From: Spirochaetaceae bacterium
Lineage (GTDB): Bacteria > Spirochaetota > Spirochaetia > DSM-2461
DNA: 64,000 bases
Direction of reading: 5' to 3'
Assembly: GCA_051531975.1 (NCBI GenBank)
Contig: JAOPTT010000006.1
Span: 664,315 to 728,314, forward strand
Part shown: piece after piece, positions 1 to 64,000 of the stretch
Layout: each line of letters opens with the position of its first letter
Numbering within the stretch: position 1 is the stretch's first letter
Position numbers and translations under genes: made by a program
Notes under the pieces: generated by a model
The model's database searches: none
What the model was told of the DNA's origin: nothing
Seen by the model: only the letters and a program-made list of their open reading frames with translations

Positions 1-541
1 AAAAGTAATGAAATGAAAAATTCTGGTTAGTGATAGTAATGATGTCCAAACTTAGCCATAGCTATCAGATTATTTAACATAAAAATGTAACGACCATAAA
101 CACCTAATTATATAGATAACCTAAAATATTCATCTGGTGTGACCAAAACCCAAAACTGTAATCAAAAAAAATAGATAAGTGTAAAAAGGTTCTTGGAAAG
201 TTCGTTTCGCTAAACACGGATATATTGACCTATGATCTGATGCTGTTGGAAATCACAGGATTATGCAGTTGGAACCTACAATTGATATTATTAAAATATC
301 CCGGTGTTATTTAGTATACAGCCAAACTCATATTTGATAATTACTTTATTACCATCAACTGGACTAACAACAGTGCCAATGAGATAAATCTAAATATCAG
401 ATAAGCATTATTCAAGGTTGGTCAAAGATTATTTTTTGATGTGGATAAACTATTAAACATAATTATAGATCTCTGTAGCTATTATCTAAGTAGGTACAGT
501 ATAAGAAATAAGAATCACTCGAGGTGGAGGGTTATTTTAAT

Positions 542-699
542 TGTGAACAAAATTGTGAACAAAAAAAATACAAAACTGTACAAAAGCAGACAAACCCATA
601 TAAATCAAAATGTTTTAAATCCTTTTAATATATAAAGTTATACAAAACAGTACAAAGCTATACAAATAATGATATCAGGTTCGATTCCCTCCACCTCCA
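542..699 (+). repeat. att-like repeat copy 1 (arm doublet, phased heptamers, tmRNA-like 3' core)
   Basis: TGTGAACAA at 542 and 554; RTACAAA-like motifs; TATAAAGTTATACA at 631-644; GGTTCGATTCCCTCCACCTCCA at 678-699. Confidence 0.85.
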
Positions 700-704
700 A
701 AAAC

Positions 705-755
705 AAGACTCTTGTAATTCTATATACAGAAAAGAATTACAAGAGTTTTTCTTTT
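705..755 (+). terminator. Intrinsic terminator-like hairpin immediately after the tmRNA-like core
   Basis: AAGACTCTTGTAATTC...GAATTACAAGAGTTTT followed by a T tract; near-identical copy at 11330-11380. Confidence 0.75.
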
Positions 756-769
756 GATACATATTCAAA

Positions 770-878
770 TGTAGCCAATACTGTAGCCAATACCTAAATA
801 AAGATGGACTGAAACTGTATTTTAAGCAGTCTAGAGGCTAAAAAAAGTATAGGATTCTCAGTTCAACCCTCCACCTCT
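770..878 (+). repeat. Short-type att-like repeat (arm doublet plus degenerate core)
   Basis: TGTAGCCAA at 770 and 782; GTTCAACCCTCCACCTCT at 861-878; homologous to 11394-11502. Confidence 0.7.
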
Positions 879-950
879 GAATTAATATAATTTATATTCT
901 GCTATTTTGTGATCTGCAAATTCAAAAAGTTATAATTTAGTAGAAATAAG

Positions 951-1853
951 TTATTTACACCTAAACCCACATTCTTTATTTATGTTGTTATTATTTAATC
1001 CCATAAAATTGATTGGAGTATTGGGAAACTCTATTAATAGATTATTAAACTTATTAATAAATTCATCATACTCATCTAATGGTTTTATAAGTTCACCTAT
1101 TATATCCAATATTATGATTATTTTTTTTCTTTGCTTAGTGCTATATATTCTTTGCATATTTTTAGTAATTGAAGGTTTTATTGTGAGTGATGAATTCCAA
1201 AGCCTACCGTGATGGGCACAAATATTTCTTATTGTAGTAATCGATTGAACCCAGGACTCTAATAAAAATGGTTTAACTCTGAAATAATTTGCTATATTTT
1301 TTTTTACATCCTTATTTTCTAATGATTTATATATTTTTGACCAGCTCCCAAAAGATATTACCTCAATTAACATCCATGATGCAGGTATTTTGGGTTCAGT
1401 ATATTTATCTATGTAATTTTTTATAAAAATCTCATTGCTTCTTTTAATTTCTCTCCCAATATCTAAAATAAATTTTTCATGATCAAACTGTGCATTTACA
1501 TGTTTTTTTGATAATGGCCAATGAGAATCTTTACTGTTTAATGACATATGTAAATTTAGTTGAGTCCGAAATGCTACTTCTATATGGGTAATTGCATCAA
1601 ATAATATAGTTCTTAACTTATCATCAAAATTATACAGATCAACTACATTTTTAAAATCTGTATTTTTTTTATATTTATGGGTTCTCTTCCTATCTTCAAA
1701 AATTTCATAGTGTAAAGCATATCCAACAAATCTATAATAGCTTACTTTATTTAGAAACTTCGTTGCAAAATCTCTATTGGAGATTACCATACCTCTAGAC
1801 TCTAATATATTAAGTTGTTCTTCAATGTTTGTTGGAGGTGAATTATATTTGAT
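951..1853 (-). CDS. Abi family (AbiF/AbiD-like, Abi_2) HEPN ribonuclease toxin
   Basis: YYRF..Y, LYNFD..LR, IEVAFRT and Rx4H motif RNICAH. Frame is open 21 codons upstream of the ORF-track ATG (1790), giving IKYNSPPTNIEEQLNILESRG with an AGGGGG RBS before ATC at 1853. Confidence 0.85.
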   Translation of the reverse strand: MKYNSPPTNIEEQLNILESRGMVISNRDFATKFLNKVSYYRFVGYALHYEIFEDRKRTHKYKKNTDFKNVVDLYNFDDKLRTILFDAITHIEVAFRTQLNLHMSLNSKDSHWPLSKKHVNAQFDHEKFILDIGREIKRSNEIFIKNYIDKYTEPKIPASWMLIEVISFGSWSKIYKSLENKDVKKNIANYFRVKPFLLESWVQSITTIRNICAHHGRLWNSSLTIKPSITKNMQRIYSTKQRKKIIIILDIIGELIKPLDEYDEFINKFNNLLIEFPNTPINFMGLNNNNINKECGFRCK

Positions 1854-1880
1854 AGATATCCCCCTGTTTCATTGGTTATA

Positions 1881-1930
1881 AAAAAGAAGACCCGTTCTGG
1901 TCCGCATCGTAGAGAGGCGTAACGGGTACT
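1881..1930 (-). ncRNA. Putative abiF-type RNA (antitoxin/leader hairpin) upstream of the Abi gene
   Basis: GC-rich island in AT-rich DNA; minus strand reads ACCCGTT-ACGCCTCTCTACGATGCGGACCAG-AACGGGT-CTTCTTTTTT; position directly 5' of an AbiF-like gene. Confidence 0.65.
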
Positions 1931-2065
1931 GTTAATTTAATCTTAATATGGAGTGTTAAAAATAACAACTGCTTTATATAGATATTTACTCACTATTCAT
2001 GAAATTTTAATGTCAGAATTAATACAACCTTCACTAATTGCACAATCTCTCTTAAATACTACTCA

Positions 2066-2221
2066 TGTAGCCAATATTGTAGCCAAAACCCATACAAACT
2101 GGTGCAAAACAGTACTAAACCATACAAAGTCTATGACGTTTAAGTTGCGACTCTATATAAAGTTATACAAAAGAAAGCAAAACGATACAAAACATATTGG
2201 AGGTTTCGATTCCCTCCACCT
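2066..2221 (+). repeat. att-like repeat copy 2
   Basis: TGTAGCCAA at 2066 and 2078; heptamers at 2092, 2102, 2112, 2122; TGGAGGTTTCGATTCCCTCCACCT ending 2221. Confidence 0.9.
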
Positions 2222-2913
2222 TCATTTCATGCTTATGTAAATCATTATATCGGATATGAATAATCCATTTGTATATGTCCCTGCATAAACTTTAGTATCA
2301 CTAACAAACAGGCAGTCCACATCATTTGTACCAAGTTGTGCAGTTTCGAAGGAATTTGTGGATATATTGTAAATACTTAAACCCTGAAGTGTACCGATAA
2401 AAATATAATTGCCAGAGCCAGTAATATTATTAATCTGGTTATTTGTTAGACCGTCATCCGTAGTAAGGTTGTCCAATTTGTGCCACCATCGTTTGAATAA
2501 AGCAGACCATTGGAGGAAGTTCCAACGTATATATTCTGCCCAGATGCATAAACACATGTGGTAGTCACATTGGAAATAGATGTTCCTGTATATGATGTTA
2601 TATCAAAAGTTTTGGAAAACGAAACATTAGGTAGGTCGGAAGTGAAAGTAATATAGATATCATCAGAAACAGTATTTTTACTGTCTGTAACTTCTATTAA
2701 TAAATCTTTTTCCCATAACCAACTAGGATTTCCATTAGGTACATATCCATCAATGTAGGACAGAACATGCTTTCCATTCCCATCTACTCCATATGACTTA
2801 GGAACCCAATCTAAACCCTTTTTATTAACATGCAGAAGCAGATTGTGGATTGTATCTGAAGCTTCAGTTACATCTTTATAAATTAAATTATCCTTTTTAA
2901 GAGGTTTATTCAT
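2222..2913 (-). pseudogene. Chimeric remnant: phosphotransferase-like N-terminus fused to a frameshifted beta-propeller (BNR-like) fragment
   Basis: First ~75 aa (HNLLLHV..KGLDWVPKSYGVDGNGKHVLSYIDG) resemble APH/kinase-fold N-termini. The rest has YVGTSSNGLLYSNDGGTNWT, and continues in another frame as LTTDDGLTNNQIN..YAGTYTNGLFIS. Confidence 0.55.
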
Positions 2914-2976
2914 ATTTCCACCCTCTAATACTTCGTATTCACTTTAATCCATTTTATCTCCTATTGTAATTAGTAT

Positions 2977-3597
2977 TTAACCAAAGTGATGTATTGAGTA
3001 AGTATTTTCATTTGCAAACAGTTTACCAGTATTACTATCTTTAGCTGAAAAAACATCAGACTGAAATATATTTATATCATGATCTAAAACTTGATATGTG
3101 TTAGTGTCCTTCCAGCCAAAATATAATAACGTTATTTCTGATACCAATACTGAGTTTGGAACGTCGTTATATCTACCATCTTTTAACAAAAAATCTTTTT
3201 CATCATATTCTTTTAATAGCCTGCCAATCCATGGATGATTTTTTATTGCACCAATTATTCCAGTACCTAGTAGTTTATTACCTTCATATCCAGCAAAAGC
3301 TTTAAAGTTCAATAAATCATCAAATGATTTAAGTACTTCAACATCGGTATCAAAATAAATTCCTCCCAATTTATTCAAAACATATAGCCTAACATAGTCA
3401 GTTACATAAGCATATTTTTTAGCATCATATGCCTCCGAAACAAATTTATTTGATCTGATATCAAAGTTTTCTTCATTCCATAAAACAAGTTCATATTCAG
3501 GTAAGTATTTCTTCCAGGATTTTATGCTTTCTTTTGCTTCACTCGATAATTCTCCATTACCAAACCAACAATAATGTATTTTTTTAGATATTGACAT
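2977..3597 (-). CDS. DXD-motif glycosyltransferase (GT32/Och1-like)
   Basis: KKIHYCWFG, SWKKYLPEYE, DYVRLYVL, GGIYFDTDVEV, YSIHHF. Confidence 0.85.
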   Translation of the reverse strand: MSISKKIHYCWFGNGELSSEAKESIKSWKKYLPEYELVLWNEENFDIRSNKFVSEAYDAKKYAYVTDYVRLYVLNKLGGIYFDTDVEVLKSFDDLLNFKAFAGYEGNKLLGTGIIGAIKNHPWIGRLLKEYDEKDFLLKDGRYNDVPNSVLVSEITLLYFGWKDTNTYQVLDHDINIFQSDVFSAKDSNTGKLFANENTYSIHHFG

Positions 3598-3705
3598 ATT
3601 TTAACTCCTTCCATATCAATTTTAGTTTGTAATATTGTTTAACCATTAAATAGTTCAGTTGCACATCATCTTTTACGTAATTTTCACTGAGAATTTTATT
3701 TTCCT

Positions 3706-4601
3706 TTATATAATCTTCTTAATATTATTTTTTAACCGGAAGTGTGTATAGCCAGTAAAAAGTATGAAGAGAACTACCCATACTATCGTACCAGAAAAAC
3801 CTGTTTCTATACCAAACTCAGTTCCTGTTATATTGCTAGAAATAGTTGACTCAGTAATAGCCCCATATAGAGTTGGTCCAATAGTTTTCCCTGAAATATT
3901 AAAAAAGCCTTCAACAACAAAATCATATGCAAAATGCAAAGATATAGGCAAAATTAAGGACTGTGTTTTGTAATATAAAAAACTAAACAACATACCTGCT
4001 ACTAAAATATTTAAAAATAGCACCAATGGATTACCCTGATTCGAATTTGATACAAAAAAATGTACTAAAGAAAATATTGATGCAGAGATCAAGCATGCAT
4101 TAAATGGCTTTTTAAGTATTTGTTCTAAGCGTTTTTGAAAGAACCCTCTAAAAAGGACCTCTTCTCCAACTACTGCAGCCAAACTTGTTACAAAAGCTAG
4201 AGCAACAGGGTGTATTAGATGCTGTGGCGAAAAACGATCAAGCATCCAACCAGAAACTAACAGACATTTATTCATGGTAAAAACAAGATATGCACTTGTC
4301 AGCACAAGAAATGTCCCTAAAAGTCCAACTAAAGAATCCTGAATTATAAACTTATGATCACCAAGAGCGTGAACTTTAAAGTTTTCATTTCTTGCATATC
4401 GGAAATATATAGATACAAATACAATTATGACTCCAATAGAAAAAATCCTAGGTAAAAATCCAGAGAATTCCTCAAATAGTCCAAGTCGAACTAGTGCAAA
4501 TCTAGTAATAAAAGAGACAATAACTATAGAAAGTTGAGTCCCTATAAAATTACTATAAGCCAGATTATATGAAGAAGAATGTTTTTAAGTTTATTAAGCA
4601 T
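3706..4601 (-). pseudogene. CPBP/CAAX intramembrane protease with an apparent N-terminal frameshift
   Basis: EEVLFRG, FSLVH and ISLHFAYD motifs; frame is open to ~4560; RBS-preceded ATG at 4601 is one base out of frame. Confidence 0.65.
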
Positions 4602-4674
4602 TTTATTCCTTTTGAAAAATTTAAATCTTACTGTATATAACACGCAAATACTGTGTAAATGTTACTTAAAATTA

Positions 4675-5214
4675 TTACCAGTATTCAGGTTTATTTATAG
4701 CATCAACACAGAATGAATTATCAGTAATAGATTGGATTTTATCACTTACCAAAGACTGTGCTAACCAACCTTCTGGATACTCAAGTTTTAAAGGAGCTTT
4801 CACAATTTTTTCAGATATTTTATTGTACCCAACTTTTGAGTAAAAATTAATATCACCATAAGTAAAAACCTGTTCTACATAATTTCCTTTTAAATCCTTG
4901 TGACCAAAATTAATCAATTTTTGACCTATTCCTTTTTTTTGATAATCTGAATGGATAGCCACTGGAGCTAATAAAAATGTATTAATTTTACACTCTTCAA
5001 ACTTCAACCTGGAAAAGAGAATACAGCCTATAATTTTTTTATCATCAATAGCGATATAAACATGTAGATCATTTTTATCTGTTTTAGTCATTAATTCAAA
5101 AGCTAAGTTTCCTATTAACATTCCTTCTTCAACACCTTCAGAATCTGAAAATGTCTTGATAAATAACTCTTGTATTTTCTCTATGTTTTCTGATTTATAA
5201 TTTGAAAATTCCAT
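4675..5214 (-). CDS. GNAT family N-acetyltransferase (YhbS-like)
   Basis: LLAPVAIHSDYQKKGIGQKLI, YGDINFYSKVGY, PEGWLAQSL. Confidence 0.85.
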   Translation of the reverse strand: MEFSNYKSENIEKIQELFIKTFSDSEGVEEGMLIGNLAFELMTKTDKNDLHVYIAIDDKKIIGCILFSRLKFEECKINTFLLAPVAIHSDYQKKGIGQKLINFGHKDLKGNYVEQVFTYGDINFYSKVGYNKISEKIVKAPLKLEYPEGWLAQSLVSDKIQSITDNSFCVDAINKPEYW

Positions 5215-5277
5215 TCGATATCCTTCTTATATTATTTAATTATTGAAAATGATAACTTATACTCATTCCATGAAGAT

Positions 5278-6058
5278 CTACTTTTGTGAAAAGATCCAGT
5301 CTGCTACCTTTTTATTAACAATGTCTGGATTTTCCCATAAAGGGAATCCCCCTGCATTAGGAATAATAATACTTTCAACCATTTCATTTTTATCTAATAA
5401 GTTCCTCATTCCATGAAATTCAGTCATATCGTAATTACCATTATATGCTAATATCGGTAATTTTAATTTTTTTAATTGATTAATGATATCCATAGTATCT
5501 TTAGTTTTTTTTTCAGATAACCAAGGTTTCCCACTAAATGATTGAAGAATTTTAAGATGATCTTCTGATCTTGTTTCTTTTGGGTTACGTCGCATATATT
5601 TTTGGGTTACGTCGCATATATTCAAACCATTCCGAATGTGTAAACCAATTATTAATAGCCTCATCAATTCCTTTCTCAAAAATTATAGACCTGGCTCTAT
5701 TTATATTTTTATTAAATCCAGGAATTACGACACCCTCGAATATAAACAGTCTTATACTGAATACTTTTTTTAAATATAAATTAAGACCAATTGCTGTACT
5801 TGTATGAGTCCCCCAATATATGAAATCATCAATTATTAGATATTTTAATAATTCTATAATATCTTCAGTGTATTCTTCTATTCCAAATGGACCATCATGT
5901 TCTGAATTACCATGCCCTCTTAGATCTAATGTTAAGCAGTTGAAACTATCCCTAAAAAACTCAATTTGTTTGTTAAATATGGCCAGATTCTGTGTAAAAC
6001 CGTGTACAAACACAATTGTCTGTTTTTGGTTATTATTTTCAAAATTATAATTTATCAA
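5278..6058 (-). pseudogene. Alpha/beta hydrolase split by a 22-bp tandem duplication
   Basis: VFVHGFTQN and DLRGHGNS motifs; TTTTGGGTTACGTCGCATATAT duplicated at 5578-5621; removing one copy gives a 759-bp single ORF. Confidence 0.85.
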
Positions 6059-6307
6059 TGAGTCCTCATAAATGTAAAGTTTACATTTTACTTCTTTAAT
6101 ATTAGATATTTTATTACTATTTTTTAATAAGGAAAACCATTTTTTATTGGTTTAAATAGTATATGCATAATAAGATCTTATATATCTTCTTAAAACAGTA
6201 TCATTTTTGGATTGATTCACATTTGATATTTGGTTGTCCATGCAACAATTGACATATCCTGTAATAAGGGCTAATTTAGTTATACAGACAACTAAAAAGG
6301 TTTATAA

Positions 6308-6748
6308 ATGATAAAAGTAAATGATTCAATATATTTTAATATTTCACGGGTGGCTCTTTTACTAAGGAGAGATTTTCTGCAAAATCTTAAAGAATTTAAT
6401 ATTACTCCTGAGCAGTGGTCAATAATGGCTTTTCTTAATGAAAAACAAAAGCCAATATCACAAAAGTCGATAGTAGAACATTTACTAAAAGATAAACATG
6501 CTGTTTCAAAAATGATTAATAAAATGGTAAAAAAAGAGTGGATAATAAAAGAAGCTGATATTAATGATAGCCGAGTAACACTGATATCTTTGACTAAAAA
6601 GGGAACTGAAGATATGCATACAATTGGAAATGTTCTATCCAAGTCTCAGCATAATAGAGAATATAATATGTTTCCTAATGAAGAGAAGAAGATGATTCTT
6701 AACTTTTTAAAACAAATTAGGATATTTTTTAATGATATAAAGGAGTAA
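6308..6748 (+). CDS. MarR family transcriptional regulator
   Basis: ITPEQWSIM, DKHAVSKMINKMVKKEWI, DSRVTLISLTKKG. Confidence 0.85.
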   Translation: MIKVNDSIYFNISRVALLLRRDFLQNLKEFNITPEQWSIMAFLNEKQKPISQKSIVEHLLKDKHAVSKMINKMVKKEWIIKEADINDSRVTLISLTKKGTEDMHTIGNVLSKSQHNREYNMFPNEEKKMILNFLKQIRIFFNDIKE

Positions 6749-6750
6749 TT

Positions 6751-7044
6751 ATGAATCCACTAAAAACAGTACAGGATCTAGATCCGGAATTAACTAAGAT
6801 AATGGAAGATTCCAGATTATTGGCATTTACGGAAGGATCATTAGATTTAAAAACTAAATATCTAATTGGTTTGTCCATAGATGCAACGAAAGGTACTCCT
6901 GAGGGAGTTAGAAGTTTAGCAATACAGGCATTAAAAAACGGAGCAACAAAAGATGAAATCAAAGAAGTAATAAGAATTGTATATCTAATTAATGGTGTTA
7001 GCAGCATGTATCCAGTATCAATTGGTCTCAAAGATTTAATATAG
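6751..7044 (+). CDS. Carboxymuconolactone decarboxylase/AhpD-like protein
   Basis: GSLDLKTKYLIGLSIDA, ALKNGATKDEIKEVI; 2 bp downstream of marR. Confidence 0.8.
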   Translation: MNPLKTVQDLDPELTKIMEDSRLLAFTEGSLDLKTKYLIGLSIDATKGTPEGVRSLAIQALKNGATKDEIKEVIRIVYLINGVSSMYPVSIGLKDLI

Positions 7045-7152
7045 GAATATTTTAAATAATTATTAACTAATTAAATTTCTAAAAAAAATGTTTCCAAGGG
7101 TAACATAATCCCTGGGAACACATCTATATCAATTTGAGAACTGGTAGAATAA

Positions 7153-8508
7153 TTACAGAATTCGATTATGTTTAATAACATTTTTATAATACTCTGCACT
7201 CAATTTAGGAGTTCTTTTTTGATTTTCAAAATTAACATAAACCAGACCAAAACGTTTGGTATACCCTTCAGCCCATTCAAAATTATCTAAAAAGCTCCAA
7301 ACAAAATATCCTTTTAATGGATACCCTTCTTCTATTGCCCTTGATGCACCTATAAAATGATTACGAAGATAAAAAATACGGTCTGTATCTAAAACCTCTC
7401 CATCTTTATTTAGTTTATCATTACAGGCACTACCACTTTCTGTAACATATATACTTTTAACATCCCATAGCTCATTAACATAGCGTGTACTCCAGTAGAT
7501 AGTTTCAGGACCAACCTTAATCCATGGAAGATCCATTGAAGGATGCGATGGTGCAAAGTCAACAACATTATACCCTTTAGCAGAATTCTTATCTGCTCTT
7601 ATATAGGTTGGATAATACATATTGATGCCTAAGTAATCTATAGGAGCATTTATTAACTTCATCTCATCCAGTGTATAATCAGGAGCATTATCCCCTTCTT
7701 CTTCAAGATACTTTTTAGAATATGAACCCTCTAGAAGAGGAGAAAGGAATGATCCATTTATATCATGAAAAGCTTGTTTGGCAGCAGCAATATGCTCTTC
7801 TGTTTCAAAAATTGGAACACAATTATATGGATTATCAGAAAGTCCAACCTTAATATCACCTTTTGCATTTTCCCGTAGTGCTTTAAGAGCATAGCCATGC
7901 CCCAAAAGTCCATTATGAAAAACCTGGTTTACTTTAGCTCTTGAGAGTGTTTTACCAGGAGCAAAGACTCCATCTCGATAACCTAACTCTGCAATGCATA
8001 TATAATCATTTAGTGTATAATAATTTTTTAGTCTATCTGATAACCGTTCAGATATGATACCAGCATAGTCACCAAAATATTTTGATGTCTCTTTTGATTC
8101 CCATCCACCATATTGATCTTCTAATACCTGTGGCAGATCCCAATGAAATAGTGTTGCACAGGGTTCTATGTTAGCTTCCAGAAGAGAATCTACAAGGCGG
8201 CTATAATAATCTATTCCCTTTTCATTAAATTCTCCTTTCCCATTGGGAAAGACTCGGGGCCAAGATATAGAGAATCTATAAGATTTTAATCCCATATTCT
8301 TCATTAAAACAATATCATCTTTGTAGAGATTATATTGATCACAGCTTATATCACCATTATGATCACTTTTAATTTTCCCTGGTATATGAGAGAAAGTATC
8401 CCAGATAGATTTACCCCTACCATCAATATTAACAGCACCCTCAACTTGATATGCTGACGTAGAACATCCCCATAAAAAATCTTTTGGCATTTTATATGAC
8501 TTACTCAT
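7153..8508 (-). CDS. GH1 beta-glucosidase
   Basis: FLWGCSTSAYQVEG, YRFSISWPR, TLFHWDLPQ, YVTESG nucleophile, DNFEWAEGY; acid/base position reads TLND rather than TLNE. Confidence 0.9.
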   Translation of the reverse strand: MSKSYKMPKDFLWGCSTSAYQVEGAVNIDGRGKSIWDTFSHIPGKIKSDHNGDISCDQYNLYKDDIVLMKNMGLKSYRFSISWPRVFPNGKGEFNEKGIDYYSRLVDSLLEANIEPCATLFHWDLPQVLEDQYGGWESKETSKYFGDYAGIISERLSDRLKNYYTLNDYICIAELGYRDGVFAPGKTLSRAKVNQVFHNGLLGHGYALKALRENAKGDIKVGLSDNPYNCVPIFETEEHIAAAKQAFHDINGSFLSPLLEGSYSKKYLEEEGDNAPDYTLDEMKLINAPIDYLGINMYYPTYIRADKNSAKGYNVVDFAPSHPSMDLPWIKVGPETIYWSTRYVNELWDVKSIYVTESGSACNDKLNKDGEVLDTDRIFYLRNHFIGASRAIEEGYPLKGYFVWSFLDNFEWAEGYTKRFGLVYVNFENQKRTPKLSAEYYKNVIKHNRIL

Positions 8509-9017
8509 ATAGACTCCTATTTAGTATTGTAATCATAGATTTTTATTATTTAGATGTAAATATTAAATGGATCATAATTTATTTACTGCCATCGATATTC
8601 ATTATCAATGAGTTATACTGTCCAATTTAAGAAATATATATAAGTGATTAATATGAAACTTTATACTTTTGTTTATCGAGCCATTGATGTCCATATACAA
8701 TAAAACCTTCTCTACCATTGAATCTATCAACCCCAAAAATTGAGCCTTGATTTTTATCTAAAAATCGGAGCTTTAATATAAGCTGTTCATCTTTCCTTTT
8801 AAGATTTATTAATTTAATATGATTTTGAAGTACTTCATGAAAAACTATTGGATTAGTCTTTTCTGATTTTTAGTGTTTAAGATATCTTAATAATTACCTA
8901 AAACGGATTTAATATTGTTGTTCATAATATAGTCCAGGGTTTCAATTGAAAACTCAGCTCTTGTTATCATAAACAATAAGTCTAGACATCAACATTTCCT
9001 AAAAAATTTATTTGAAA

Positions 9018-9479
9018 TTAATTAATTGGAATAAAGATATCAATTTCAGATTTACTACTATTCCAATTAAAACGATTATCATATCTTTCATAATGTACCA
9101 TAGGTCTATCTAAGTTTAGCTTAAAACTATTTTTTGGCAATATGTCTTTATATATATCAAAATATGTAAATTTTAACTTATTCATGTCTCCACAATGAAC
9201 AAACTTAACGTATTTATTTTTAGGTATAACATATTGCTTTAAATTTACAGAATCTATAATTGGTACTGAAGGCATATAAAAATAACTATTATTCTTTTTG
9301 AATGTTAATCCGTATTTTTCCCAATTATGATCAATACGCCTTTTTATAGTATTAAACATACTATTAACTTTTTCCCAATGGTTAGATATGATTCTTTGAT
9401 TTTCTGTTTGAGACTTAGTAAGTAAAACAGGTAAACCTTCTACTTCTTTTTTATCTATTTCTAATATTTCCCAATTCAT
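9018..9479 (-). CDS. GyrI-like effector-binding protein
   Basis: IPKNKYVKFVHCG, YERYDNRF..SEIDIFIPI. Confidence 0.75.
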   Translation of the reverse strand: MNWEILEIDKKEVEGLPVLLTKSQTENQRIISNHWEKVNSMFNTIKRRIDHNWEKYGLTFKKNNSYFYMPSVPIIDSVNLKQYVIPKNKYVKFVHCGDMNKLKFTYFDIYKDILPKNSFKLNLDRPMVHYERYDNRFNWNSSKSEIDIFIPIN

Positions 9480-9522
9480 TTACTAAAGTTCCTACCAACT
9501 GATAATAAAACAATCGTTTATT

Positions 9523-10008
9523 TTAATCAAATTCACCAATTATCAGCCCACTGTTATGTGCAATATAGACAGTTTCTCCATCACAAAACACTCCATTTGC
9601 TGAAATATTTGGGAACGACGTATACCTGTCTACTTCAACATCTTGCCAATTTAATCCATCATCGGCCGAAATCTACAGTTTCCCACCATATTTAACACAT
9701 ACCAAGTATGTTCCATCATTGGCAAACCCCATTATTGAACCACCACCAAGAGTATAATAGTCATCAACAAAAGTCTCTCCTGAATCTGTAGATCTAGAAT
9801 AGTAGGTGTCGATAGCTGCAACAACAGTACTTCCTGAAACATATAATAATTTCATATCTGGAGTATAATCCGAATAAGCAACTACTAAAGTGTCAGCATT
9901 TGAATAATCCAGGTTTAAAGTGGTTAAAATATGATCACCAGCAACATACAAGGTTGATGTATAAATAATTAATCGTATAAGAACTTTGGTATAGATTTTT
10001 ACAATCAC
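9523..10008 (-). pseudogene. Beta-propeller/BNR-repeat protein C-terminal remnant with internal TAG
   Basis: SRSTDSGETF; after the TAG at 9673-9675 the frame continues ISADDGLNWQD...GLIIGEFD to TAA at 9523. Confidence 0.55.
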
Positions 10009-10157
10009 CTTTAATTATCTAAGGGATTTCATCCCTTTATTAGTTTGAAATTCACCACAATATATCTATCTTGTTTATCTCTGACTATTAATATATAGAA
10101 ATCTTTAATCTAATTGACCAGCCACTATAAAGACTATAAAGACTATAAAATTAGAGT

Positions 10158-10316
10158 ATGATTAAGAAATCTTTTGAAGAGAAAGTTGAATTTATTAAAA
10201 AGAGTAGACTTAAAAATTACAAAGAGAGTTTAAGGCTTGAAGGTCTAAATCCCTCTGTTCACCTCCATGGAAAAACTCGAGCAGAGATAATATCATATTA
10301 TACACACAAGAAATGA
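10158..10316 (+). CDS. YhfG/FicA-like antitoxin, 52 aa (absent from the ORF track)
   Basis: MIKKSFEEKVEFIKKSRLKNYKESLRLEGLNPSVHLHGKTRAEIISYYTHKK; SxxxEG inhibitory motif; ATGA overlap with fic start. Confidence 0.8.
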   Translation: MIKKSFEEKVEFIKKSRLKNYKESLRLEGLNPSVHLHGKTRAEIISYYTHKK

Positions 10317-10905
10317 AATCTATAAAGTATGGTACTGATGAAGATCCATATAGCTATAAAGATACTGACATATTAATTAATAAACTGGATATAAGATCTA
10401 ATATCACATTAGAAAATATTGAAGAAGAGATTTCTACCTTAGCTGTAGGTGAAATTGATTTTGCAACTCCTCCCTATAATTCTAAATATTGGCAGAACAT
10501 TCATGAAATACTATTTAAGGACTTATATAATTGGGCTGGAGAGTTTCGAACAGTTCATATTACTAAAGGTTCAACAGTCTTTTCAATCCTCTATATATAG
10601 ATCAGGAGTTAAATAGGATTTTTACTGACTTAAGTAGAAATAAATATTTTGTAGATTTACCAGTTGCACTATTAGTTACGAACATAGCATAATTATATAT
10701 TGAGTTGAATATAATTCATCCTTTTAGAGAAGGGAATGGACGTTCTCAGCGCATATTATTTGATCATATGTTAGCAAACTGTGGATATAAAATTGATTGG
10801 GGTAAAATATCAAAAGATCACTGGTTAGAAGCTAATATTTGCAGAGTAGACCTTAACTACAAGCCAATAGAAAATATTATGTCGGATTGTTTAGTAGAGT
10901 TTTAA
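10313..10905 (+). pseudogene. fic: Fic (FicT-like) AMPylating toxin, inactivated
   Basis: DPYSYKDTDILINKL, DLYNWAGEFRTV, HPFREGNGRSQR; frameshift near 10583 and in-frame TAA at 10690-10692. Confidence 0.85.
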
Positions 10906-11164
10906 TTATTTGGTGTATAAAATTACATTTCTAATTTCCTAGGGAGTTAATTATCCTAGCTCTATCCACAAACCCCTAACATATACTTCTAATGAAACCA
11001 AAACAAATGCATTTAATGTTCTAGTTGCTATCACATTCAATTTGTAAACTCCTAATAATATTATGCAATATGAATATCAACAATAATATATCAATTTGCG
11101 ATATTATTTCTAATTATTTTATTAAATCTTTCTATTTCTTAGTGTCCTTATGTTATCTCTTTTG

Positions 11165-11323
11165 TGTGACCAAAACTGTGACCAATTGAAATACAAAGCC
11201 GTACTAAACCATACAAAGCGATACAAAGAGTCGACGACCTAAGTTACTAAAGGGTATAAAGTTATACAAAGAGAGACAAAACCGTACAAATAAAAGACGA
11301 GGATTCGATTCCCTCCACCTCCA
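11165..11323 (+). repeat. att-like repeat copy 3
   Basis: TGTGACCAA at 11165 and 11177; heptamers at 11191, 11201, 11211, 11221 and 11264, 11274, 11284; GACGAGGATTCGATTCCCTCCACCTCCA ending 11323. Confidence 0.9.
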
Positions 11324-11329
11324 AAAACT

Positions 11330-11380
11330 AGACTCTTGTAATTCTATATATACAAAAGAATTACAAGAGTTTTTCTTTTT
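11330..11380 (+). terminator. Intrinsic terminator-like hairpin after the core
   Basis: AGACTCTTGTAATTCT...AGAATTACAAGAGTTT plus T tract. Confidence 0.75.
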
Positions 11381-11393
11381 ATAAATATTTCAA

Positions 11394-11502
11394 TGTAGCC
11401 AGTATGTAGCCAATACGAATAGAAAATGGTCGTTGAAACAGCATTTAAAGCACTCTAGAAGCTTAAAAAAGTACAATATTCCCAGTGTAACCCTCCACCT
11501 CT
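11394..11502 (+). repeat. Short-type att-like repeat (arm doublet plus degenerate core)
   Basis: TGTAGCCAG at 11394 and TGTAGCCAA at 11405; GTGTAACCCTCCACCTCT at 11485-11502. Confidence 0.7.
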
Positions 11503-11548
11503 TGCTATGTAAAAGCAGTTAGTATATTAACTGCCTACAGAATCTATC

Positions 11549-11800
11549 TATGATGGACCATATTGTCTAGACTAAATGTCAGCCACAAATCTTAATTTGT
11601 TTTTCTTTATTATATAAATTATAAAAATATGCTTCATCTGGTGTTCTTTTCCTAAGGGAATTATGTGGTCTTCTTAAGTTGTATTTATCAATATATCTAT
11701 TAATTCCTTGAATCGCTTCTATTGGATTTTCATAATCTTTTAAATAAACTTCTCCATATTTTAATGTTTTCCAGAATCTTTCGATTGTGATACTTTCTGA
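11549..11800 (-). mobile_element. IS3-family remnant (C-terminus of DDE transposase and probable right inverted repeat)
   Basis: ITIERFWKTLKYGEVYLKDY...YNLRRPHNSL..RTPDEAY; minus-strand GTCTAGACAATATGGTCCATCATA downstream resembles IS3-family ends. Confidence 0.75.
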
Positions 11801-12013
11801 TTCAGAAGTATCTGGGAAAAATAATCCTAAACAGCGGAATATAATTTTTACAATACTGATAGGCATATCTCTAAATACAACATCAAACATTAGGATAGCC
11901 ATTGGAGTTCCTTGATTAGATATAAACATCATATATAACTAGCTAATAAAAACTTCCTATAACATATAAAATTTAGAATTGTAATAAAGCATTATCCACT
12001 ATATTATAAGTAT

Positions 12014-12331
12014 ATGAATCAGGATAAAAAATTAGAAAAAATCAAGGACATAATAGTCGAAACTGTACATCCAGATAAAATTATACTTTTTGGATCACGA
12101 GCCAATGGTACAAATAAAGACGACAGTGACTATGATATCTTTATACTAAAAAATGGTATTACTAATGAAAGAACCATAATTGGTGATGTCAATGTTGCCC
12201 TATTTAGGAATCATATTATTGATGATATTGATATTGTCGCAGCTAATCCTGAAAAATTTGAAAAACACAAAAACAATGACTATTTAGTTTATAAAGATAT
12301 TTATAACCAGGGAATAACTATTTATGGATAA
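12014..12331 (+). CDS. Minimal nucleotidyltransferase (MNT) antitoxin
   Basis: IILFGSRANGTNKDDSDYDIF (GSx10DxD); overlaps the HEPN gene. Confidence 0.85.
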   Translation: MNQDKKLEKIKDIIVETVHPDKIILFGSRANGTNKDDSDYDIFILKNGITNERTIIGDVNVALFRNHIIDDIDIVAANPEKFEKHKNNDYLVYKDIYNQGITIYG

Positions 12332-12704
12332 GAGCATTGATCCAAAAGAATGGTTGAACAGAGCTTATGGTTGTTTGCTAAGGGCGAGAAAACCTATTGA
12401 AGAAGGTATGTACTATGAAGACTTCTGCTATGACTGCCAGCAAGCAGCTGAAAAAGCTCTTAAAGCCCTAATCGTTAGATTAGGTCTAGATCTACATAGA
12501 ACCCACTCTTTTAGAAAACTTCTTAACGAATTAACAAAAAGAATAATTATTCCTGAATCAATATTTGATGTTCTTAAAATTGAAGTATATGCAGTAACAA
12601 CAAGGTACCCAGATGATTTTATTGAAGTATCTGAAAATGAATATAGAGAAGCATTAGAAATTGCTCAAAGAGTATATGACTGGACTTCAGAAAATATAAA
12701 ATAA
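12324..12704 (+). CDS. HEPN domain protein (MNT-associated)
   Basis: CQQAAEKALKALI, RTHSFRKLL, AVTTRYPD. Confidence 0.85.
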   Translation: MDKSIDPKEWLNRAYGCLLRARKPIEEGMYYEDFCYDCQQAAEKALKALIVRLGLDLHRTHSFRKLLNELTKRIIIPESIFDVLKIEVYAVTTRYPDDFIEVSENEYREALEIAQRVYDWTSENIK

Positions 12705-12935
12705 ACTTCTATAAAATCTTACCTTTAGATGAATATAACCATTATTATTGTTTAAACCTTGTATTAGATAAATACTAAAAAGTTACGAATTCCGTAAATT
12801 TACTAAATTCGAATCACTTCAGGTGTAGAGTTACGTTTCATTGTAACCAAAATTGGATAGCCACAACCACTCTATTGTTCATTATGATGCAGTATTGTTT
12901 CCTAGAAAGCGAAAGTACTATGTAATCTTGTCAAA

Positions 12936-13094
12936 TGTAGCCAATATTGTAGCCAAAACCCAGACAAACTGATACAAAACAGTACTAAACTATACAAAGT
13001 CTAAGACATCTAAGTTACTAATCTGTATAAAGTTATACAAAATAAAGCAAAGCGATACGAAAGCTATTGGAGGTTTCGATTCCCTCCACCTCCA
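12936..13094 (+). repeat. att-like repeat copy 4
   Basis: TGTAGCCAATATTGTAGCCAAAACC...TATAAAGTTATACAAA...TGGAGGTTTCGATTCCCTCCACCTCCA. Confidence 0.9.
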
Positions 13095-13096
13095 TT

Positions 13097-13432
13097 TTAA
13101 GACTTATATAAATCTTTTATTGAAGTGATTAGCGTTGGAATTGTTCTTGAAACAGTTGTCCAAATTATTTCATAATCAACAACATCATAACCATGAATTA
13201 ATCGATCCCTCATACCAGCCATAGCTTTCCATGGAATACTTTTATTTGATTCTCTAAAATCATCAGGGATTCGCTTACTAGCTTCACCAATAATCTCCAA
13301 ACATCTTATTACTGCAAATTGAGTTTTTTCATCGTATTTGAACTCATCTTTTGATAGTCCCTTTATAAACTCTTGGGTTAATTCCATAGATTTTAAAATA
13401 TCGTTAAGATAGACCTTAAAATCTTTTTTCAC
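13097..13432 (-). CDS. DUF86/HepT-like HEPN ribonuclease toxin
   Basis: AVIRCLEIIGEA, IPWKAMAGMRDRLIHGY (Rx4HxY). Confidence 0.9.
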   Translation of the reverse strand: MKKDFKVYLNDILKSMELTQEFIKGLSKDEFKYDEKTQFAVIRCLEIIGEASKRIPDDFRESNKSIPWKAMAGMRDRLIHGYDVVDYEIIWTTVSRTIPTLITSIKDLYKS

Positions 13433-13725
13433 AGATATTGAACCTCAGATAATATAGATTCATTAATTATAGGTTTGAGTGAAGATTTTAGGACGAGATC
13501 AACTGTAGTATTTAGATCTTCAGTAAGTTCCTGCTCTAATGTAATAAGATCAAAAAGATCCATTTTCGAGGGCCTAGACAAATCAATGAGTATATCAACA
13601 TCACTGTTAGCATTTTCTTCACCTCTTACATAAGATCCAAAGATACCTATTTCACTAATACCTGATTCTAGTAATCTCTTTTTCTTTTTAAGAAGTGTAT
13701 CTTTGATGATGTTTAAGTCTGTCAT
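13429..13725 (-). CDS. MntA-like minimal nucleotidyltransferase antitoxin
   Basis: IGIFGSYVRGEENANSDVDILI, VDLV; 4-bp overlap with the DUF86 gene. Confidence 0.9.
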   Translation of the reverse strand: MTDLNIIKDTLLKKKKRLLESGISEIGIFGSYVRGEENANSDVDILIDLSRPSKMDLFDLITLEQELTEDLNTTVDLVLKSSLKPIINESILSEVQYL

Positions 13726-13853
13726 ATATCCCTCTTACTAATATTATACTACTGCTAATTTTATTTAAATAGAAGTAATTAAAATTTTACTTGTCTATTC
13801 AAACCTAATATTGAATTATCTACTGCAGATGTCATTAGTGCACATACTGTAAA

Positions 13854-14010
13854 TGTAGCCAATATTGTAGCCAAAACCAATTCAAAATGGTACAAAACAG
13901 TACTAAACTATACAAAGTCTATGGCTTCTAAATTACGACTCTATATAAAGTTATACAAAATAAAGCAAAGACATACGAAAGATATTGGAGGTTTCGATTC
14001 CCTCCACCTC
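13854..14010 (+). repeat. att-like repeat copy 5
   Basis: TGTAGCCAA at 13854 and 13866; same heptamer array; TGGAGGTTTCGATTCCCTCCACCTC. Confidence 0.9.
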
Positions 14011-14043
14011 TAAAGATGTACTTTTTTTATTTAAACAATCTAA

Positions 14044-14140
14044 GTAGCCAAAACAAATTCAAAGGCATACAAAACCGTACTAAGCGATACAAAAATAAAG
14101 GCACCTACCCCTACACAGTATATAAAGTCATACAAAACCA
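14044..14140 (+). repeat. Degenerate att-like repeat lacking the core
   Basis: GTAGCCAAAAC, ATACAAA/GTACTAA/ATACAAA at 10-bp spacing, TATAAAGTCATACAAA. Confidence 0.7.
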
Positions 14141-14198
14141 TATTAAGGTAGCTAATATATCTAAAGCTGAATACCCATGCTATATGTTGATATAGTTT

Positions 14199-15587
14199 TT
14201 ATACGTCTTTATATGCTTTTACAAGTTGTTCCATAGCACTTCTACCATCACCAAAAAACATTAAAGTATTATCTGCAATGAATAGTGGATTAGGAATGCC
14301 GGCAAAACCAGGTCTTAAACTTCTTTTTATAACTATAACTGTTTTAGCACTATCAACATTTAAAATAGGCATACCTGATATCGGATTATTCTCTTCACGG
14401 GATATTGGATTTACAACATCATTCGCTCCAAGAACAATTACTACATCCATATCTTTAAATCTTGGATTAATAATATCAAGCTCCAGTAATTTGTCGTAAG
14501 AAATATTCTCTTCTGCAAGTAGAACATTCATATGACCAGGCATCCGTCCTGCTACGGGGTGAATGCCAAATACAACATTAACACCTCTTTTCTCAAGATC
14601 TTCTGAAAGGATACGAACCATACCCTGAGCGTGGGCTACTGCCATACCATACCCAGGAACAAATGCAACATTTCTTGCTGATTCTAAAAGCATAGCAATC
14701 TCTTCGGCTGATGTCGATTTTGTTTTACCACTATATATGTCCCCTTCATCCACCTGTTTGATAATTGCACCAATTCCTCCAAAAAGAACATTAGAAAGAG
14801 ATCTATTCATAGCTTTACACATTATTCTCGTCAAAATAATACCCGATGCTCCTACTAGTGCTCCAGCGATTATAAGAACATGATTTGAAAGTACAAAACC
14901 AGTAGCTGTAGCAGCTAAACCTGAGTAAGAATTTAGAAGTGCTATAACTATTGGCATATCTGCACCACCAATTGCAATTACAAGAAAAATACCTAATAGC
15001 CCTGCTATTGCTACTAAAACCCAATAATATATTGTTTGATCAGGTTTCTTAATTATAAGAACTCCAACAATTATAGACATTAGAAACAGTAGTATTTTTA
15101 CAGACTGTTCAAGTTTGTATCTAACTGGTTTATCACTTACTATTCCTTGAAGTTTTCCAAAAGCGATAAAACTTCCTGTAAAAGTAACAGAACCTATTAA
15201 TCCAGATATTACAACAGAAATTAATAATAAATTGGATGGATTCATACCTGGAAGAGAATACTCAATTAAAACAGCACCAGCAACTAGAAGTGAAGCTCCT
15301 CCACCTAATCCATTAAATAGACCAACCATTTGTGGCATAGCTGTCATTTTAATTTTTACAGCTGAAATAACTCCAATAACCGAGCCAATTAGTATCCCTA
15401 ATATAATCAGGTCGTAGCTAATAATCTGTCTGTTCAACAAAGTAATTATTATAGCCAATAACATTCCAACTGCACCCAAAAAGTTTCCACGTACAGCACT
15501 TTTGGGATGAGATAATCCCTTTAATCCCAAAATAAACAGTGTTGCTGATAGTAGATAAATAAAGTTCACAAACGCGGGTGATATCAT
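14199..15587 (-). CDS. pntB: NAD(P) transhydrogenase subunit beta
   Basis: MTAMPQMVGLFNGLGG, GGADMPIVIALLNSYSG, PGYGMAVAHAQ, HPVAGRMPGHMNVLLAE, GANDVVNP. Confidence 0.95.
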   Translation of the reverse strand: MISPAFVNFIYLLSATLFILGLKGLSHPKSAVRGNFLGAVGMLLAIIITLLNRQIISYDLIILGILIGSVIGVISAVKIKMTAMPQMVGLFNGLGGGASLLVAGAVLIEYSLPGMNPSNLLLISVVISGLIGSVTFTGSFIAFGKLQGIVSDKPVRYKLEQSVKILLFLMSIIVGVLIIKKPDQTIYYWVLVAIAGLLGIFLVIAIGGADMPIVIALLNSYSGLAATATGFVLSNHVLIIAGALVGASGIILTRIMCKAMNRSLSNVLFGGIGAIIKQVDEGDIYSGKTKSTSAEEIAMLLESARNVAFVPGYGMAVAHAQGMVRILSEDLEKRGVNVVFGIHPVAGRMPGHMNVLLAEENISYDKLLELDIINPRFKDMDVVIVLGANDVVNPISREENNPISGMPILNVDSAKTVIVIKRSLRPGFAGIPNPLFIADNTLMFFGDGRSAMEQLVKAYKDV

Positions 15588-15868
15588 TTTTTACCCCTTC
15601 CAAATTTCTTTAACATTCTATGGGTAACTACAAAACCTCCAACTACATTTATAGTTGCAAATATTACTGCTATAAGTCCTAGTACTGTTGTTAAAGTAGT
15701 TATCTGACTACCGGTTGATAAAATTGCACCAATTAATGATATACCTGATATTGCATTTGAACCGGACATAAGGGGTGTATGCAGGATTGGGGATATTTTT
15801 GTGATAACCTCAAAACCTACAAAAATTGCCAAAACAAATATTATTAAAAGAACAACAAAATTTTCCAT
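15584..15868 (-). CDS. pntAB: NAD(P) transhydrogenase subunit alpha part 2
   Basis: LHTPLMSGSNAISG, ATINVVGGFVVTHRML; start placed at the ATG after a GGAGG RBS. Confidence 0.9.
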   Translation of the reverse strand: MENFVVLLIIFVLAIFVGFEVITKISPILHTPLMSGSNAISGISLIGAILSTGSQITTLTTVLGLIAVIFATINVVGGFVVTHRMLKKFGRGKK

Positions 15869-15869
15869 G

Positions 15870-16991
15870 TTACCTCCACTCACCCTCTCTGCATATTAAT
15901 GTTTTCTCTATAATTTCATCTTCCATATTCATGTTTAATTCACCATCTTTAATTAGAAGATGTATAAAATTTGATATGTTTTTTGAATATAACTGACTGG
16001 AGTGGTTTGCAACTTCTGAAGGTAGATTAGTGCTTCCGATAATTTTTACGCCATCTATGTCTTTTATTTTATTTGGTTCTGTTAATTCACAATTACCTCC
16101 CCCCTCTGCTGCTAGATCTATAATTAGACTCCCTTGAGACATACTGTGTACCATATCGGCTGTTATTAGAATCGGAGCTTTTTTACCTGGAATAAGTGCT
16201 GTTGTAATAACGACATCAGATGCTTTTATAGATGCTGCTAAGAGCTCCCTTTGTTTATCATAAAACTCTTTATCCATCTCTTTTGCATAACCACCTTTAT
16301 CCTCTGATCCCCCGGTCTCTAGATCAAGTTCAAGGAATTTAGCCCCAAGACTTTCAACCTGCTCTTTTGCAGCCGGTCTTATGTCATAACCTGTAATTAG
16401 TGCTCCAAGTCTATGGGTTGTAGCTATGGCCTGCAGTCCTGCAACTCCAGCACCTATAACCAATATTTTAGACGGAGTAATAGTACCTGCCGCTGTCATC
16501 ATCATCGGGAATATTTTATGAAGACTATCTGCTGCGATTATAGCTGCTTTATATCCTGAAATTGAGGCCATTGAGGATAGAACATCCATGCTCTGGGCTC
16601 TTGATATCCTTGGAATCAGTTCAAGCGCAAAGACATTGAGTTTTTTCTCTTTTAGTAAATTTTTAAACTCTTTCATATTATATGGATTCATAAGACCAAT
16701 TACTGTGGCCTTATTTCTTATGATATTTATATCTTTTTTTCCCTCTATAGGATTTGAAGCACCAGCACGAACCATTATTAGTATATCGGATTTATTAAAT
16801 ATCTCTTCGCGGCTCTCTGTAATAGTGGCCCCTTTCAAACTGTATAGTTCATCTTTAAACCCTGCGTTTAAACCGGCACCACTTTCGATTAGAACGGAAG
16901 AGCCTGCTTTAATGAGTCCTGCAACATGTGCTGGAACCAGTGCAACTCTATTTTCATTTGGGAAACTTTCTTTTGGAATACCAATAATCAT
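15870..16991 (-). CDS. pntAA: NAD(P) transhydrogenase subunit alpha part 1
   Basis: MIIGIPKE, PRISRAQSMDVLSSM, GAGVAGLQAI, TTALIPGKKAP. Confidence 0.95.
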   Translation of the reverse strand: MIIGIPKESFPNENRVALVPAHVAGLIKAGSSVLIESGAGLNAGFKDELYSLKGATITESREEIFNKSDILIMVRAGASNPIEGKKDINIIRNKATVIGLMNPYNMKEFKNLLKEKKLNVFALELIPRISRAQSMDVLSSMASISGYKAAIIAADSLHKIFPMMMTAAGTITPSKILVIGAGVAGLQAIATTHRLGALITGYDIRPAAKEQVESLGAKFLELDLETGGSEDKGGYAKEMDKEFYDKQRELLAASIKASDVVITTALIPGKKAPILITADMVHSMSQGSLIIDLAAEGGGNCELTEPNKIKDIDGVKIIGSTNLPSEVANHSSQLYSKNISNFIHLLIKDGELNMNMEDEIIEKTLICREGEWR

Positions 16992-17275
16992 AATCTGATC
17001 CTCCCAGTTAAATTGTAATCTGGTGAATCTAAAATGCAATGTTTTTTATTCTGATACTCGTTTGACGCACCATTATACTCATAAGTAACTTCAATTTAGT
17101 TTGACACTCAAGATACTTAAATTCAAAATAATTACTAATTATATTTTGAGAATCAAGATAAATAAGAAGTTCACGTGGTAGTAAAAAATTTATATAAGTC
17201 TAAATATTAATTAAAAATTTTATATATTAGGTGTGAATATTATTTTGAATATTAAATTAAGTCATCAATTAAGAT

Positions 17276-17386
17276 AATTAACTTTGGTATTGATCGGGTA
17301 ACAGTCGTCTATATTATCTCATAATCAATAACATCATAACCGTAAGTTAGTCTATATCTCATCCCAGCCATTTATATCCAAGGTAT
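17276..17386 (-). pseudogene. Remnant of a DUF86/HepT toxin gene
   Basis: Translates IPWI*MAGMRYRLTYGYDVIDYEII*TTVTRSIPKLI, versus IPWKAMAGMRDRLIHGYDVVDYEIIWTTVSRTIPTLI in 13097-13432. Confidence 0.8.
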
Positions 17387-17402
17387 AAAACTGTTCAATA
17401 AA

Positions 17403-17450
17403 TTAAAGCCTATGTTAATTCTTTTCTCGAGCTAACATGGGCTTTAATCT
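17403..17450 (-). terminator. Hairpin downstream of lon
   Basis: TTAAAGCCTATGTTA...TAACATGGGCTTTAA. Confidence 0.6.
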
Positions 17451-17473
17451 TTATGACAGCTTATTACTTTCTT

Positions 17474-19867
17474 TTATACCCTTGTAGGAATAACATGGGT
17501 TTGCGGAAAATTCAGCTGACTTCCTGCTAAAATCTGAGATACAAATGTTATATCCAAATCAAGAGTTATTTTTAGAACATCTTCAATTGTTTCAACAAGT
17601 GAAAATTTTAACTGTTCACGAATTTCTTCTGGAATATCGTTTATATCCTCTTTATTGTCTTTAGGAAGAAGAACATGTTTTATTCCAGCTCTATGGGCTG
17701 CAAGAACCTTTTCTTTTAATCCACCTATTGGTAGAACATCTCCGCTTAGGGTTAATTCACCTGTCATAGCAATATCAGAGGAAACATTTTGACCTGTCAA
17801 CAATGAAACAAGTGATGTGAACAGTGTAATACCTGCTGAAGGTCCATCTTTTGGTGTTGCACCGGATGGGACATGAATATGAATATCATTCTCGTCAAAA
17901 TTAAAAGTTCCGGTAAGATGGAATAGTCTTGAACGAATTAAACTTGAAGAAATTATGGCAGATTCTTTCATTACATCACCAAGCTGTCCTGTTAGGATCA
18001 GATTACCCTTTCCTTTCATCACAGCTGTTTCAATAAATAGAATTTCACCACCAACCGGTGTCCATGCAAGACCAGTAACAATTCCAGGTAGATTTTTATC
18101 CTTAATCCTATCATGCCTGATCTTTTCTTTTCCAAGAATATCGGTAATATTTTCAGTATTTACATCATATGGTTTCCCTGTATCATTAGAAACTAACTCT
18201 ACGCTTGAATATCTTACTATTTGAGTAATTTTCTTCTTTAAACCTCTGACCCCTGCTTCTCTTGTGTATTTGTCAATTATGATATTAATTACATCATCTG
18301 ATATTGTAATTTTATTGTCTACAATACCGTGTTCTTCATAAACTGCTGGAACTAGGTGGTTCTTTGCTATGTGAAACTTCTCATTATTTGTATAACTTGA
18401 TATTTCAATAACTTCCATTCTATCAAGAAGTGGAGCAGGTATTGTATTTAGAGAATTTGCAGTAGCAATAAATAGTACATCTGATAAGTCATATGGTACT
18501 TCAAGATAGTGATCAGAAAAAGAATTATTCTGTTCTGGATCTAGAACCTCAAGTAGTGCTGAAAATGGACCACCACCATTGGATGTTGAAAGCTTATCAA
18601 TTTCATCTAGAACAAATACTGGATTCTTTGATTTTGCTTTTTTAATTCCTGAAATGATTCTTCCTGGAAGAGCTCCGATATATGTTCTCCTATGTCCACG
18701 AATTTCTGCTTCATCTCTAACACCACCAAGACTTGCTCTTACATATTCACGATTAAGAGCCTTAGCAATACTTTTACCCAGACTGGTTTTACCTGTTCCA
18801 GGAGGACCTACTAATAAGATAATAGATCCTTGTTTCTCTTTTTTAAGTTTTAAAACAGCAAGATGCTGTATAATTCGTTCCTTAACTTTATCAAGACCAA
18901 AGTGTTCTTCGTTTAAAGTCTTCTTTGCATCTTCAAGATTTATATCAGTCAAATCTTTTGTCTTCCATGGTAACTCTATTAATAAATCTAGATAGTTTTG
19001 AATAATAGAAGATTCAGATCCATTTAATCCAACATTTTCAAGTTTTTTTACTTCAGATAAAGCAACCTTTATCACATCAGAAGGCATTCCAGAAACTTCA
19101 ATTTTATTTCGATACTCTTCAAACTTATCTGCGTTTCCTTCTCCTTCATCAAGTTCTTTTTGTATTGTCTTCATCTGCTCTCTTAATAAATTTGTACGAT
19201 ATTGTTTTGTAGTTTTTTCATTCATTTTTTGAGATAGTTCAATTTGAAGATTAATTCTTTCATCATTTTTATCTAGTATATCTATAAAATTCAAATATTT
19301 ACTTTTAAGTGTAGCTGATGTTAGTAGTAGTTGTTTATCTTTTAAACTAACATCCATAAATGGTAATAAAGATTCTATTATACGATCTAGATCATGAAGC
19401 TTTTCTAAATATAGAATAAACTCTTCGGCACCTTTGAATTTTTTACCTGTATCACGTATATGTTTTTTTATTTTATTCAATAAAACAATTTCTTCGTTTT
19501 TAGATAAATCAACTTGGCAATTAAAATCAGAATACGTTGAAAAACACAAATCGCCTTCTAATTCCATATCAATGATATTAACAAGGGATTGTCCCTGAAC
19601 ATCAACAATATATCCATCCTCTAACTTTTTTATTTCATTAATGACTAAAGTAGTCCCTACTTCGTAGAAATCATCCTTCTTTATTCCTTCTAAATTTTTA
19701 CTTTCCGTAGTTTTTGCTGAAAGTGCTATTGTAGTAATCTCAGAACTACCTTTATACCCATTAAGTATCTGAGCCATTCGACTGTTTACTTTTACTTTAG
19801 CTTTTGATCCCGTATAAATTACAGTGTCAAAAACTGGAATTATCATCGCTTTATTTTTGTTATTCAT
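17474..19867 (-). CDS. lon: Lon protease (endopeptidase La)
   Basis: GPPGTGKTS Walker A, LDEIDK Walker B, PKDGPSAG catalytic Ser, IGGLKEKVLAAHR. Confidence 0.95.
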   Translation of the reverse strand: MNNKNKAMIIPVFDTVIYTGSKAKVKVNSRMAQILNGYKGSSEITTIALSAKTTESKNLEGIKKDDFYEVGTTLVINEIKKLEDGYIVDVQGQSLVNIIDMELEGDLCFSTYSDFNCQVDLSKNEEIVLLNKIKKHIRDTGKKFKGAEEFILYLEKLHDLDRIIESLLPFMDVSLKDKQLLLTSATLKSKYLNFIDILDKNDERINLQIELSQKMNEKTTKQYRTNLLREQMKTIQKELDEGEGNADKFEEYRNKIEVSGMPSDVIKVALSEVKKLENVGLNGSESSIIQNYLDLLIELPWKTKDLTDINLEDAKKTLNEEHFGLDKVKERIIQHLAVLKLKKEKQGSIILLVGPPGTGKTSLGKSIAKALNREYVRASLGGVRDEAEIRGHRRTYIGALPGRIISGIKKAKSKNPVFVLDEIDKLSTSNGGGPFSALLEVLDPEQNNSFSDHYLEVPYDLSDVLFIATANSLNTIPAPLLDRMEVIEISSYTNNEKFHIAKNHLVPAVYEEHGIVDNKITISDDVINIIIDKYTREAGVRGLKKKITQIVRYSSVELVSNDTGKPYDVNTENITDILGKEKIRHDRIKDKNLPGIVTGLAWTPVGGEILFIETAVMKGKGNLILTGQLGDVMKESAIISSSLIRSRLFHLTGTFNFDENDIHIHVPSGATPKDGPSAGITLFTSLVSLLTGQNVSSDIAMTGELTLSGDVLPIGGLKEKVLAAHRAGIKHVLLPKDNKEDINDIPEEIREQLKFSLVETIEDVLKITLDLDITFVSQILAGSQLNFPQTHVIPTRV

Positions 19868-19927
19868 AATGTCCTCCAAATCTAATAAAGTTAGTTAATA
19901 CTAACCTAACTATATTATTAAAAAAAA

Positions 19928-20347
19928 TTATTTAACTTTACTAAATAATTTTATAAGTGTTTCAATTTCTTCCTTAGTAAGATTATTTAGAATTCTATCG
20001 ATTACTCTCTCTATAGTTATTCTTTCATACCTTGCTATCATCTTTCCCTGATCCGTTAAAAATATATTTGATATTCTTCCATCATCAGGAGATTTCTCTC
20101 TATATACCATATTTAGGTTGATAAACTTATTTATCATCTCAGATATGGTTGGTTTTGAATTATTTGTTAACTCAGCAAGCCGACTGAATGTCATATCATC
20201 GTACTTATCTATTATTTTAAGATATTCAATTTGTCTTACTGTAAGTTCACTAGCAGCACATGTTTTTTTTACATTACAAGCACACTCTGATCTTATATTA
20301 GATATACTTTCATAAGCTTCTAGTAATAATTCTCTAGTTTCATTCAA
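19928..20347 (-). CDS. MarR family regulator upstream of lon
   Basis: ELTVRQIEYL, SKPTISEMINK, DDGRISNIFLTDQG. Confidence 0.85.
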   Translation of the reverse strand: MNETRELLLEAYESISNIRSECACNVKKTCAASELTVRQIEYLKIIDKYDDMTFSRLAELTNNSKPTISEMINKFINLNMVYREKSPDDGRISNIFLTDQGKMIARYERITIERVIDRILNNLTKEEIETLIKLFSKVK

Positions 20348-20607
20348 TTTACAATCCTTATGGTTAGGCCTAACCTAATTATATATAAATATCTGAATAT
20401 TTAAAAGGTATGTATTTTTTTATTCAACGTCAACAAAAATTGTAAAAAAAATTAAAAAGCAGCAATACTTCTAATATTAGTATTGAATACTGGGGTAATT
20501 CAGGGAATACAGGATTTGAAATGGACTGATTAGAGCCTATAATAAAATTAAGATATATTTGCACTCCTATTAATATTCTTTTATAATTAATAATAGGAAG
20601 TAACCCT

Positions 20608-22740
20608 ATGAAAACTGATACCTACACAGTACTACCACGAGGTGGATATATAATTGATACGGAACTTGGCTATATTCAATTTGGAGCTCCACCTGAAACA
20701 ATTAAAGATACTATGATGATGCCAAAAGGTGTTCCAAATATCTTTGTCATTTTGGATAAGATGTTTGACCCAGACAAAGGAATTAGTCTAGCAGAAATAG
20801 AGTTCCCTATATATTTTAATTATTTCATTTTACAAAGAAAGACAATTATTATTTGCAAGAAAGATCAAGTCTCACGATTAAAGGAAGTACTTCAAGAGGC
20901 TCTTTTTGGTCCTAAAATAATTAATTTAAATATCGATTATGATTTAGAATATAAAGATATGTCAGTACCAGATATAGAAAAAGAGATGAGTCACTTTCGA
21001 AATAATCTTAAATTCTCTGATGTCGTTACTGTTGGATTAATTAAAAATGATTCCTGTACTATAGGCAATGTAACTATAAAAAATATGAAAAAAGGATTCC
21101 TTGAGGTAAGTGAAAAAGGAAAACTTCTTGCAAAGATTCCTGATGAAATTCAGTATAAACCATCTATTTCTATTGGAGAGAGACTACCAGAGCCCTATGA
21201 ACCTGATTTATTTAGTATAACCTGTCTAGGTCCGAGTCATGGATTTGATCCTAAAGAGAATACATCAGGTTATATTATTTGGTTAAATCATCATGGGATA
21301 ATGGTTGATCCACCTGTAAATTCGACAGAATGGTTAAGGGATTCCAATGTTAATCCTCAATTAATTGACAGTATTATTTTGACCCACTGTCACGCTGATC
21401 ATGATGCAGGAACATTTCAAAAAATTATCGAAGAGAAAAGAATAACAATTTATTCTACTGAAACAGTGATAATGAGTTTTGTACGAAAGTATGCAGCTCT
21501 TTCAGGAATGGATGTTTCATATCTAAAAAAACTTTTTACTTTCCATCCAATAAAGATAGGGAAACCAGTATTTATTCACGGTGGGAATTTCGAGATGTTT
21601 TATACATTACATTCCATACCCACTCTTGGTTTTAAAATGAAATTCCAAGATCAAACATTTGTATATTCATCTGATCATAATAACGATCCTGAGGTTCATA
21701 AAGATCTTTTTGAAAGGGGAATTATCTCTAAAGAGCGTTATGATGAATTTTCCAGTTTCCCCTGGGATTATAAAGTTATCTACCATGAATCAGGAGTCCC
21801 TCCTCTTCATACCCCAATAAATTATCTTGACTCCCTACCAGAGGAAGTAAAAAAAAGGATTGTAGTTTATCATATCGCTAAAAAAGATTTTCCTGACGAT
21901 AGCTCGCTATCTCTTGCAAATTTTGGGATAGAAAATACTCTAGTATTCCCAACAAGTACTCCTTATTATGAAAAGACTTATAAAGTTTTAAATGTTTTGA
22001 ACCATATAGATTTTTTCCAGGATATGGAAATAAGTAAAGCCCAGGATTTCATATCCATAGTAAATGAAGAAAATTTCAAAAAAGGTGACTTAATTATTGA
22101 AAAAGGAACCCCTGGTGATAAGTTCTATATAATATATTCCGGAAATGTTTCTATAGTAGGTACAGAGTTTAAACAGAAGAAGATATATGGGACTTATGAA
22201 TATTTTGGAGAAGTTGCCTTAATAACAAAAAAAGTACGTACAGCTAATGTTATGGCAGAGACAGATGTAGTTGCATATTCAATAGGAAGAGATGAATTCC
22301 TAGATTTTATCGATGGAACAGATTTTAAACAGACTCTTTTAAGGTTAACAAAAATAAGAAGTGCAGATACATGGAATTTACTCTCAAGCAGTCCATTTTT
22401 TAAATATTGCTCATCCTATCAAAAGACATGGCTCGAATCAATTTTTATTCCTATAGAAAAAACAGGAATAGGAACGCTTCAAAAAGAGAGTGAAAAAATA
22501 AAATATATCTATATAATTAAAAGTGGTGAAGTTCTAGTATCAAAAAATGAAAAAAGTATAACAACTATTAAACGTGGCGACTTTATTGGAATGATGTCAC
22601 AAGTTTATAAAAACGAAGCTTCAGATTATACATTCTCATATAACTCTAAAGTTGAGTTATATATGATTAAACGAGATGATATTCTTGCTTTTGTTGAAAA
22701 AAACCCAGGACTTTTAATGAAGATTAGATACAATTATTAG
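20608..22740 (+). CDS. Metallo-beta-lactamase-fold hydrolase with C-terminal cyclic-nucleotide-binding domains (putative cyclic nucleotide phosphodiesterase)
   Basis: LTHCHADHDAG, LHSIPT, YSSDH; GTPGDKFYIIYSG, YFGEVAL, RTANV; second degenerate cNMP domain. Confidence 0.8.
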   Translation: MKTDTYTVLPRGGYIIDTELGYIQFGAPPETIKDTMMMPKGVPNIFVILDKMFDPDKGISLAEIEFPIYFNYFILQRKTIIICKKDQVSRLKEVLQEALFGPKIINLNIDYDLEYKDMSVPDIEKEMSHFRNNLKFSDVVTVGLIKNDSCTIGNVTIKNMKKGFLEVSEKGKLLAKIPDEIQYKPSISIGERLPEPYEPDLFSITCLGPSHGFDPKENTSGYIIWLNHHGIMVDPPVNSTEWLRDSNVNPQLIDSIILTHCHADHDAGTFQKIIEEKRITIYSTETVIMSFVRKYAALSGMDVSYLKKLFTFHPIKIGKPVFIHGGNFEMFYTLHSIPTLGFKMKFQDQTFVYSSDHNNDPEVHKDLFERGIISKERYDEFSSFPWDYKVIYHESGVPPLHTPINYLDSLPEEVKKRIVVYHIAKKDFPDDSSLSLANFGIENTLVFPTSTPYYEKTYKVLNVLNHIDFFQDMEISKAQDFISIVNEENFKKGDLIIEKGTPGDKFYIIYSGNVSIVGTEFKQKKIYGTYEYFGEVALITKKVRTANVMAETDVVAYSIGRDEFLDFIDGTDFKQTLLRLTKIRSADTWNLLSSSPFFKYCSSYQKTWLESIFIPIEKTGIGTLQKESEKIKYIYIIKSGEVLVSKNEKSITTIKRGDFIGMMSQVYKNEASDYTFSYNSKVELYMIKRDDILAFVEKNPGLLMKIRYNY

Positions 22741-22859
22741 ATAGAATAGTATATGATCCAAAGATCTAATTTATTTTGTATTTTAAACCAACTGACTGGG
22801 TTGTCTTTGTTGTACGACTTATTCTTATTATCATTTCAGAACTGAATAAAAAATGATCA

Positions 22860-25289
22860 CTAATGGTCAAGAATCTCAGCAATAACGTGGCTCAATTCAT
22901 CGACTTTGAAAGGCTTGCGGATAAATCCATTAAGGCCTTGTACTTTCATTGCATTGAGTTTTTCATTATTGGTGTATCCTGAAGTAATCACAACTTTGCA
23001 GCCACTATTCATTTCTCTCATCGCCATAAAAGCTTCATACCCATTCATTACAGGCATTATCATATCCATCAAGATGAGATCGATCTCTAAGTGGTTAATC
23101 TTAAAGAGATCGAATGCCTTCTGACCATTCTCTGCAAGCATGACAGTGTAACCCAGTTCCTCGAGTATAGCCTTGCCTGTGAAGCGAATAAGCTCTTCAT
23201 CGTCAACAAGGAGTATCATCCCTGAACCCATACGGGAGTTGGTTCGCTTAGGCAAGACCTTTACATGTTCACTGGAACAAGGGAGGAGAAGGTGAAATGT
23301 TGTACCCACACTGATTTCGCTATAGACCGTGACAGCCCCGTGATGCTCCTTAACTGCGCCATAGACGGTTGATAGGCCTAACCCTGTTCCTTTACCTTGT
23401 TCTTTTGTAGTAAAAAAGGGATCAAAGATCTTATGTAAATTTTCTTGTGATATTCCTAAACCATTATCCATAACTTCTAATTCACAATAATTACCAGGGG
23501 TGATATCAAAGGAGCTCATTTCACAATATTTATGGCTCAATTTTTTATTCCGAGTTGATATTTGTATCTCTCCGCCATTGGGCATAGCATGGCTTGCATT
23601 GATGCAAAGATTCAGCAACATATTATTTATGCTTGAATTATCTCCAATAATGATAGAGTTAATAGCATACTTTGTAACGATGATCTTGATATTTTTATCT
23701 AGGGTACTCGACAAGATCACTTCTGCATCGTCGACTATCTCATTTATATCTATCGCATCATAAGTGAGATTTCCCTTACGACTAAAAGTGAGAAGCTTCT
23801 TGATTAAATCTGATGCTCTACTTGAGGCTTGCATAATCATATCAACATATTTTAACCCACGATCATCGAGGTTACGCTTTGGTGATTTCAGAAGAAATGA
23901 TGAATTAATAATGGCACCTAATATATTGTTAAAGTCGTGAGCTATTCCTCCAGCGAGTTGTCCGATAGCTTCCATCTTTCGAGTATGATTTAAGCTGGCT
24001 TGGCTGGTTTTCAATGCAATCTCTGCCTGCTTTCTATCGGTGATATCAATGATACAAACAGGAATATTCTTGAAGTCTTCTAAAGTTTCGGGGATCCTTA
24101 ATGAGATTATTGCAAATATTTTTTTACCATTTATCGTATGAAACACTGCTTCAGAACGAAATACATCCTCTTCGTTCCAAATTGAGCATAACTCATCGAT
24201 AAAAATGTTGTTAGCATCTGGACCAAAGGTTTTGCTTATATCTTGAATGAAGAGCTCTTTAGAGCTTGCATCAAAAAGCTTCAATGTCGCATCATTAATC
24301 TGGTTCACATTAACTAATTTTATAATTTCCATAAGAATATCCTGATTATCAGTTAGAAATGTTTTTAGATCATCAACACCCTTCTCCCTTAGTTTATCGA
24401 GATATAACTTAACACCACTTAGATCTTCGTTCCATATAGAAATTTCTGCATTTTGGAAAATTAACTTAAATTGTCTCTCCCTATCCTGAACCTTCCTTAT
24501 TAAATTTAAGCTCTGTTCATTCAGTTCGTTGATCGTCTCACCAATGGTTTGAAACTCATCCCCTGTCCTGATGCTGATCCCATCATCTTTAATCTCGACA
24601 ATACCTTTAATTATAGCCTCTACGGGTTGGGTGATTAAACGTAGGGAGAAAAGAACTACTCCGACGATTGAGATTAGTAAGATGAGGAGGGATGCGCCGA
24701 TTCCCTTCTTTATATATGTTTCACCTAACTCTATATTTCTTGTATTTTGAGCATGTATACGTGCAAAAACAGAGTAAAGAGCTTGGCCATAGGCTAGTAT
24801 TATCATCTCTTTAGGCTCTATTCGATAGTGAATACGAACTGGTAAAATGAGTTCATCAGTCTCAGTGAACTGGGTATAGTTATCGATGGAGAATTCTAGT
24901 TCATTTGAGATTCTATAATGATCCATTGCTGCTTCGAGTTGCTCTGATGAGAGCAGATCTAACATCTGACTAGGAACGCTACTACCCTCTAGCACTTTTC
25001 CATGAAAATCAATGATGAATTGAGATTTACCATCAGCTTCTAGGGTTGATAAAATCTCAAAAGTTGATATATCTCCTTTGATGGATCTTATATCATCAAT
25101 CTCCTCAAAAAAGATTTGAGCATAGAGATCAGATAATTCTATACCAAACTCTAAAACCTCACTCCTAAAGTTATGGTTAAAGTTATCCTCTGTTTGAGTG
25201 AGAATATTAAACCATATAGCCAGAAGTGAGATGAGAACTATGATGAAGAAGATAGATAGAAAGACGCTGATCTTGTATCGAACTTTCAT
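22860..25289 (-). CDS. Membrane hybrid sensor histidine kinase/response regulator (HAMP, PAS-like)
   Basis: LAGGIAHDFNNIL, FDPFFTTKEQGKGTGLGL, receiver LVDDEE..LMDMIMP..KPF. Confidence 0.9.
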   Translation of the reverse strand: MKVRYKISVFLSIFFIIVLISLLAIWFNILTQTEDNFNHNFRSEVLEFGIELSDLYAQIFFEEIDDIRSIKGDISTFEILSTLEADGKSQFIIDFHGKVLEGSSVPSQMLDLLSSEQLEAAMDHYRISNELEFSIDNYTQFTETDELILPVRIHYRIEPKEMIILAYGQALYSVFARIHAQNTRNIELGETYIKKGIGASLLILLISIVGVVLFSLRLITQPVEAIIKGIVEIKDDGISIRTGDEFQTIGETINELNEQSLNLIRKVQDRERQFKLIFQNAEISIWNEDLSGVKLYLDKLREKGVDDLKTFLTDNQDILMEIIKLVNVNQINDATLKLFDASSKELFIQDISKTFGPDANNIFIDELCSIWNEEDVFRSEAVFHTINGKKIFAIISLRIPETLEDFKNIPVCIIDITDRKQAEIALKTSQASLNHTRKMEAIGQLAGGIAHDFNNILGAIINSSFLLKSPKRNLDDRGLKYVDMIMQASSRASDLIKKLLTFSRKGNLTYDAIDINEIVDDAEVILSSTLDKNIKIIVTKYAINSIIIGDNSSINNMLLNLCINASHAMPNGGEIQISTRNKKLSHKYCEMSSFDITPGNYCELEVMDNGLGISQENLHKIFDPFFTTKEQGKGTGLGLSTVYGAVKEHHGAVTVYSEISVGTTFHLLLPCSSEHVKVLPKRTNSRMGSGMILLVDDEELIRFTGKAILEELGYTVMLAENGQKAFDLFKINHLEIDLILMDMIMPVMNGYEAFMAMREMNSGCKVVITSGYTNNEKLNAMKVQGLNGFIRKPFKVDELSHVIAEILDH

Positions 25290-26291
25290 CTATCTGAGGC
25301 CTTGCTCTACATATTCTTCGATCTCAATAATTGTGTTCCGAGACTGAATGGCAGATCCTGTATTTATATCCAATCCTGCGAAGCTCCAACGATCTGAAAT
25401 GACGAGTTGCAGTACCGAAAGATAACCTTGCAAAAAAGGCTGCTGATCTGAGAGTAGATCGATGTAACCAGTTTTGAGCTCAGTCATTAATGAGGGAGAT
25501 AAGCCAAAACCTACAACGTGAATATAGTCGGGGCCAACACCCGCATCTTTTAATCCTTGTACGGTGGCGCTAATATTAATATCATCGAAGACCAACTTTG
25601 CCTCGGGATGCTCACTCATTAGCTCCCTCAAATGATTTGCTTGCCACTGTATCGCCTCTTCTTTGTCATCAAATAAAATTTTCTTTTGATTAATAATCTT
25701 CAGACCATACTCATTAAAGACTGCGATGGCTGCAAGGGATCTGTTTTCTCTCATTCCACTTATACTCGTTGAGAAGAAGATTATCTCATCTCCAGGGATT
25801 AATTCAAACTGGACAATTGCCGCTCTGGCTAAATTATGTCCTGATTGATAGAGATCTTCTCCTGCATAACCAAATCCATGGTTTTTATAGGTCCGTTGGA
25901 TCTCTGGTAAGGGAACATTCATAGAGGTAACTATTATGCCTTTACGAATCGCTTCATCAATTAACGTTTTAAAAGCCCCTGTTCCTGGGTGTCCCATAAT
26001 AGCGATACCATCAGGATTCTTATTGATCGACTCCTTGAACTGAATAAGCATCTTATTTGGCTCCCAATTAGACCACACCAATTCAATGTTTACATCTAGA
26101 CTCTCTGCAGCAAAGATTACTCCATTTTCAATTCTTTTAGAAAAGCGACTTTCCTCGGAACCTCCTAGGAAAACTATATAATTTGAATTGTTTTTAGGTT
26201 TAAACTGAATCACATTAAAGGAAAATAGGAAGATAATACCCACGACAATAATTGTAATTATTATAATGAACAACATATTAGTTTTTTTCAT
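25290..26291 (-). CDS. Periplasmic sugar-binding protein (type I PBP) abutting the kinase
   Basis: N-terminal TM; NPDGIAIMGHPG, DQQPFLQGYLSVLQL. Confidence 0.8.
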   Translation of the reverse strand: MKKTNMLFIIIITIIVVGIIFLFSFNVIQFKPKNNSNYIVFLGGSEESRFSKRIENGVIFAAESLDVNIELVWSNWEPNKMLIQFKESINKNPDGIAIMGHPGTGAFKTLIDEAIRKGIIVTSMNVPLPEIQRTYKNHGFGYAGEDLYQSGHNLARAAIVQFELIPGDEIIFFSTSISGMRENRSLAAIAVFNEYGLKIINQKKILFDDKEEAIQWQANHLRELMSEHPEAKLVFDDINISATVQGLKDAGVGPDYIHVVGFGLSPSLMTELKTGYIDLLSDQQPFLQGYLSVLQLVISDRWSFAGLDINTGSAIQSRNTIIEIEEYVEQGLR

Positions 26292-26413
26292 ATTATCAAC
26301 TCCTGTTAGGATAATTATTTACACCTTTTACAAATATTATAATTCAAATTATTGTTTAATTACATTTATTTAATTTTATATTTAAACTATTCTTATTTTA
26401 TTACCTCAAAATG

Positions 26414-27775
26414 CTAATTAATAATAGCTTCGACTCGGTTCCTTCCTGACTCTTTTGCACGATAAAGAGCGTCATCAACTAGTTTAATAAATGCATTGGC
26501 TTTTAATCCTTTTTTATACTCACCAACCCCAAAACTTGCAGTTTTTTGTTTTACTTGATCAAAATTGTGGGACTCTATTTTTGAACGCATATTCTCTGCA
26601 AGAATAGTAGCTCCTTCTAAAACAGTATCAGGAAGTACTATTAGAAACTCCTCTCCGCCCCAACGACCTACAACATCAATCCGTCGTGAATTCGTTTTTA
26701 ATAAATTTGCTATTTTTGTAAGCACTTGATCACCAACAGTATGTCCAAAGGTATCATTGACATCTTTAAAATAATCGATGTCTACAAGAATTATAGAAAA
26801 ACTGCTTCCTCTAACTTCCGACTTATAAATTTCATCCTCTATAACAGAGTCTATTCTAAGCCTATTTGCTAATTTTGTTAGGGCATCAGTTCTTGAAAGA
26901 ATTTTAAGCTGCTCATTTAGTTCCAATAATTCTGCCTGGTCCTTGGTAAGTTTTTGATTAGATTCCTGTAGTTTTCCCATGGTATCTTTCAGTTTTACAG
27001 AAATATCAGAAATGGTATCTCCCAAATCGCTGATCTCATCATTATTTTTAATATTAATTTTGTAGTCAAAATCAAGAGATGCTATTGCTTCAGCCTTTTT
27101 TTTAATTTTATATATTGGATTTGTTAGGCCATATGAAATGATAATAGTTAGTAAAAGACCAGTCAGAAAGGATATGGCAAGAGTGATTAATATTGCCTGG
27201 AAAGCAAGTTCTGCCCCTTGTCTAATCATATCTGTAGGTTTTTCTAACATTATATAATAATCATCTGAAAAAGCTCCAAGTAGAATTATTAGATCCGTAC
27301 CAGGTGGAGGAGACCCAGCTTCTGGTCTTGATTCTTCTTTTTGACGTTGTGGTGGGGCCTCATTTATATCCATTTTGTGAGCATTATTAAAGATCCTATA
27401 ATAGTCAAAGGAGTCTAATCCTTTTTTAAGCATAGGGGTTATGTGTCTGAGATGGATTTCAGGTAAGTCATCCATGTGAGAGAGCGCAGGTGAAGTTGAT
27501 GCCATTATTTCATATTTACTATTAAAAATAGTAACAAAGCCCCCAAGACCTTTCTCCTTCTGAAGAATAAACCTAGTGAAGTCTAAATCTGATTTAAAAT
27601 CTTTAGCGATATAATTGTAATGATTCTCAAGTCTATCCTTAACATCATTAAGAATAATGGATGGAAAAAGAAACCTTGAAGCTGCAAGAAATAAAACTCC
27701 AGTAAATAGAAGTATAAATGCAGTAACCAAAAATAGTTTAAATCTTATATTTATCCGCGTCATGTTACTCTCCAA
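26414..27775 (-). CDS. Membrane HAMP-GGDEF diguanylate cyclase
   Basis: TDALTKLANR, DIDYFKDVNDTFGH, RWGGEEF. Confidence 0.9.
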   Translation of the reverse strand: MESNMTRINIRFKLFLVTAFILLFTGVLFLAASRFLFPSIILNDVKDRLENHYNYIAKDFKSDLDFTRFILQKEKGLGGFVTIFNSKYEIMASTSPALSHMDDLPEIHLRHITPMLKKGLDSFDYYRIFNNAHKMDINEAPPQRQKEESRPEAGSPPPGTDLIILLGAFSDDYYIMLEKPTDMIRQGAELAFQAILITLAISFLTGLLLTIIISYGLTNPIYKIKKKAEAIASLDFDYKINIKNNDEISDLGDTISDISVKLKDTMGKLQESNQKLTKDQAELLELNEQLKILSRTDALTKLANRLRIDSVIEDEIYKSEVRGSSFSIILVDIDYFKDVNDTFGHTVGDQVLTKIANLLKTNSRRIDVVGRWGGEEFLIVLPDTVLEGATILAENMRSKIESHNFDQVKQKTASFGVGEYKKGLKANAFIKLVDDALYRAKESGRNRVEAIIN

Positions 27776-28053
27776 ATGTGTTATATAAATTATTAAAGAT
27801 ATATTTATGGTTTGCCAAATGCCTTAACTCAACCACATTACAAATTATTTTATGGCCTTTTAATATTATAGTTATCCCACCAGATAGCTATGATATTGTG
27901 ATTGATCACTTCTAAAAGTATATTTGCAAAACTATAATTATGCCAAAATTATCTATTTTTCAATCATATATAATAATAAAATGATTTATTGGCTACTGGT
28001 TAATTGAAAATAAAAAATGTTGTATCGAGGTCTTTTATGACTATATTTAATAT

Positions 28054-28758
28054 ATGGATAACAATAACGTGTTAATAGTTGAAGATGTGCCTGAAATTGC
28101 AAAAATCATCTCAACTAATATTGAAGATCTAGGTTTAAAAACTACTCATATGTCAGATGGTAAAAGTGGCTTATTAGAAGCTCTAAGTGGTAAATATACA
28201 CTTATTATACTAGACTTAATGTTACCAAAACTTGATGGTATTTCAATCTGCTCAAAAATTAGAGAGAATGACAGTTTAACACCAATCTTAATATTAACAG
28301 CAAAAGGTGATGAAATAGATAGGATTCTAGGGCTGGAGCTTGGTGCCGATGATTATATGACAAAACCTTTTAGTGTTAGGGAATTGGTAGCCAGGGTTAA
28401 AGCTCTACTTAGACGCTCAAGAACCACTAATAAGTTTGATGAAATGAAAAGTTTAGATGAAATAGAAATAAATGATATTAAAGTAGACTTTAAAAATAGA
28501 AAAGTTATATTGAGGGGTTTAGAACTGGAACTAACTGTAAAAGAGTTTGATCTATTATCTCTGTTTATAAAAAATCCTGGTAGGACATTTAGTAGAAAAG
28601 ATTTATTAGAAAGGATATGGGGTTACCAGTTTGAAGGTTACGAGCATACAGTTAATACTCATATAAATAGACTTAGAAATAAGATTGAGGATGACGCCTC
28701 TAATCCCAATTATTTAAAAACTGTTTGGGGTATAGGATATAAATTCAATGATATTTAA
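28054..28758 (+). CDS. OmpR-family response regulator
   Basis: LDLMLPKLDG, GADDYMTKPF, winged helix TVNTHINRLRNKIE..TVWGIGY. Confidence 0.95.
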   Translation: MDNNNVLIVEDVPEIAKIISTNIEDLGLKTTHMSDGKSGLLEALSGKYTLIILDLMLPKLDGISICSKIRENDSLTPILILTAKGDEIDRILGLELGADDYMTKPFSVRELVARVKALLRRSRTTNKFDEMKSLDEIEINDIKVDFKNRKVILRGLELELTVKEFDLLSLFIKNPGRTFSRKDLLERIWGYQFEGYEHTVNTHINRLRNKIEDDASNPNYLKTVWGIGYKFNDI

Positions 28759-30181
28759 ATTACACTCTTTTTACTCTAAACTATCTTTTATATTTCTAAT
28801 TTTAATTTTATTCCTTGGAACTGGAATTTTAGTATTTACTTTTTCAGCTTCTGGACGACTGTTTGATGAGGTTGAGCAGTTATTAAACAAGGAATATGCA
28901 GGTAGCATTGCTTTAGAGTTACAACCAATAGTAGAGGATGGATTTTCTGTAGAAAAAATTAAAGGAGCAATTCACTATATGATGGTTTTAAACCCTATGG
29001 TTGAAATTTACCTTCTGGATTCTGATGGTTATATATTGGCATTTTTCACAAGTCCGGGGGATAAATTAGTTAGGGATTCTATAAACCTTAAACCGTTAAA
29101 ACAATTTTTTGGTCCAGATGCACAATTCCCAATATTAGGTGATGATCCAAAATCACTGAATAATAAAAAGCCTTTTTCAGCTGCAAACTTAAAAATGGGA
29201 ATTGACAGTGGATTTGTATATGTTGTTCTTCGGGGAGAGGATTATGACAGATCCATTAAAGGTATAAGTACAAGTTATTATTTTAAAACAGGTTTAGGTA
29301 CCGTTCTATTTGCTATATTAATAACCCTTATTCTTGGTTTAATTCTATTTTTTTTATTAACAAAAAGGTTACGTATATTAAATAGTGTGGTTCAAGACTT
29401 TAAAAATGGAAATTATAAATCACGTATAAATATAAAAGGTACAGATGAATTGAGTTTTCTTGGTTTGGCATTTAATGATATGGCACAATCTATAGAGAAT
29501 AATGCTCAGGAAAAAAGTGACTTAATTACCAATATTTCCCATGATTTACGAAGTCCACTAACTTCAATTAGAGGGCATTTAGAGACTATTATCTTAAAAG
29601 ATAAAAAATTGACTGATGATGAGAGACTGGATTACCTTAATATAAGTCTAAAAAATATATCCAATTTCCAGGGATTGGTAGATAAACTGTTTGAACTTGC
29701 AAAACTTGAAAATAATCAGATAAAATTAAACCCAGAAATATTTTCAATTGCCGAATTAACCCAGGATGTTATAATGAAATTACAGCCAGCTGCAGAACAT
29801 TCAACTATAAAACTAAAGTTGATTAAACCTGATGATTTACTTGTTATATCAGGTGATATTGGAATGATAGAGAGAGTTTTGTCCAATATTGTCGAGAATG
29901 CTCTTATTTACACTCCTACTAAAGGGATAGTAGAATTAAGTTTAATTAAAAATTATGAAAATATAGATATAAGGATAAGTGATACCGGATCTGGAATAGA
30001 TAAAAAGGATCTTCCTAAAATATTTGATCGGTTTTATAGAGGTACAGACAATAAAACTATTGGAACAGGCCTTGGTCTCGCAATTGTAAAAAAAATAATA
30101 ACTCTACATGGAGGAAATATAACTGTGGAGAGTGTAAAAGATAGAGGAACAACTTTTATAATTTCTCTCCCACTTAAATAA
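28748..30181 (+). CDS. HAMP sensor histidine kinase
   Basis: NISHDLRSPLTSI, NIVENAL, DTGSGI, GTGLGLAIV. Confidence 0.95.
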   Translation: MIFKLHSFYSKLSFIFLILILFLGTGILVFTFSASGRLFDEVEQLLNKEYAGSIALELQPIVEDGFSVEKIKGAIHYMMVLNPMVEIYLLDSDGYILAFFTSPGDKLVRDSINLKPLKQFFGPDAQFPILGDDPKSLNNKKPFSAANLKMGIDSGFVYVVLRGEDYDRSIKGISTSYYFKTGLGTVLFAILITLILGLILFFLLTKRLRILNSVVQDFKNGNYKSRINIKGTDELSFLGLAFNDMAQSIENNAQEKSDLITNISHDLRSPLTSIRGHLETIILKDKKLTDDERLDYLNISLKNISNFQGLVDKLFELAKLENNQIKLNPEIFSIAELTQDVIMKLQPAAEHSTIKLKLIKPDDLLVISGDIGMIERVLSNIVENALIYTPTKGIVELSLIKNYENIDIRISDTGSGIDKKDLPKIFDRFYRGTDNKTIGTGLGLAIVKKIITLHGGNITVESVKDRGTTFIISLPLK

Positions 30182-30258
30182 AGTTTATCTATTGTTTTTA
30201 GTTTTGTGATACTTTTGTGACATTTGATGTGTAAACTATTATTAAATGGAGGCAGGAT

Positions 30259-31947
30259 ATGCTGATTTTAATCATATTTGCATTTTTATCTGGAATTGTT
30301 ACGATCTTATCCCCCTGTATACTTCCTGTATTACCAATAGTTTTAACAGGTAGTTTTGGTAATAAAAGTAGACCATATGGAATTGTTTTAGGTTTTATTT
30401 TAAGTTTTGTTATTTTTTCACTAACACTATCCTGGATTATAAATTTTCTAAACATCCCCGGTGATAGTTTAAGAATATTAGCTATTATATTTATTACTTT
30501 TTTTGGTTTAATAATGTTCATTCCATCTTTTAAAGAGAAGTTTGAAATTTTTATTTCAAAAATTACTAGGTCTAAAAGTAATAACAGTTCTAAAAATGGA
30601 TTTAAAGGTGGTGTTTTTATTGGACTAACCCTTGGAATCGTCTGGACTCCTTGTGTAGGCCCAATTATGGCTTCAGTAATAGCACTAGCAGCTACTCAAA
30701 CAGTGGATGTAGCATCAGTTTTAATAATCTTGTTTTACTCTATTGGTACTTCGATACCTATGTTTGCTGTGATTCTTGGTGGTAGAACTATAATCAAAAA
30801 GATACCTTTTTTAACTAAAAACCCTGTGAAAATTCAACGTGGTTTTGGAATACTTATGATAATAATTGGACTGTCTATTGGTCTTGATCTAGATAGAAAA
30901 TTCCAATCGGTGGTATTAAAAGTATTCCCAAATTATGGTGCAGGACTCACAGTATTTGAGACTATTGAGCCCGTACAAAAAGCATTAAAATCAATAAATA
31001 GAAGTTCCAAATCGGATTTAGGAATTTTATTAGACTCTGTAAATAACCCCAAAAATGCAACATTAGGAAACTACGGATTAGCACCGGAGTTTATAACTAA
31101 TCCTTTAGGTATAGATCTTCAAAGTCTTAAAGGTAAAGTAGTAATTGTAGATTTCTGGACATATAGCTGCATTAACTGTATTAGGACTATACCCCATTTA
31201 AGATCCTGGTATGAGACGTATAAAGATTATGGTCTTGAAATAGTTGGAGTACATACTCCTGAGTTTGCTTTTGAAAGCACTAGAAAAAACGTGAACAAAG
31301 CTATAAAGGACTTAGGAATAACATGGCCAGTTATACAGGATAACAATTATAAACAATGGATATCATATAATAATAGATACTGGCCTGCAAAATATATTTT
31401 AGACGTTAACGGAGTTATACGTTATTTCCACTTTGGTGAAGATGAATATTCTACTTTGGAGAAAGTAATACGAAAATTACTTTTAGAAGCAGGTATTGAT
31501 CTATCTTCTAAAGCCAATAAGCAAACTGTATTTAAATTTAAAAGTAAAACACCAGAAATATATCTTGGTTACGGTAGAACCAGTGGATTCAGTTCAAATG
31601 AAGAAATATCTGAAAACAGAGAAATTACTTATACTTCCCCAAAAAAATTAAATAATGGGCAGTGGAGTTTAACTGGTAACTGGTTAATAAAAAAAGAGTT
31701 TATAGTTCCTAAAAATAGTGGAGAACTTGAACTTAACTTTAGTGCAAAAAACGTATTTATAGTTATAGAACCTGAATCAACTTCAGGTGGAGTCATTGAG
31801 GTTCTATTAGATGGTAAAAGGATTCATGAGATACAACCTACAGTGAGTAAATTATACCAACTAGTAGATTTAAAACGAGCAGGTAGTCATAACCTTAAAT
31901 TGAGAATAAAAGGTGATCTAAGACTATTTGCATTTACATTTGGATAG
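30259..31947 (+). CDS. dipZ: DipZ-like CcdA/DsbD transmembrane domain fused to thioredoxin
   Basis: SPCILPVLP, WTPCVGP, DFWTYSCINCIRT, GVHTPEFAFE, TPEIYLGY. Confidence 0.85.
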   Translation: MLILIIFAFLSGIVTILSPCILPVLPIVLTGSFGNKSRPYGIVLGFILSFVIFSLTLSWIINFLNIPGDSLRILAIIFITFFGLIMFIPSFKEKFEIFISKITRSKSNNSSKNGFKGGVFIGLTLGIVWTPCVGPIMASVIALAATQTVDVASVLIILFYSIGTSIPMFAVILGGRTIIKKIPFLTKNPVKIQRGFGILMIIIGLSIGLDLDRKFQSVVLKVFPNYGAGLTVFETIEPVQKALKSINRSSKSDLGILLDSVNNPKNATLGNYGLAPEFITNPLGIDLQSLKGKVVIVDFWTYSCINCIRTIPHLRSWYETYKDYGLEIVGVHTPEFAFESTRKNVNKAIKDLGITWPVIQDNNYKQWISYNNRYWPAKYILDVNGVIRYFHFGEDEYSTLEKVIRKLLLEAGIDLSSKANKQTVFKFKSKTPEIYLGYGRTSGFSSNEEISENREITYTSPKKLNNGQWSLTGNWLIKKEFIVPKNSGELELNFSAKNVFIVIEPESTSGGVIEVLLDGKRIHEIQPTVSKLYQLVDLKRAGSHNLKLRIKGDLRLFAFTFG

Positions 31948-31965
31948 TTATCCATGGAGGATAAT

Positions 31966-32544
31966 ATGAAAAAGTTTTTATTTTTAATAGTTATAGCTTT
32001 AATAAATTTATCATTTTTACTATCTGCAAACAGTAACAAAGAGCAGATGATAATAGAAGAAAAGTCAGTCGGAGTAATTCCACCAACAGCTATGGATGGA
32101 GTTTATACAAAACCGAGTACAAAAGAGATTATGGAATCCCTAAATGAACTGCAATATCGAGTTACACAAAAGAATGCAACTGAACGTGCCTTTAATAATA
32201 TGTATTGGGATAATCATAAGGATGGAATATATGTAGATATAGTTTCCGGAGAACCTCTATTTAGTTCAACTGACAAGTTTGAATCTTTTACTGGCTGGCC
32301 AAGTTTTACAAAACCATTGGAATCTGGAAATGTAACAGAAATTATAGACTCAAGTTTTGGTATGACAAGGGTTGAAGTTAGAAGTTTATACGCAGATTCA
32401 CACTTGGGACATCTATTTCCTGATGGTCCACAACCTACAGGAGATAGATACTGTATTAACTCAGCATCTTTACTGTTTATAGCGGTAAAGGATATGGAAA
32501 AAGAAGGTTATGGAAACTACTTACATCTATTTAATAAGATGTAA
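31966..32544 (+). CDS. msrB: Peptide-methionine (R)-S-oxide reductase with signal peptide
   Basis: [30 protein letters not shown]. Confidence 0.95.
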
Positions 32545-32557
32545 AAAGGAGAAAATT

Positions 32558-33205
32558 ATGAGATTATTAATTTTACTAATGTTTATGAATACTATAATTT
32601 TTGCTTCTAGCAACAATGAACTACAAATCGATTTAGAAGAAAAAAATATAGTATTTTCAGAAGAGGATGTTGATACGGCTATTTTTGCTGGAGGATGTTT
32701 TTGGGGTGTAGAAGCAGTTTATGAAGCATTAGAAGGTGTTTACATTGTGGAATCTGGATATTCAGGTGGAGCTGCAGATACTGCAAGTTATAATATGGTA
32801 GGAACAGGAAAAACAGGCCATGCAGAGGTAGTAAAAATAGTGTATAACCCCGAAATAATAAGTTTTAAACAGTTATTAGATGTGTTTTTTACTGTTGCCC
32901 ACGATCCCACCCAGTTAAATTATCAGGGCCCGGATAAGGGTACTGAGTATCGTTCAGCTATATTTTATGTTAATGAGAATCAGAAAATGGAATCTGAAAA
33001 ATATATAAAAGAGCTTAAAAATAACAAAGTTTTTAAACAAGAAATTGTTACAGAGATTACTCCACTTGAAGGTTTTTATATAGCTGAAACTTATCATCAG
33101 GATTTCATGAGGTTAAATCCAACTCACCCATATATAGTTTATTGGGATATACCTAAAATAAATCATCTGAAAAATGAATTCCCAGAACTATTATCAAGTA
33201 ACTAA
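32558..33205 (+). CDS. msrA: Peptide-methionine (S)-S-oxide reductase with signal peptide
   Basis: FAGGCFWGVE, TGHAEVV, QGPDKGTEYRSAIF, AETYHQD. Confidence 0.95.
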   Translation: MRLLILLMFMNTIIFASSNNELQIDLEEKNIVFSEEDVDTAIFAGGCFWGVEAVYEALEGVYIVESGYSGGAADTASYNMVGTGKTGHAEVVKIVYNPEIISFKQLLDVFFTVAHDPTQLNYQGPDKGTEYRSAIFYVNENQKMESEKYIKELKNNKVFKQEIVTEITPLEGFYIAETYHQDFMRLNPTHPYIVYWDIPKINHLKNEFPELLSSN

Positions 33206-33210
33206 TTATG

Positions 33211-33235
33211 TATTACCCGGGTGTTCCGGGTAATA
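33211..33235. terminator. Bidirectional terminator-like hairpin between convergent genes
   Basis: TATTACCCGG-GTGTT-CCGGGTAATA. Confidence 0.7.
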
Positions 33236-33248
33236 CTTATATTTAACA

Positions 33249-34382
33249 TTAATTTTCTAGAGTATCTTTTGCTTCATGAAAATCAAAACCTGGGATATGA
33301 TCCTTCATCTCCTTCATTGGAATTTCTGAACTTATATTATTTGGAATCTCCATCTTTTCATAAAGCTCTTCTAACGAAAGATTCATAGCTATTGCTATAT
33401 CTAATAGAGTCATATAACCCTTTAGTTCACTGGCATCCACAACCTCTGATGATGAATCTATTGGATTTGGAAGAAGTTTAAATTGTCCAATAAGTGATGA
33501 TATTCCAATTCCACCAAAATAAATTATTAGCGTTACTACACCAATAGTTAATGGATTAATATTTAACTTACCTTTTGACCCCATTTTATTATTTAGAGCT
33601 CCCTCTTTTGGGCAAGCTATGGTACATTCCTGACAATTTATACACTCCATGGATGTAACTTCATCTAGTTTCGCAACTTCTATATTCATAAAACAAGCTT
33701 TACTACATAAATCGCAATCTATACATATGTCTTTTTCCCTCTTTATTTTAAAAGGACTAATTTTTGAAATAAGACCTAGGAAACCACCCATTGGGCATAG
33801 GTATTTACAAAAAAACCTATCATATAAAAATGAACCTATAAAAGTTATTAATAAAATAATAAACCCAATTGGGAATTCACTCCATACAGCAGAGATACCT
33901 TCACCCAAATGACCATATGCGGCCCATGGATCATATGGAGACATCCATAAAGTAGCTGTAGTCCATGCAAAGATAGTTGTTATAGCGAGTATTGGATATT
34001 TTAGATATCTTAATGCCTTATCAATTTTTTTAGGCATAACTAACTGTTTTCCCATAACCTTTTTTCCAAGACGGCCAAGGAATTCCTGTATTCCTCCCAA
34101 TGGACATATCCATGCACAAAAAGTTCTCCGAAATATTATAGCTAATATTATTGATACAACAAAAAGAACTAAGGTACCTGTATAGATTTTACTTAAAAGA
34201 TCTCCTGTAGTAAAAATTGTATATAAACTTTCAAGCCCTCCATATGGACATAAAGCATGGATTGATGGACTTCCATCTGGACCTCCACCTTTGACCTGAT
34301 GCATATATGCTTCATAACTTATAAAAATAATAAATGCAGCTAATAAAGATAATCTGATTTTTGTTACTATTTTCGTTTTCAT
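33249..34382 (-). CDS. Membrane 4Fe-4S binding protein (NapH/MauN-like)
   Basis: FCAWICPLG, FCKYLCPMG, CIDCDLCSKAC, CINCQECTIACP. Confidence 0.85.
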   Translation of the reverse strand: MKTKIVTKIRLSLLAAFIIFISYEAYMHQVKGGGPDGSPSIHALCPYGGLESLYTIFTTGDLLSKIYTGTLVLFVVSIILAIIFRRTFCAWICPLGGIQEFLGRLGKKVMGKQLVMPKKIDKALRYLKYPILAITTIFAWTTATLWMSPYDPWAAYGHLGEGISAVWSEFPIGFIILLITFIGSFLYDRFFCKYLCPMGGFLGLISKISPFKIKREKDICIDCDLCSKACFMNIEVAKLDEVTSMECINCQECTIACPKEGALNNKMGSKGKLNINPLTIGVVTLIIYFGGIGISSLIGQFKLLPNPIDSSSEVVDASELKGYMTLLDIAIAMNLSLEELYEKMEIPNNISSEIPMKEMKDHIPGFDFHEAKDTLEN

Positions 34383-34490
34383 TTGATCTCCTTAATTAAC
34401 AATACAATTCAATTGTAAAGATCAGGTAAAGATCAGGTAATTTAAAGTTTACTTAATCTTGATTGAAGTAGAAAATATTTTGAATAGACA

Positions 34491-35465
34491 TTATTTTGAT
34501 ACCTCAATAATCAGGTTACCCCTCTTATCTCCAGCTTCTACATATTTATGTGCTTCCGCTATATTTTCAAGTTTAATTACTTTATCTATAAATACTTTTA
34601 TTATCCCACCTTCAACAAGCCCTTTTATATATTCAAGATCAGAAATTGAGTGATCTGATGTATCAAAATGAATTTTTTTATTACTAAACAGATTAATTAA
34701 TCGACCTAAAAATTTGTGATAAAATTTTGGATTTGCAATTACATAATTCCCATTATCATATAATATATCTATGGATTTTTTAAATGGACTTTTACCTACT
34801 ACATCGAAGATAAGATCATATTTATTATCCTCTGCAGTAAAATCCTCATTTGTATAGTCAATAACTCTATCAGCACCTAAAGAAGTTAACATTTCAAATT
34901 TACTTTTTTTATCAACGACTGTAACACTAGCACCCTGGTGTTTAGCAATCTGTAGAGCAATAGTTCCAATGCTTCCTCCTGCCCCATTTATTAAAACCTT
35001 ATCATTTTTATTAATATTAAATTTCTTTAGGTAATGTCTAGCTTCTAACCCACCAATTGATATAACTGCAGCCTCCTGGAATGTTAAACATTGAGGTTTT
35101 AAAATAAAACAACCCTTATCTGAAACAGAAACATACTCAGCATAACCACCCATCTTTAGTCCAGTTGCTCCAAACAGTTCATCACCAACCTTAAACTTTG
35201 TTACTTTTTTTCCTACTTCTTCTATAACCCCAGATATCTCCTGTCCAAGAATTATGTTTCTTGGTTTAAAAGGTCCAAAAAACATCCGGATCAATAATTT
35301 TAAGATGAAGGGAAACTTTAAACTTCGCATTTCACAATCACCAGCATTTACCGATGTATTATATACTTTTATTAATATTTCATTATCTTTAGGTTCTGGT
35401 TTTTGTATATTTTGTAATTCCAAAAAATCTGCGCTTCCATATTTATTCCAAATTATTGCTCTCAT
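34491..35465 (-). CDS. NAD(P)-dependent MDR-family oxidoreductase
   Basis: PEPKDNEILIKV, GGYAEY, INGAGGSIG, LGADRVIDY. Confidence 0.9.
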   Translation of the reverse strand: MRAIIWNKYGSADFLELQNIQKPEPKDNEILIKVYNTSVNAGDCEMRSLKFPFILKLLIRMFFGPFKPRNIILGQEISGVIEEVGKKVTKFKVGDELFGATGLKMGGYAEYVSVSDKGCFILKPQCLTFQEAAVISIGGLEARHYLKKFNINKNDKVLINGAGGSIGTIALQIAKHQGASVTVVDKKSKFEMLTSLGADRVIDYTNEDFTAEDNKYDLIFDVVGKSPFKKSIDILYDNGNYVIANPKFYHKFLGRLINLFSNKKIHFDTSDHSISDLEYIKGLVEGGIIKVFIDKVIKLENIAEAHKYVEAGDKRGNLIIEVSK

Positions 35466-35693
35466 ATTTTTTTCCTTAATTTATCTCATTTATAGTATCA
35501 CTTTACAATCTAGTGGTATTTTCTCTATTTAACCAGATATTTTAATTTATATTAAATCTAAATCCTAACAATATTGAATATTTCGCATAATAGAAATGTT
35601 GTAGATATAAAGATAGTCACCTCTACCAGATATTAAAACTGTTCCTGATAGAGATGATAATTGAGTATAAACAAGAAAATTATCAGATACAGA

Positions 35694-37118
35694 TTAACAA
35701 ATCTTAATCGTTTTCATACCTGTTAAAACTCCGAATTTTTCAATCTTTGAGCTTATATGACCAGTACCTATTGCGAGGTGATGTGCAGGACCTGCATAAC
35801 TCCACTGATTCATAAATTCCTCTGCTCCTAAAGAAAATCGATAACGGCTATTTGTATTTCCTATTGCCAGAACTGGCCCGGTAATACATTCCCCTTCTGC
35901 TACAAGAAGAAAAAGTCCATCTGAACCCTGAACAATAGCAAGAAGAGTAACAGGACCGGGTTTTACAGACATTTGAATAGAGAGACCTTTCCCAGGTTTT
36001 CCATGATATACAGATAACGGTACAAGATCTACAGAACCTTCAGCAATAGCAAAATGTGCAGGACCATCATGTCCTAACATAACTATATCATCATCAAAGT
36101 CCATGCCGTAAAACTCGCTGAATGAACCTCCAGCACCAAAACTATCAAGAATCTTCATTGCTTGCGCATTTTTAACTTCACACTCTCCAGCAACTGGAAT
36201 GTTCCGTCCAGTAAGCAGTGTATTCCCGGCTATAACAGATGTAACAATATCTTCATATTCACTACCTGACTGCCCTTCGTAATAATAAGCCATTGAACCG
36301 ATATTATTTTCTGTAACCAGACGATCAAGTGCAACAGAAGTTTTTGCTGCTCTAATTACTTCATCTATTTCACACTCTTTAGAAATATTAAAAGTATGCT
36401 CAAATTCCTGGATTTTATTATCCACCTGCTCATCTGTAACTTCCCGTCTATACTTTGCCAGTTCACACATTTCAAGTATCTCGATATGAGTTCCTAGAAC
36501 AGTTGATTGTTGAGCAAGATCTGTATAAACATCAAGCATTCCACCATAATAATGTCCAAGAATTCCTAAACGATTATTTTTCATAATTCGAAATACTTTA
36601 GCAGCCTGGACCCATTCCTGAATTGTATTCTCTGTTTTCTTCTGGCCTAGATACCCTGTAACAATTTTATAAGGTATATTACCACGATTAAATATTCCAG
36701 CAATTTCAGGTACTGAACACGCCTGACAATTTGCCAACCATTTTCCTGTCATTAGACCACGGTCACCCAGATTATTAAAAGCTTCATAATCAAGTGAAGA
36801 TTCAGGTTGAACATTTAAAAGTATGACAGGGACTCCCGCTTCCTGAGCTACAGGCAATACCGTTGAAGATAGTGCATAAGTAGTTATATAACAAAAAAGC
36901 AGTTCAATTCCGGATTCTCGAAACATGAGCGCTACTTCCTTAGCTTTTTCCGGGCTGTCTACTAAACCTGCAGAAATAACTTCTGATCCATCTATATTAA
37001 GTACATTTTCAATTTGTGAGAGATAACCTTTTAGCTCATCTTCCAAGCCTTCAAACTGAGGCCAGTAAGTATTTAGTCCAATACCAAATACTCCTATTTT
37101 AACCTTAGCTTTACTCAT
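35694..37118 (-). CDS. L-arabinose/L-fucose isomerase family protein
   Basis: GECEVKNA, SFSEFY, LGHDGPAH, IGNTNSRYRF, GPAHHLAIG. Confidence 0.85.
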   Translation of the reverse strand: MSKAKVKIGVFGIGLNTYWPQFEGLEDELKGYLSQIENVLNIDGSEVISAGLVDSPEKAKEVALMFRESGIELLFCYITTYALSSTVLPVAQEAGVPVILLNVQPESSLDYEAFNNLGDRGLMTGKWLANCQACSVPEIAGIFNRGNIPYKIVTGYLGQKKTENTIQEWVQAAKVFRIMKNNRLGILGHYYGGMLDVYTDLAQQSTVLGTHIEILEMCELAKYRREVTDEQVDNKIQEFEHTFNISKECEIDEVIRAAKTSVALDRLVTENNIGSMAYYYEGQSGSEYEDIVTSVIAGNTLLTGRNIPVAGECEVKNAQAMKILDSFGAGGSFSEFYGMDFDDDIVMLGHDGPAHFAIAEGSVDLVPLSVYHGKPGKGLSIQMSVKPGPVTLLAIVQGSDGLFLLVAEGECITGPVLAIGNTNSRYRFSLGAEEFMNQWSYAGPAHHLAIGTGHISSKIEKFGVLTGMKTIKIC

Positions 37119-38125
37119 ATTTTAATCTCCTTCTTTGGAGAACCTTTAGAGCTTCGACGTACACGTAAATATTCTTCTATTCTGTCTCGTATTTCAGACA
37201 TTGAAAAAGCTAAAAGAAGTACAATACCTATTACCACTCGTTGCATATAAGAATCAACTCTGAACAGATTCATGGTTGTATTTAATGAAGCAAAAAAGAG
37301 AGCTGCAATAAAAGTATTAATAACACTTCCCTTACCTCCCTTTAAACTCGTTCCACCAAGAACAACAGCTGAAATAACCTCAAACTCATATCCATATTTC
37401 ATCCCAGGATTTGCAGACCACAGTCTTGAACTCAAAAATACTGCCGCTAGTCCTGTAAAAGCTCCAACTAGAATAAAAGCTCCAATTCTTACACGAGTAA
37501 CTGGGGTTCCAGAGATAATACTTGCTTTTGTAGAATTTCCAACAGCCAAAATTCGTCTACCAAATATGCTGTAACGAAGAACAAATGTCATAATAACAGC
37601 AAGAATAAGAAAAACAATAAATGGAGTAGGAATACCTAATATCTTTCCATTTCCTAGAGATGTAAACCACTTCTCTTGAAACTGTACAGGATTTCCATCG
37701 GATATAATAAAAGCTAACGCCCGATATACAAAAAACATTGCCAAAGTCGCAATAAAGGCTGGAATACCCAAAACAGCAGAAAGTGTTCCATTAAGTCCAC
37801 CTGCCACTGCTCCTAGTAATATAACTATCAGTAGAGTTGGTAATAGACCAACAGTACCAACAATAGAAACTGTAACAATAGACAATAACGCTATTAGTGA
37901 ACCGACAGACAGATCAAAATCACCTGTCATTATCAGAAAAGTCATACCGATTGCAGCAAAGCCAACAAAGGCTGCTTCACGGGCAATATTCATAAATATT
38001 AATGGATTACGAAAGTTACTGTTAAAAATAAGAGCTACCATCCAAAGCAACAGCAGTGCAAAAAGAATACCCTTATCCGCAAAAATATCTTTAATAATAG
38101 TTGAACCTTTTTTTTGGTTAATCAT
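37115..38125 (-). CDS. Monosaccharide ABC permease (RbsC-like)
   Basis: DFDLSVGS, IPAFIATL, EVISAVVLGGTSLKGGKG. Confidence 0.9.
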   Translation of the reverse strand: MINQKKGSTIIKDIFADKGILFALLLLWMVALIFNSNFRNPLIFMNIAREAAFVGFAAIGMTFLIMTGDFDLSVGSLIALLSIVTVSIVGTVGLLPTLLIVILLGAVAGGLNGTLSAVLGIPAFIATLAMFFVYRALAFIISDGNPVQFQEKWFTSLGNGKILGIPTPFIVFLILAVIMTFVLRYSIFGRRILAVGNSTKASIISGTPVTRVRIGAFILVGAFTGLAAVFLSSRLWSANPGMKYGYEFEVISAVVLGGTSLKGGKGSVINTFIAALFFASLNTTMNLFRVDSYMQRVVIGIVLLLAFSMSEIRDRIEEYLRVRRSSKGSPKKEIKI

Positions 38126-39060
38126 CTGTTCCCCCTTTTCCCAAGTTTATTGTTAAGAGCGCTTACACTCAGGGCTGCAATCAGAATCAATCCTGTAACT
38201 AGCCTTTGATAAAAATCTGGAACTCCTAAAAGATTTAATCCATTTTTAATAATTCCTAACATAATAGCCGCAACGAGGGTTCCCCAGAGGTTTCCTTTTC
38301 CACCTGTCAGTGCAGTTCCACCAAGAATGGTTGCTGTGATAACTTCCAATTCAAAACCCTGCCCAAGCCGGCCATTACCTGTTAATAGTTGAGATGTTAA
38401 AATGGTACCTGAGAGCATAGTTGTAACAGAGGTCATTATAAAAATACCTGTTATAACTAGATTCACTGGAATACCCGAAATATGGGCAGCCTCATCTCCA
38501 GATCCAATACCACGAACCCAAACTCCAAAACGTGTCCACCGATAAATAACTGAAGCAATAATATATAATCCAAGCATCAACAAAACTGGAACAGGAATAA
38601 TACCAACCTTACCACCAGAGAAAACTTTAATATCAAGATGACTATAAATAGTAGCATCATGCCCTTGAGTATATAAAAGAGCTAAACCACGGTATATTGT
38701 CAGTGTTGCAAGGGTGGCTACAAAGGTCTGAATTTTAAGTTTCGTAATAATAAAACCATTAAACATACCAAGTAGTATTCCAGCTACTAAAAGAATTCCA
38801 AGTGAAGGAATAAGCCCATATTTTGGGATATTTAGACCAAGAATACAGGTTGCTAGGGCCATTTGAGATCCTATTGAAAGATCAAATCCCCCTGCAGTTA
38901 TAGCAAAGGTCATCCCCACACCAGCAATTGCAACCATAGATACCTGAGAAAGTAGATTTAAGATATTCTGTTGTGAAAGAATATTTGGCGTTAATATGGC
39001 AAAAATTAGCAGTGTACCTAACGCTAAAATATAGATGCCGTAACGTTCCCATATTTTCAT
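38122..39060 (-). CDS. Monosaccharide ABC permease
   Basis: GFDLSIGS, FVATLAT, ELEVITATILGGTALTGGKG. Confidence 0.9.
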   Translation of the reverse strand: MKIWERYGIYILALGTLLIFAILTPNILSQQNILNLLSQVSMVAIAGVGMTFAITAGGFDLSIGSQMALATCILGLNIPKYGLIPSLGILLVAGILLGMFNGFIITKLKIQTFVATLATLTIYRGLALLYTQGHDATIYSHLDIKVFSGGKVGIIPVPVLLMLGLYIIASVIYRWTRFGVWVRGIGSGDEAAHISGIPVNLVITGIFIMTSVTTMLSGTILTSQLLTGNGRLGQGFELEVITATILGGTALTGGKGNLWGTLVAAIMLGIIKNGLNLLGVPDFYQRLVTGLILIAALSVSALNNKLGKRGNR

Positions 39061-40559
39061 GAGTTCACCTCCGCTGCTCCAGTAGCAATTTTCATTATTC
39101 GAGTCTCCTCAATTTCAGCACCATTTAATATCTGGACTATGCTTCCATCCCGTATTACTGCAACCCTGTGACTTAGTGAGATAAGTTCAGGAAGGTCGGA
39201 AGATACCAAGATAATAGCGAGACCATCATTTGTAAGTTTATCCATAAGCTCGTATATTTCACTCTTTGTTCCTACGTCAATTCCTCTGGTAGGTTCAAGT
39301 AAAATTAAAACTTTACAGCTTCTAGCAAGAGCACGTCCAAGGACTGCTTTTTGCTGATTTCCACCACTTAAGTCACGAATTATTTGGCTTGGATTAGATG
39401 ATCGTATTTTCATTAAATTTGAATATTTACTATATATTTCCTGTTCTTTTTTGGGAGGAAGAAAAAGACCTCCTAAGAAACCTATTTCAGTTAAAGAGTT
39501 TATAGTAAGATTATCTCTTACTCCCATTAAAGGAAATATTCCAGACTCTTTCCGGTCTTCAGTAACATAGGCGATTCCTGCCGCCATAGCATGAGCTGCG
39601 CTTTTTAAACGTACCTGTTTACCATCAATTGAAACTGATCCACTATCTATACTCTCAAGGCCATAAAGTGCGCTACAGATCTCTTCTATACCACACCCCA
39701 TAAGACCACCTAATCCTAATATTTCTCCAGCTTTAACATCAAAGCTTACATTTCTAAAATATGGTTCACGGCTAATATCATTAACCTCAAAGATTTTATC
39801 TTTAATATAATTTCCTGGTTTTCTATAAAAGACTTTTACATCTCTTCCAACCATCATTCTAATAATACTGTCCTCATCCAATTCAGATAATGGGGCTGTA
39901 CCCACTAATTTTCCGTCACGTAGAACAGTAACCCTATCAGATACATCAAAAATTTCTTTCATCCGATGGGATATATACAAGATTGTTTTGCCCTGTTTTT
40001 TAAGGCTACTGATAATACTGAAAAGCCTAACAACTTCCGCATCATTCAATGCCGCGGTTGGCTCATCCATAATAATAACTGAAGCATTTAGACTTACAGC
40101 CTTGGCTATTTCAGTCATCTGCTTCTCGGCAACACTAAGTGTCCCTACTTCAATTTCAGGATTTAAGGGAAGATCTAAGCGAGTTAATAACTCCCTAGTT
40201 TCTTGAATAAGTCTCTTTCGATCTACAAAACCAAACCTTGTTGGTAATCTGTTTGCATATATGTTTTCAGCAACAGATAACTCACTCATTAAATTAAATT
40301 CCTGATAAATAACTGCTATACCTTTTGACTGAGAGTCTACTGGATGTTTAAAACGAACTAATGAACCTTCTACTTCCAGTTCTCCCATATCAGGGACATA
40401 TACCCCGCCAAGAACCTTCATTAGTGTACTTTTCCCAGCCCCATTCTCACCTACTATGGAGTGAGTTTCTCCTACAATGATATCGAGGGAAACATCTGAC
40501 AAAGCTTTGACCCCAGGGAATGTTTTTGTAATATTTTTTAGCCTAACGGCAAACTTCAT
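39057..40559 (-). CDS. Sugar ABC ATP-binding protein (RbsA-like)
   Basis: GENGAGKSTL, IMDEPT, LSGGNQQK, EPTRGIDVG. Confidence 0.95.
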   Translation of the reverse strand: MKFAVRLKNITKTFPGVKALSDVSLDIIVGETHSIVGENGAGKSTLMKVLGGVYVPDMGELEVEGSLVRFKHPVDSQSKGIAVIYQEFNLMSELSVAENIYANRLPTRFGFVDRKRLIQETRELLTRLDLPLNPEIEVGTLSVAEKQMTEIAKAVSLNASVIIMDEPTAALNDAEVVRLFSIISSLKKQGKTILYISHRMKEIFDVSDRVTVLRDGKLVGTAPLSELDEDSIIRMMVGRDVKVFYRKPGNYIKDKIFEVNDISREPYFRNVSFDVKAGEILGLGGLMGCGIEEICSALYGLESIDSGSVSIDGKQVRLKSAAHAMAAGIAYVTEDRKESGIFPLMGVRDNLTINSLTEIGFLGGLFLPPKKEQEIYSKYSNLMKIRSSNPSQIIRDLSGGNQQKAVLGRALARSCKVLILLEPTRGIDVGTKSEIYELMDKLTNDGLAIILVSSDLPELISLSHRVAVIRDGSIVQILNGAEIEETRIMKIATGAAEVNS

Positions 40560-40635
40560 ACTTACCTCCAAATATAAAAGCCAGCAGTAACTCTAAAAAA
40601 TAACTGCCGGCTATATTTATTCTATTAAATTAAAA

Positions 40636-41568
40636 CTATTCTACGTTATCTGCTGTAATTAGATTTACAGGAACATAAATTTCTCTATCCGCTTTATTAT
40701 CATAATCTAAAGCCAAACCCTTTATAGCTTTGTCTGCAAGTAGAACAGTCATCTTACCCATTTCATAAGGAATCTGCTGAACTGTTGCTGCCATAGTACC
40801 GGCCTTGATTGCGTCCATTGCCACACCATCACCATTAAAACCAATAATCATAATATCATTACGTCCTGCATCAACTGCAGCTTGAGCTGCTGCTGCTGCC
40901 ATAGGATCATTTTCAGCAAATACAGCTTGAATCCCTGGATGTGCAACTAAAATATCTTGCATAATACTGTAACCTTCTTCTGGTTTACTGTGCCCAGAAA
41001 GTTCAGATACAACTTTGTAACCTGCATCAGTTACAGCTTTTTTAAATCCTTCACCACGTCGGATAGCATATACAGCTGAAGGTTCAACTTTAATAATAGC
41101 TACTTCCATAGAACCATTTGTACCTTTTAATTGATCAATTACAAATTCACCAGCAAGAGCACCACCACCAAAGTTATCAGAAATAACAATAGCGTCATAA
41201 TTAGAACCACCACCACCAATATCATCTAAAATTACAGGAATTCCAGCTTCATGTGCTGATTCTACAACTGGACCTACAGCCGGAGGTTTAACCGGAGAAA
41301 CTATTAGAGCATCGATACCTTGAACAATTAGATCCTGACAACCTGAAACCATTAAAGCTTCGTCAGATTTTTGATCATGTAATATAAATTCATAACCTAA
41401 ACTTTCTGCCATCTCTCTTGTTCCTCTTTCCATTTCCTGAAAGAATCCATACTGCATGTCGTAAACTGAGAACCCTATAGTCATCTTTTTACTTTCATTT
41501 TGACTCGCTGCAAATAATGTATTGGCACTAACAACCAATATCATAACAACCACTAACAATTTTTTCAT
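40636..41568 (-). CDS. Sugar ABC substrate-binding protein (RbsB-like)
   Basis: Signal peptide; SDNFGGG, AENDPMA, TVQQIPYEMG. Confidence 0.9.
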   Translation of the reverse strand: MKKLLVVVMILVVSANTLFAASQNESKKMTIGFSVYDMQYGFFQEMERGTREMAESLGYEFILHDQKSDEALMVSGCQDLIVQGIDALIVSPVKPPAVGPVVESAHEAGIPVILDDIGGGGSNYDAIVISDNFGGGALAGEFVIDQLKGTNGSMEVAIIKVEPSAVYAIRRGEGFKKAVTDAGYKVVSELSGHSKPEEGYSIMQDILVAHPGIQAVFAENDPMAAAAAQAAVDAGRNDIMIIGFNGDGVAMDAIKAGTMAATVQQIPYEMGKMTVLLADKAIKGLALDYDNKADREIYVPVNLITADNVE

Positions 41569-41661
41569 TTTAAGCCTCCTAAGCTAATTAAATTAAGTTT
41601 AAGGGTGATTTAACCATAAGACCATGTACAATAAAGGCAACATGATATACATTTTTAACAT

Positions 41662-42606
41662 ATGCCAATAGATTTACGGTTTTTCAGGAAATATCTGCAC
41701 ATAAACGATGCAGCTAGAGAATGGGGTCTTTGGTGTACCGATGCAGGTGCAACAGAAATAAATCCTGATGACAACTACCCTAAACTTCCCGATACACATC
41801 CAGACTCTTTTTCTAAAGATTTATCTAAAGGTCGTGGTCGTATTATTCAAGAATTTCAACTTATTTATATAACTCAGGGAAAAGGTCATTTTCAATGGAT
41901 GGCAAATGATGGGAAAGTATCTGAATTAGAAGTCGAAGCTGGCTCTGCATTAATTCTCTATCCAGGAATATGGCACTCTTATGCACCGGATAAGAGTACC
42001 GGATGGCATGAGTACTGGGTTGGATTTCAAGGTGAAATACCTGAAAAACTACAGCGAAAAATGTTATTAAATTCAGAGTCTCCACTCTCTTCAATAGGTC
42101 TGCATGAAGACCTTATCACTGATTATAAAGAAATTTTCAATCTTATACATGAAGAACCTCCAGCTTTTCAAATGATTATTAGCGGCATTATCTTAAAAAT
42201 GCTTGGACGTGTAACAAGTCTTAATCAGGGTGGAGGCATGGCCCATGGAGTAGAAAGAGCTGTACGAATGGCAAAGGTTTACTTCGAAGAACATCTTGAA
42301 GAAGAGCTTATTATTGAAGACCTCATTGAACATGTGGGTATGAGTTATAGTACTTTTCAACGTTCATTCAAGGAATATACAGGCTTATCTCCTTACCGAT
42401 ATTTTTTACAGTTAAAGATTCACGAAGCTTGTCTACTACTACTTAATCAAGTTCCAGTAAAAGATATTGCATTTAGACTATCCTTTAAGAACCCATATTA
42501 TTTTTCTAGGCTTTTTAAAAATAAAACCGGCCTCACACCTACTGAATGGCAGCGTGGAGCCCTTCTTTCTCAAGAAAAACCTACCATGGCAATAAATAAC
42601 CTCTAG
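41662..42606 (+). CDS. AraC family regulator divergent from the ABC operon
   Basis: FQLIYITQGKG, FKEYTGLSP, FKNPYYFSRLFKNKTGLTP. Confidence 0.9.
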   Translation: MPIDLRFFRKYLHINDAAREWGLWCTDAGATEINPDDNYPKLPDTHPDSFSKDLSKGRGRIIQEFQLIYITQGKGHFQWMANDGKVSELEVEAGSALILYPGIWHSYAPDKSTGWHEYWVGFQGEIPEKLQRKMLLNSESPLSSIGLHEDLITDYKEIFNLIHEEPPAFQMIISGIILKMLGRVTSLNQGGGMAHGVERAVRMAKVYFEEHLEEELIIEDLIEHVGMSYSTFQRSFKEYTGLSPYRYFLQLKIHEACLLLLNQVPVKDIAFRLSFKNPYYFSRLFKNKTGLTPTEWQRGALLSQEKPTMAINNL

Positions 42607-42782
42607 ACATATGATCATTCTCTTTTTTTGACTAACTAATATAAATATTTTACTACAAAGTGACCTATTCTTAAATTATGTTTAATTATATAGAGAGTTC
42701 ATCTACTGCATATATAGCAACTTTAAATATTTTGATGAAGGATTATAGAAATAAAATTGATTCTTTATAGGAGAGATATAGA

Positions 42783-45107
42783 ATGAGGAAAACTAATTCT
42801 AATCAATCAGGACAAAACAAACATATAAAAAAACAATTGAATCTTACAAATAACGACATGGAAGGATTTTTCAATATTATTCCTTCTATGCTTGCTATCG
42901 CCTCAGATGATGGTTATTTAAAAAAAATAAACTCGGAATGGACGAGGATTCTGGGATTTTCAGAAGAGGAACTTTTATCAAAACCACTTTTTGATTTTAT
43001 TCACCCCGAAGATATTGCTCCAACATTAAAAGAGATTGGAAGACAACAAGCCGGTTTTAGTACTATTAATTTTATCAATAGATATAGGTGTAAAGACGGA
43101 TCGTACCGGTTCATAGAATGGGAATCTACTCCTGCATCTAATGGATTTCTTTATGCATCTGGACGAGATATTACCGAAAGTAAAAAGGTTGAAGAGGATA
43201 TAAAAAGAAGAGAAGAACAATATTATGCACTTTCAGAAAATAATCCAGACAATATTATGCGATATGATAAAAAATTACGCCATATTTATGCAAATCAATC
43301 TACATTGCATGTATCAGGATTTACTGAAGATGAATATATTGGAAAAACACATAGAGAACTTGGATATCCTGAAGATTTATGTGAATTCTGGGAAGGAATA
43401 ATCAAAAGAGTCTTTAAAACTGGTGAGAATCATTCAGAAATATTTGAATGGCAGGGGGTAGATAAATTAATGACACTTGAATGGAGATGTATACCAGAAT
43501 TTGCAACTGATGGATCGGTTGAATCCGTTTTAGCTATTTCCAGAGATGTTACAGAAAGAAAAAATGTGGAGAACCAACTAATTGAAAGCGAAAATAGATT
43601 TAGACGTGCTGTTGAAAAAAGTCCATTTCCCATAATGATTCATGCTGAAGATGGTGAGGTCTTATCAATAAGCAATACATGGACAGAATTAAGTGGTTAC
43701 ACTCATGATGATATCCCGACAATAAGTATTTGGACTGAGAAAGCTTATGGTATCCAAAAAAAAATGGTTACCCAGGATATAAATGCTCTTTATGATCTTC
43801 AGCACCGTAAATCAGAAGGAGAATATGAAGTAAATTGTTCTGACGGATCCAAAAAGATTTGGGATTTCAGTTCTATCTCATTGGGTAGATTACCAGACAA
43901 TCGGCGAATAGCGATGAGTATGGCTGCAGATGTTACAGATCGAATAAAAGCAGAGGTAGATAAAGATAAATTACAGCAACAGCTCAATCATAAAAGCAAA
44001 ATGGACTCGATTGGAGAACTTGCAGGAGGAATGGCACATGATTTTAATAATGTTTTAACTGGAATAATGAGTGCTTCTCAACTACTTAGTTTACCTACAA
44101 GTGGACTAAGTGAGAATAACCTTAAATATGTCGGTATGATTTCTCAAGCATCAGTTCGTGCTTCTGAACTTATCAGTAAAATGCTTGCTTTTAGCCGGAA
44201 AGGTAAAATAGTAACAACGACTCTAAATATTCATGAGATTCTGAATGATTTAGTTGAAATATTAGAAGGAACGATAGATAAAAAAATTACTCTTTCAGTA
44301 GTAAAAGAAGCACCAAATTATAATTTTACAGGTGATCTCTCTGCAATTGAAAGTGCATTTCTAAATTTAGGAATTAATGCCAGTCATGCGATGCCAGATG
44401 GAGGGACAATACAATTTAAAACATTTAATACTTTCCTAGATCAGAAATATTGTGATTCAAGTTCTTTTGAGATTAAACCTGGAAATTATTTACGGATAGA
44501 AATTAAAGATACAGGTTGCGGAATTCCAAAAGTTAATTTAGATAAAATATTTAATCCTTTTTACTCAACAAAGGAACAGGGTAAAGGCACAGGTCTCGGT
44601 TTGTCTGCAGTTTATGGTACGATACAAGATCACGATGGTAGTATCGAGGTTAATAGCGAAGTAGGATTAGGTACAACTTTTAATATTTTACTACCTTGTT
44701 CTGAACATTTAATTAAACAAGTGAAGGATATAAAACCAATACTAACTGGAGCTGGAACAATATTACTTGTTGATGATGAAGAACTTAATAGAATCTTGAA
44801 TCAAGAAATCCTAGAATTACTTGGATACAAAGTTTTACTAGCTAAAGACGGGCTGGAATCAATAGAGATTTTCAGTAAAAAACATTCTGAAATTGATATA
44901 GTTCTTATGGATATGATTATGCCGAAAATGAATGGAGCTGAAGCTTTTACAAAAATGAGAACAATAGATGGAAATTGTAAAGTAATTATTACATCAGGTT
45001 ATATTAAAGATGAGAAGATTGATGAGTTAATAAAATTGGGTTTAGCTGGATTTATTAGTAAACCCTATAAAATTTCTGAAATCAGTCAGCTTTTAGATAT
45101 CGTTTAG
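42783..45107 (+). CDS. Cytoplasmic multi-PAS hybrid histidine kinase
   Basis: Three PAS/PAC repeats (RDITE, RDVTE, ADVTD), LAGGMAHDFNNVL, receiver domain. Confidence 0.9.
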   Translation: MRKTNSNQSGQNKHIKKQLNLTNNDMEGFFNIIPSMLAIASDDGYLKKINSEWTRILGFSEEELLSKPLFDFIHPEDIAPTLKEIGRQQAGFSTINFINRYRCKDGSYRFIEWESTPASNGFLYASGRDITESKKVEEDIKRREEQYYALSENNPDNIMRYDKKLRHIYANQSTLHVSGFTEDEYIGKTHRELGYPEDLCEFWEGIIKRVFKTGENHSEIFEWQGVDKLMTLEWRCIPEFATDGSVESVLAISRDVTERKNVENQLIESENRFRRAVEKSPFPIMIHAEDGEVLSISNTWTELSGYTHDDIPTISIWTEKAYGIQKKMVTQDINALYDLQHRKSEGEYEVNCSDGSKKIWDFSSISLGRLPDNRRIAMSMAADVTDRIKAEVDKDKLQQQLNHKSKMDSIGELAGGMAHDFNNVLTGIMSASQLLSLPTSGLSENNLKYVGMISQASVRASELISKMLAFSRKGKIVTTTLNIHEILNDLVEILEGTIDKKITLSVVKEAPNYNFTGDLSAIESAFLNLGINASHAMPDGGTIQFKTFNTFLDQKYCDSSSFEIKPGNYLRIEIKDTGCGIPKVNLDKIFNPFYSTKEQGKGTGLGLSAVYGTIQDHDGSIEVNSEVGLGTTFNILLPCSEHLIKQVKDIKPILTGAGTILLVDDEELNRILNQEILELLGYKVLLAKDGLESIEIFSKKHSEIDIVLMDMIMPKMNGAEAFTKMRTIDGNCKVIITSGYIKDEKIDELIKLGLAGFISKPYKISEISQLLDIV

Positions 45108-45192
45108 AATAAGTAAAGTTGATTTTAAATTAATAATAATCTTTTAAGGATACCAATCAACGACAATACTCTTAAAAGCTGACATCTTTGTG

Positions 45193-45858
45193 TTATTTAA
45201 CAAATTCTCTTTGAATAACAATATATGTTTCATCATTAAATGAGCCTATATCAGAAGCATATTTCAACTTAGGTGCAGTATCCAAGTTATCCAGAATTTC
45301 ATAAATCTCATCATCCAATCCATAAAATGCAAATTGAATATATTCTCCTCTGATAATTATATTAAAAAAACCTGGAACTTCTGATAATTGTTTCGCAACT
45401 GCAATAGGGAAGTTTTCATCGCCATTTAAAATTTCTATATTTCCTGCTAAAAATGAATCAGATGATCTAATACTTTGGGAATCCACAGTGCTTTTATGCA
45501 CAATATAATTTCCGACATAATCAGTACGTACGGCATAGATACCAAAAGTTTCTTGGGTTTCTTCTATTAACTCATCAAATGACTGCCCACTATCAGAGTT
45601 ATAAACAAACTGCAGACACCATGGTGGTCCACCGTATGGACGGATAACAAGGGATAAGAAACCTGGGTCTTTTGCCCATGAGTGTGCAATCTCACTGAGT
45701 CTCTCAGGACCTAACCTATCTCTTGTCTCATTTTCTGCAAATGCAATTATTCCTGCAGCACCAGTTGCATTATAATCATTAATCGTTTGAGCGTTCAGTA
45801 AACTTGTAGATAAAAAAATAAATGTCATAAGTATCAAATATAAAGCTGATTTTTTCAT
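45193..45858 (-). CDS. Exported hypothetical protein
   Basis: Signal peptide MKKSALYLILMTFIFLSTSLLNA; AGGAG RBS. Confidence 0.65.
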   Translation of the reverse strand: MKKSALYLILMTFIFLSTSLLNAQTINDYNATGAAGIIAFAENETRDRLGPERLSEIAHSWAKDPGFLSLVIRPYGGPPWCLQFVYNSDSGQSFDELIEETQETFGIYAVRTDYVGNYIVHKSTVDSQSIRSSDSFLAGNIEILNGDENFPIAVAKQLSEVPGFFNIIIRGEYIQFAFYGLDDEIYEILDNLDTAPKLKYASDIGSFNDETYIVIQREFVK

Positions 45859-46102
45859 GAGAACTCCTTTAAAGTCTATAGTTTAAATATAGAGAGTAAA
45901 AAATTGGTTGTAAATAATAATATATTCAAAATAAATATTTAGTGATTTTCCAATATTTACATTAACAACAGTAATGACTGATAAACTAAATGAGAGGGTT
46001 ACACTTATTACATTTTGCTGGGTTGAGCTTTTATTTCCAATAAATGTCAGGTATATGGACATTTATGATTGACTTATACCTATTATGAGGTAAAATGTCA
46101 TT

Positions 46103-46774
46103 ATGGAAGACATTAATGTCACATACAAAGAGAGCCAAACTAAAGCTAAAACAAGACAAACAATCTTATCAAAGAGTCTAAATCTATTTACTTCAAATAG
46201 TATAGAGAGTGTATCACTTGTGGAAATAGCCAAAGTCTGTGATATCACAACAAGGAATTTATATAGATATTACCCTTCTAAGGAGTTTCTAGTTATAGAT
46301 TGTACATATTTTTGTTTTTATAATTCTCAACTTTCTAATTCATTTGAGTTGGATACATCCACGACCGGTTTATATCAGCTAAAGTCAATTATGATTAGTT
46401 TAATTAATTTAAAAGAAGACAAAACAGAGGATATTGGTTTTACAAAATACATAATGTATTTTGATATATACATTTCCACCCTCTCTAAAACCCACCCTGC
46501 ATTTATTAAATATACAAAAGAGTATTTACCATTTATTGAGGAGGAAGATAGATATCCTATTAAATCCGCTTTGATGTGTGGAATTAAAGATGGAACTATT
46601 AATATAAAAGAAGAAGAGATTGATCTATATGATACATATATTCTTCAATCCATTTTTAGTCTTTTAATGAGAATAAATATTAAAGAATATGAAAATAAAA
46701 AAATTAATGAATCCCTTGTATATAAACACATTGAAATAATTTTAGAACACTTAGGAGTAAACAGTGAAAATTAG
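46103..46774 (+). CDS. TetR/AcrR family regulator
   Basis: VSLVEIAKVCDITTRNLYRYYPSKE. Confidence 0.85.
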   Translation: MEDINVTYKESQTKAKTRQTILSKSLNLFTSNSIESVSLVEIAKVCDITTRNLYRYYPSKEFLVIDCTYFCFYNSQLSNSFELDTSTTGLYQLKSIMISLINLKEDKTEDIGFTKYIMYFDIYISTLSKTHPAFIKYTKEYLPFIEEEDRYPIKSALMCGIKDGTINIKEEEIDLYDTYILQSIFSLLMRINIKEYENKKINESLVYKHIEIILEHLGVNSEN

Positions 46775-49190
46775 CATTAACAATCTATTAAAAGAGTTAA
46801 CATTGGAAGAGAAGGCAAGTCTTTGCTCAGGAAAAGATTTCTGGCATTTAAAAGGTATAGAAAGGCTTAATATCCCATCTATAATGGTTACTGATGGTCC
46901 CCACGGTTTACGAAAACAAGAGGCAAAGGGAGACCATGTAGGGTTAGGAGGAAGTGTAAAAGCTACTTGTTTCCCAACAGCTTCAGCTACTGCCAGTTCC
47001 TGGGATATAGATATGATGGAAGAGATGGGTGTGGCACTTGGAGAGGAGTGTCTAGCTGAAGATGTATCTGTTCTTTTAGGCCCTGGAGTTAATATTAAAA
47101 GATCCCCACTATGTGGTAGAAATTTTGAATATATATCAGAAGACCCATATGTTACTGGTAAAATGGGAGCAGCCCTAGTTAACGGTATACAGAGCCAAGG
47201 GATAGGAACATCACTTAAACATTTTGCTCTTAATAATCAAGAACATAGACGAATGGTTACAGATTCTGTAGTAGATGAGAGAACACTAAGAGAGATCTAT
47301 CTACCTGGTTTTGAAGAAGTAATTAAAAAAGCTGGGCCCTGGACAGTAATGTGTGCTTATAACAAAATTGAAGGTGAATACTGTAGTGATAATAAGAAAT
47401 TATTAACTGATATATTAAAAGATGAGTGGGGTCATACTGGTTTAGTAGTTACCGACTGGGGTGCATGTAATGACAGAGTTCAGGGTATTAAAGCCGGGCT
47501 TGAATTAGAGATGCCTTCAAGTGGTGGTATAAATGATAAGTTAATTGTGGAAGCTGTTAACAGTGGTAATTTAACAGTACAGGAGCTTGATAAAGTTGTA
47601 AGCAGAGTACTGGATCTAATTTTTAAATCTGAAGAAGCAAAAAAACCGGATTTTAATTATGATAAAGATGTACATAATGAACTTGCAAGGAAAGTTGCAG
47701 GAAACTCAGCAGTTCTACTAAAAAATAGTAATAACTTTTTACCACTAATTAATACTGAAAATATACTTATTGTGGGAGAGTTTGCCAAAACTCCAAGATA
47801 TCAGGGTGCTGGAAGTTCATTTATCAATCCACATAAGATAACAAGTTCTCTAGATGAGTTTGATAAACTGGGTATAAAATATGATTACAAACAGGGATAT
47901 AACATAAGTTCAGATATACCAGATAATAACCTTATTATAGAGGCTGTTAATTCATCAAAAGGAAAAGGTACTGTTATTATATTTGCAGGTTTAACAGATG
48001 ATTATGAATCAGAAGGCTTTGATAGGATACATATCGATCTTCCTGACAGTCATACTAGTTTAATAAAATCTCTAGCCGAAGTGAATAATAATGTAATTGT
48101 TGTATTACAAAATGGTGCTCCAGTTTCTATGCCATGGAAAGATAGCGTCAACTCAATTTTAGAGTGTTACCTTGGGGGACAGGCTGGTGGAGCTGCTGCT
48201 GTAGATATACTTTTAGGAAAAGTAAATCCAAGTGGAAAGTTAGCTGAAACGTTTCCTATTAAAATTGAAGATGATCTAGCAACAAACTGGTTTGGAATGG
48301 GACCTAAAACTGTGGAGTATCGTGAGAGTATTTATGTTGGATACCGTTATTATGACACTGCAAAAAAAGATGTTTTATTTCCTTTTGGGTATGGTTTAAG
48401 TTATACAGAGTTTGAGTATTCTAATCTAAAACTGGACAAAACAGAAATGACTGAAAGTGAAACATTAACAGTTAGTCTAAATGTTAAAAATACCGGTTCA
48501 CTAGCAGGAAAAGAGATAGTTCAGTTATATGTTAATGATACAAAGAGTATTATATTCAGACCTGAAAAAGAACTTAAAGAATTTACTAAAGTTGATCTTA
48601 ACCCTGGAGAACAAAAAAATGTAACATTTAAATTAAGTAAAAGGGATTTTGCATATTACAATGTGGATGAAAAAGACTGGGTAATAGAGAGCGGAAACTT
48701 TAAAATATTATTAGGAGCATCCAGTAGAGATATTAGGCTAGAAGCTGAGTTAACTGTAAATTCATCATCTGAAATTAAGACACCAGATCTTAGAAATTTA
48801 ACTCCTGAATATTACAACATTAAAGATATTAAAAATATAAAAGATGGAAGTTTTACACACCTTTTAGGTCGGGAAATCCCAATGCAAAATATGGCAAAGG
48901 GGGAACTGTTTAATATAACTTCAACTGTAGGGGATGTAAGCAATACCTTTATTGGTAAAAAACTGTATAAACTAATTCTGAAAAACTTTTTAAAAACATC
49001 AGGAAATGAAGAGAAGATTGATCCAACTATGGAAAGAATGATGACAGCCATAATTTTTGACATGCCACTACGAAGTCTTATTTTAATGAGTGGAGGAAAA
49101 TTCAGTACAAAAGCGATAAATGGTGTAATTCATATGATAAACTCCAGGTATTTAAAGGGTATTATCACTTTGCTTAAACCAGGTAAATAA
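46764..49190 (+). CDS. GH3 beta-glucosidase
   Basis: TDGPHGLRK, GRNFEYISEDP, SLKHFA, VVTDWG, ESEGFDR, FPFGYGLSYT, Fn3-like tail. Confidence 0.95.
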   Translation: MKISINNLLKELTLEEKASLCSGKDFWHLKGIERLNIPSIMVTDGPHGLRKQEAKGDHVGLGGSVKATCFPTASATASSWDIDMMEEMGVALGEECLAEDVSVLLGPGVNIKRSPLCGRNFEYISEDPYVTGKMGAALVNGIQSQGIGTSLKHFALNNQEHRRMVTDSVVDERTLREIYLPGFEEVIKKAGPWTVMCAYNKIEGEYCSDNKKLLTDILKDEWGHTGLVVTDWGACNDRVQGIKAGLELEMPSSGGINDKLIVEAVNSGNLTVQELDKVVSRVLDLIFKSEEAKKPDFNYDKDVHNELARKVAGNSAVLLKNSNNFLPLINTENILIVGEFAKTPRYQGAGSSFINPHKITSSLDEFDKLGIKYDYKQGYNISSDIPDNNLIIEAVNSSKGKGTVIIFAGLTDDYESEGFDRIHIDLPDSHTSLIKSLAEVNNNVIVVLQNGAPVSMPWKDSVNSILECYLGGQAGGAAAVDILLGKVNPSGKLAETFPIKIEDDLATNWFGMGPKTVEYRESIYVGYRYYDTAKKDVLFPFGYGLSYTEFEYSNLKLDKTEMTESETLTVSLNVKNTGSLAGKEIVQLYVNDTKSIIFRPEKELKEFTKVDLNPGEQKNVTFKLSKRDFAYYNVDEKDWVIESGNFKILLGASSRDIRLEAELTVNSSSEIKTPDLRNLTPEYYNIKDIKNIKDGSFTHLLGREIPMQNMAKGELFNITSTVGDVSNTFIGKKLYKLILKNFLKTSGNEEKIDPTMERMMTAIIFDMPLRSLILMSGGKFSTKAINGVIHMINSRYLKGIITLLKPGK

Positions 49191-49196
49191 AAAGAT

Positions 49197-49246
49197 ATAT
49201 AGGTGATAAATATAACTTCTATGAAGCCCGTGTTTATCACCTATAT
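49197..49246 (+). terminator. Hairpin after the GH3 gene
   Basis: ATATAGGTGATAAA...TTTATCACCTATAT. Confidence 0.6.
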
Positions 49247-49388
49247 ACTCCCAAAGTCTTAGTGAAGAGGCAATTATATAGGCAAGATTGCTATGTTATG
49301 GTATTTAATTTAGGTTTTGTAGGGGACAAATTATAGTTAACAGATGTATTAATTTGACTGTTGCATTTGTCCATTATACAATCTATTT

Positions 49389-51086
49389 ATGAAACTTAAT
49401 CTTTCTTTAAAAAGACAATTCTTTATATTAATTTCAATACAACTACTGTTTGGTTTAATAATACAGTCATATTATTCATTTAACCTTAATAGATTATTGG
49501 TTGATAGACAAAAGGAATATGTTCAAAACAGTGAAGATCAAATAGTATCAATTATTAATAATAAGCAAAAGTCAATTAACTACATAGGTGAAACTCTTGT
49601 TCTAAATACTCTGCATCAGGAGTTTATCAATGAAAATGATCCCATTAAAAAAGCTGGATTGATTAAACATATAAAAAGAAATTTCTCAGAGATAAGTGAA
49701 AGAAACCACGATGTTACTGATATTAAAATACTCTCTTCAGATGGTGATATTCTTGTTGAAAATATTATGGGAACAAGGTTTGTAATGGCTGAGATGTTAC
49801 AAGAATACTCTTTGGAAAGCATTAGATCAGGACTTGTAACAACATTCTATTACGACGATTATTATTCAATAAACAAAAAAAATAGGATGCACTTTTTTTA
49901 TATATCTCCAATATATTCAACTACAGAATATACAGGAAAAGCTCTAGGATATATTATTATTGCAGTTTCGATGAGTCATATAAACAACTATCTTAACAAA
50001 GGATCAGACTATATAATATCAGATAAAAATGGTGTTATTGGGGCAAGTACAAATCATACCCTTATTAATACAAACGAGTTAAATATTAATGGAAATGAAA
50101 AAGCAAAACAGAGAGTAATTGATGTTTTAGATTGGACAATATATAGCAATAACTCATTTACCAATATTAAAACAAATATAACACCAGTAATAAATAACGG
50201 TATAATTATATTAGTTGCAGCATTGGTATTTATGGCTCTATCTTCCATAATTATTATGAATAGTATAACCAATCCAATCAAAGATATTATTCTTAGTTTA
50301 AGAGACATTGCCAGTAAAAAACATAATAAAATTAAATCTACCAATAGTAATGAAATTGAGATTTTAACAAAAGAAATAAATATTATGTTACATAAAATAG
50401 AAGAATCCAATACTGAACTAATCGAAAAAAATGGGTTTTTACTTCTTGAAAAAGTTGAGAAGAAGAGAGCCCAGCTAGAGGCTCTACAGAGTCAAATCAA
50501 TCCTCATTTTCTATATAATACATTGGAATCAATAAGAATGATGTCATTAACTGATGATAGGAAAGAGATAGCCACAGCAATAAAAATACTTGCAAATCTA
50601 TTCAGATATACTACAAAAACTGATGTTAAAGAGGTAAGTTTTAAAGAAGAACTAAATCATGTAAAAAATTATACTGAACTGCTTAAGATAAGATATGAAG
50701 ATAATGTTGTCATTAACTACGAAATAGATGAAACACTATATAAGAATAGAACTCTTAAATTTATCCTGCAACCCATCGTCGAAAATGCTTTTGAACACGG
50801 TTTAAAAAATAAAATAGGAACTATTATTATTAGGTTAAAAAAGATCAAGAACTCCGCAGTTTTTAGTGTTATAGATAATGGAAGTGGAATAGATGATAAT
50901 ACTCTAGATTTAATGTCAAAAAGATTAAACAATGAAATAAAACAAACTAACGGTAGTATTGGCCTTTATAATGTAAATAAACGAATTAAACTAAAATACG
51001 GTGATAAATATGGTGTTTTTATAAAATCAAATATAGATATAGGAACCACAGTATCAATCTTTTTACCAAATGAGGAAAATGTATGA
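49389..51086 (+). CDS. YesM/LytS-type sensor histidine kinase
   Basis: LQSQINPHFLYNTLE, LQPIVENAFEHG, IGLYNVNKRI. Confidence 0.9.
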   Translation: MKLNLSLKRQFFILISIQLLFGLIIQSYYSFNLNRLLVDRQKEYVQNSEDQIVSIINNKQKSINYIGETLVLNTLHQEFINENDPIKKAGLIKHIKRNFSEISERNHDVTDIKILSSDGDILVENIMGTRFVMAEMLQEYSLESIRSGLVTTFYYDDYYSINKKNRMHFFYISPIYSTTEYTGKALGYIIIAVSMSHINNYLNKGSDYIISDKNGVIGASTNHTLINTNELNINGNEKAKQRVIDVLDWTIYSNNSFTNIKTNITPVINNGIIILVAALVFMALSSIIIMNSITNPIKDIILSLRDIASKKHNKIKSTNSNEIEILTKEINIMLHKIEESNTELIEKNGFLLLEKVEKKRAQLEALQSQINPHFLYNTLESIRMMSLTDDRKEIATAIKILANLFRYTTKTDVKEVSFKEELNHVKNYTELLKIRYEDNVVINYEIDETLYKNRTLKFILQPIVENAFEHGLKNKIGTIIIRLKKIKNSAVFSVIDNGSGIDDNTLDLMSKRLNNEIKQTNGSIGLYNVNKRIKLKYGDKYGVFIKSNIDIGTTVSIFLPNEENV

Positions 51087-52108
51087 ATATTCTAATAGTT
51101 GACGATGAACCCAAAATTAGAAAAGGTCTAAGACATGTTGTTGACTGGTTTGAACACGGAATAAAAATTATAGGTTCAGCATCAAATGGCAGTGAAGCTT
51201 TAGAAATAATTAAGAACCCTGATAATAAAGTTGATTTAGTTATTACTGATATAGAAATGCCTATCATGGATGGTATCCAATTATCTAAAGAGATCAAAAA
51301 TAGTTATCCGGGAATAAAAATTATTATACTCTCAGGTTATGACAACTTTGAATATGCAAAAAAAGCAATGATATACGGAGTTACCGATTATCTATTAAAA
51401 CCGGTGGATGAAGATGAACTATTAAATACTGTTTTAAAATTAAGAAAGCAGATAGAAGATAAAAATTTTAGTTATCCAGAAGGATTTGTAAAAAAAATAA
51501 TAGATGATATAGAGAGTTTTAAATCTAAAGAGATAAATGATAATATAGAAGAACTTTATCTTTATTTTAAAAAAGAGAGATATACTTTAAAACAGATTAA
51601 AGGTTCATTAAATCTTATGTTTCTTAATATTGAAAATAAAATGCTTCCTGAAGGAGTTTCTTATAAAGATATTTCGAACAATGATGAATTTCAGACTAAT
51701 AACCTGTCATCTAGCTCACCAGAAGAATCTATGACTCTTTTTCTAAAATGTCTGATTATTATTGCTGAACATAAATCATCAAGTAAATCTTTAACAATAA
51801 TAAATCAGATAAAAAAATATATTAGAGAGAACCTGGGTTCAGAAATATCACTGAATTCTGTTGCAAGTGAGTTCCTTTTAAATCCTTCATATCTAAGCCA
51901 ATTATTCAAAAAACATTATAAAGGTGGGTTTTTAACATATATTATCGATCTAAAAATGGAGAAAGCTAAAAAATTATTAAAAGATAAAAACCTCAAAATA
52001 TCAGAAATTAGTGAAATAATTGGTTATACTGATGTAAAATACTTTAGTAAACTTTTCAAGAACAAAATTGGAATACGTCCATCAGAATATAGGGAGAATT
52101 TAAGTTAA
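51083..52108 (+). CDS. YesN-type response regulator (REC plus AraC)
   Basis: IVDDEP, TDIEMPIMDG, YLLKP, YFSKLFKNKIGIRPSEYR. Confidence 0.9.
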   Translation: MNILIVDDEPKIRKGLRHVVDWFEHGIKIIGSASNGSEALEIIKNPDNKVDLVITDIEMPIMDGIQLSKEIKNSYPGIKIIILSGYDNFEYAKKAMIYGVTDYLLKPVDEDELLNTVLKLRKQIEDKNFSYPEGFVKKIIDDIESFKSKEINDNIEELYLYFKKERYTLKQIKGSLNLMFLNIENKMLPEGVSYKDISNNDEFQTNNLSSSSPEESMTLFLKCLIIIAEHKSSSKSLTIINQIKKYIRENLGSEISLNSVASEFLLNPSYLSQLFKKHYKGGFLTYIIDLKMEKAKKLLKDKNLKISEISEIIGYTDVKYFSKLFKNKIGIRPSEYRENLS

Positions 52109-53664
52109 GGATTTATTATTCCCAACTGGGTGGCTTTATTATTAACCTCATCTATTGCCATATCCAATCCCTCATCCTGTAGCAGTTTAATCTGTTTTTC
52201 CCACTCTTTTATTGGATCATCTGCTATAGATACATTAAGTATGGTATCAAATATAGCATCACCTTTCTCAAATTTTGATTTAGTTGGAGTATTTAAATAT
52301 TGTATATCCATATTTACAGGACTTAAATACTCTCTGTTTTTTTCATATAAATCCAAGCAACTCTCCATTATATTTTTTTTATATATAGCAAGAGAATATT
52401 CATCTACAATCCAGTTACTGATATCCCCACCCCAGGAAGGTAGATCGATAAAAATATTTAATGAAGGGTATTTTTTATTCATGTCTGAACTATCAATAAT
52501 ATTGATAACTCCATCTTCTAATGTAAAGTCTACACCAGGTATTCCATATTTAATGGAATTTTGTCCCTCTTCAGATAACAGGTAATCATATAGACTTAAT
52601 ATTTTCTCCATTTTTTTATCAGATACATTAGAACTGAAAAAACTTGATGACCAGAAATTTTTACCTTCATGGAAAGAGTATCGATATCCTTCTTCATTTT
52701 TCCAAATTGGAAGGAACTCAATTACATCTGATAGGTCTGTATCATTATACCGTAACCATAAATCAGATAAACTATATATTACTCTTGGTTTAATCTGGGT
52801 AAACAACATTCCTGTTTTCCCCAAACAAAAATTAAATTTACCCTCTTCCCCCGATAAAGATAAAAGCTGTGGATCTAAAAGCTCTTCTTTCCAAAGTCTG
52901 TTTAATTCCATTATACCTGTAACCATATTTTTAGAAATATATCCTGGAATCCACTTATTATCTTCAAATTTCCATGTTTTACTGGCTGCTTCAGGCACAG
53001 ATGATAAAAAAACAGTTGAAGTATACTGTTTATTAGCAAAAGTTATTCCTGTTGTATCGTCAATTCCATTTCCATCAGGATCATTTTCTTTAAAAGCTTT
53101 TGCTAGAGAGACGTACTCTTCAAATGTTTCTGGGATGTCTAATCCCAGTTTAACTCTCCAGTCCTTTCTTGAGACAATCCCTCTTTCTGCAGAATTATAT
53201 GTAGAATCTAGGGCATTAATTCTTGGAAAAAGATATAACTTTCCATAGGTACTAAGGTTCTTAATTCCTTCCTGTTCAGTGATAGATTTAATATATGGAT
53301 ATTTACTTAGATCAGCTGGTAATGACCTGATTTGATTATTATCTATCCAGCTATAATATTCATCTGATAACATAAAACTACCAACAAATATATCAGGAAG
53401 TTTATTAGAGGCAGCCCAATAAAGAATTTTTTGATTATATTCAGCCCATGTTAGGTTTTTTGGAACTATATTGATATTAAATTTTTCTTCTATAAATTTC
53501 AGGTAATCATCATTGTCACTAGTTAAAAATTTTTCTATTTCCCAAAAAGCCACCGATATATCAATAACCGGTGGCTTTTCTATCTGTGCTATTTTAATCT
53601 CCTCTTTAACAGTACAAGAGGAGATTATTAAAAGCATAAGGTTTAATTGTAATATTTTTCTCAT
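52105..53664 (-). CDS. Oligosaccharide-binding lipoprotein (LplA-like), paralog of 53705-55261
   Basis: Lipobox-like IISSC; RKDWR..LG, DPDGNGIDDT.G; extensive identity with its neighbour. Confidence 0.85.
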   Translation of the reverse strand: MRKILQLNLMLLIISSCTVKEEIKIAQIEKPPVIDISVAFWEIEKFLTSDNDDYLKFIEEKFNINIVPKNLTWAEYNQKILYWAASNKLPDIFVGSFMLSDEYYSWIDNNQIRSLPADLSKYPYIKSITEQEGIKNLSTYGKLYLFPRINALDSTYNSAERGIVSRKDWRVKLGLDIPETFEEYVSLAKAFKENDPDGNGIDDTTGITFANKQYTSTVFLSSVPEAASKTWKFEDNKWIPGYISKNMVTGIMELNRLWKEELLDPQLLSLSGEEGKFNFCLGKTGMLFTQIKPRVIYSLSDLWLRYNDTDLSDVIEFLPIWKNEEGYRYSFHEGKNFWSSSFFSSNVSDKKMEKILSLYDYLLSEEGQNSIKYGIPGVDFTLEDGVINIIDSSDMNKKYPSLNIFIDLPSWGGDISNWIVDEYSLAIYKKNIMESCLDLYEKNREYLSPVNMDIQYLNTPTKSKFEKGDAIFDTILNVSIADDPIKEWEKQIKLLQDEGLDMAIDEVNNKATQLGIINP

Positions 53665-53704
53665 TAAATTAATGCTATCAGGGAATTAACCTTAATGCAA
53701 TATA

Positions 53705-55261
53705 TTATTTAATCCCTAACTCTTTAGCTTTCTGATTTACTTCTTCAATTGCACCATCTAAACCTTCAGCTCTTAACTGATCCATCTGGTTGTTCCATTC
53801 AGTTTCAGGATCATCTGAAATCATTGCAACTATAACTGAATCAAATATTAAATCCCCTCGCTCGAATTTAGCCTTATTTGGAGTACTTAAGTATTGAATA
53901 CCCATATTAACAGGACTTAAACTGTTTTTGCTATCATCATACTGATTGATACAAACATCCATAACATCTTCAGGATACATTGCTAATGAAAATCCATCTT
54001 TAACCCAAACGCTCATGTCATTAAACCATACAGGAAGACCTCTAAATATCCCTATTGAAGGATATTTTTTCTCAAGATCAACAGACTTATCGTTAACTGT
54101 TACATCGTTACCATTATCTGTCATATCTATACCAGGAATACCAAATTTAAGTATATTTACTCCCTCAGTAGATAATAAGAAGTTATAGATCTCCATGATT
54201 TTAGCCATTTTTTCGTCTGATACATGTGCACTAAAATAACTTGATGACCAGAAGTTTTTACCTTCGTGGAAAGCGTATCTTTTACCTTCTTCATTTTTCC
54301 ATATTGGTAAGAACTCTATTTTATCAGTTAAATCAGAATCATTATATTTTTCCCAAAGTTCTGAAATATCTTTAAGTTTATTAGCTTTAGCACCAGTAAA
54401 TAACATACCTGTATTACCCTGTGCAAATACCTCATTACCCTCTTTACCATTATATGATAAAACATCACCATCAACTACTCCAGACTTCCAAAGTGTATTA
54501 AGTTCTTTAATTCCTTTAACCATATCTTTTGATGCATATCCAGGAATCCATTTACCATCTTCTTTTTTCCATGTTTTACTTGCAGCTTCAGGCACAGTTG
54601 AAAGTAGTGCCATTGATACTAACGCTTTAGACCTGAAAGTCATACCAATTGTATCATTTACTCCATTTCCATCTAGATCATTTTCAGTAAAAGCTTTAGC
54701 TAATGCTAAATAATCATCAAATGTTTCCGGCTTAGGTATACCAAGTTCCTCTCTCCAGTCTTTTCTGGACATTATTCCTCTTTCTGCAGAGTTATAACTT
54801 GAATCAGCAGCGTTTAATCTTGGGAACATATAAAGATCTCCATCGATTTTTAAAGAACTAATAGCTGGTTGATTAACTACTTTATTTAAAACAGGATATG
54901 CAGACATATCTGACGGTAGTGCTCGTAGAAGTCCTTCATCAACCCATTGGTAATATACATCCTGAAGCATCATTGCACTTGCAAAAACATCTGGTAGGTC
55001 ATCTGAAGCACCCCACAATAGTGCCTTTTCATTCCAATCTCCCCATCCAAAGTTTCTTGGTACAATGTTAACATTAAATCTTTCTTCAATATATTTAGTG
55101 AATTCATCTTTGTTTGCACTATCTATATATGTACTTATATCCCAATATCCTATTGAAATATCCATCTTTTTCATTTCACCACTTTCTGCTTCTTTATTAC
55201 CACTTGCATAGGTAGATAAAGCCAATAAAAATACAATAGATAACATTAAAATCTTTTTCAT
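53705..55261 (-). CDS. Oligosaccharide ABC substrate-binding protein (LplA-like)
   Basis: MKKILML..ASGNKE N-terminus; RKDWREELG, DLDGNGVNDTIG. Confidence 0.85.
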   Translation of the reverse strand: MKKILMLSIVFLLALSTYASGNKEAESGEMKKMDISIGYWDISTYIDSANKDEFTKYIEERFNVNIVPRNFGWGDWNEKALLWGASDDLPDVFASAMMLQDVYYQWVDEGLLRALPSDMSAYPVLNKVVNQPAISSLKIDGDLYMFPRLNAADSSYNSAERGIMSRKDWREELGIPKPETFDDYLALAKAFTENDLDGNGVNDTIGMTFRSKALVSMALLSTVPEAASKTWKKEDGKWIPGYASKDMVKGIKELNTLWKSGVVDGDVLSYNGKEGNEVFAQGNTGMLFTGAKANKLKDISELWEKYNDSDLTDKIEFLPIWKNEEGKRYAFHEGKNFWSSSYFSAHVSDEKMAKIMEIYNFLLSTEGVNILKFGIPGIDMTDNGNDVTVNDKSVDLEKKYPSIGIFRGLPVWFNDMSVWVKDGFSLAMYPEDVMDVCINQYDDSKNSLSPVNMGIQYLSTPNKAKFERGDLIFDSVIVAMISDDPETEWNNQMDQLRAEGLDGAIEEVNQKAKELGIK

Positions 55262-55376
55262 TCTGTTCTCCTTCGTTTCAATAATTAAATTATAGATCCA
55301 CATATTAAAACTACGGGAGGGATGAACTTTAGATAAAAGGGGGGGTATATTTTACCTGTATTGATCAATAGTTATA

Positions 55377-56921
55377 CTAGAAAACAATACCAGGTCCAAA
55401 TGTTGGATAAGCAGTATTTATATAGGGATTATTATACTGATCACCATTTTCCCGGGCAAATTTCCACATCTTTTTATAATACTCCTTAACTACAGTTTCA
55501 TAAGATCCATTTTTACCATCTGCTATAAGATTTTTCATCTCATGGGGATCTTTTTGCAGATCATATAGTTCATCATAATCAAAACCATTAAATACAAATT
55601 TGTATTTTTTATCAAAAACAATTCTCTGAATACCGTAAAGTTCATTACCATTTGACTGAGTATATAGCTCTTTTCTCCATGTTACATTTTCTTCTTTAAG
55701 AAAGGGAATTAGTGATTGTCCAGCAAAGGAAATTTGTCTTAATGTTCCCTCTTCAGTTGGTATTTTTCCGTGTGGATTAATCTCCTGACTATTAACAGCT
55801 TCAAGGAAAGTTGGAGCAAAATCTACAAGTGAAACCATTTCATCTACCTGCCGCCCTGGATTTTTTATACCATTAGGCCAACGCATAACAGCTGGAATAT
55901 GGTACGCACCTCTAAATGGGGCAAGACCCTTTGTCCACAAACCGTGTTCACCTGCATAGTCACCATGGTCGGAAACAAATAGTACAATAGTATTATCTGT
56001 CTGCCCTGTCTTTTCTATAACATCTAGGATTCTACCAAACTGGGCATCAACAAATGAGCAAAATGCATAATATTGATGAAGTGCCTTTTTATGTTCTTCT
56101 CTTGGCAGACGTGAATAGATATCCTGTATTCGTCTATAAAACCCCGGTTTATCCTTCATATCATCATCAAAACTAAGTGGTAATTCTATAAGGTCTTGGT
56201 CAATTTTATCAAGATATACCTGTGGAACTTCATATGGATCATGGGGCCCTAACAGACCTACATATTGAATCCACGGGTTACTGTTTTCTGAGTTCTTACG
56301 ATTTAATATAATATCCACGGCTTCTGTTGTTACATCTACATCCCCAAAAGGATTTTTGTTGGTTCCATAATGTGAATATCTTGTATATCCAGGACGTATT
56401 ATATCTCCAGAATTACGGGCATCATCTTCTTTATCTATCTTACATTGACTATATTTTTTCCAGTTTCGGTGTTTTTCAACCTCCATCTCTTCTAGGGTTA
56501 ATGTCTCTTTAATAGATTTAAACTGTGCCTGGTTACCCTTAACAGTTCCAACATTCCAACCTCTATCTGCTGGACCATACAAACTGCTTACATGCCATTT
56601 ACCACAATAATCCATCTGATATCCCTCTTTCCCAAGAATATCTGTAAATAATCCAACATTCTCTTTTGTAGTACGGCTTAAAGCATTAGATACATCAACA
56701 TTATTCCAGACTCCATGTCTTGTTGGATAAAGTCCTGTAAAAAAACTTGCCCTAGACGGACAGCAATGTGGAGAAGGACAATAAGTATCTGTAAATGTTA
56801 AACCATCCTGTCTAAATTTATCTAAATTAGGAGTGGGAATCAGAGGATTAATTAAAGAGTCCCCCCTTTGCTGATCTGTCATAAAAATTAATATATTTGG
56901 CCGTTTGGTACTCTCGCTCAT
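55377..56921 (-). CDS. Sulfatase
   Basis: RPNILIFMTDQQR, CCPSRASFFTG (CxPxR), GKWH, SDHGD, ELYDLQKDPHE. Confidence 0.9.
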   Translation of the reverse strand: MSESTKRPNILIFMTDQQRGDSLINPLIPTPNLDKFRQDGLTFTDTYCPSPHCCPSRASFFTGLYPTRHGVWNNVDVSNALSRTTKENVGLFTDILGKEGYQMDYCGKWHVSSLYGPADRGWNVGTVKGNQAQFKSIKETLTLEEMEVEKHRNWKKYSQCKIDKEDDARNSGDIIRPGYTRYSHYGTNKNPFGDVDVTTEAVDIILNRKNSENSNPWIQYVGLLGPHDPYEVPQVYLDKIDQDLIELPLSFDDDMKDKPGFYRRIQDIYSRLPREEHKKALHQYYAFCSFVDAQFGRILDVIEKTGQTDNTIVLFVSDHGDYAGEHGLWTKGLAPFRGAYHIPAVMRWPNGIKNPGRQVDEMVSLVDFAPTFLEAVNSQEINPHGKIPTEEGTLRQISFAGQSLIPFLKEENVTWRKELYTQSNGNELYGIQRIVFDKKYKFVFNGFDYDELYDLQKDPHEMKNLIADGKNGSYETVVKEYYKKMWKFARENGDQYNNPYINTAYPTFGPGIVF

Positions 56922-56930
56922 GTACTCTCC

Positions 56931-58946
56931 TTAGTTATTGTTAATCAACAATACTCTTATACCGTATGGCTCAATTTCAAAATGACCTGCTTTTATCAAC
57001 TTGTTATGATACAAATCTTTCATACTGTATTTGCATTCTAGAGTTATGGTATCTGTATTGTGATTGATCAAATAATATACTTCTTGTTTTTCATCTAAGG
57101 TGTGAGTAATCAATTCAATACCTATAGGAAGCATTTTATCATATTCTATAATTATATCTTCGAATAATCCATTTGTAGTAAAAAGATTAAAAAAATAATC
57201 GGAATAAAATTCTTCATCAGGAAAAACACTTAAATATGTCAGAGATCCTTTACCTAGAGTTTTTTCACATAATGCAGGAAAATTGTTGTACCAGTTTGAG
57301 CTAATTTTTGCTGAAACTTTGGTTTTGTCATCTATATCTTTAACAAGGTCAGAAAAGATAGAAAAGCAGTATGTCTTATTATTCCAATTAAATTTTTCCT
57401 TCTCAGTTTGACCCAAAGTGATAAAGTCTGAGATATCAAAACCTAAGACATCTTTTAAAATTGGATGTATTCTATCTGGATAGATTTGTCCATTAATATC
57501 TTTATTACCACATAATGGATGCATAATTACTATCCCACCAGTCGAGACAAAATCTAATATTTTTTTAGCAAGAGAATCCGTCATAGCGGATAAAAATGGA
57601 ATAATTAGAATATTATAATCATTCCAATCTTGATTCCTTCCTGTTAGATCCATATTTATACCAAATCTTTGTATTACACTGTAAATTTTCTTAGTTCTTT
57701 CAATGTAGAGGTTTTTTGGACCGTTCCAGGATGAACCTGTTTCCATTATCCATCTTGTTGGAAAATCATATAACATAGCCACAGCACTATTTATAATTGA
57801 GTTATCAATTAAATCTTTTAGCTCTGATAATTTACTACCTACCCTTGATACTTCGTCATAAATACGCCGTGGTTTCCCATTATAATCAACAATAGTTCCA
57901 TGGGATTGTTCAGCACCAAAGACACAACTCTTCCATCTGAAATAAAATATACCCACGGCACCATTTGCAATGACATGCATAGTTGTCTTTTCAATCTCGC
58001 CAGGAGCAGGTGTATTATTTTCTGCTCCTGGAATCATATGTGGACCATTTCTTAGTTCATGAACTTGAAATTTACGTTTACCATAACCTCTAGCAGCACA
58101 TAGACCCATGGATATATTAAGACCCTTAGAACCACCATAAGGAGGGTAATAATTTGTACCGTTAATATCAAGATATTTAGTCATATCAAAATAATCTGTA
58201 TTAGCATTCCACAGAGGCTGATGATTTGTAGTAACAAATTGTTTCTTCCCTTTGTTTTTTCTCACTTCACCACTCAATAATGCAACTGCTTTATTAGTTG
58301 AATCGCTTCTGAATTGTCTCCATGACTGAAGATGTCCAGGACTGTGAAAAGTTTTGGTAATTTGTGGTGATATAATTTCATCAAATGAGTCAAGCCTAAG
58401 ACCCCAGAAATCCAGACCCCATTCATGATTAAGTATATTAATATTCTCATATCTATTAGTGCAAAAATCTATAAAACCCTTCTGGCAATATTTACAATGA
58501 CAATCCGGTTCATCACCAAACTCATTATCAAGATGCCATCCGGTTATACTAGGGTGATTGGAATAATATGATGACATTTTATCAGCGAGAAACCCTGCTC
58601 TCTCTAAAAGAACTGGATTGTTAATACAAAAAGTATAACGGCTCCCAAAAGTAAGGCTTTCCCCGGATTCAAGTTTTATTAATACTTCTGGATTTTTTTT
58701 AACCAACCAATTTGGAGCAGTCCTTAAAGGAGGACATAACAATACATCTATATTTTTTTTCTGTGCAATATCTAAAAAACTATCAAGCCACGAAAAGTCA
58801 TATTTTCCTTCTGATGGCTCAAAAAGTTTCCACGCAAACTCACCGATTCTAAGACAGTTCACCCCTGCTCTTTCCATCATATCTACATCATAAGTCCATT
58901 TACCCTGATCTCTATGTTCTGGGTAATAAGCAGCACCAAATAGCAT
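56931..58946 (-). CDS. GH42 beta-galactosidase
   Basis: GAAYYPEH, IGEFAW..FEPSEG, WHLDNE, GAEQSHG. Confidence 0.9.
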   Translation of the reverse strand: MLFGAAYYPEHRDQGKWTYDVDMMERAGVNCLRIGEFAWKLFEPSEGKYDFSWLDSFLDIAQKKNIDVLLCPPLRTAPNWLVKKNPEVLIKLESGESLTFGSRYTFCINNPVLLERAGFLADKMSSYYSNHPSITGWHLDNEFGDEPDCHCKYCQKGFIDFCTNRYENINILNHEWGLDFWGLRLDSFDEIISPQITKTFHSPGHLQSWRQFRSDSTNKAVALLSGEVRKNKGKKQFVTTNHQPLWNANTDYFDMTKYLDINGTNYYPPYGGSKGLNISMGLCAARGYGKRKFQVHELRNGPHMIPGAENNTPAPGEIEKTTMHVIANGAVGIFYFRWKSCVFGAEQSHGTIVDYNGKPRRIYDEVSRVGSKLSELKDLIDNSIINSAVAMLYDFPTRWIMETGSSWNGPKNLYIERTKKIYSVIQRFGINMDLTGRNQDWNDYNILIIPFLSAMTDSLAKKILDFVSTGGIVIMHPLCGNKDINGQIYPDRIHPILKDVLGFDISDFITLGQTEKEKFNWNNKTYCFSIFSDLVKDIDDKTKVSAKISSNWYNNFPALCEKTLGKGSLTYLSVFPDEEFYSDYFFNLFTTNGLFEDIIIEYDKMLPIGIELITHTLDEKQEVYYLINHNTDTITLECKYSMKDLYHNKLIKAGHFEIEPYGIRVLLINNN

Positions 58947-58977
58947 AAACTCTCCTTAAATTGGTATCTTTGACCTT

Positions 58978-59874
58978 TCAGCCTTTAACCGAACCAACCA
59001 TTACTCCCGATGCAAAATATGGTTGAATAAAAGGGTAAACACACATAATGGGAACAATAGTAATTACAACTGCAGCCATCTGCAGTATTTCCGGCATCGT
59101 GTCGGTAGTAGAGGACTGTGCAGAAGATGCTGATGTAGATAATGTTGATGCTGCAGAGTTAATTATCTCTCTTAATACTAACTGTAAAGGGAATTTAGCT
59201 GCATCGTTTATTAAAAACATTGCAAGCCACCATTCATTCCATCTTCCAACTGCGTAAAATAGTCCAACAGCAGCTATAGTAGCCTTAGATACAGGTAATA
59301 TTATATGAATTAATATCTGGATATCATTTGCACCATCAAGTATCGCAGACTCTTCCAAACTTGGTGGAACACTTTTAAAATGATTTAACATAATAAACAG
59401 TAGGAAAGTATCTATACCTGCTGGAAGTATCATAGCAAAATAGCTATTTATTAAACCCAGATTTTTCATAGTCAGATAAAATGGTATAAGTCCACCGTTA
59501 AATAACATTGTAAAAATAATTAACAACATAAAAATCTTTCTACCAGGAAGATTTTTTTTAGACAGAGCATAAGCACCACTTGCTGTTAAAAACATATTAA
59601 AAGCTGTTCCAAAAATCACAAGAAAAATAGTGGTAATAAATGCTTTACCTAATCCTGATCTCATAAAAACATGAGAATATGAAGAGAGATCAAAACTTGT
59701 TGGTATCAAGTAGAATAGTTGATCATTAACCGCCCTAGGAGTAGCAAATGAACGTATTACAACATTGTAAAATGGGAGAACGATCAATAGACTCAATATT
59801 ATTAAAATTATTGTTATTGTTATATCCAAACCAGTAACTTTATTATTTGGTTTCATTCTTTTTATTAGTTTCAT
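58978..59874 (-). CDS. Carbohydrate ABC permease (LplC-like)
   Basis: FNGGLIPFY, LEESAILDGA, YPFIQPYF..GSVKG. Confidence 0.9.
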   Translation of the reverse strand: MKLIKRMKPNNKVTGLDITITIILIILSLLIVLPFYNVVIRSFATPRAVNDQLFYLIPTSFDLSSYSHVFMRSGLGKAFITTIFLVIFGTAFNMFLTASGAYALSKKNLPGRKIFMLLIIFTMLFNGGLIPFYLTMKNLGLINSYFAMILPAGIDTFLLFIMLNHFKSVPPSLEESAILDGANDIQILIHIILPVSKATIAAVGLFYAVGRWNEWWLAMFLINDAAKFPLQLVLREIINSAASTLSTSASSAQSSTTDTMPEILQMAAVVITIVPIMCVYPFIQPYFASGVMVGSVKG

Positions 59875-59888
59875 TTTATTCTCCTTCT

Positions 59889-60806
59889 TTAAATAAGTGC
59901 ATTATCACTAACTTTTCCAGCAATTTTATTTGCAGAAAATAGTAATATGCAGTTGATAATAGATTTAAACAGACCTATAGCTGTAGAGGATCCAAAACTT
60001 GCACCCTGAAAAAATGTTCGACGGTAGACAAATGTATCAATAATGTCACCTGTTTTATAAACAGCTGGATTATAGAGGTTAATAACCTGCATAAAACCGG
60101 CACCTGCTGTATTCATAACATTTCCGATAAAAAGAATTAGAAGAATTGTCACAACAGGTGAAAGAGCAGGCCAGGAAATTATCTGTATCTTTTGAAATCT
60201 ACTTGCTCCATCGATATCAGCAGCTTCATATAGGGTAGGATCTACACCAGAAAGTGCAGCAAGATAGATAATTGTACCCCAACCCATCTCTTTCCACATA
60301 TCAGTACCAACAAGAAACATTCTAAAAGTATCAGGATTAATTAATACATGTTGTTTTGGTAATTTAAGAAAAATCAGTATTGAGTTTACTACACCACCAC
60401 CACCAAACAGATCCAGAACAATACCACTTATTACAACCCATGATAGGAAATGTGGGAAAGTCAAAACTGTCTGTATAAAGTTTTTGAATTTTCTTAATCT
60501 TAGCTCATTAATAGCTATTGCAAGAATTATTGGAGCTGGGAAGGAAATAACCAACCGCATTCCAGCTAGAATAACCGTATTTCTGAAAGCACTCCAGAAG
60601 TTAGGAAGCCTCAATATCTCTCTGAAATTCTCAAGTCCAATCCAACTACTACCAACAATACCCTTGGCATAACTAAACTTTTTAAATGCTAGAATTACTC
60701 CATATATTGGAATATATTTAAAAATTATAAAAAAACATAAAGTTGGAATCAATAATATATATAAATATCTGCTCTTCCAGATCTCTTTTTTTAAAGAACT
60801 GTTCAT
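59889..60806 (-). CDS. Carbohydrate ABC permease (LplB-like)
   Basis: FPHFLSWVV, WKEMGWGTIIYLAAL, LYEAADIDGASR. Confidence 0.9.
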   Translation of the reverse strand: MNSSLKKEIWKSRYLYILLIPTLCFFIIFKYIPIYGVILAFKKFSYAKGIVGSSWIGLENFREILRLPNFWSAFRNTVILAGMRLVISFPAPIILAIAINELRLRKFKNFIQTVLTFPHFLSWVVISGIVLDLFGGGGVVNSILIFLKLPKQHVLINPDTFRMFLVGTDMWKEMGWGTIIYLAALSGVDPTLYEAADIDGASRFQKIQIISWPALSPVVTILLILFIGNVMNTAGAGFMQVINLYNPAVYKTGDIIDTFVYRRTFFQGASFGSSTAIGLFKSIINCILLFSANKIAGKVSDNALI

Positions 60807-61016
60807 AACTCACCTCCTTGATGATATAATTATTTTATTACTGATATGTGAAATTGGTGAGGGATTGTATTTAGATTCGAGGGGTTATACTTTTTAGTTT
60901 TTTAATTAAAAAAAATCCCGGATACATATAAAACTGTCTGTTTTACATGTCCGGGGGTAATTGTTTTAATCAGCTGATATTATTAGTTAATATTATTTTA
61001 ATGATATAGGACTTTG

Positions 61017-61949
61017 TTATAAACCCTGAAATTCATCTAACCAGTTCAGGTTTAAAGTATTTCCATCTAAATCTAATGGTAGAAAAACATATGTTGAGTC
61101 AAAATAATGATCCTTTTCCCCTTCCCATCTATCTCCTATATATACATAGCTTTGTTTATCACTATTTTTTATTGGTAGAACCCAGGTTGGCTGACTCCTG
61201 AACGAATTTTCATTACCAATGTTTTTTAATGGACTCCATTTACCGGTTATACTTTTTGAATATGAATATTTAGTCTGATTAGGGGACCATCCAGTGCAAC
61301 CAGAAGTTAACATATAATAATAATCTCCACTTTTAAACAGAGCTGGGGCTTCCCTAAACTGACCAGGCCAAAGTGTCCTTACATGTTCATCTATTGATAG
61401 GTAGTCATCTGATAATCTATAAATATTCATATCTGCATTATCCCTTGCAGATGAAATAAAATATGCTGTTCCATCAACATCTTTATATAAAGTACAATCC
61501 CTGGACATGTGGCCTACAGGATTAAAACTACCTAAATATCTGAATTCAGATGTTATATCATCGCTTACTGCAACTGCACATCTAGCCTCTAAGTAGTCAC
61601 CTGGTCTCTCCCAGTGCATCCACATAATCCATTGTTTCGTACTGTCGTTATATATAACTTTAGGTCTTTCTATATTACACCCCTCTCCGATATCAGCTTT
61701 TTCTCCACTGATTTCCAGAGTAGAATCTGTTCTGACATAATAATCTAAAGTTGGGCTATCTAAAGACAATATACAATTTTCAAACTTCCAATTTATAAGA
61801 TCGCTTGAAGAGTAACACGAAACTTTATTACGTTCTCTTCTATCTTCCCCTATCCAGTAATATCTACTATTTTCAAAAACAATTTGGCCACCATGAGCAT
61901 GTAAAATATTTTGTTCATTATCAAGAATTTCTTTTCCATTATTAATCAT
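61017..61949 (-). CDS. GH43 glycoside hydrolase (exo-beta-1,3-galactanase-like)
   Basis: HAHGG, IERPKVIYN, SRDCTLY.D.DG, REAPA, SGCTGWSPNQ, GDRW. Confidence 0.85.
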   Translation of the reverse strand: MINNGKEILDNEQNILHAHGGQIVFENSRYYWIGEDRRERNKVSCYSSSDLINWKFENCILSLDSPTLDYYVRTDSTLEISGEKADIGEGCNIERPKVIYNDSTKQWIMWMHWERPGDYLEARCAVAVSDDITSEFRYLGSFNPVGHMSRDCTLYKDVDGTAYFISSARDNADMNIYRLSDDYLSIDEHVRTLWPGQFREAPALFKSGDYYYMLTSGCTGWSPNQTKYSYSKSITGKWSPLKNIGNENSFRSQPTWVLPIKNSDKQSYVYIGDRWEGEKDHYFDSTYVFLPLDLDGNTLNLNWLDEFQGL

Positions 61950-62060
61950 TATTATCCACCTTTTATTCTAATTTTAAATATTAACATAGGTACTATAAAT
62001 GATGAGATTGAGAAAATTTAGATATTTGGTATGTATTAATTTAGGTTAATAATTCTATGT

Positions 62061-62975
62061 TTAGTTAGAATATGGACATGAGACTAAACATAGACCACAA
62101 TCCGTACCGAACTTTTTCCAACTTTTAAAACACTTTGTATCACTAGTTATATGCCATGGCTCCTCGGTTGAATTATCGATTGCTTCAGAGGGACAGATTT
62201 TTGAACATTTTTTACATGTCCTACATACTTTTTTCAGACCAAATGGCTTTGGAGAATCCGCCAACAGAGGTAAGTTTGTAGTCACAGCTCCAAGTCTTAT
62301 TCTAGCACCGTAATCTTTGTTTATTAATATACCTATTCTACCGATCTCCCCTAGTCCAGCTCGGTATGCTACTGGAACCATGGGTATTGAAGTCTCTCCA
62401 TCCATATGACAATTTGCATCGTATCCTAGAGCTCTAATATAGTAACTAATCATCATTCCAATTAGAGCAACTCTGCTATAACCCCTTACAACCTCTACTG
62501 ATTCCTTAGCTCCTGGTGCATTTAAAAGTTGATCTTTATTCATTTCAACTGCAAAAACTATTGAATATGGATTATTCTCTATGACTTCTTTACCATAACT
62601 CTCTCCCCGACCTCTATAAGAGTAATAAAGCCTTGGATTCATATCTGCTACACCTGTAATTACAGCGCCATAATCTACAGCAAGTTTTTTAATAACTTCT
62701 GTTATTTTTTTAGGATCAACTGTTGTTATTTCTTTTGACTTACTCTGATGAGCCAATGGTCTAATATCTTTTAGAAACTGGAATGTGGAATCTACAAGTT
62801 TTTGTGAATAAACATCATCATCAAATTCTCCATTAGAGTGACTTCTTAGTTTTTTATCTATAAGCTCATTTTCTGGTTTACTGCTATAATAATTGTCATA
62901 TTTTTCTGATCCTTCTTCAAGTTCAAAAATTCTTGAAAACAGAGTATCTCTTTCATCAAATTGTCTCATGTACAT
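62061..62975 (-). CDS. 4Fe-4S dicluster protein of the reductive dehalogenase/QueG superfamily
   Basis: YIRALGYDA, AGLGEIGR.G, YGARIRLGAVTTNLPL, CRTCKKCSKICP, CGLCLVSCPY. Confidence 0.75.
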   Translation of the reverse strand: MYMRQFDERDTLFSRIFELEEGSEKYDNYYSSKPENELIDKKLRSHSNGEFDDDVYSQKLVDSTFQFLKDIRPLAHQSKSKEITTVDPKKITEVIKKLAVDYGAVITGVADMNPRLYYSYRGRGESYGKEVIENNPYSIVFAVEMNKDQLLNAPGAKESVEVVRGYSRVALIGMMISYYIRALGYDANCHMDGETSIPMVPVAYRAGLGEIGRIGILINKDYGARIRLGAVTTNLPLLADSPKPFGLKKVCRTCKKCSKICPSEAIDNSTEEPWHITSDTKCFKSWKKFGTDCGLCLVSCPYSN

Positions 62976-63124
62976 TCCTTTAGTGGAGATAATTATGAGT
63001 TTTATGTTACTATTTTTCGACAGATACTACAAATAATTTCGAGGGATGAGTCTAAAAAATATTGTTTCAAAGTATGTTTATTATATACATTTCTATATTA
63101 TGTTAAGGAGTGTAAGGAAATAAT

Positions 63125-63991
63125 ATGATTAAAGAAGATAGTTTAGTAGAAATTTATCAGCTTTTTAATAACTCAAAAATTAGAACATACCAACATGGTT
63201 ATGATAAAATTGGAACCAATTGGTATTATAATAAGAGAAGAGATCCATATAACAGGTTATACATAATTACGACCGGGGAAGGTTATTTGGAAAGTCCGGT
63301 TAAAAAAATACCTCTAACAGTAGGAAATGCATATTTTATTCCCAGAGATGTGACATATACTATGGGAACAAAAACCAATATTGGTATGTTTTGGGTGCAT
63401 TTTGATCTGGAACTTTATCCAGGATTTGATATGGGAGATAGTAAAAACTGTGTGGAAATAATACCCTACCTGATGGATGAAAATGATCCGGTCTGCTCAA
63501 TAATCTACAGTAGAAATCCTGGGGATATTTTAATTCTAAAAAGCAGAATTTTATATATTTGTGGTCTATTTTTAAACAGCTTTGAAAAGTCCTACGGCAA
63601 GGATTACAAATTGATACAAAAATATAAACTGATATTCCCTTATTTCTGGGAAAAAATAGATGCAAATCTACCAATATCAAATCTATCAGATATTATGGGG
63701 ATGTCATATACAACTTTTTATAGACACTTTAATACGGATTTTGGCTGCTCTCCAAAAGACTTTATGCAAAATAAGGTTATCCAGAAAGCTTCCCATCTTC
63801 TTATACACTCTACAAAACCGACAAAAGAGATAGCAGCAAATCTTGGTTTCCATGAGGCTTCATATTTTTCAAAGCTTTTTAAGAAAAGAACTGGGAAATC
63901 ACCATCTCTCTATAGAAAAGAGTTCCTATATATACCGGAAATTGCTGGGAAAAAGCCGGTTTGGGATACAAACGTCTCAGGAAATGAATAA
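63125..63991 (+). CDS. AraC family regulator
   Basis: FNTDFGCSP, LGFHEASYFSKLFKKRTGKSPSLYR. Confidence 0.9.
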   Translation: MIKEDSLVEIYQLFNNSKIRTYQHGYDKIGTNWYYNKRRDPYNRLYIITTGEGYLESPVKKIPLTVGNAYFIPRDVTYTMGTKTNIGMFWVHFDLELYPGFDMGDSKNCVEIIPYLMDENDPVCSIIYSRNPGDILILKSRILYICGLFLNSFEKSYGKDYKLIQKYKLIFPYFWEKIDANLPISNLSDIMGMSYTTFYRHFNTDFGCSPKDFMQNKVIQKASHLLIHSTKPTKEIAANLGFHEASYFSKLFKKRTGKSPSLYRKEFLYIPEIAGKKPVWDTNVSGNE

Positions 63992-64000
63992 TTATTACAT

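Follow-up and report, generated by a model that had tools for sequence, protein, structure and literature searches.

A tandem array of integrase-less units behind the ssrA gene of a spirochaete, probably formed by accretion and decay of CIME-like elements

Integrons combine a single proximal tyrosine recombinase with an array that grows from one end by units of one or two genes, toxin-antitoxin and Abi genes being among the cargo. Streptococcal CIMEs (1.2–13 kb) and gene-less microCIMEs (130–220 bp) stand in tandem with ICEs or IMEs, as described in the available portions of PMC7563491 and PMC5704250, and the former portion places the most decayed units of such tandems farthest from the target gene. 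Tandem islands are also described in Dehalococcoides, where they lie within 100 kb downstream of ssrA and are bounded by copies of its 3' end, with the cut in the T-loop; no integration module is present in 15 of them, which were proposed to be cis-mobilisable (PMC3146451, available portion). When islands of the Islander/TIGER type insert by means of a tyrosine integrase, the target gene is restored and its displaced 3' fragment stays behind; both programs need an integrase for each island and their database omits islands below 2 kb (PMC4383910, available portion; PMC12424338), so that the units described below would escape listing.

We analysed a stretch of 64,000 nucleotides (the window) from contig C6 of a Spirochaetaceae genome (G000). 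The original prediction had placed in it five full repeats, two short variants and one remnant, and the coordinates and shared plus strand of all eight copies were reproduced; the segments between the full repeats, predicted as ~1.2, ~8.9, ~1.4 and ~0.76 kb, measure 1187, about 8940, 1433 and 759 bp (Table 1). Each full repeat (R1–R5) has the anatomy of an attR, with an arm pair, hexamers phased at 10 bp and the 3' end of ssrA, and the T-loop overlap is identical in all five. Pairwise identity is 0.89–0.90 among R2, R4 and R5, and 0.65–0.69 between R1 or R3 and the other repeats. The exact 17-mer core occurs six times in the genome, in ssrA and the five repeats, against a chance expectation of 0.0001. 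A profile of the repeat, a check that the original prediction had proposed, was run over all 29 contigs and matched C6 alone, where it recovered the five repeats, the remnant, ssrA and, weakly, the first short variant (s1); one further match, degenerate and inverted, lies directly behind the integrase. The repeats are confined to this locus.

No tRNA, tmRNA or Rfam family was found within the window. An intact ssrA and a cognate tyrosine integrase, which the original prediction had suggested looking for upstream, are both present 72.8 kb away, and the label "integrase-less" therefore fails for the locus as a whole, since an integrase-bearing island stands in front. The left end of this island reads ssrA, hairpin, TGTGAACA arm pair, integrase, the last with its catalytic R, K, HxxR and Y all present; R1 repeats the arms that precede the integrase and is the closing end of the same 72.8-kb island. 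The arms would bind the integrase and the hexamers a directionality factor. A candidate for the latter, the open reading frame C6:632433-632798, was placed by an Atlas search near unnamed clusters (0.90–0.91) and DUF3853 (0.89) and serves as a lead only, and the same search with C6:633703-635442 was uninformative.

Table 1. Coordinates of the array and of the upstream genes; positions are those of the window unless a contig is given.
Feature	Position	Strand	Evidence or remark
Intact ssrA	G000:C6:591850-592230		ARAGORN
Tyrosine integrase, 374 aa	C6:592333-593457		PF00589 above cut-off
Final 541 bp of the 72.8-kb integrase-bearing island	1..541		left end outside window
Inverted right half-core copy	521..533	-	8 bp before R1 arms
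R1, attR of the 72.8-kb island	542..699	+	TGTGAACA arm pair, phased hexamers, core from 680
T-s1, integrase-less left end, 180-bp gene-less unit	700..878	+	
AbiD/Abi_2 protein, unit 2 cargo	951..1790	-	PF07751 E 2e-53; PADLOC AbiD E 2e-62
R2, attR	2066..2224	+	TGTAGCCA type
Unit 3 cargo region	2225..11164	.	
attL hairpin 5' half, truncated, left end of unit 3	2229..2248	+	PWM p=0.00045
R3, attR	11165..11323	+	TGTGACCA type
T-s2, second integrase-less left end	11324..11502	+	0.82 identical to T-s1
IS transposase fragment (rve_3)	11579..11932	-	
Nucleotidyltransferase + HEPN pair (toxin-antitoxin-like), unit 4 cargo	12014..12704	+	PF18765/PF01909, PF05168
R4, attR	12936..13094	+	TGTAGCCA type
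Nucleotidyltransferase + HepT-like pair (toxin-antitoxin-like), unit 5 cargo	13097..13725	-	PF01909, PF01934
Probable attL hairpin 5' half, left end of unit 5	13100..13119	+	PWM p=0.005 (0.045 after correction for 9 junctions)
R5, attR	13854..14012	+	TGTAGCCA type
Core-less attR remnant, farthest distal	14044..14140	+	nhmmer E 4e-9

Behind this one island follow six units, with core-to-core lengths of 180, 1345, 9099, 180, 1591 and 918 bp, and the remnant. Besides the Abi and toxin-antitoxin-like genes of Table 1, the cargo comprises, in unit 3, genes for a glycosyltransferase, a CAAX protease, a GNAT protein, a hydrolase, MarR, CMD, GH1 and GyrI-like proteins, together with other fragments and a frameshifted Fic-like gene whose second fragment lay outside the Pfam scan; several genes of this 9-kb unit are split. 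As had been predicted, the segments between the repeats encode no recombinase: a profile built from 14 integrases of the family, run against 2090 six-frame segments of island and array, gave a best E of 0.085 and detected no integrase stub in any unit, the rve_3 transposase fragment being the sole recombinase-related match. The units are non-autonomous.

Contrary to the original prediction, the two short variants are not shortened repeats: what they have in common with the full repeats is limited to arm pair and right half-core, and each follows a hairpin that the original prediction did not contain. They are left ends composed of hairpin, arm pair and half-core (in T-s1, 707-747, TGTAGCCA arms at 770-789 and 867-877; in T-s2, 11331-11371, 11394-11412 and 11491-11501), and the folding of the stretch 700-760 stands out with z of -5.3 and -6.6. 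The 55 positions that make up stem, arms and half-core are identical in T-s1 and T-s2, and 32 of the 124 others differ (Fisher p=3e-6); R2, R4 and R5 likewise differ at 6 of 84 motif and 19 of 75 other positions (p=0.002), a count in which the hexamer positions were derived from the repeats themselves. A truncated attL hairpin begins two of the four cargo units, and in two of the four the left arms are complete. These hairpin assignments rest on a PWM of nine reference hairpins, one of them (from G016) mis-anchored and two scoring low in leave-one-out; with it, no hairpin remnant was found at the junctions after s1, s2 and R5. A degenerate hairpin behind s2, suggested by eye, was rejected at p=0.58. 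The probable half-hairpin of unit 5 overlaps the last codons of hepT.

The closest likeness is to the CIMEs and microCIMEs of streptococci. As in the portions of those sources available, the att sites are retained (five attR cores derived from the target, with an intact T-loop), recombination and transfer genes are absent from the units, which hold just an IS fragment, the tyrosine integrase belongs to the proximal element (ssrA, integrase, 72.8-kb island, units), the unit sizes are similar and the most decayed unit is the most distal. The locus differs in its target, ssrA, in its spirochaete host and in a front island without recognised conjugation genes. Against the same portions it also differs in its six units and remnant rather than composites of two or three, in a 918-bp unit that falls under the published range, and in two left ends and three right ends that are close homologues with different cargo. 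With Dehalococcoides, again as far as the available portion goes, it shares tandem islands behind ssrA bounded by copies of its 3' end; there, however, the recombinase is the serine recombinase DsiB with a short conserved motif and the cargo is rdhA, whereas here a tyrosine integrase is paired with 160-bp arm-bearing attR sites and the cargo is Abi and toxin-antitoxin genes. PF00239 matches in our genome are confined to contigs C1 and C10, the attL gene being the tyrosine integrase. The tandem is not one of autonomous islands of the Islander type either, as the first member alone has an integrase.

The proximal tyrosine recombinase, the one-ended growth and the small Abi and toxin-antitoxin units resemble an integron, but no IntI adjoins the array and its sites are of the arm-and-core kind. 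That they are not attC sites was correctly predicted: there are no inverted boxes and no single-strand hairpin, with folding z of R1–R5 between -0.8 and +2.0 on both strands against mononucleotide shuffles. The only TIGR02249 match above cut-off lies on contig C8, where the true integron of this genome resides, and the C6 integrase is unmatched. The cargo genes occupy both strands, unlike integron cassettes read in one orientation from a common promoter, and promoter-like sites number 82 in the sequence and 90 in shuffles. In searches of literature mostly outside subscription journals, no research paper was found on a tmRNA-based cassette system that resembles integrons but has no integrase.

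The array is probably the product of tandem accretion at the ssrA 3' end, composed of decayed CIME-like units that are still being re-stacked. One family of tyrosine-integrase elements would insert into the ssrA T-loop, each newcomer restoring the gene and displacing older residents outward, so that every boundary retains an attR of arm pair, phased hexamers and core; the integrase-bearing left part would then be deleted from the older residents, leaving CIME-like units (0.9–9.1 kb) and gene-less micro-units (180 bp). Since the att sites are intact, a resident or incoming integrase of the family could still cut at any core, and units might be dropped, re-stacked or carried along with the front island, their Abi and toxin-antitoxin cargo probably aiding their persistence.

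Decay by deletion is supported by the two truncated-hairpin units and by integrase stubs in relatives: G045 has a 5.9-kb island with 23 matched integrase codons and G106 a second island of 9 kb with 30; the G018 junction consists of hairpin and arms with no integrase match in the stretch examined. G010 contains a gene-less unit of 162 bp. The congeneric genome G001 keeps the first unit in the same place, its block R1-T-s-Abi-R2 being 77.9% identical over 1629 bp and the shared island core 76–79%, with 0.85 identity between R1 and the G001 attR; the flanks of G000 and G001 are non-syntenic. These features, with the split genes, fit decayed accreted islands (CIMEs), and the unit sizes and the order from intact proximal to decayed distal agree with the available portion of PMC7563491. 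Of the original interpretation, the tmRNA-derived att sites, the cognate ssrA and integrase, the non-autonomous units and the non-attC sites stand; capture or excision in trans as dedicated cassettes is the less likely part.

Several observations nevertheless speak against pure decay. Passive decay does not predict conservation limited to the motifs of T-s; three attRs of 89–90% identity adjoin unrelated cargo; integrase stubs are absent from every unit, as are hairpin remnants from three junctions; the resident integrase has TGTGAACA arms and R2, R4 and R5 have TGTAGCCA arms; the genome, 98% complete, yielded neither a relaxase (PF03432) nor a coupling protein (PF02534); and no parent was found for the T-s units. 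In one independent metagenome sample (runs X2, X3 and X5) the same blocks have other neighbours, with the joints at the core: an R2-type attR is joined directly to T-s (2221 to 11324; shorter side 140 letters), X3 record 15 joins an R3-type attR and T to s-Abi, and the Abi unit is present at 97.5–98.7% identity. The long pieces of run X1 are identical to the window, but X1 may itself be where this DNA came from and is therefore not independent; among the joints listed from X1 none is a circle-compatible joint between two repeats, in contigs that drop rare forms. Coverage in X2, X3 and X5 is low over most of unit 3 and over 14.4–17.4 kb, which carries no evidential weight.

Such observations lend a lesser, though not negligible, chance to dedicated non-autonomous mini-elements, in which a T-s left end and an R2-type attR right end would form a 1.5–1.8-kb vehicle; the ssrA integrase would act on it in trans for both excision and insertion, and defence-type cargo would be exchanged at the conserved half-core. 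In units 700-2224 and 11324-13094 the ends are complete and homologous and the cargo is different, conservation is restricted to the motifs, and block adjacencies are new in the independent sample; cross-recognition is plausible, since arm sequences vary among closely similar integrases and G016 and L068 have mixed pairs. Conceivably T-s...R2 is a long-lived vehicle family with its left end under selection and paired with a full attR, moved in trans by the integrase of the neighbouring island, and the left end might tentatively be read as a terminator hairpin, arm pair and second half-core at which anti-phage or toxin-antitoxin cargo is swapped. Yet T-s is present in only two of 38 genomes, the G001 copy has one arm and its attR no core, left arms are missing from units 3 and 5, the motif conservation could have been inherited from parents that had an integrase and was scored at hexamer positions set from the same repeats, accretion before a resident unit likewise yields a different upstream neighbour, and homologues of the cargo pairs occur elsewhere without repeats (on G000 C10, and at 244923 and 250560 in G001). 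For the two complete-ended units, T-s conservation and the other-sample adjacencies keep the cassette idea open. It is improbable that the repeats are inert scars, dead att sites whose near-identical copies arose through duplication, or through homologous recombination of direct repeats, following a single ancestral deletion. An IS fragment and split genes within units, remnants lacking the core in G000 and G001, a first unit common to two species and the RecA-mediated recombination reported for SXT/R391 tandem arrays (PMC5812530) would suit it, but no cargo duplicates another, the differences spare the motifs, all five repeats keep the T-loop overlap and the new adjacency sits at the core between repeats just 67% alike.

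On the likeliest reading, that of accretion and decay, the locus is a spirochaetal CIME/microCIME array of unusual length that can be clearly dissected, and island finders that demand an integrase pass over arrays of this kind; the locus represents a known way in which bacteria accumulate accessory genes, with small packets that show signs of continued reshuffling. It offers a compact test of whether integrase-less ssrA units move in cis alone or singly in trans, a question that can be tested directly with the single integrase, the five attR sites, which fall into three arm types, and the matched pair of mini-units. Exchange of cargo in trans, if real, would give a second means, alongside integrons, of storing defence genes in the form of small cassettes, and the vehicle would amount to an integron-like store on double-stranded lambda-type sites.

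In searches beyond this locus, window positions 500-2300 had no match among plasmids, the pattern TACRAA-N13-core had none in viral or metagenome contigs, the R2-type arm pattern had none in viral contigs, and none of four candidate integrases in viral contigs was confirmed. The arm and T-loop pattern matched 9 genome and 12 metagenome loci, once each, hence no second array of exactly this repeat, in scans from which the source genome and near relatives were possibly left out. The ssrA-adjacent attL layout is common to seven genomes (G001, G008, G016, G018, G041, G045, G106) and the attR layout is seen in four (G001, G018, G045, G234). An inverted half-core also precedes the attR in G001 and G045.

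The repeat array in the window is real. Its five full repeats of ~160 bp (R1–R5), two short copies and core-less remnant lie where the original prediction placed them, every copy on the + strand; the naming of the sites as tmRNA-derived arm-plus-core att sites was correct, and their separation from attC hairpins is borne out, as the repeats do not fold and are without attC boxes. R2, R4 and R5 share 89–90% mutual identity, R1 and R3 65–69% with the rest. The 5.46-Mb assembly contains six exact copies of the 17-mer core, which is derived from the 3' end of ssrA, all on contig C6 (0.0001 expected). A slightly degenerate core pattern finds matches in 113 of 401 genomes of the class, five in the source genome and no more than three in every other, and both the arm part of R4 and the T-s block described below were found in the same two of the family's 38 genomes. 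The attR design is widespread, since pairs of the TGTAGCCA type, 112–140 bp before a T-loop, are present at 9 genome loci (Nocardia, Longispora, Acidimicrobiales, Eremiobacteraeota and Spirochaetaceae by record title) and at 12 in metagenomes; one locus titled Spirochaetaceae (L059) carries an attR of the same family as the array repeats.

The array is best filed as an accretion array of CIMEs and microCIMEs, a known kind of structure. According to PMC7563491, CIMEs are deletion derivatives with att sites retained, the classical ones spanning 1.2–13 kb and gene-less microCIMEs 130–220 bp, and decay is greatest in the units most distant from the target. Core-to-core unit lengths in the array are 180, 1345, 9099, 180, 1591 and 918 bp, followed by the core-less remnant. 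An integration–decay–accretion path (PMC5704250), tandem ssrA islands in Dehalococcoides, 15 of them without an integration module (PMC3146451), and recombination within tandem arrays (PMC5812530) are also on record; island databases require an integrase for entry (PMC4383910; PMC12424338). We found no paper on an integron-like tmRNA cassette system in the literature.

An intact ssrA and a tyrosine integrase were expected upstream of the window, which spans C6:664315-728314, and both were located on C6 (ARAGORN; PF00589). Behind the sole tmRNA gene (C6:591850-592230) come a T-run hairpin, the direct pair TGTGAACA and a 374-aa integrase that carries all the catalytic residues (R, K, HxxR and Y); the Q in the usual H/W position is common to two ssrA-linked relatives. 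The remaining PF00589 matches in the genome are two C17 proteins, Xer-like as judged from their sequences, an integron integrase (C8) and a fragment (C3). Because the R1 arm pair is the same as the integrase-side pair, R1 is the attR of a 72.8-kb island reaching from ssrA to R1. The 42 ORFs scanned, part of the island's total, include type I restriction-modification, ArdC, AAA_24, RadC and SSB along with several genes of defence-like character; searches of the genome turned up neither a PF03432 relaxase nor a PF02534 coupling protein. At 60 bp past the integrase stop (C6:593517-593624) lies an attR-like copy that is inverted and degenerate, with phased hexamers and no ssrA core, and the profile found none at the same place in the congener G001. 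The island also holds four similar-looking genes in tandem (C6:630157-632070), of which the two scanned match RadC/JAB PF04002.

The two short copies, originally taken for variants of the repeat, are correctly positioned and instead form the outer portion of T-s1 and T-s2, blocks of 180 bp that run hairpin (T), TGTAGCCA pair, ~75 bp, right half-core. The same arm pair stands 14–15 bp ahead of the integrase start in two relatives, G018 and G045; T-s has no integrase behind it. Since the half-core is without T-loop overlap, each T-s and its next cargo probably form one unit with complete ends; the left ends of the remaining two cargo units are broken. A hairpin matrix derived from nine family hairpins (one mis-anchored; the likeness had been noticed by eye beforehand) and scored on nine junctions gave p = 0.00075 for the three full hairpins, 0.00045 for the junction after R2 and 0.005 after R4, with no score at the remaining four (those following s1, s2, R5 and, in G001, s). 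The window also contains a frameshifted Fic-like gene preceded by a small ORF (10161-10905), the two resembling an antitoxin-Fic pair (first part of the gene PADLOC PDC-S04, E 8e-30); a second, broken hepT-like fragment behind pntAB (17244-17387), which resembles 13095-13238 at 72% and has no att repeat in its vicinity; and a ~720-bp segment present twice (52522-54843; 1597 bp between, 73–79% alike), probably as paralogous genes.

Probable complete-ended units of the array
Unit	Window position	Cargo
T-s1 unit	700-2224	AbiD
T-s2 unit	11324-13094	IS fragment, nucleotidyltransferase-HEPN pair

Relatives appear, from their sequences, to display intermediate decay stages. The ssrA island of G045 measures 5.9 kb, and just 23 codons of its integrase match; in G106 an intact island is succeeded by one of 9 kb with 30 matching codons; the G018 junction retains hairpin and arms, with no integrase match within the fetched stretch; G010 has a gene-less unit of 162 bp, and L068 one of 95 bp together with a broken integrase. 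Behind ssrA, G001 has in turn a frameshifted integrase that shares 80% identity with the one on C6, an 81-kb island, an R1-type attR, a one-armed T-s, the Abi gene again and an R2-type end lacking its core. Gene order conserved across relatives, which the original prediction would have counted against itself, is thus found in part, in that G001 keeps the R1-T-s-Abi-R2 block. The block is 77.9% identical over 1629 bp and the shared island core 76–79%; co-inheritance with the island and vertical descent both fit. Past its last att remnant G001 has a toxin-antitoxin-rich stretch (L024:13330-15501, L048:115-1287) with two homologues of the nucleotidyltransferase-HEPN pair of the T-s2 unit, where the profile found no repeat.

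The most likely mechanism, favoured with moderate confidence, is that repeated integration at ssrA would build the array, that units would lose their integrase end through deletion, and that a family integrase would keep cutting the intact cores, units moving mostly in cis. Continued function is suggested by T-s1 and T-s2, which are identical at all 28 stem, 16 arm and 11 half-core positions but differ at 32 of 124 elsewhere (p = 3e-6; weaker with G001 included, p = 0.011, because one arm is missing there), and by R2, R4 and R5, which vary in 6 of 84 motif versus 19 of 75 spacer columns (p = 0.002; the repeats themselves served to define the hexamers). Evidence of the same kind comes from metagenome contigs. 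Contigs from three runs on one sediment sample of another study, matched at an 85% likeness threshold and therefore probably from related organisms, carry the T-s-Abi unit at 97.5–98.7% identity, and also a variant of it at 90%. Among their junctions, an R2-type end runs straight into T-s (two runs; shorter side 140 letters), an R5-type end meets T (side length unstated), an R3-type end plus T precedes s-Abi, and an R3-type core is linked to a HepT-like gene (intervening sequence not known); on one contig there is a HepT-nucleotidyltransferase-R5 unit whose attR is shortened. These contigs, from one sample and short at repeats, reveal other stacking orders, not excision. A distinctly less probable account makes the T-s...R2 units dedicated vehicles, moved in trans and exchanging cargo at the half-core, and there is a chance that two array units belong to such a mini-element family. 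That the att sites are dead scars is improbable, given the conservation of stems, arms and half-cores.

The anatomy of the sites is regular in related genomes, left ends running core, hairpin, arm pair, integrase start, and right ends arm pair, ~120 bp, core. The repeats contain TACAAA-like hexamers phased at 10 bp (offsets 27, 37, 47, 57 and 90-120). In lambda-type systems, arms bind integrase and phased repeats an excisionase-type factor; by analogy, the array arms are putative integrase sites and the phased hexamers putative sites for a factor of the excisionase type. An inverted right half-core lies just outside the R1 arms (window 521-533) and is present in G001 and G045 too; it is absent before R2–R5 and before the attRs of G018 and G234. 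The G045 copy has the G of that genome's ssrA core, so the element tracks the local core, and it is explained by neither accretion with decay, in-trans vehicles nor dead scars.

An Eremiobacteraeota locus (L054:10001-17160) contains four tRNA-like core copies spaced 2.3, 3.0 and 1.7 kb; 150-bp repeats upstream of the second and third are 78% alike, the unit genes are unrelated, and no match to the array's integrase family was found there. The source genome also carries a true integron (C8:31744-32685 and 34561-43306), whose IntI scores above the TIGR02249 cut-off and adjoins direct repeats of 110–137 bp at ~34561, 35960, 37190 and 38721, with a partial copy at 43262.
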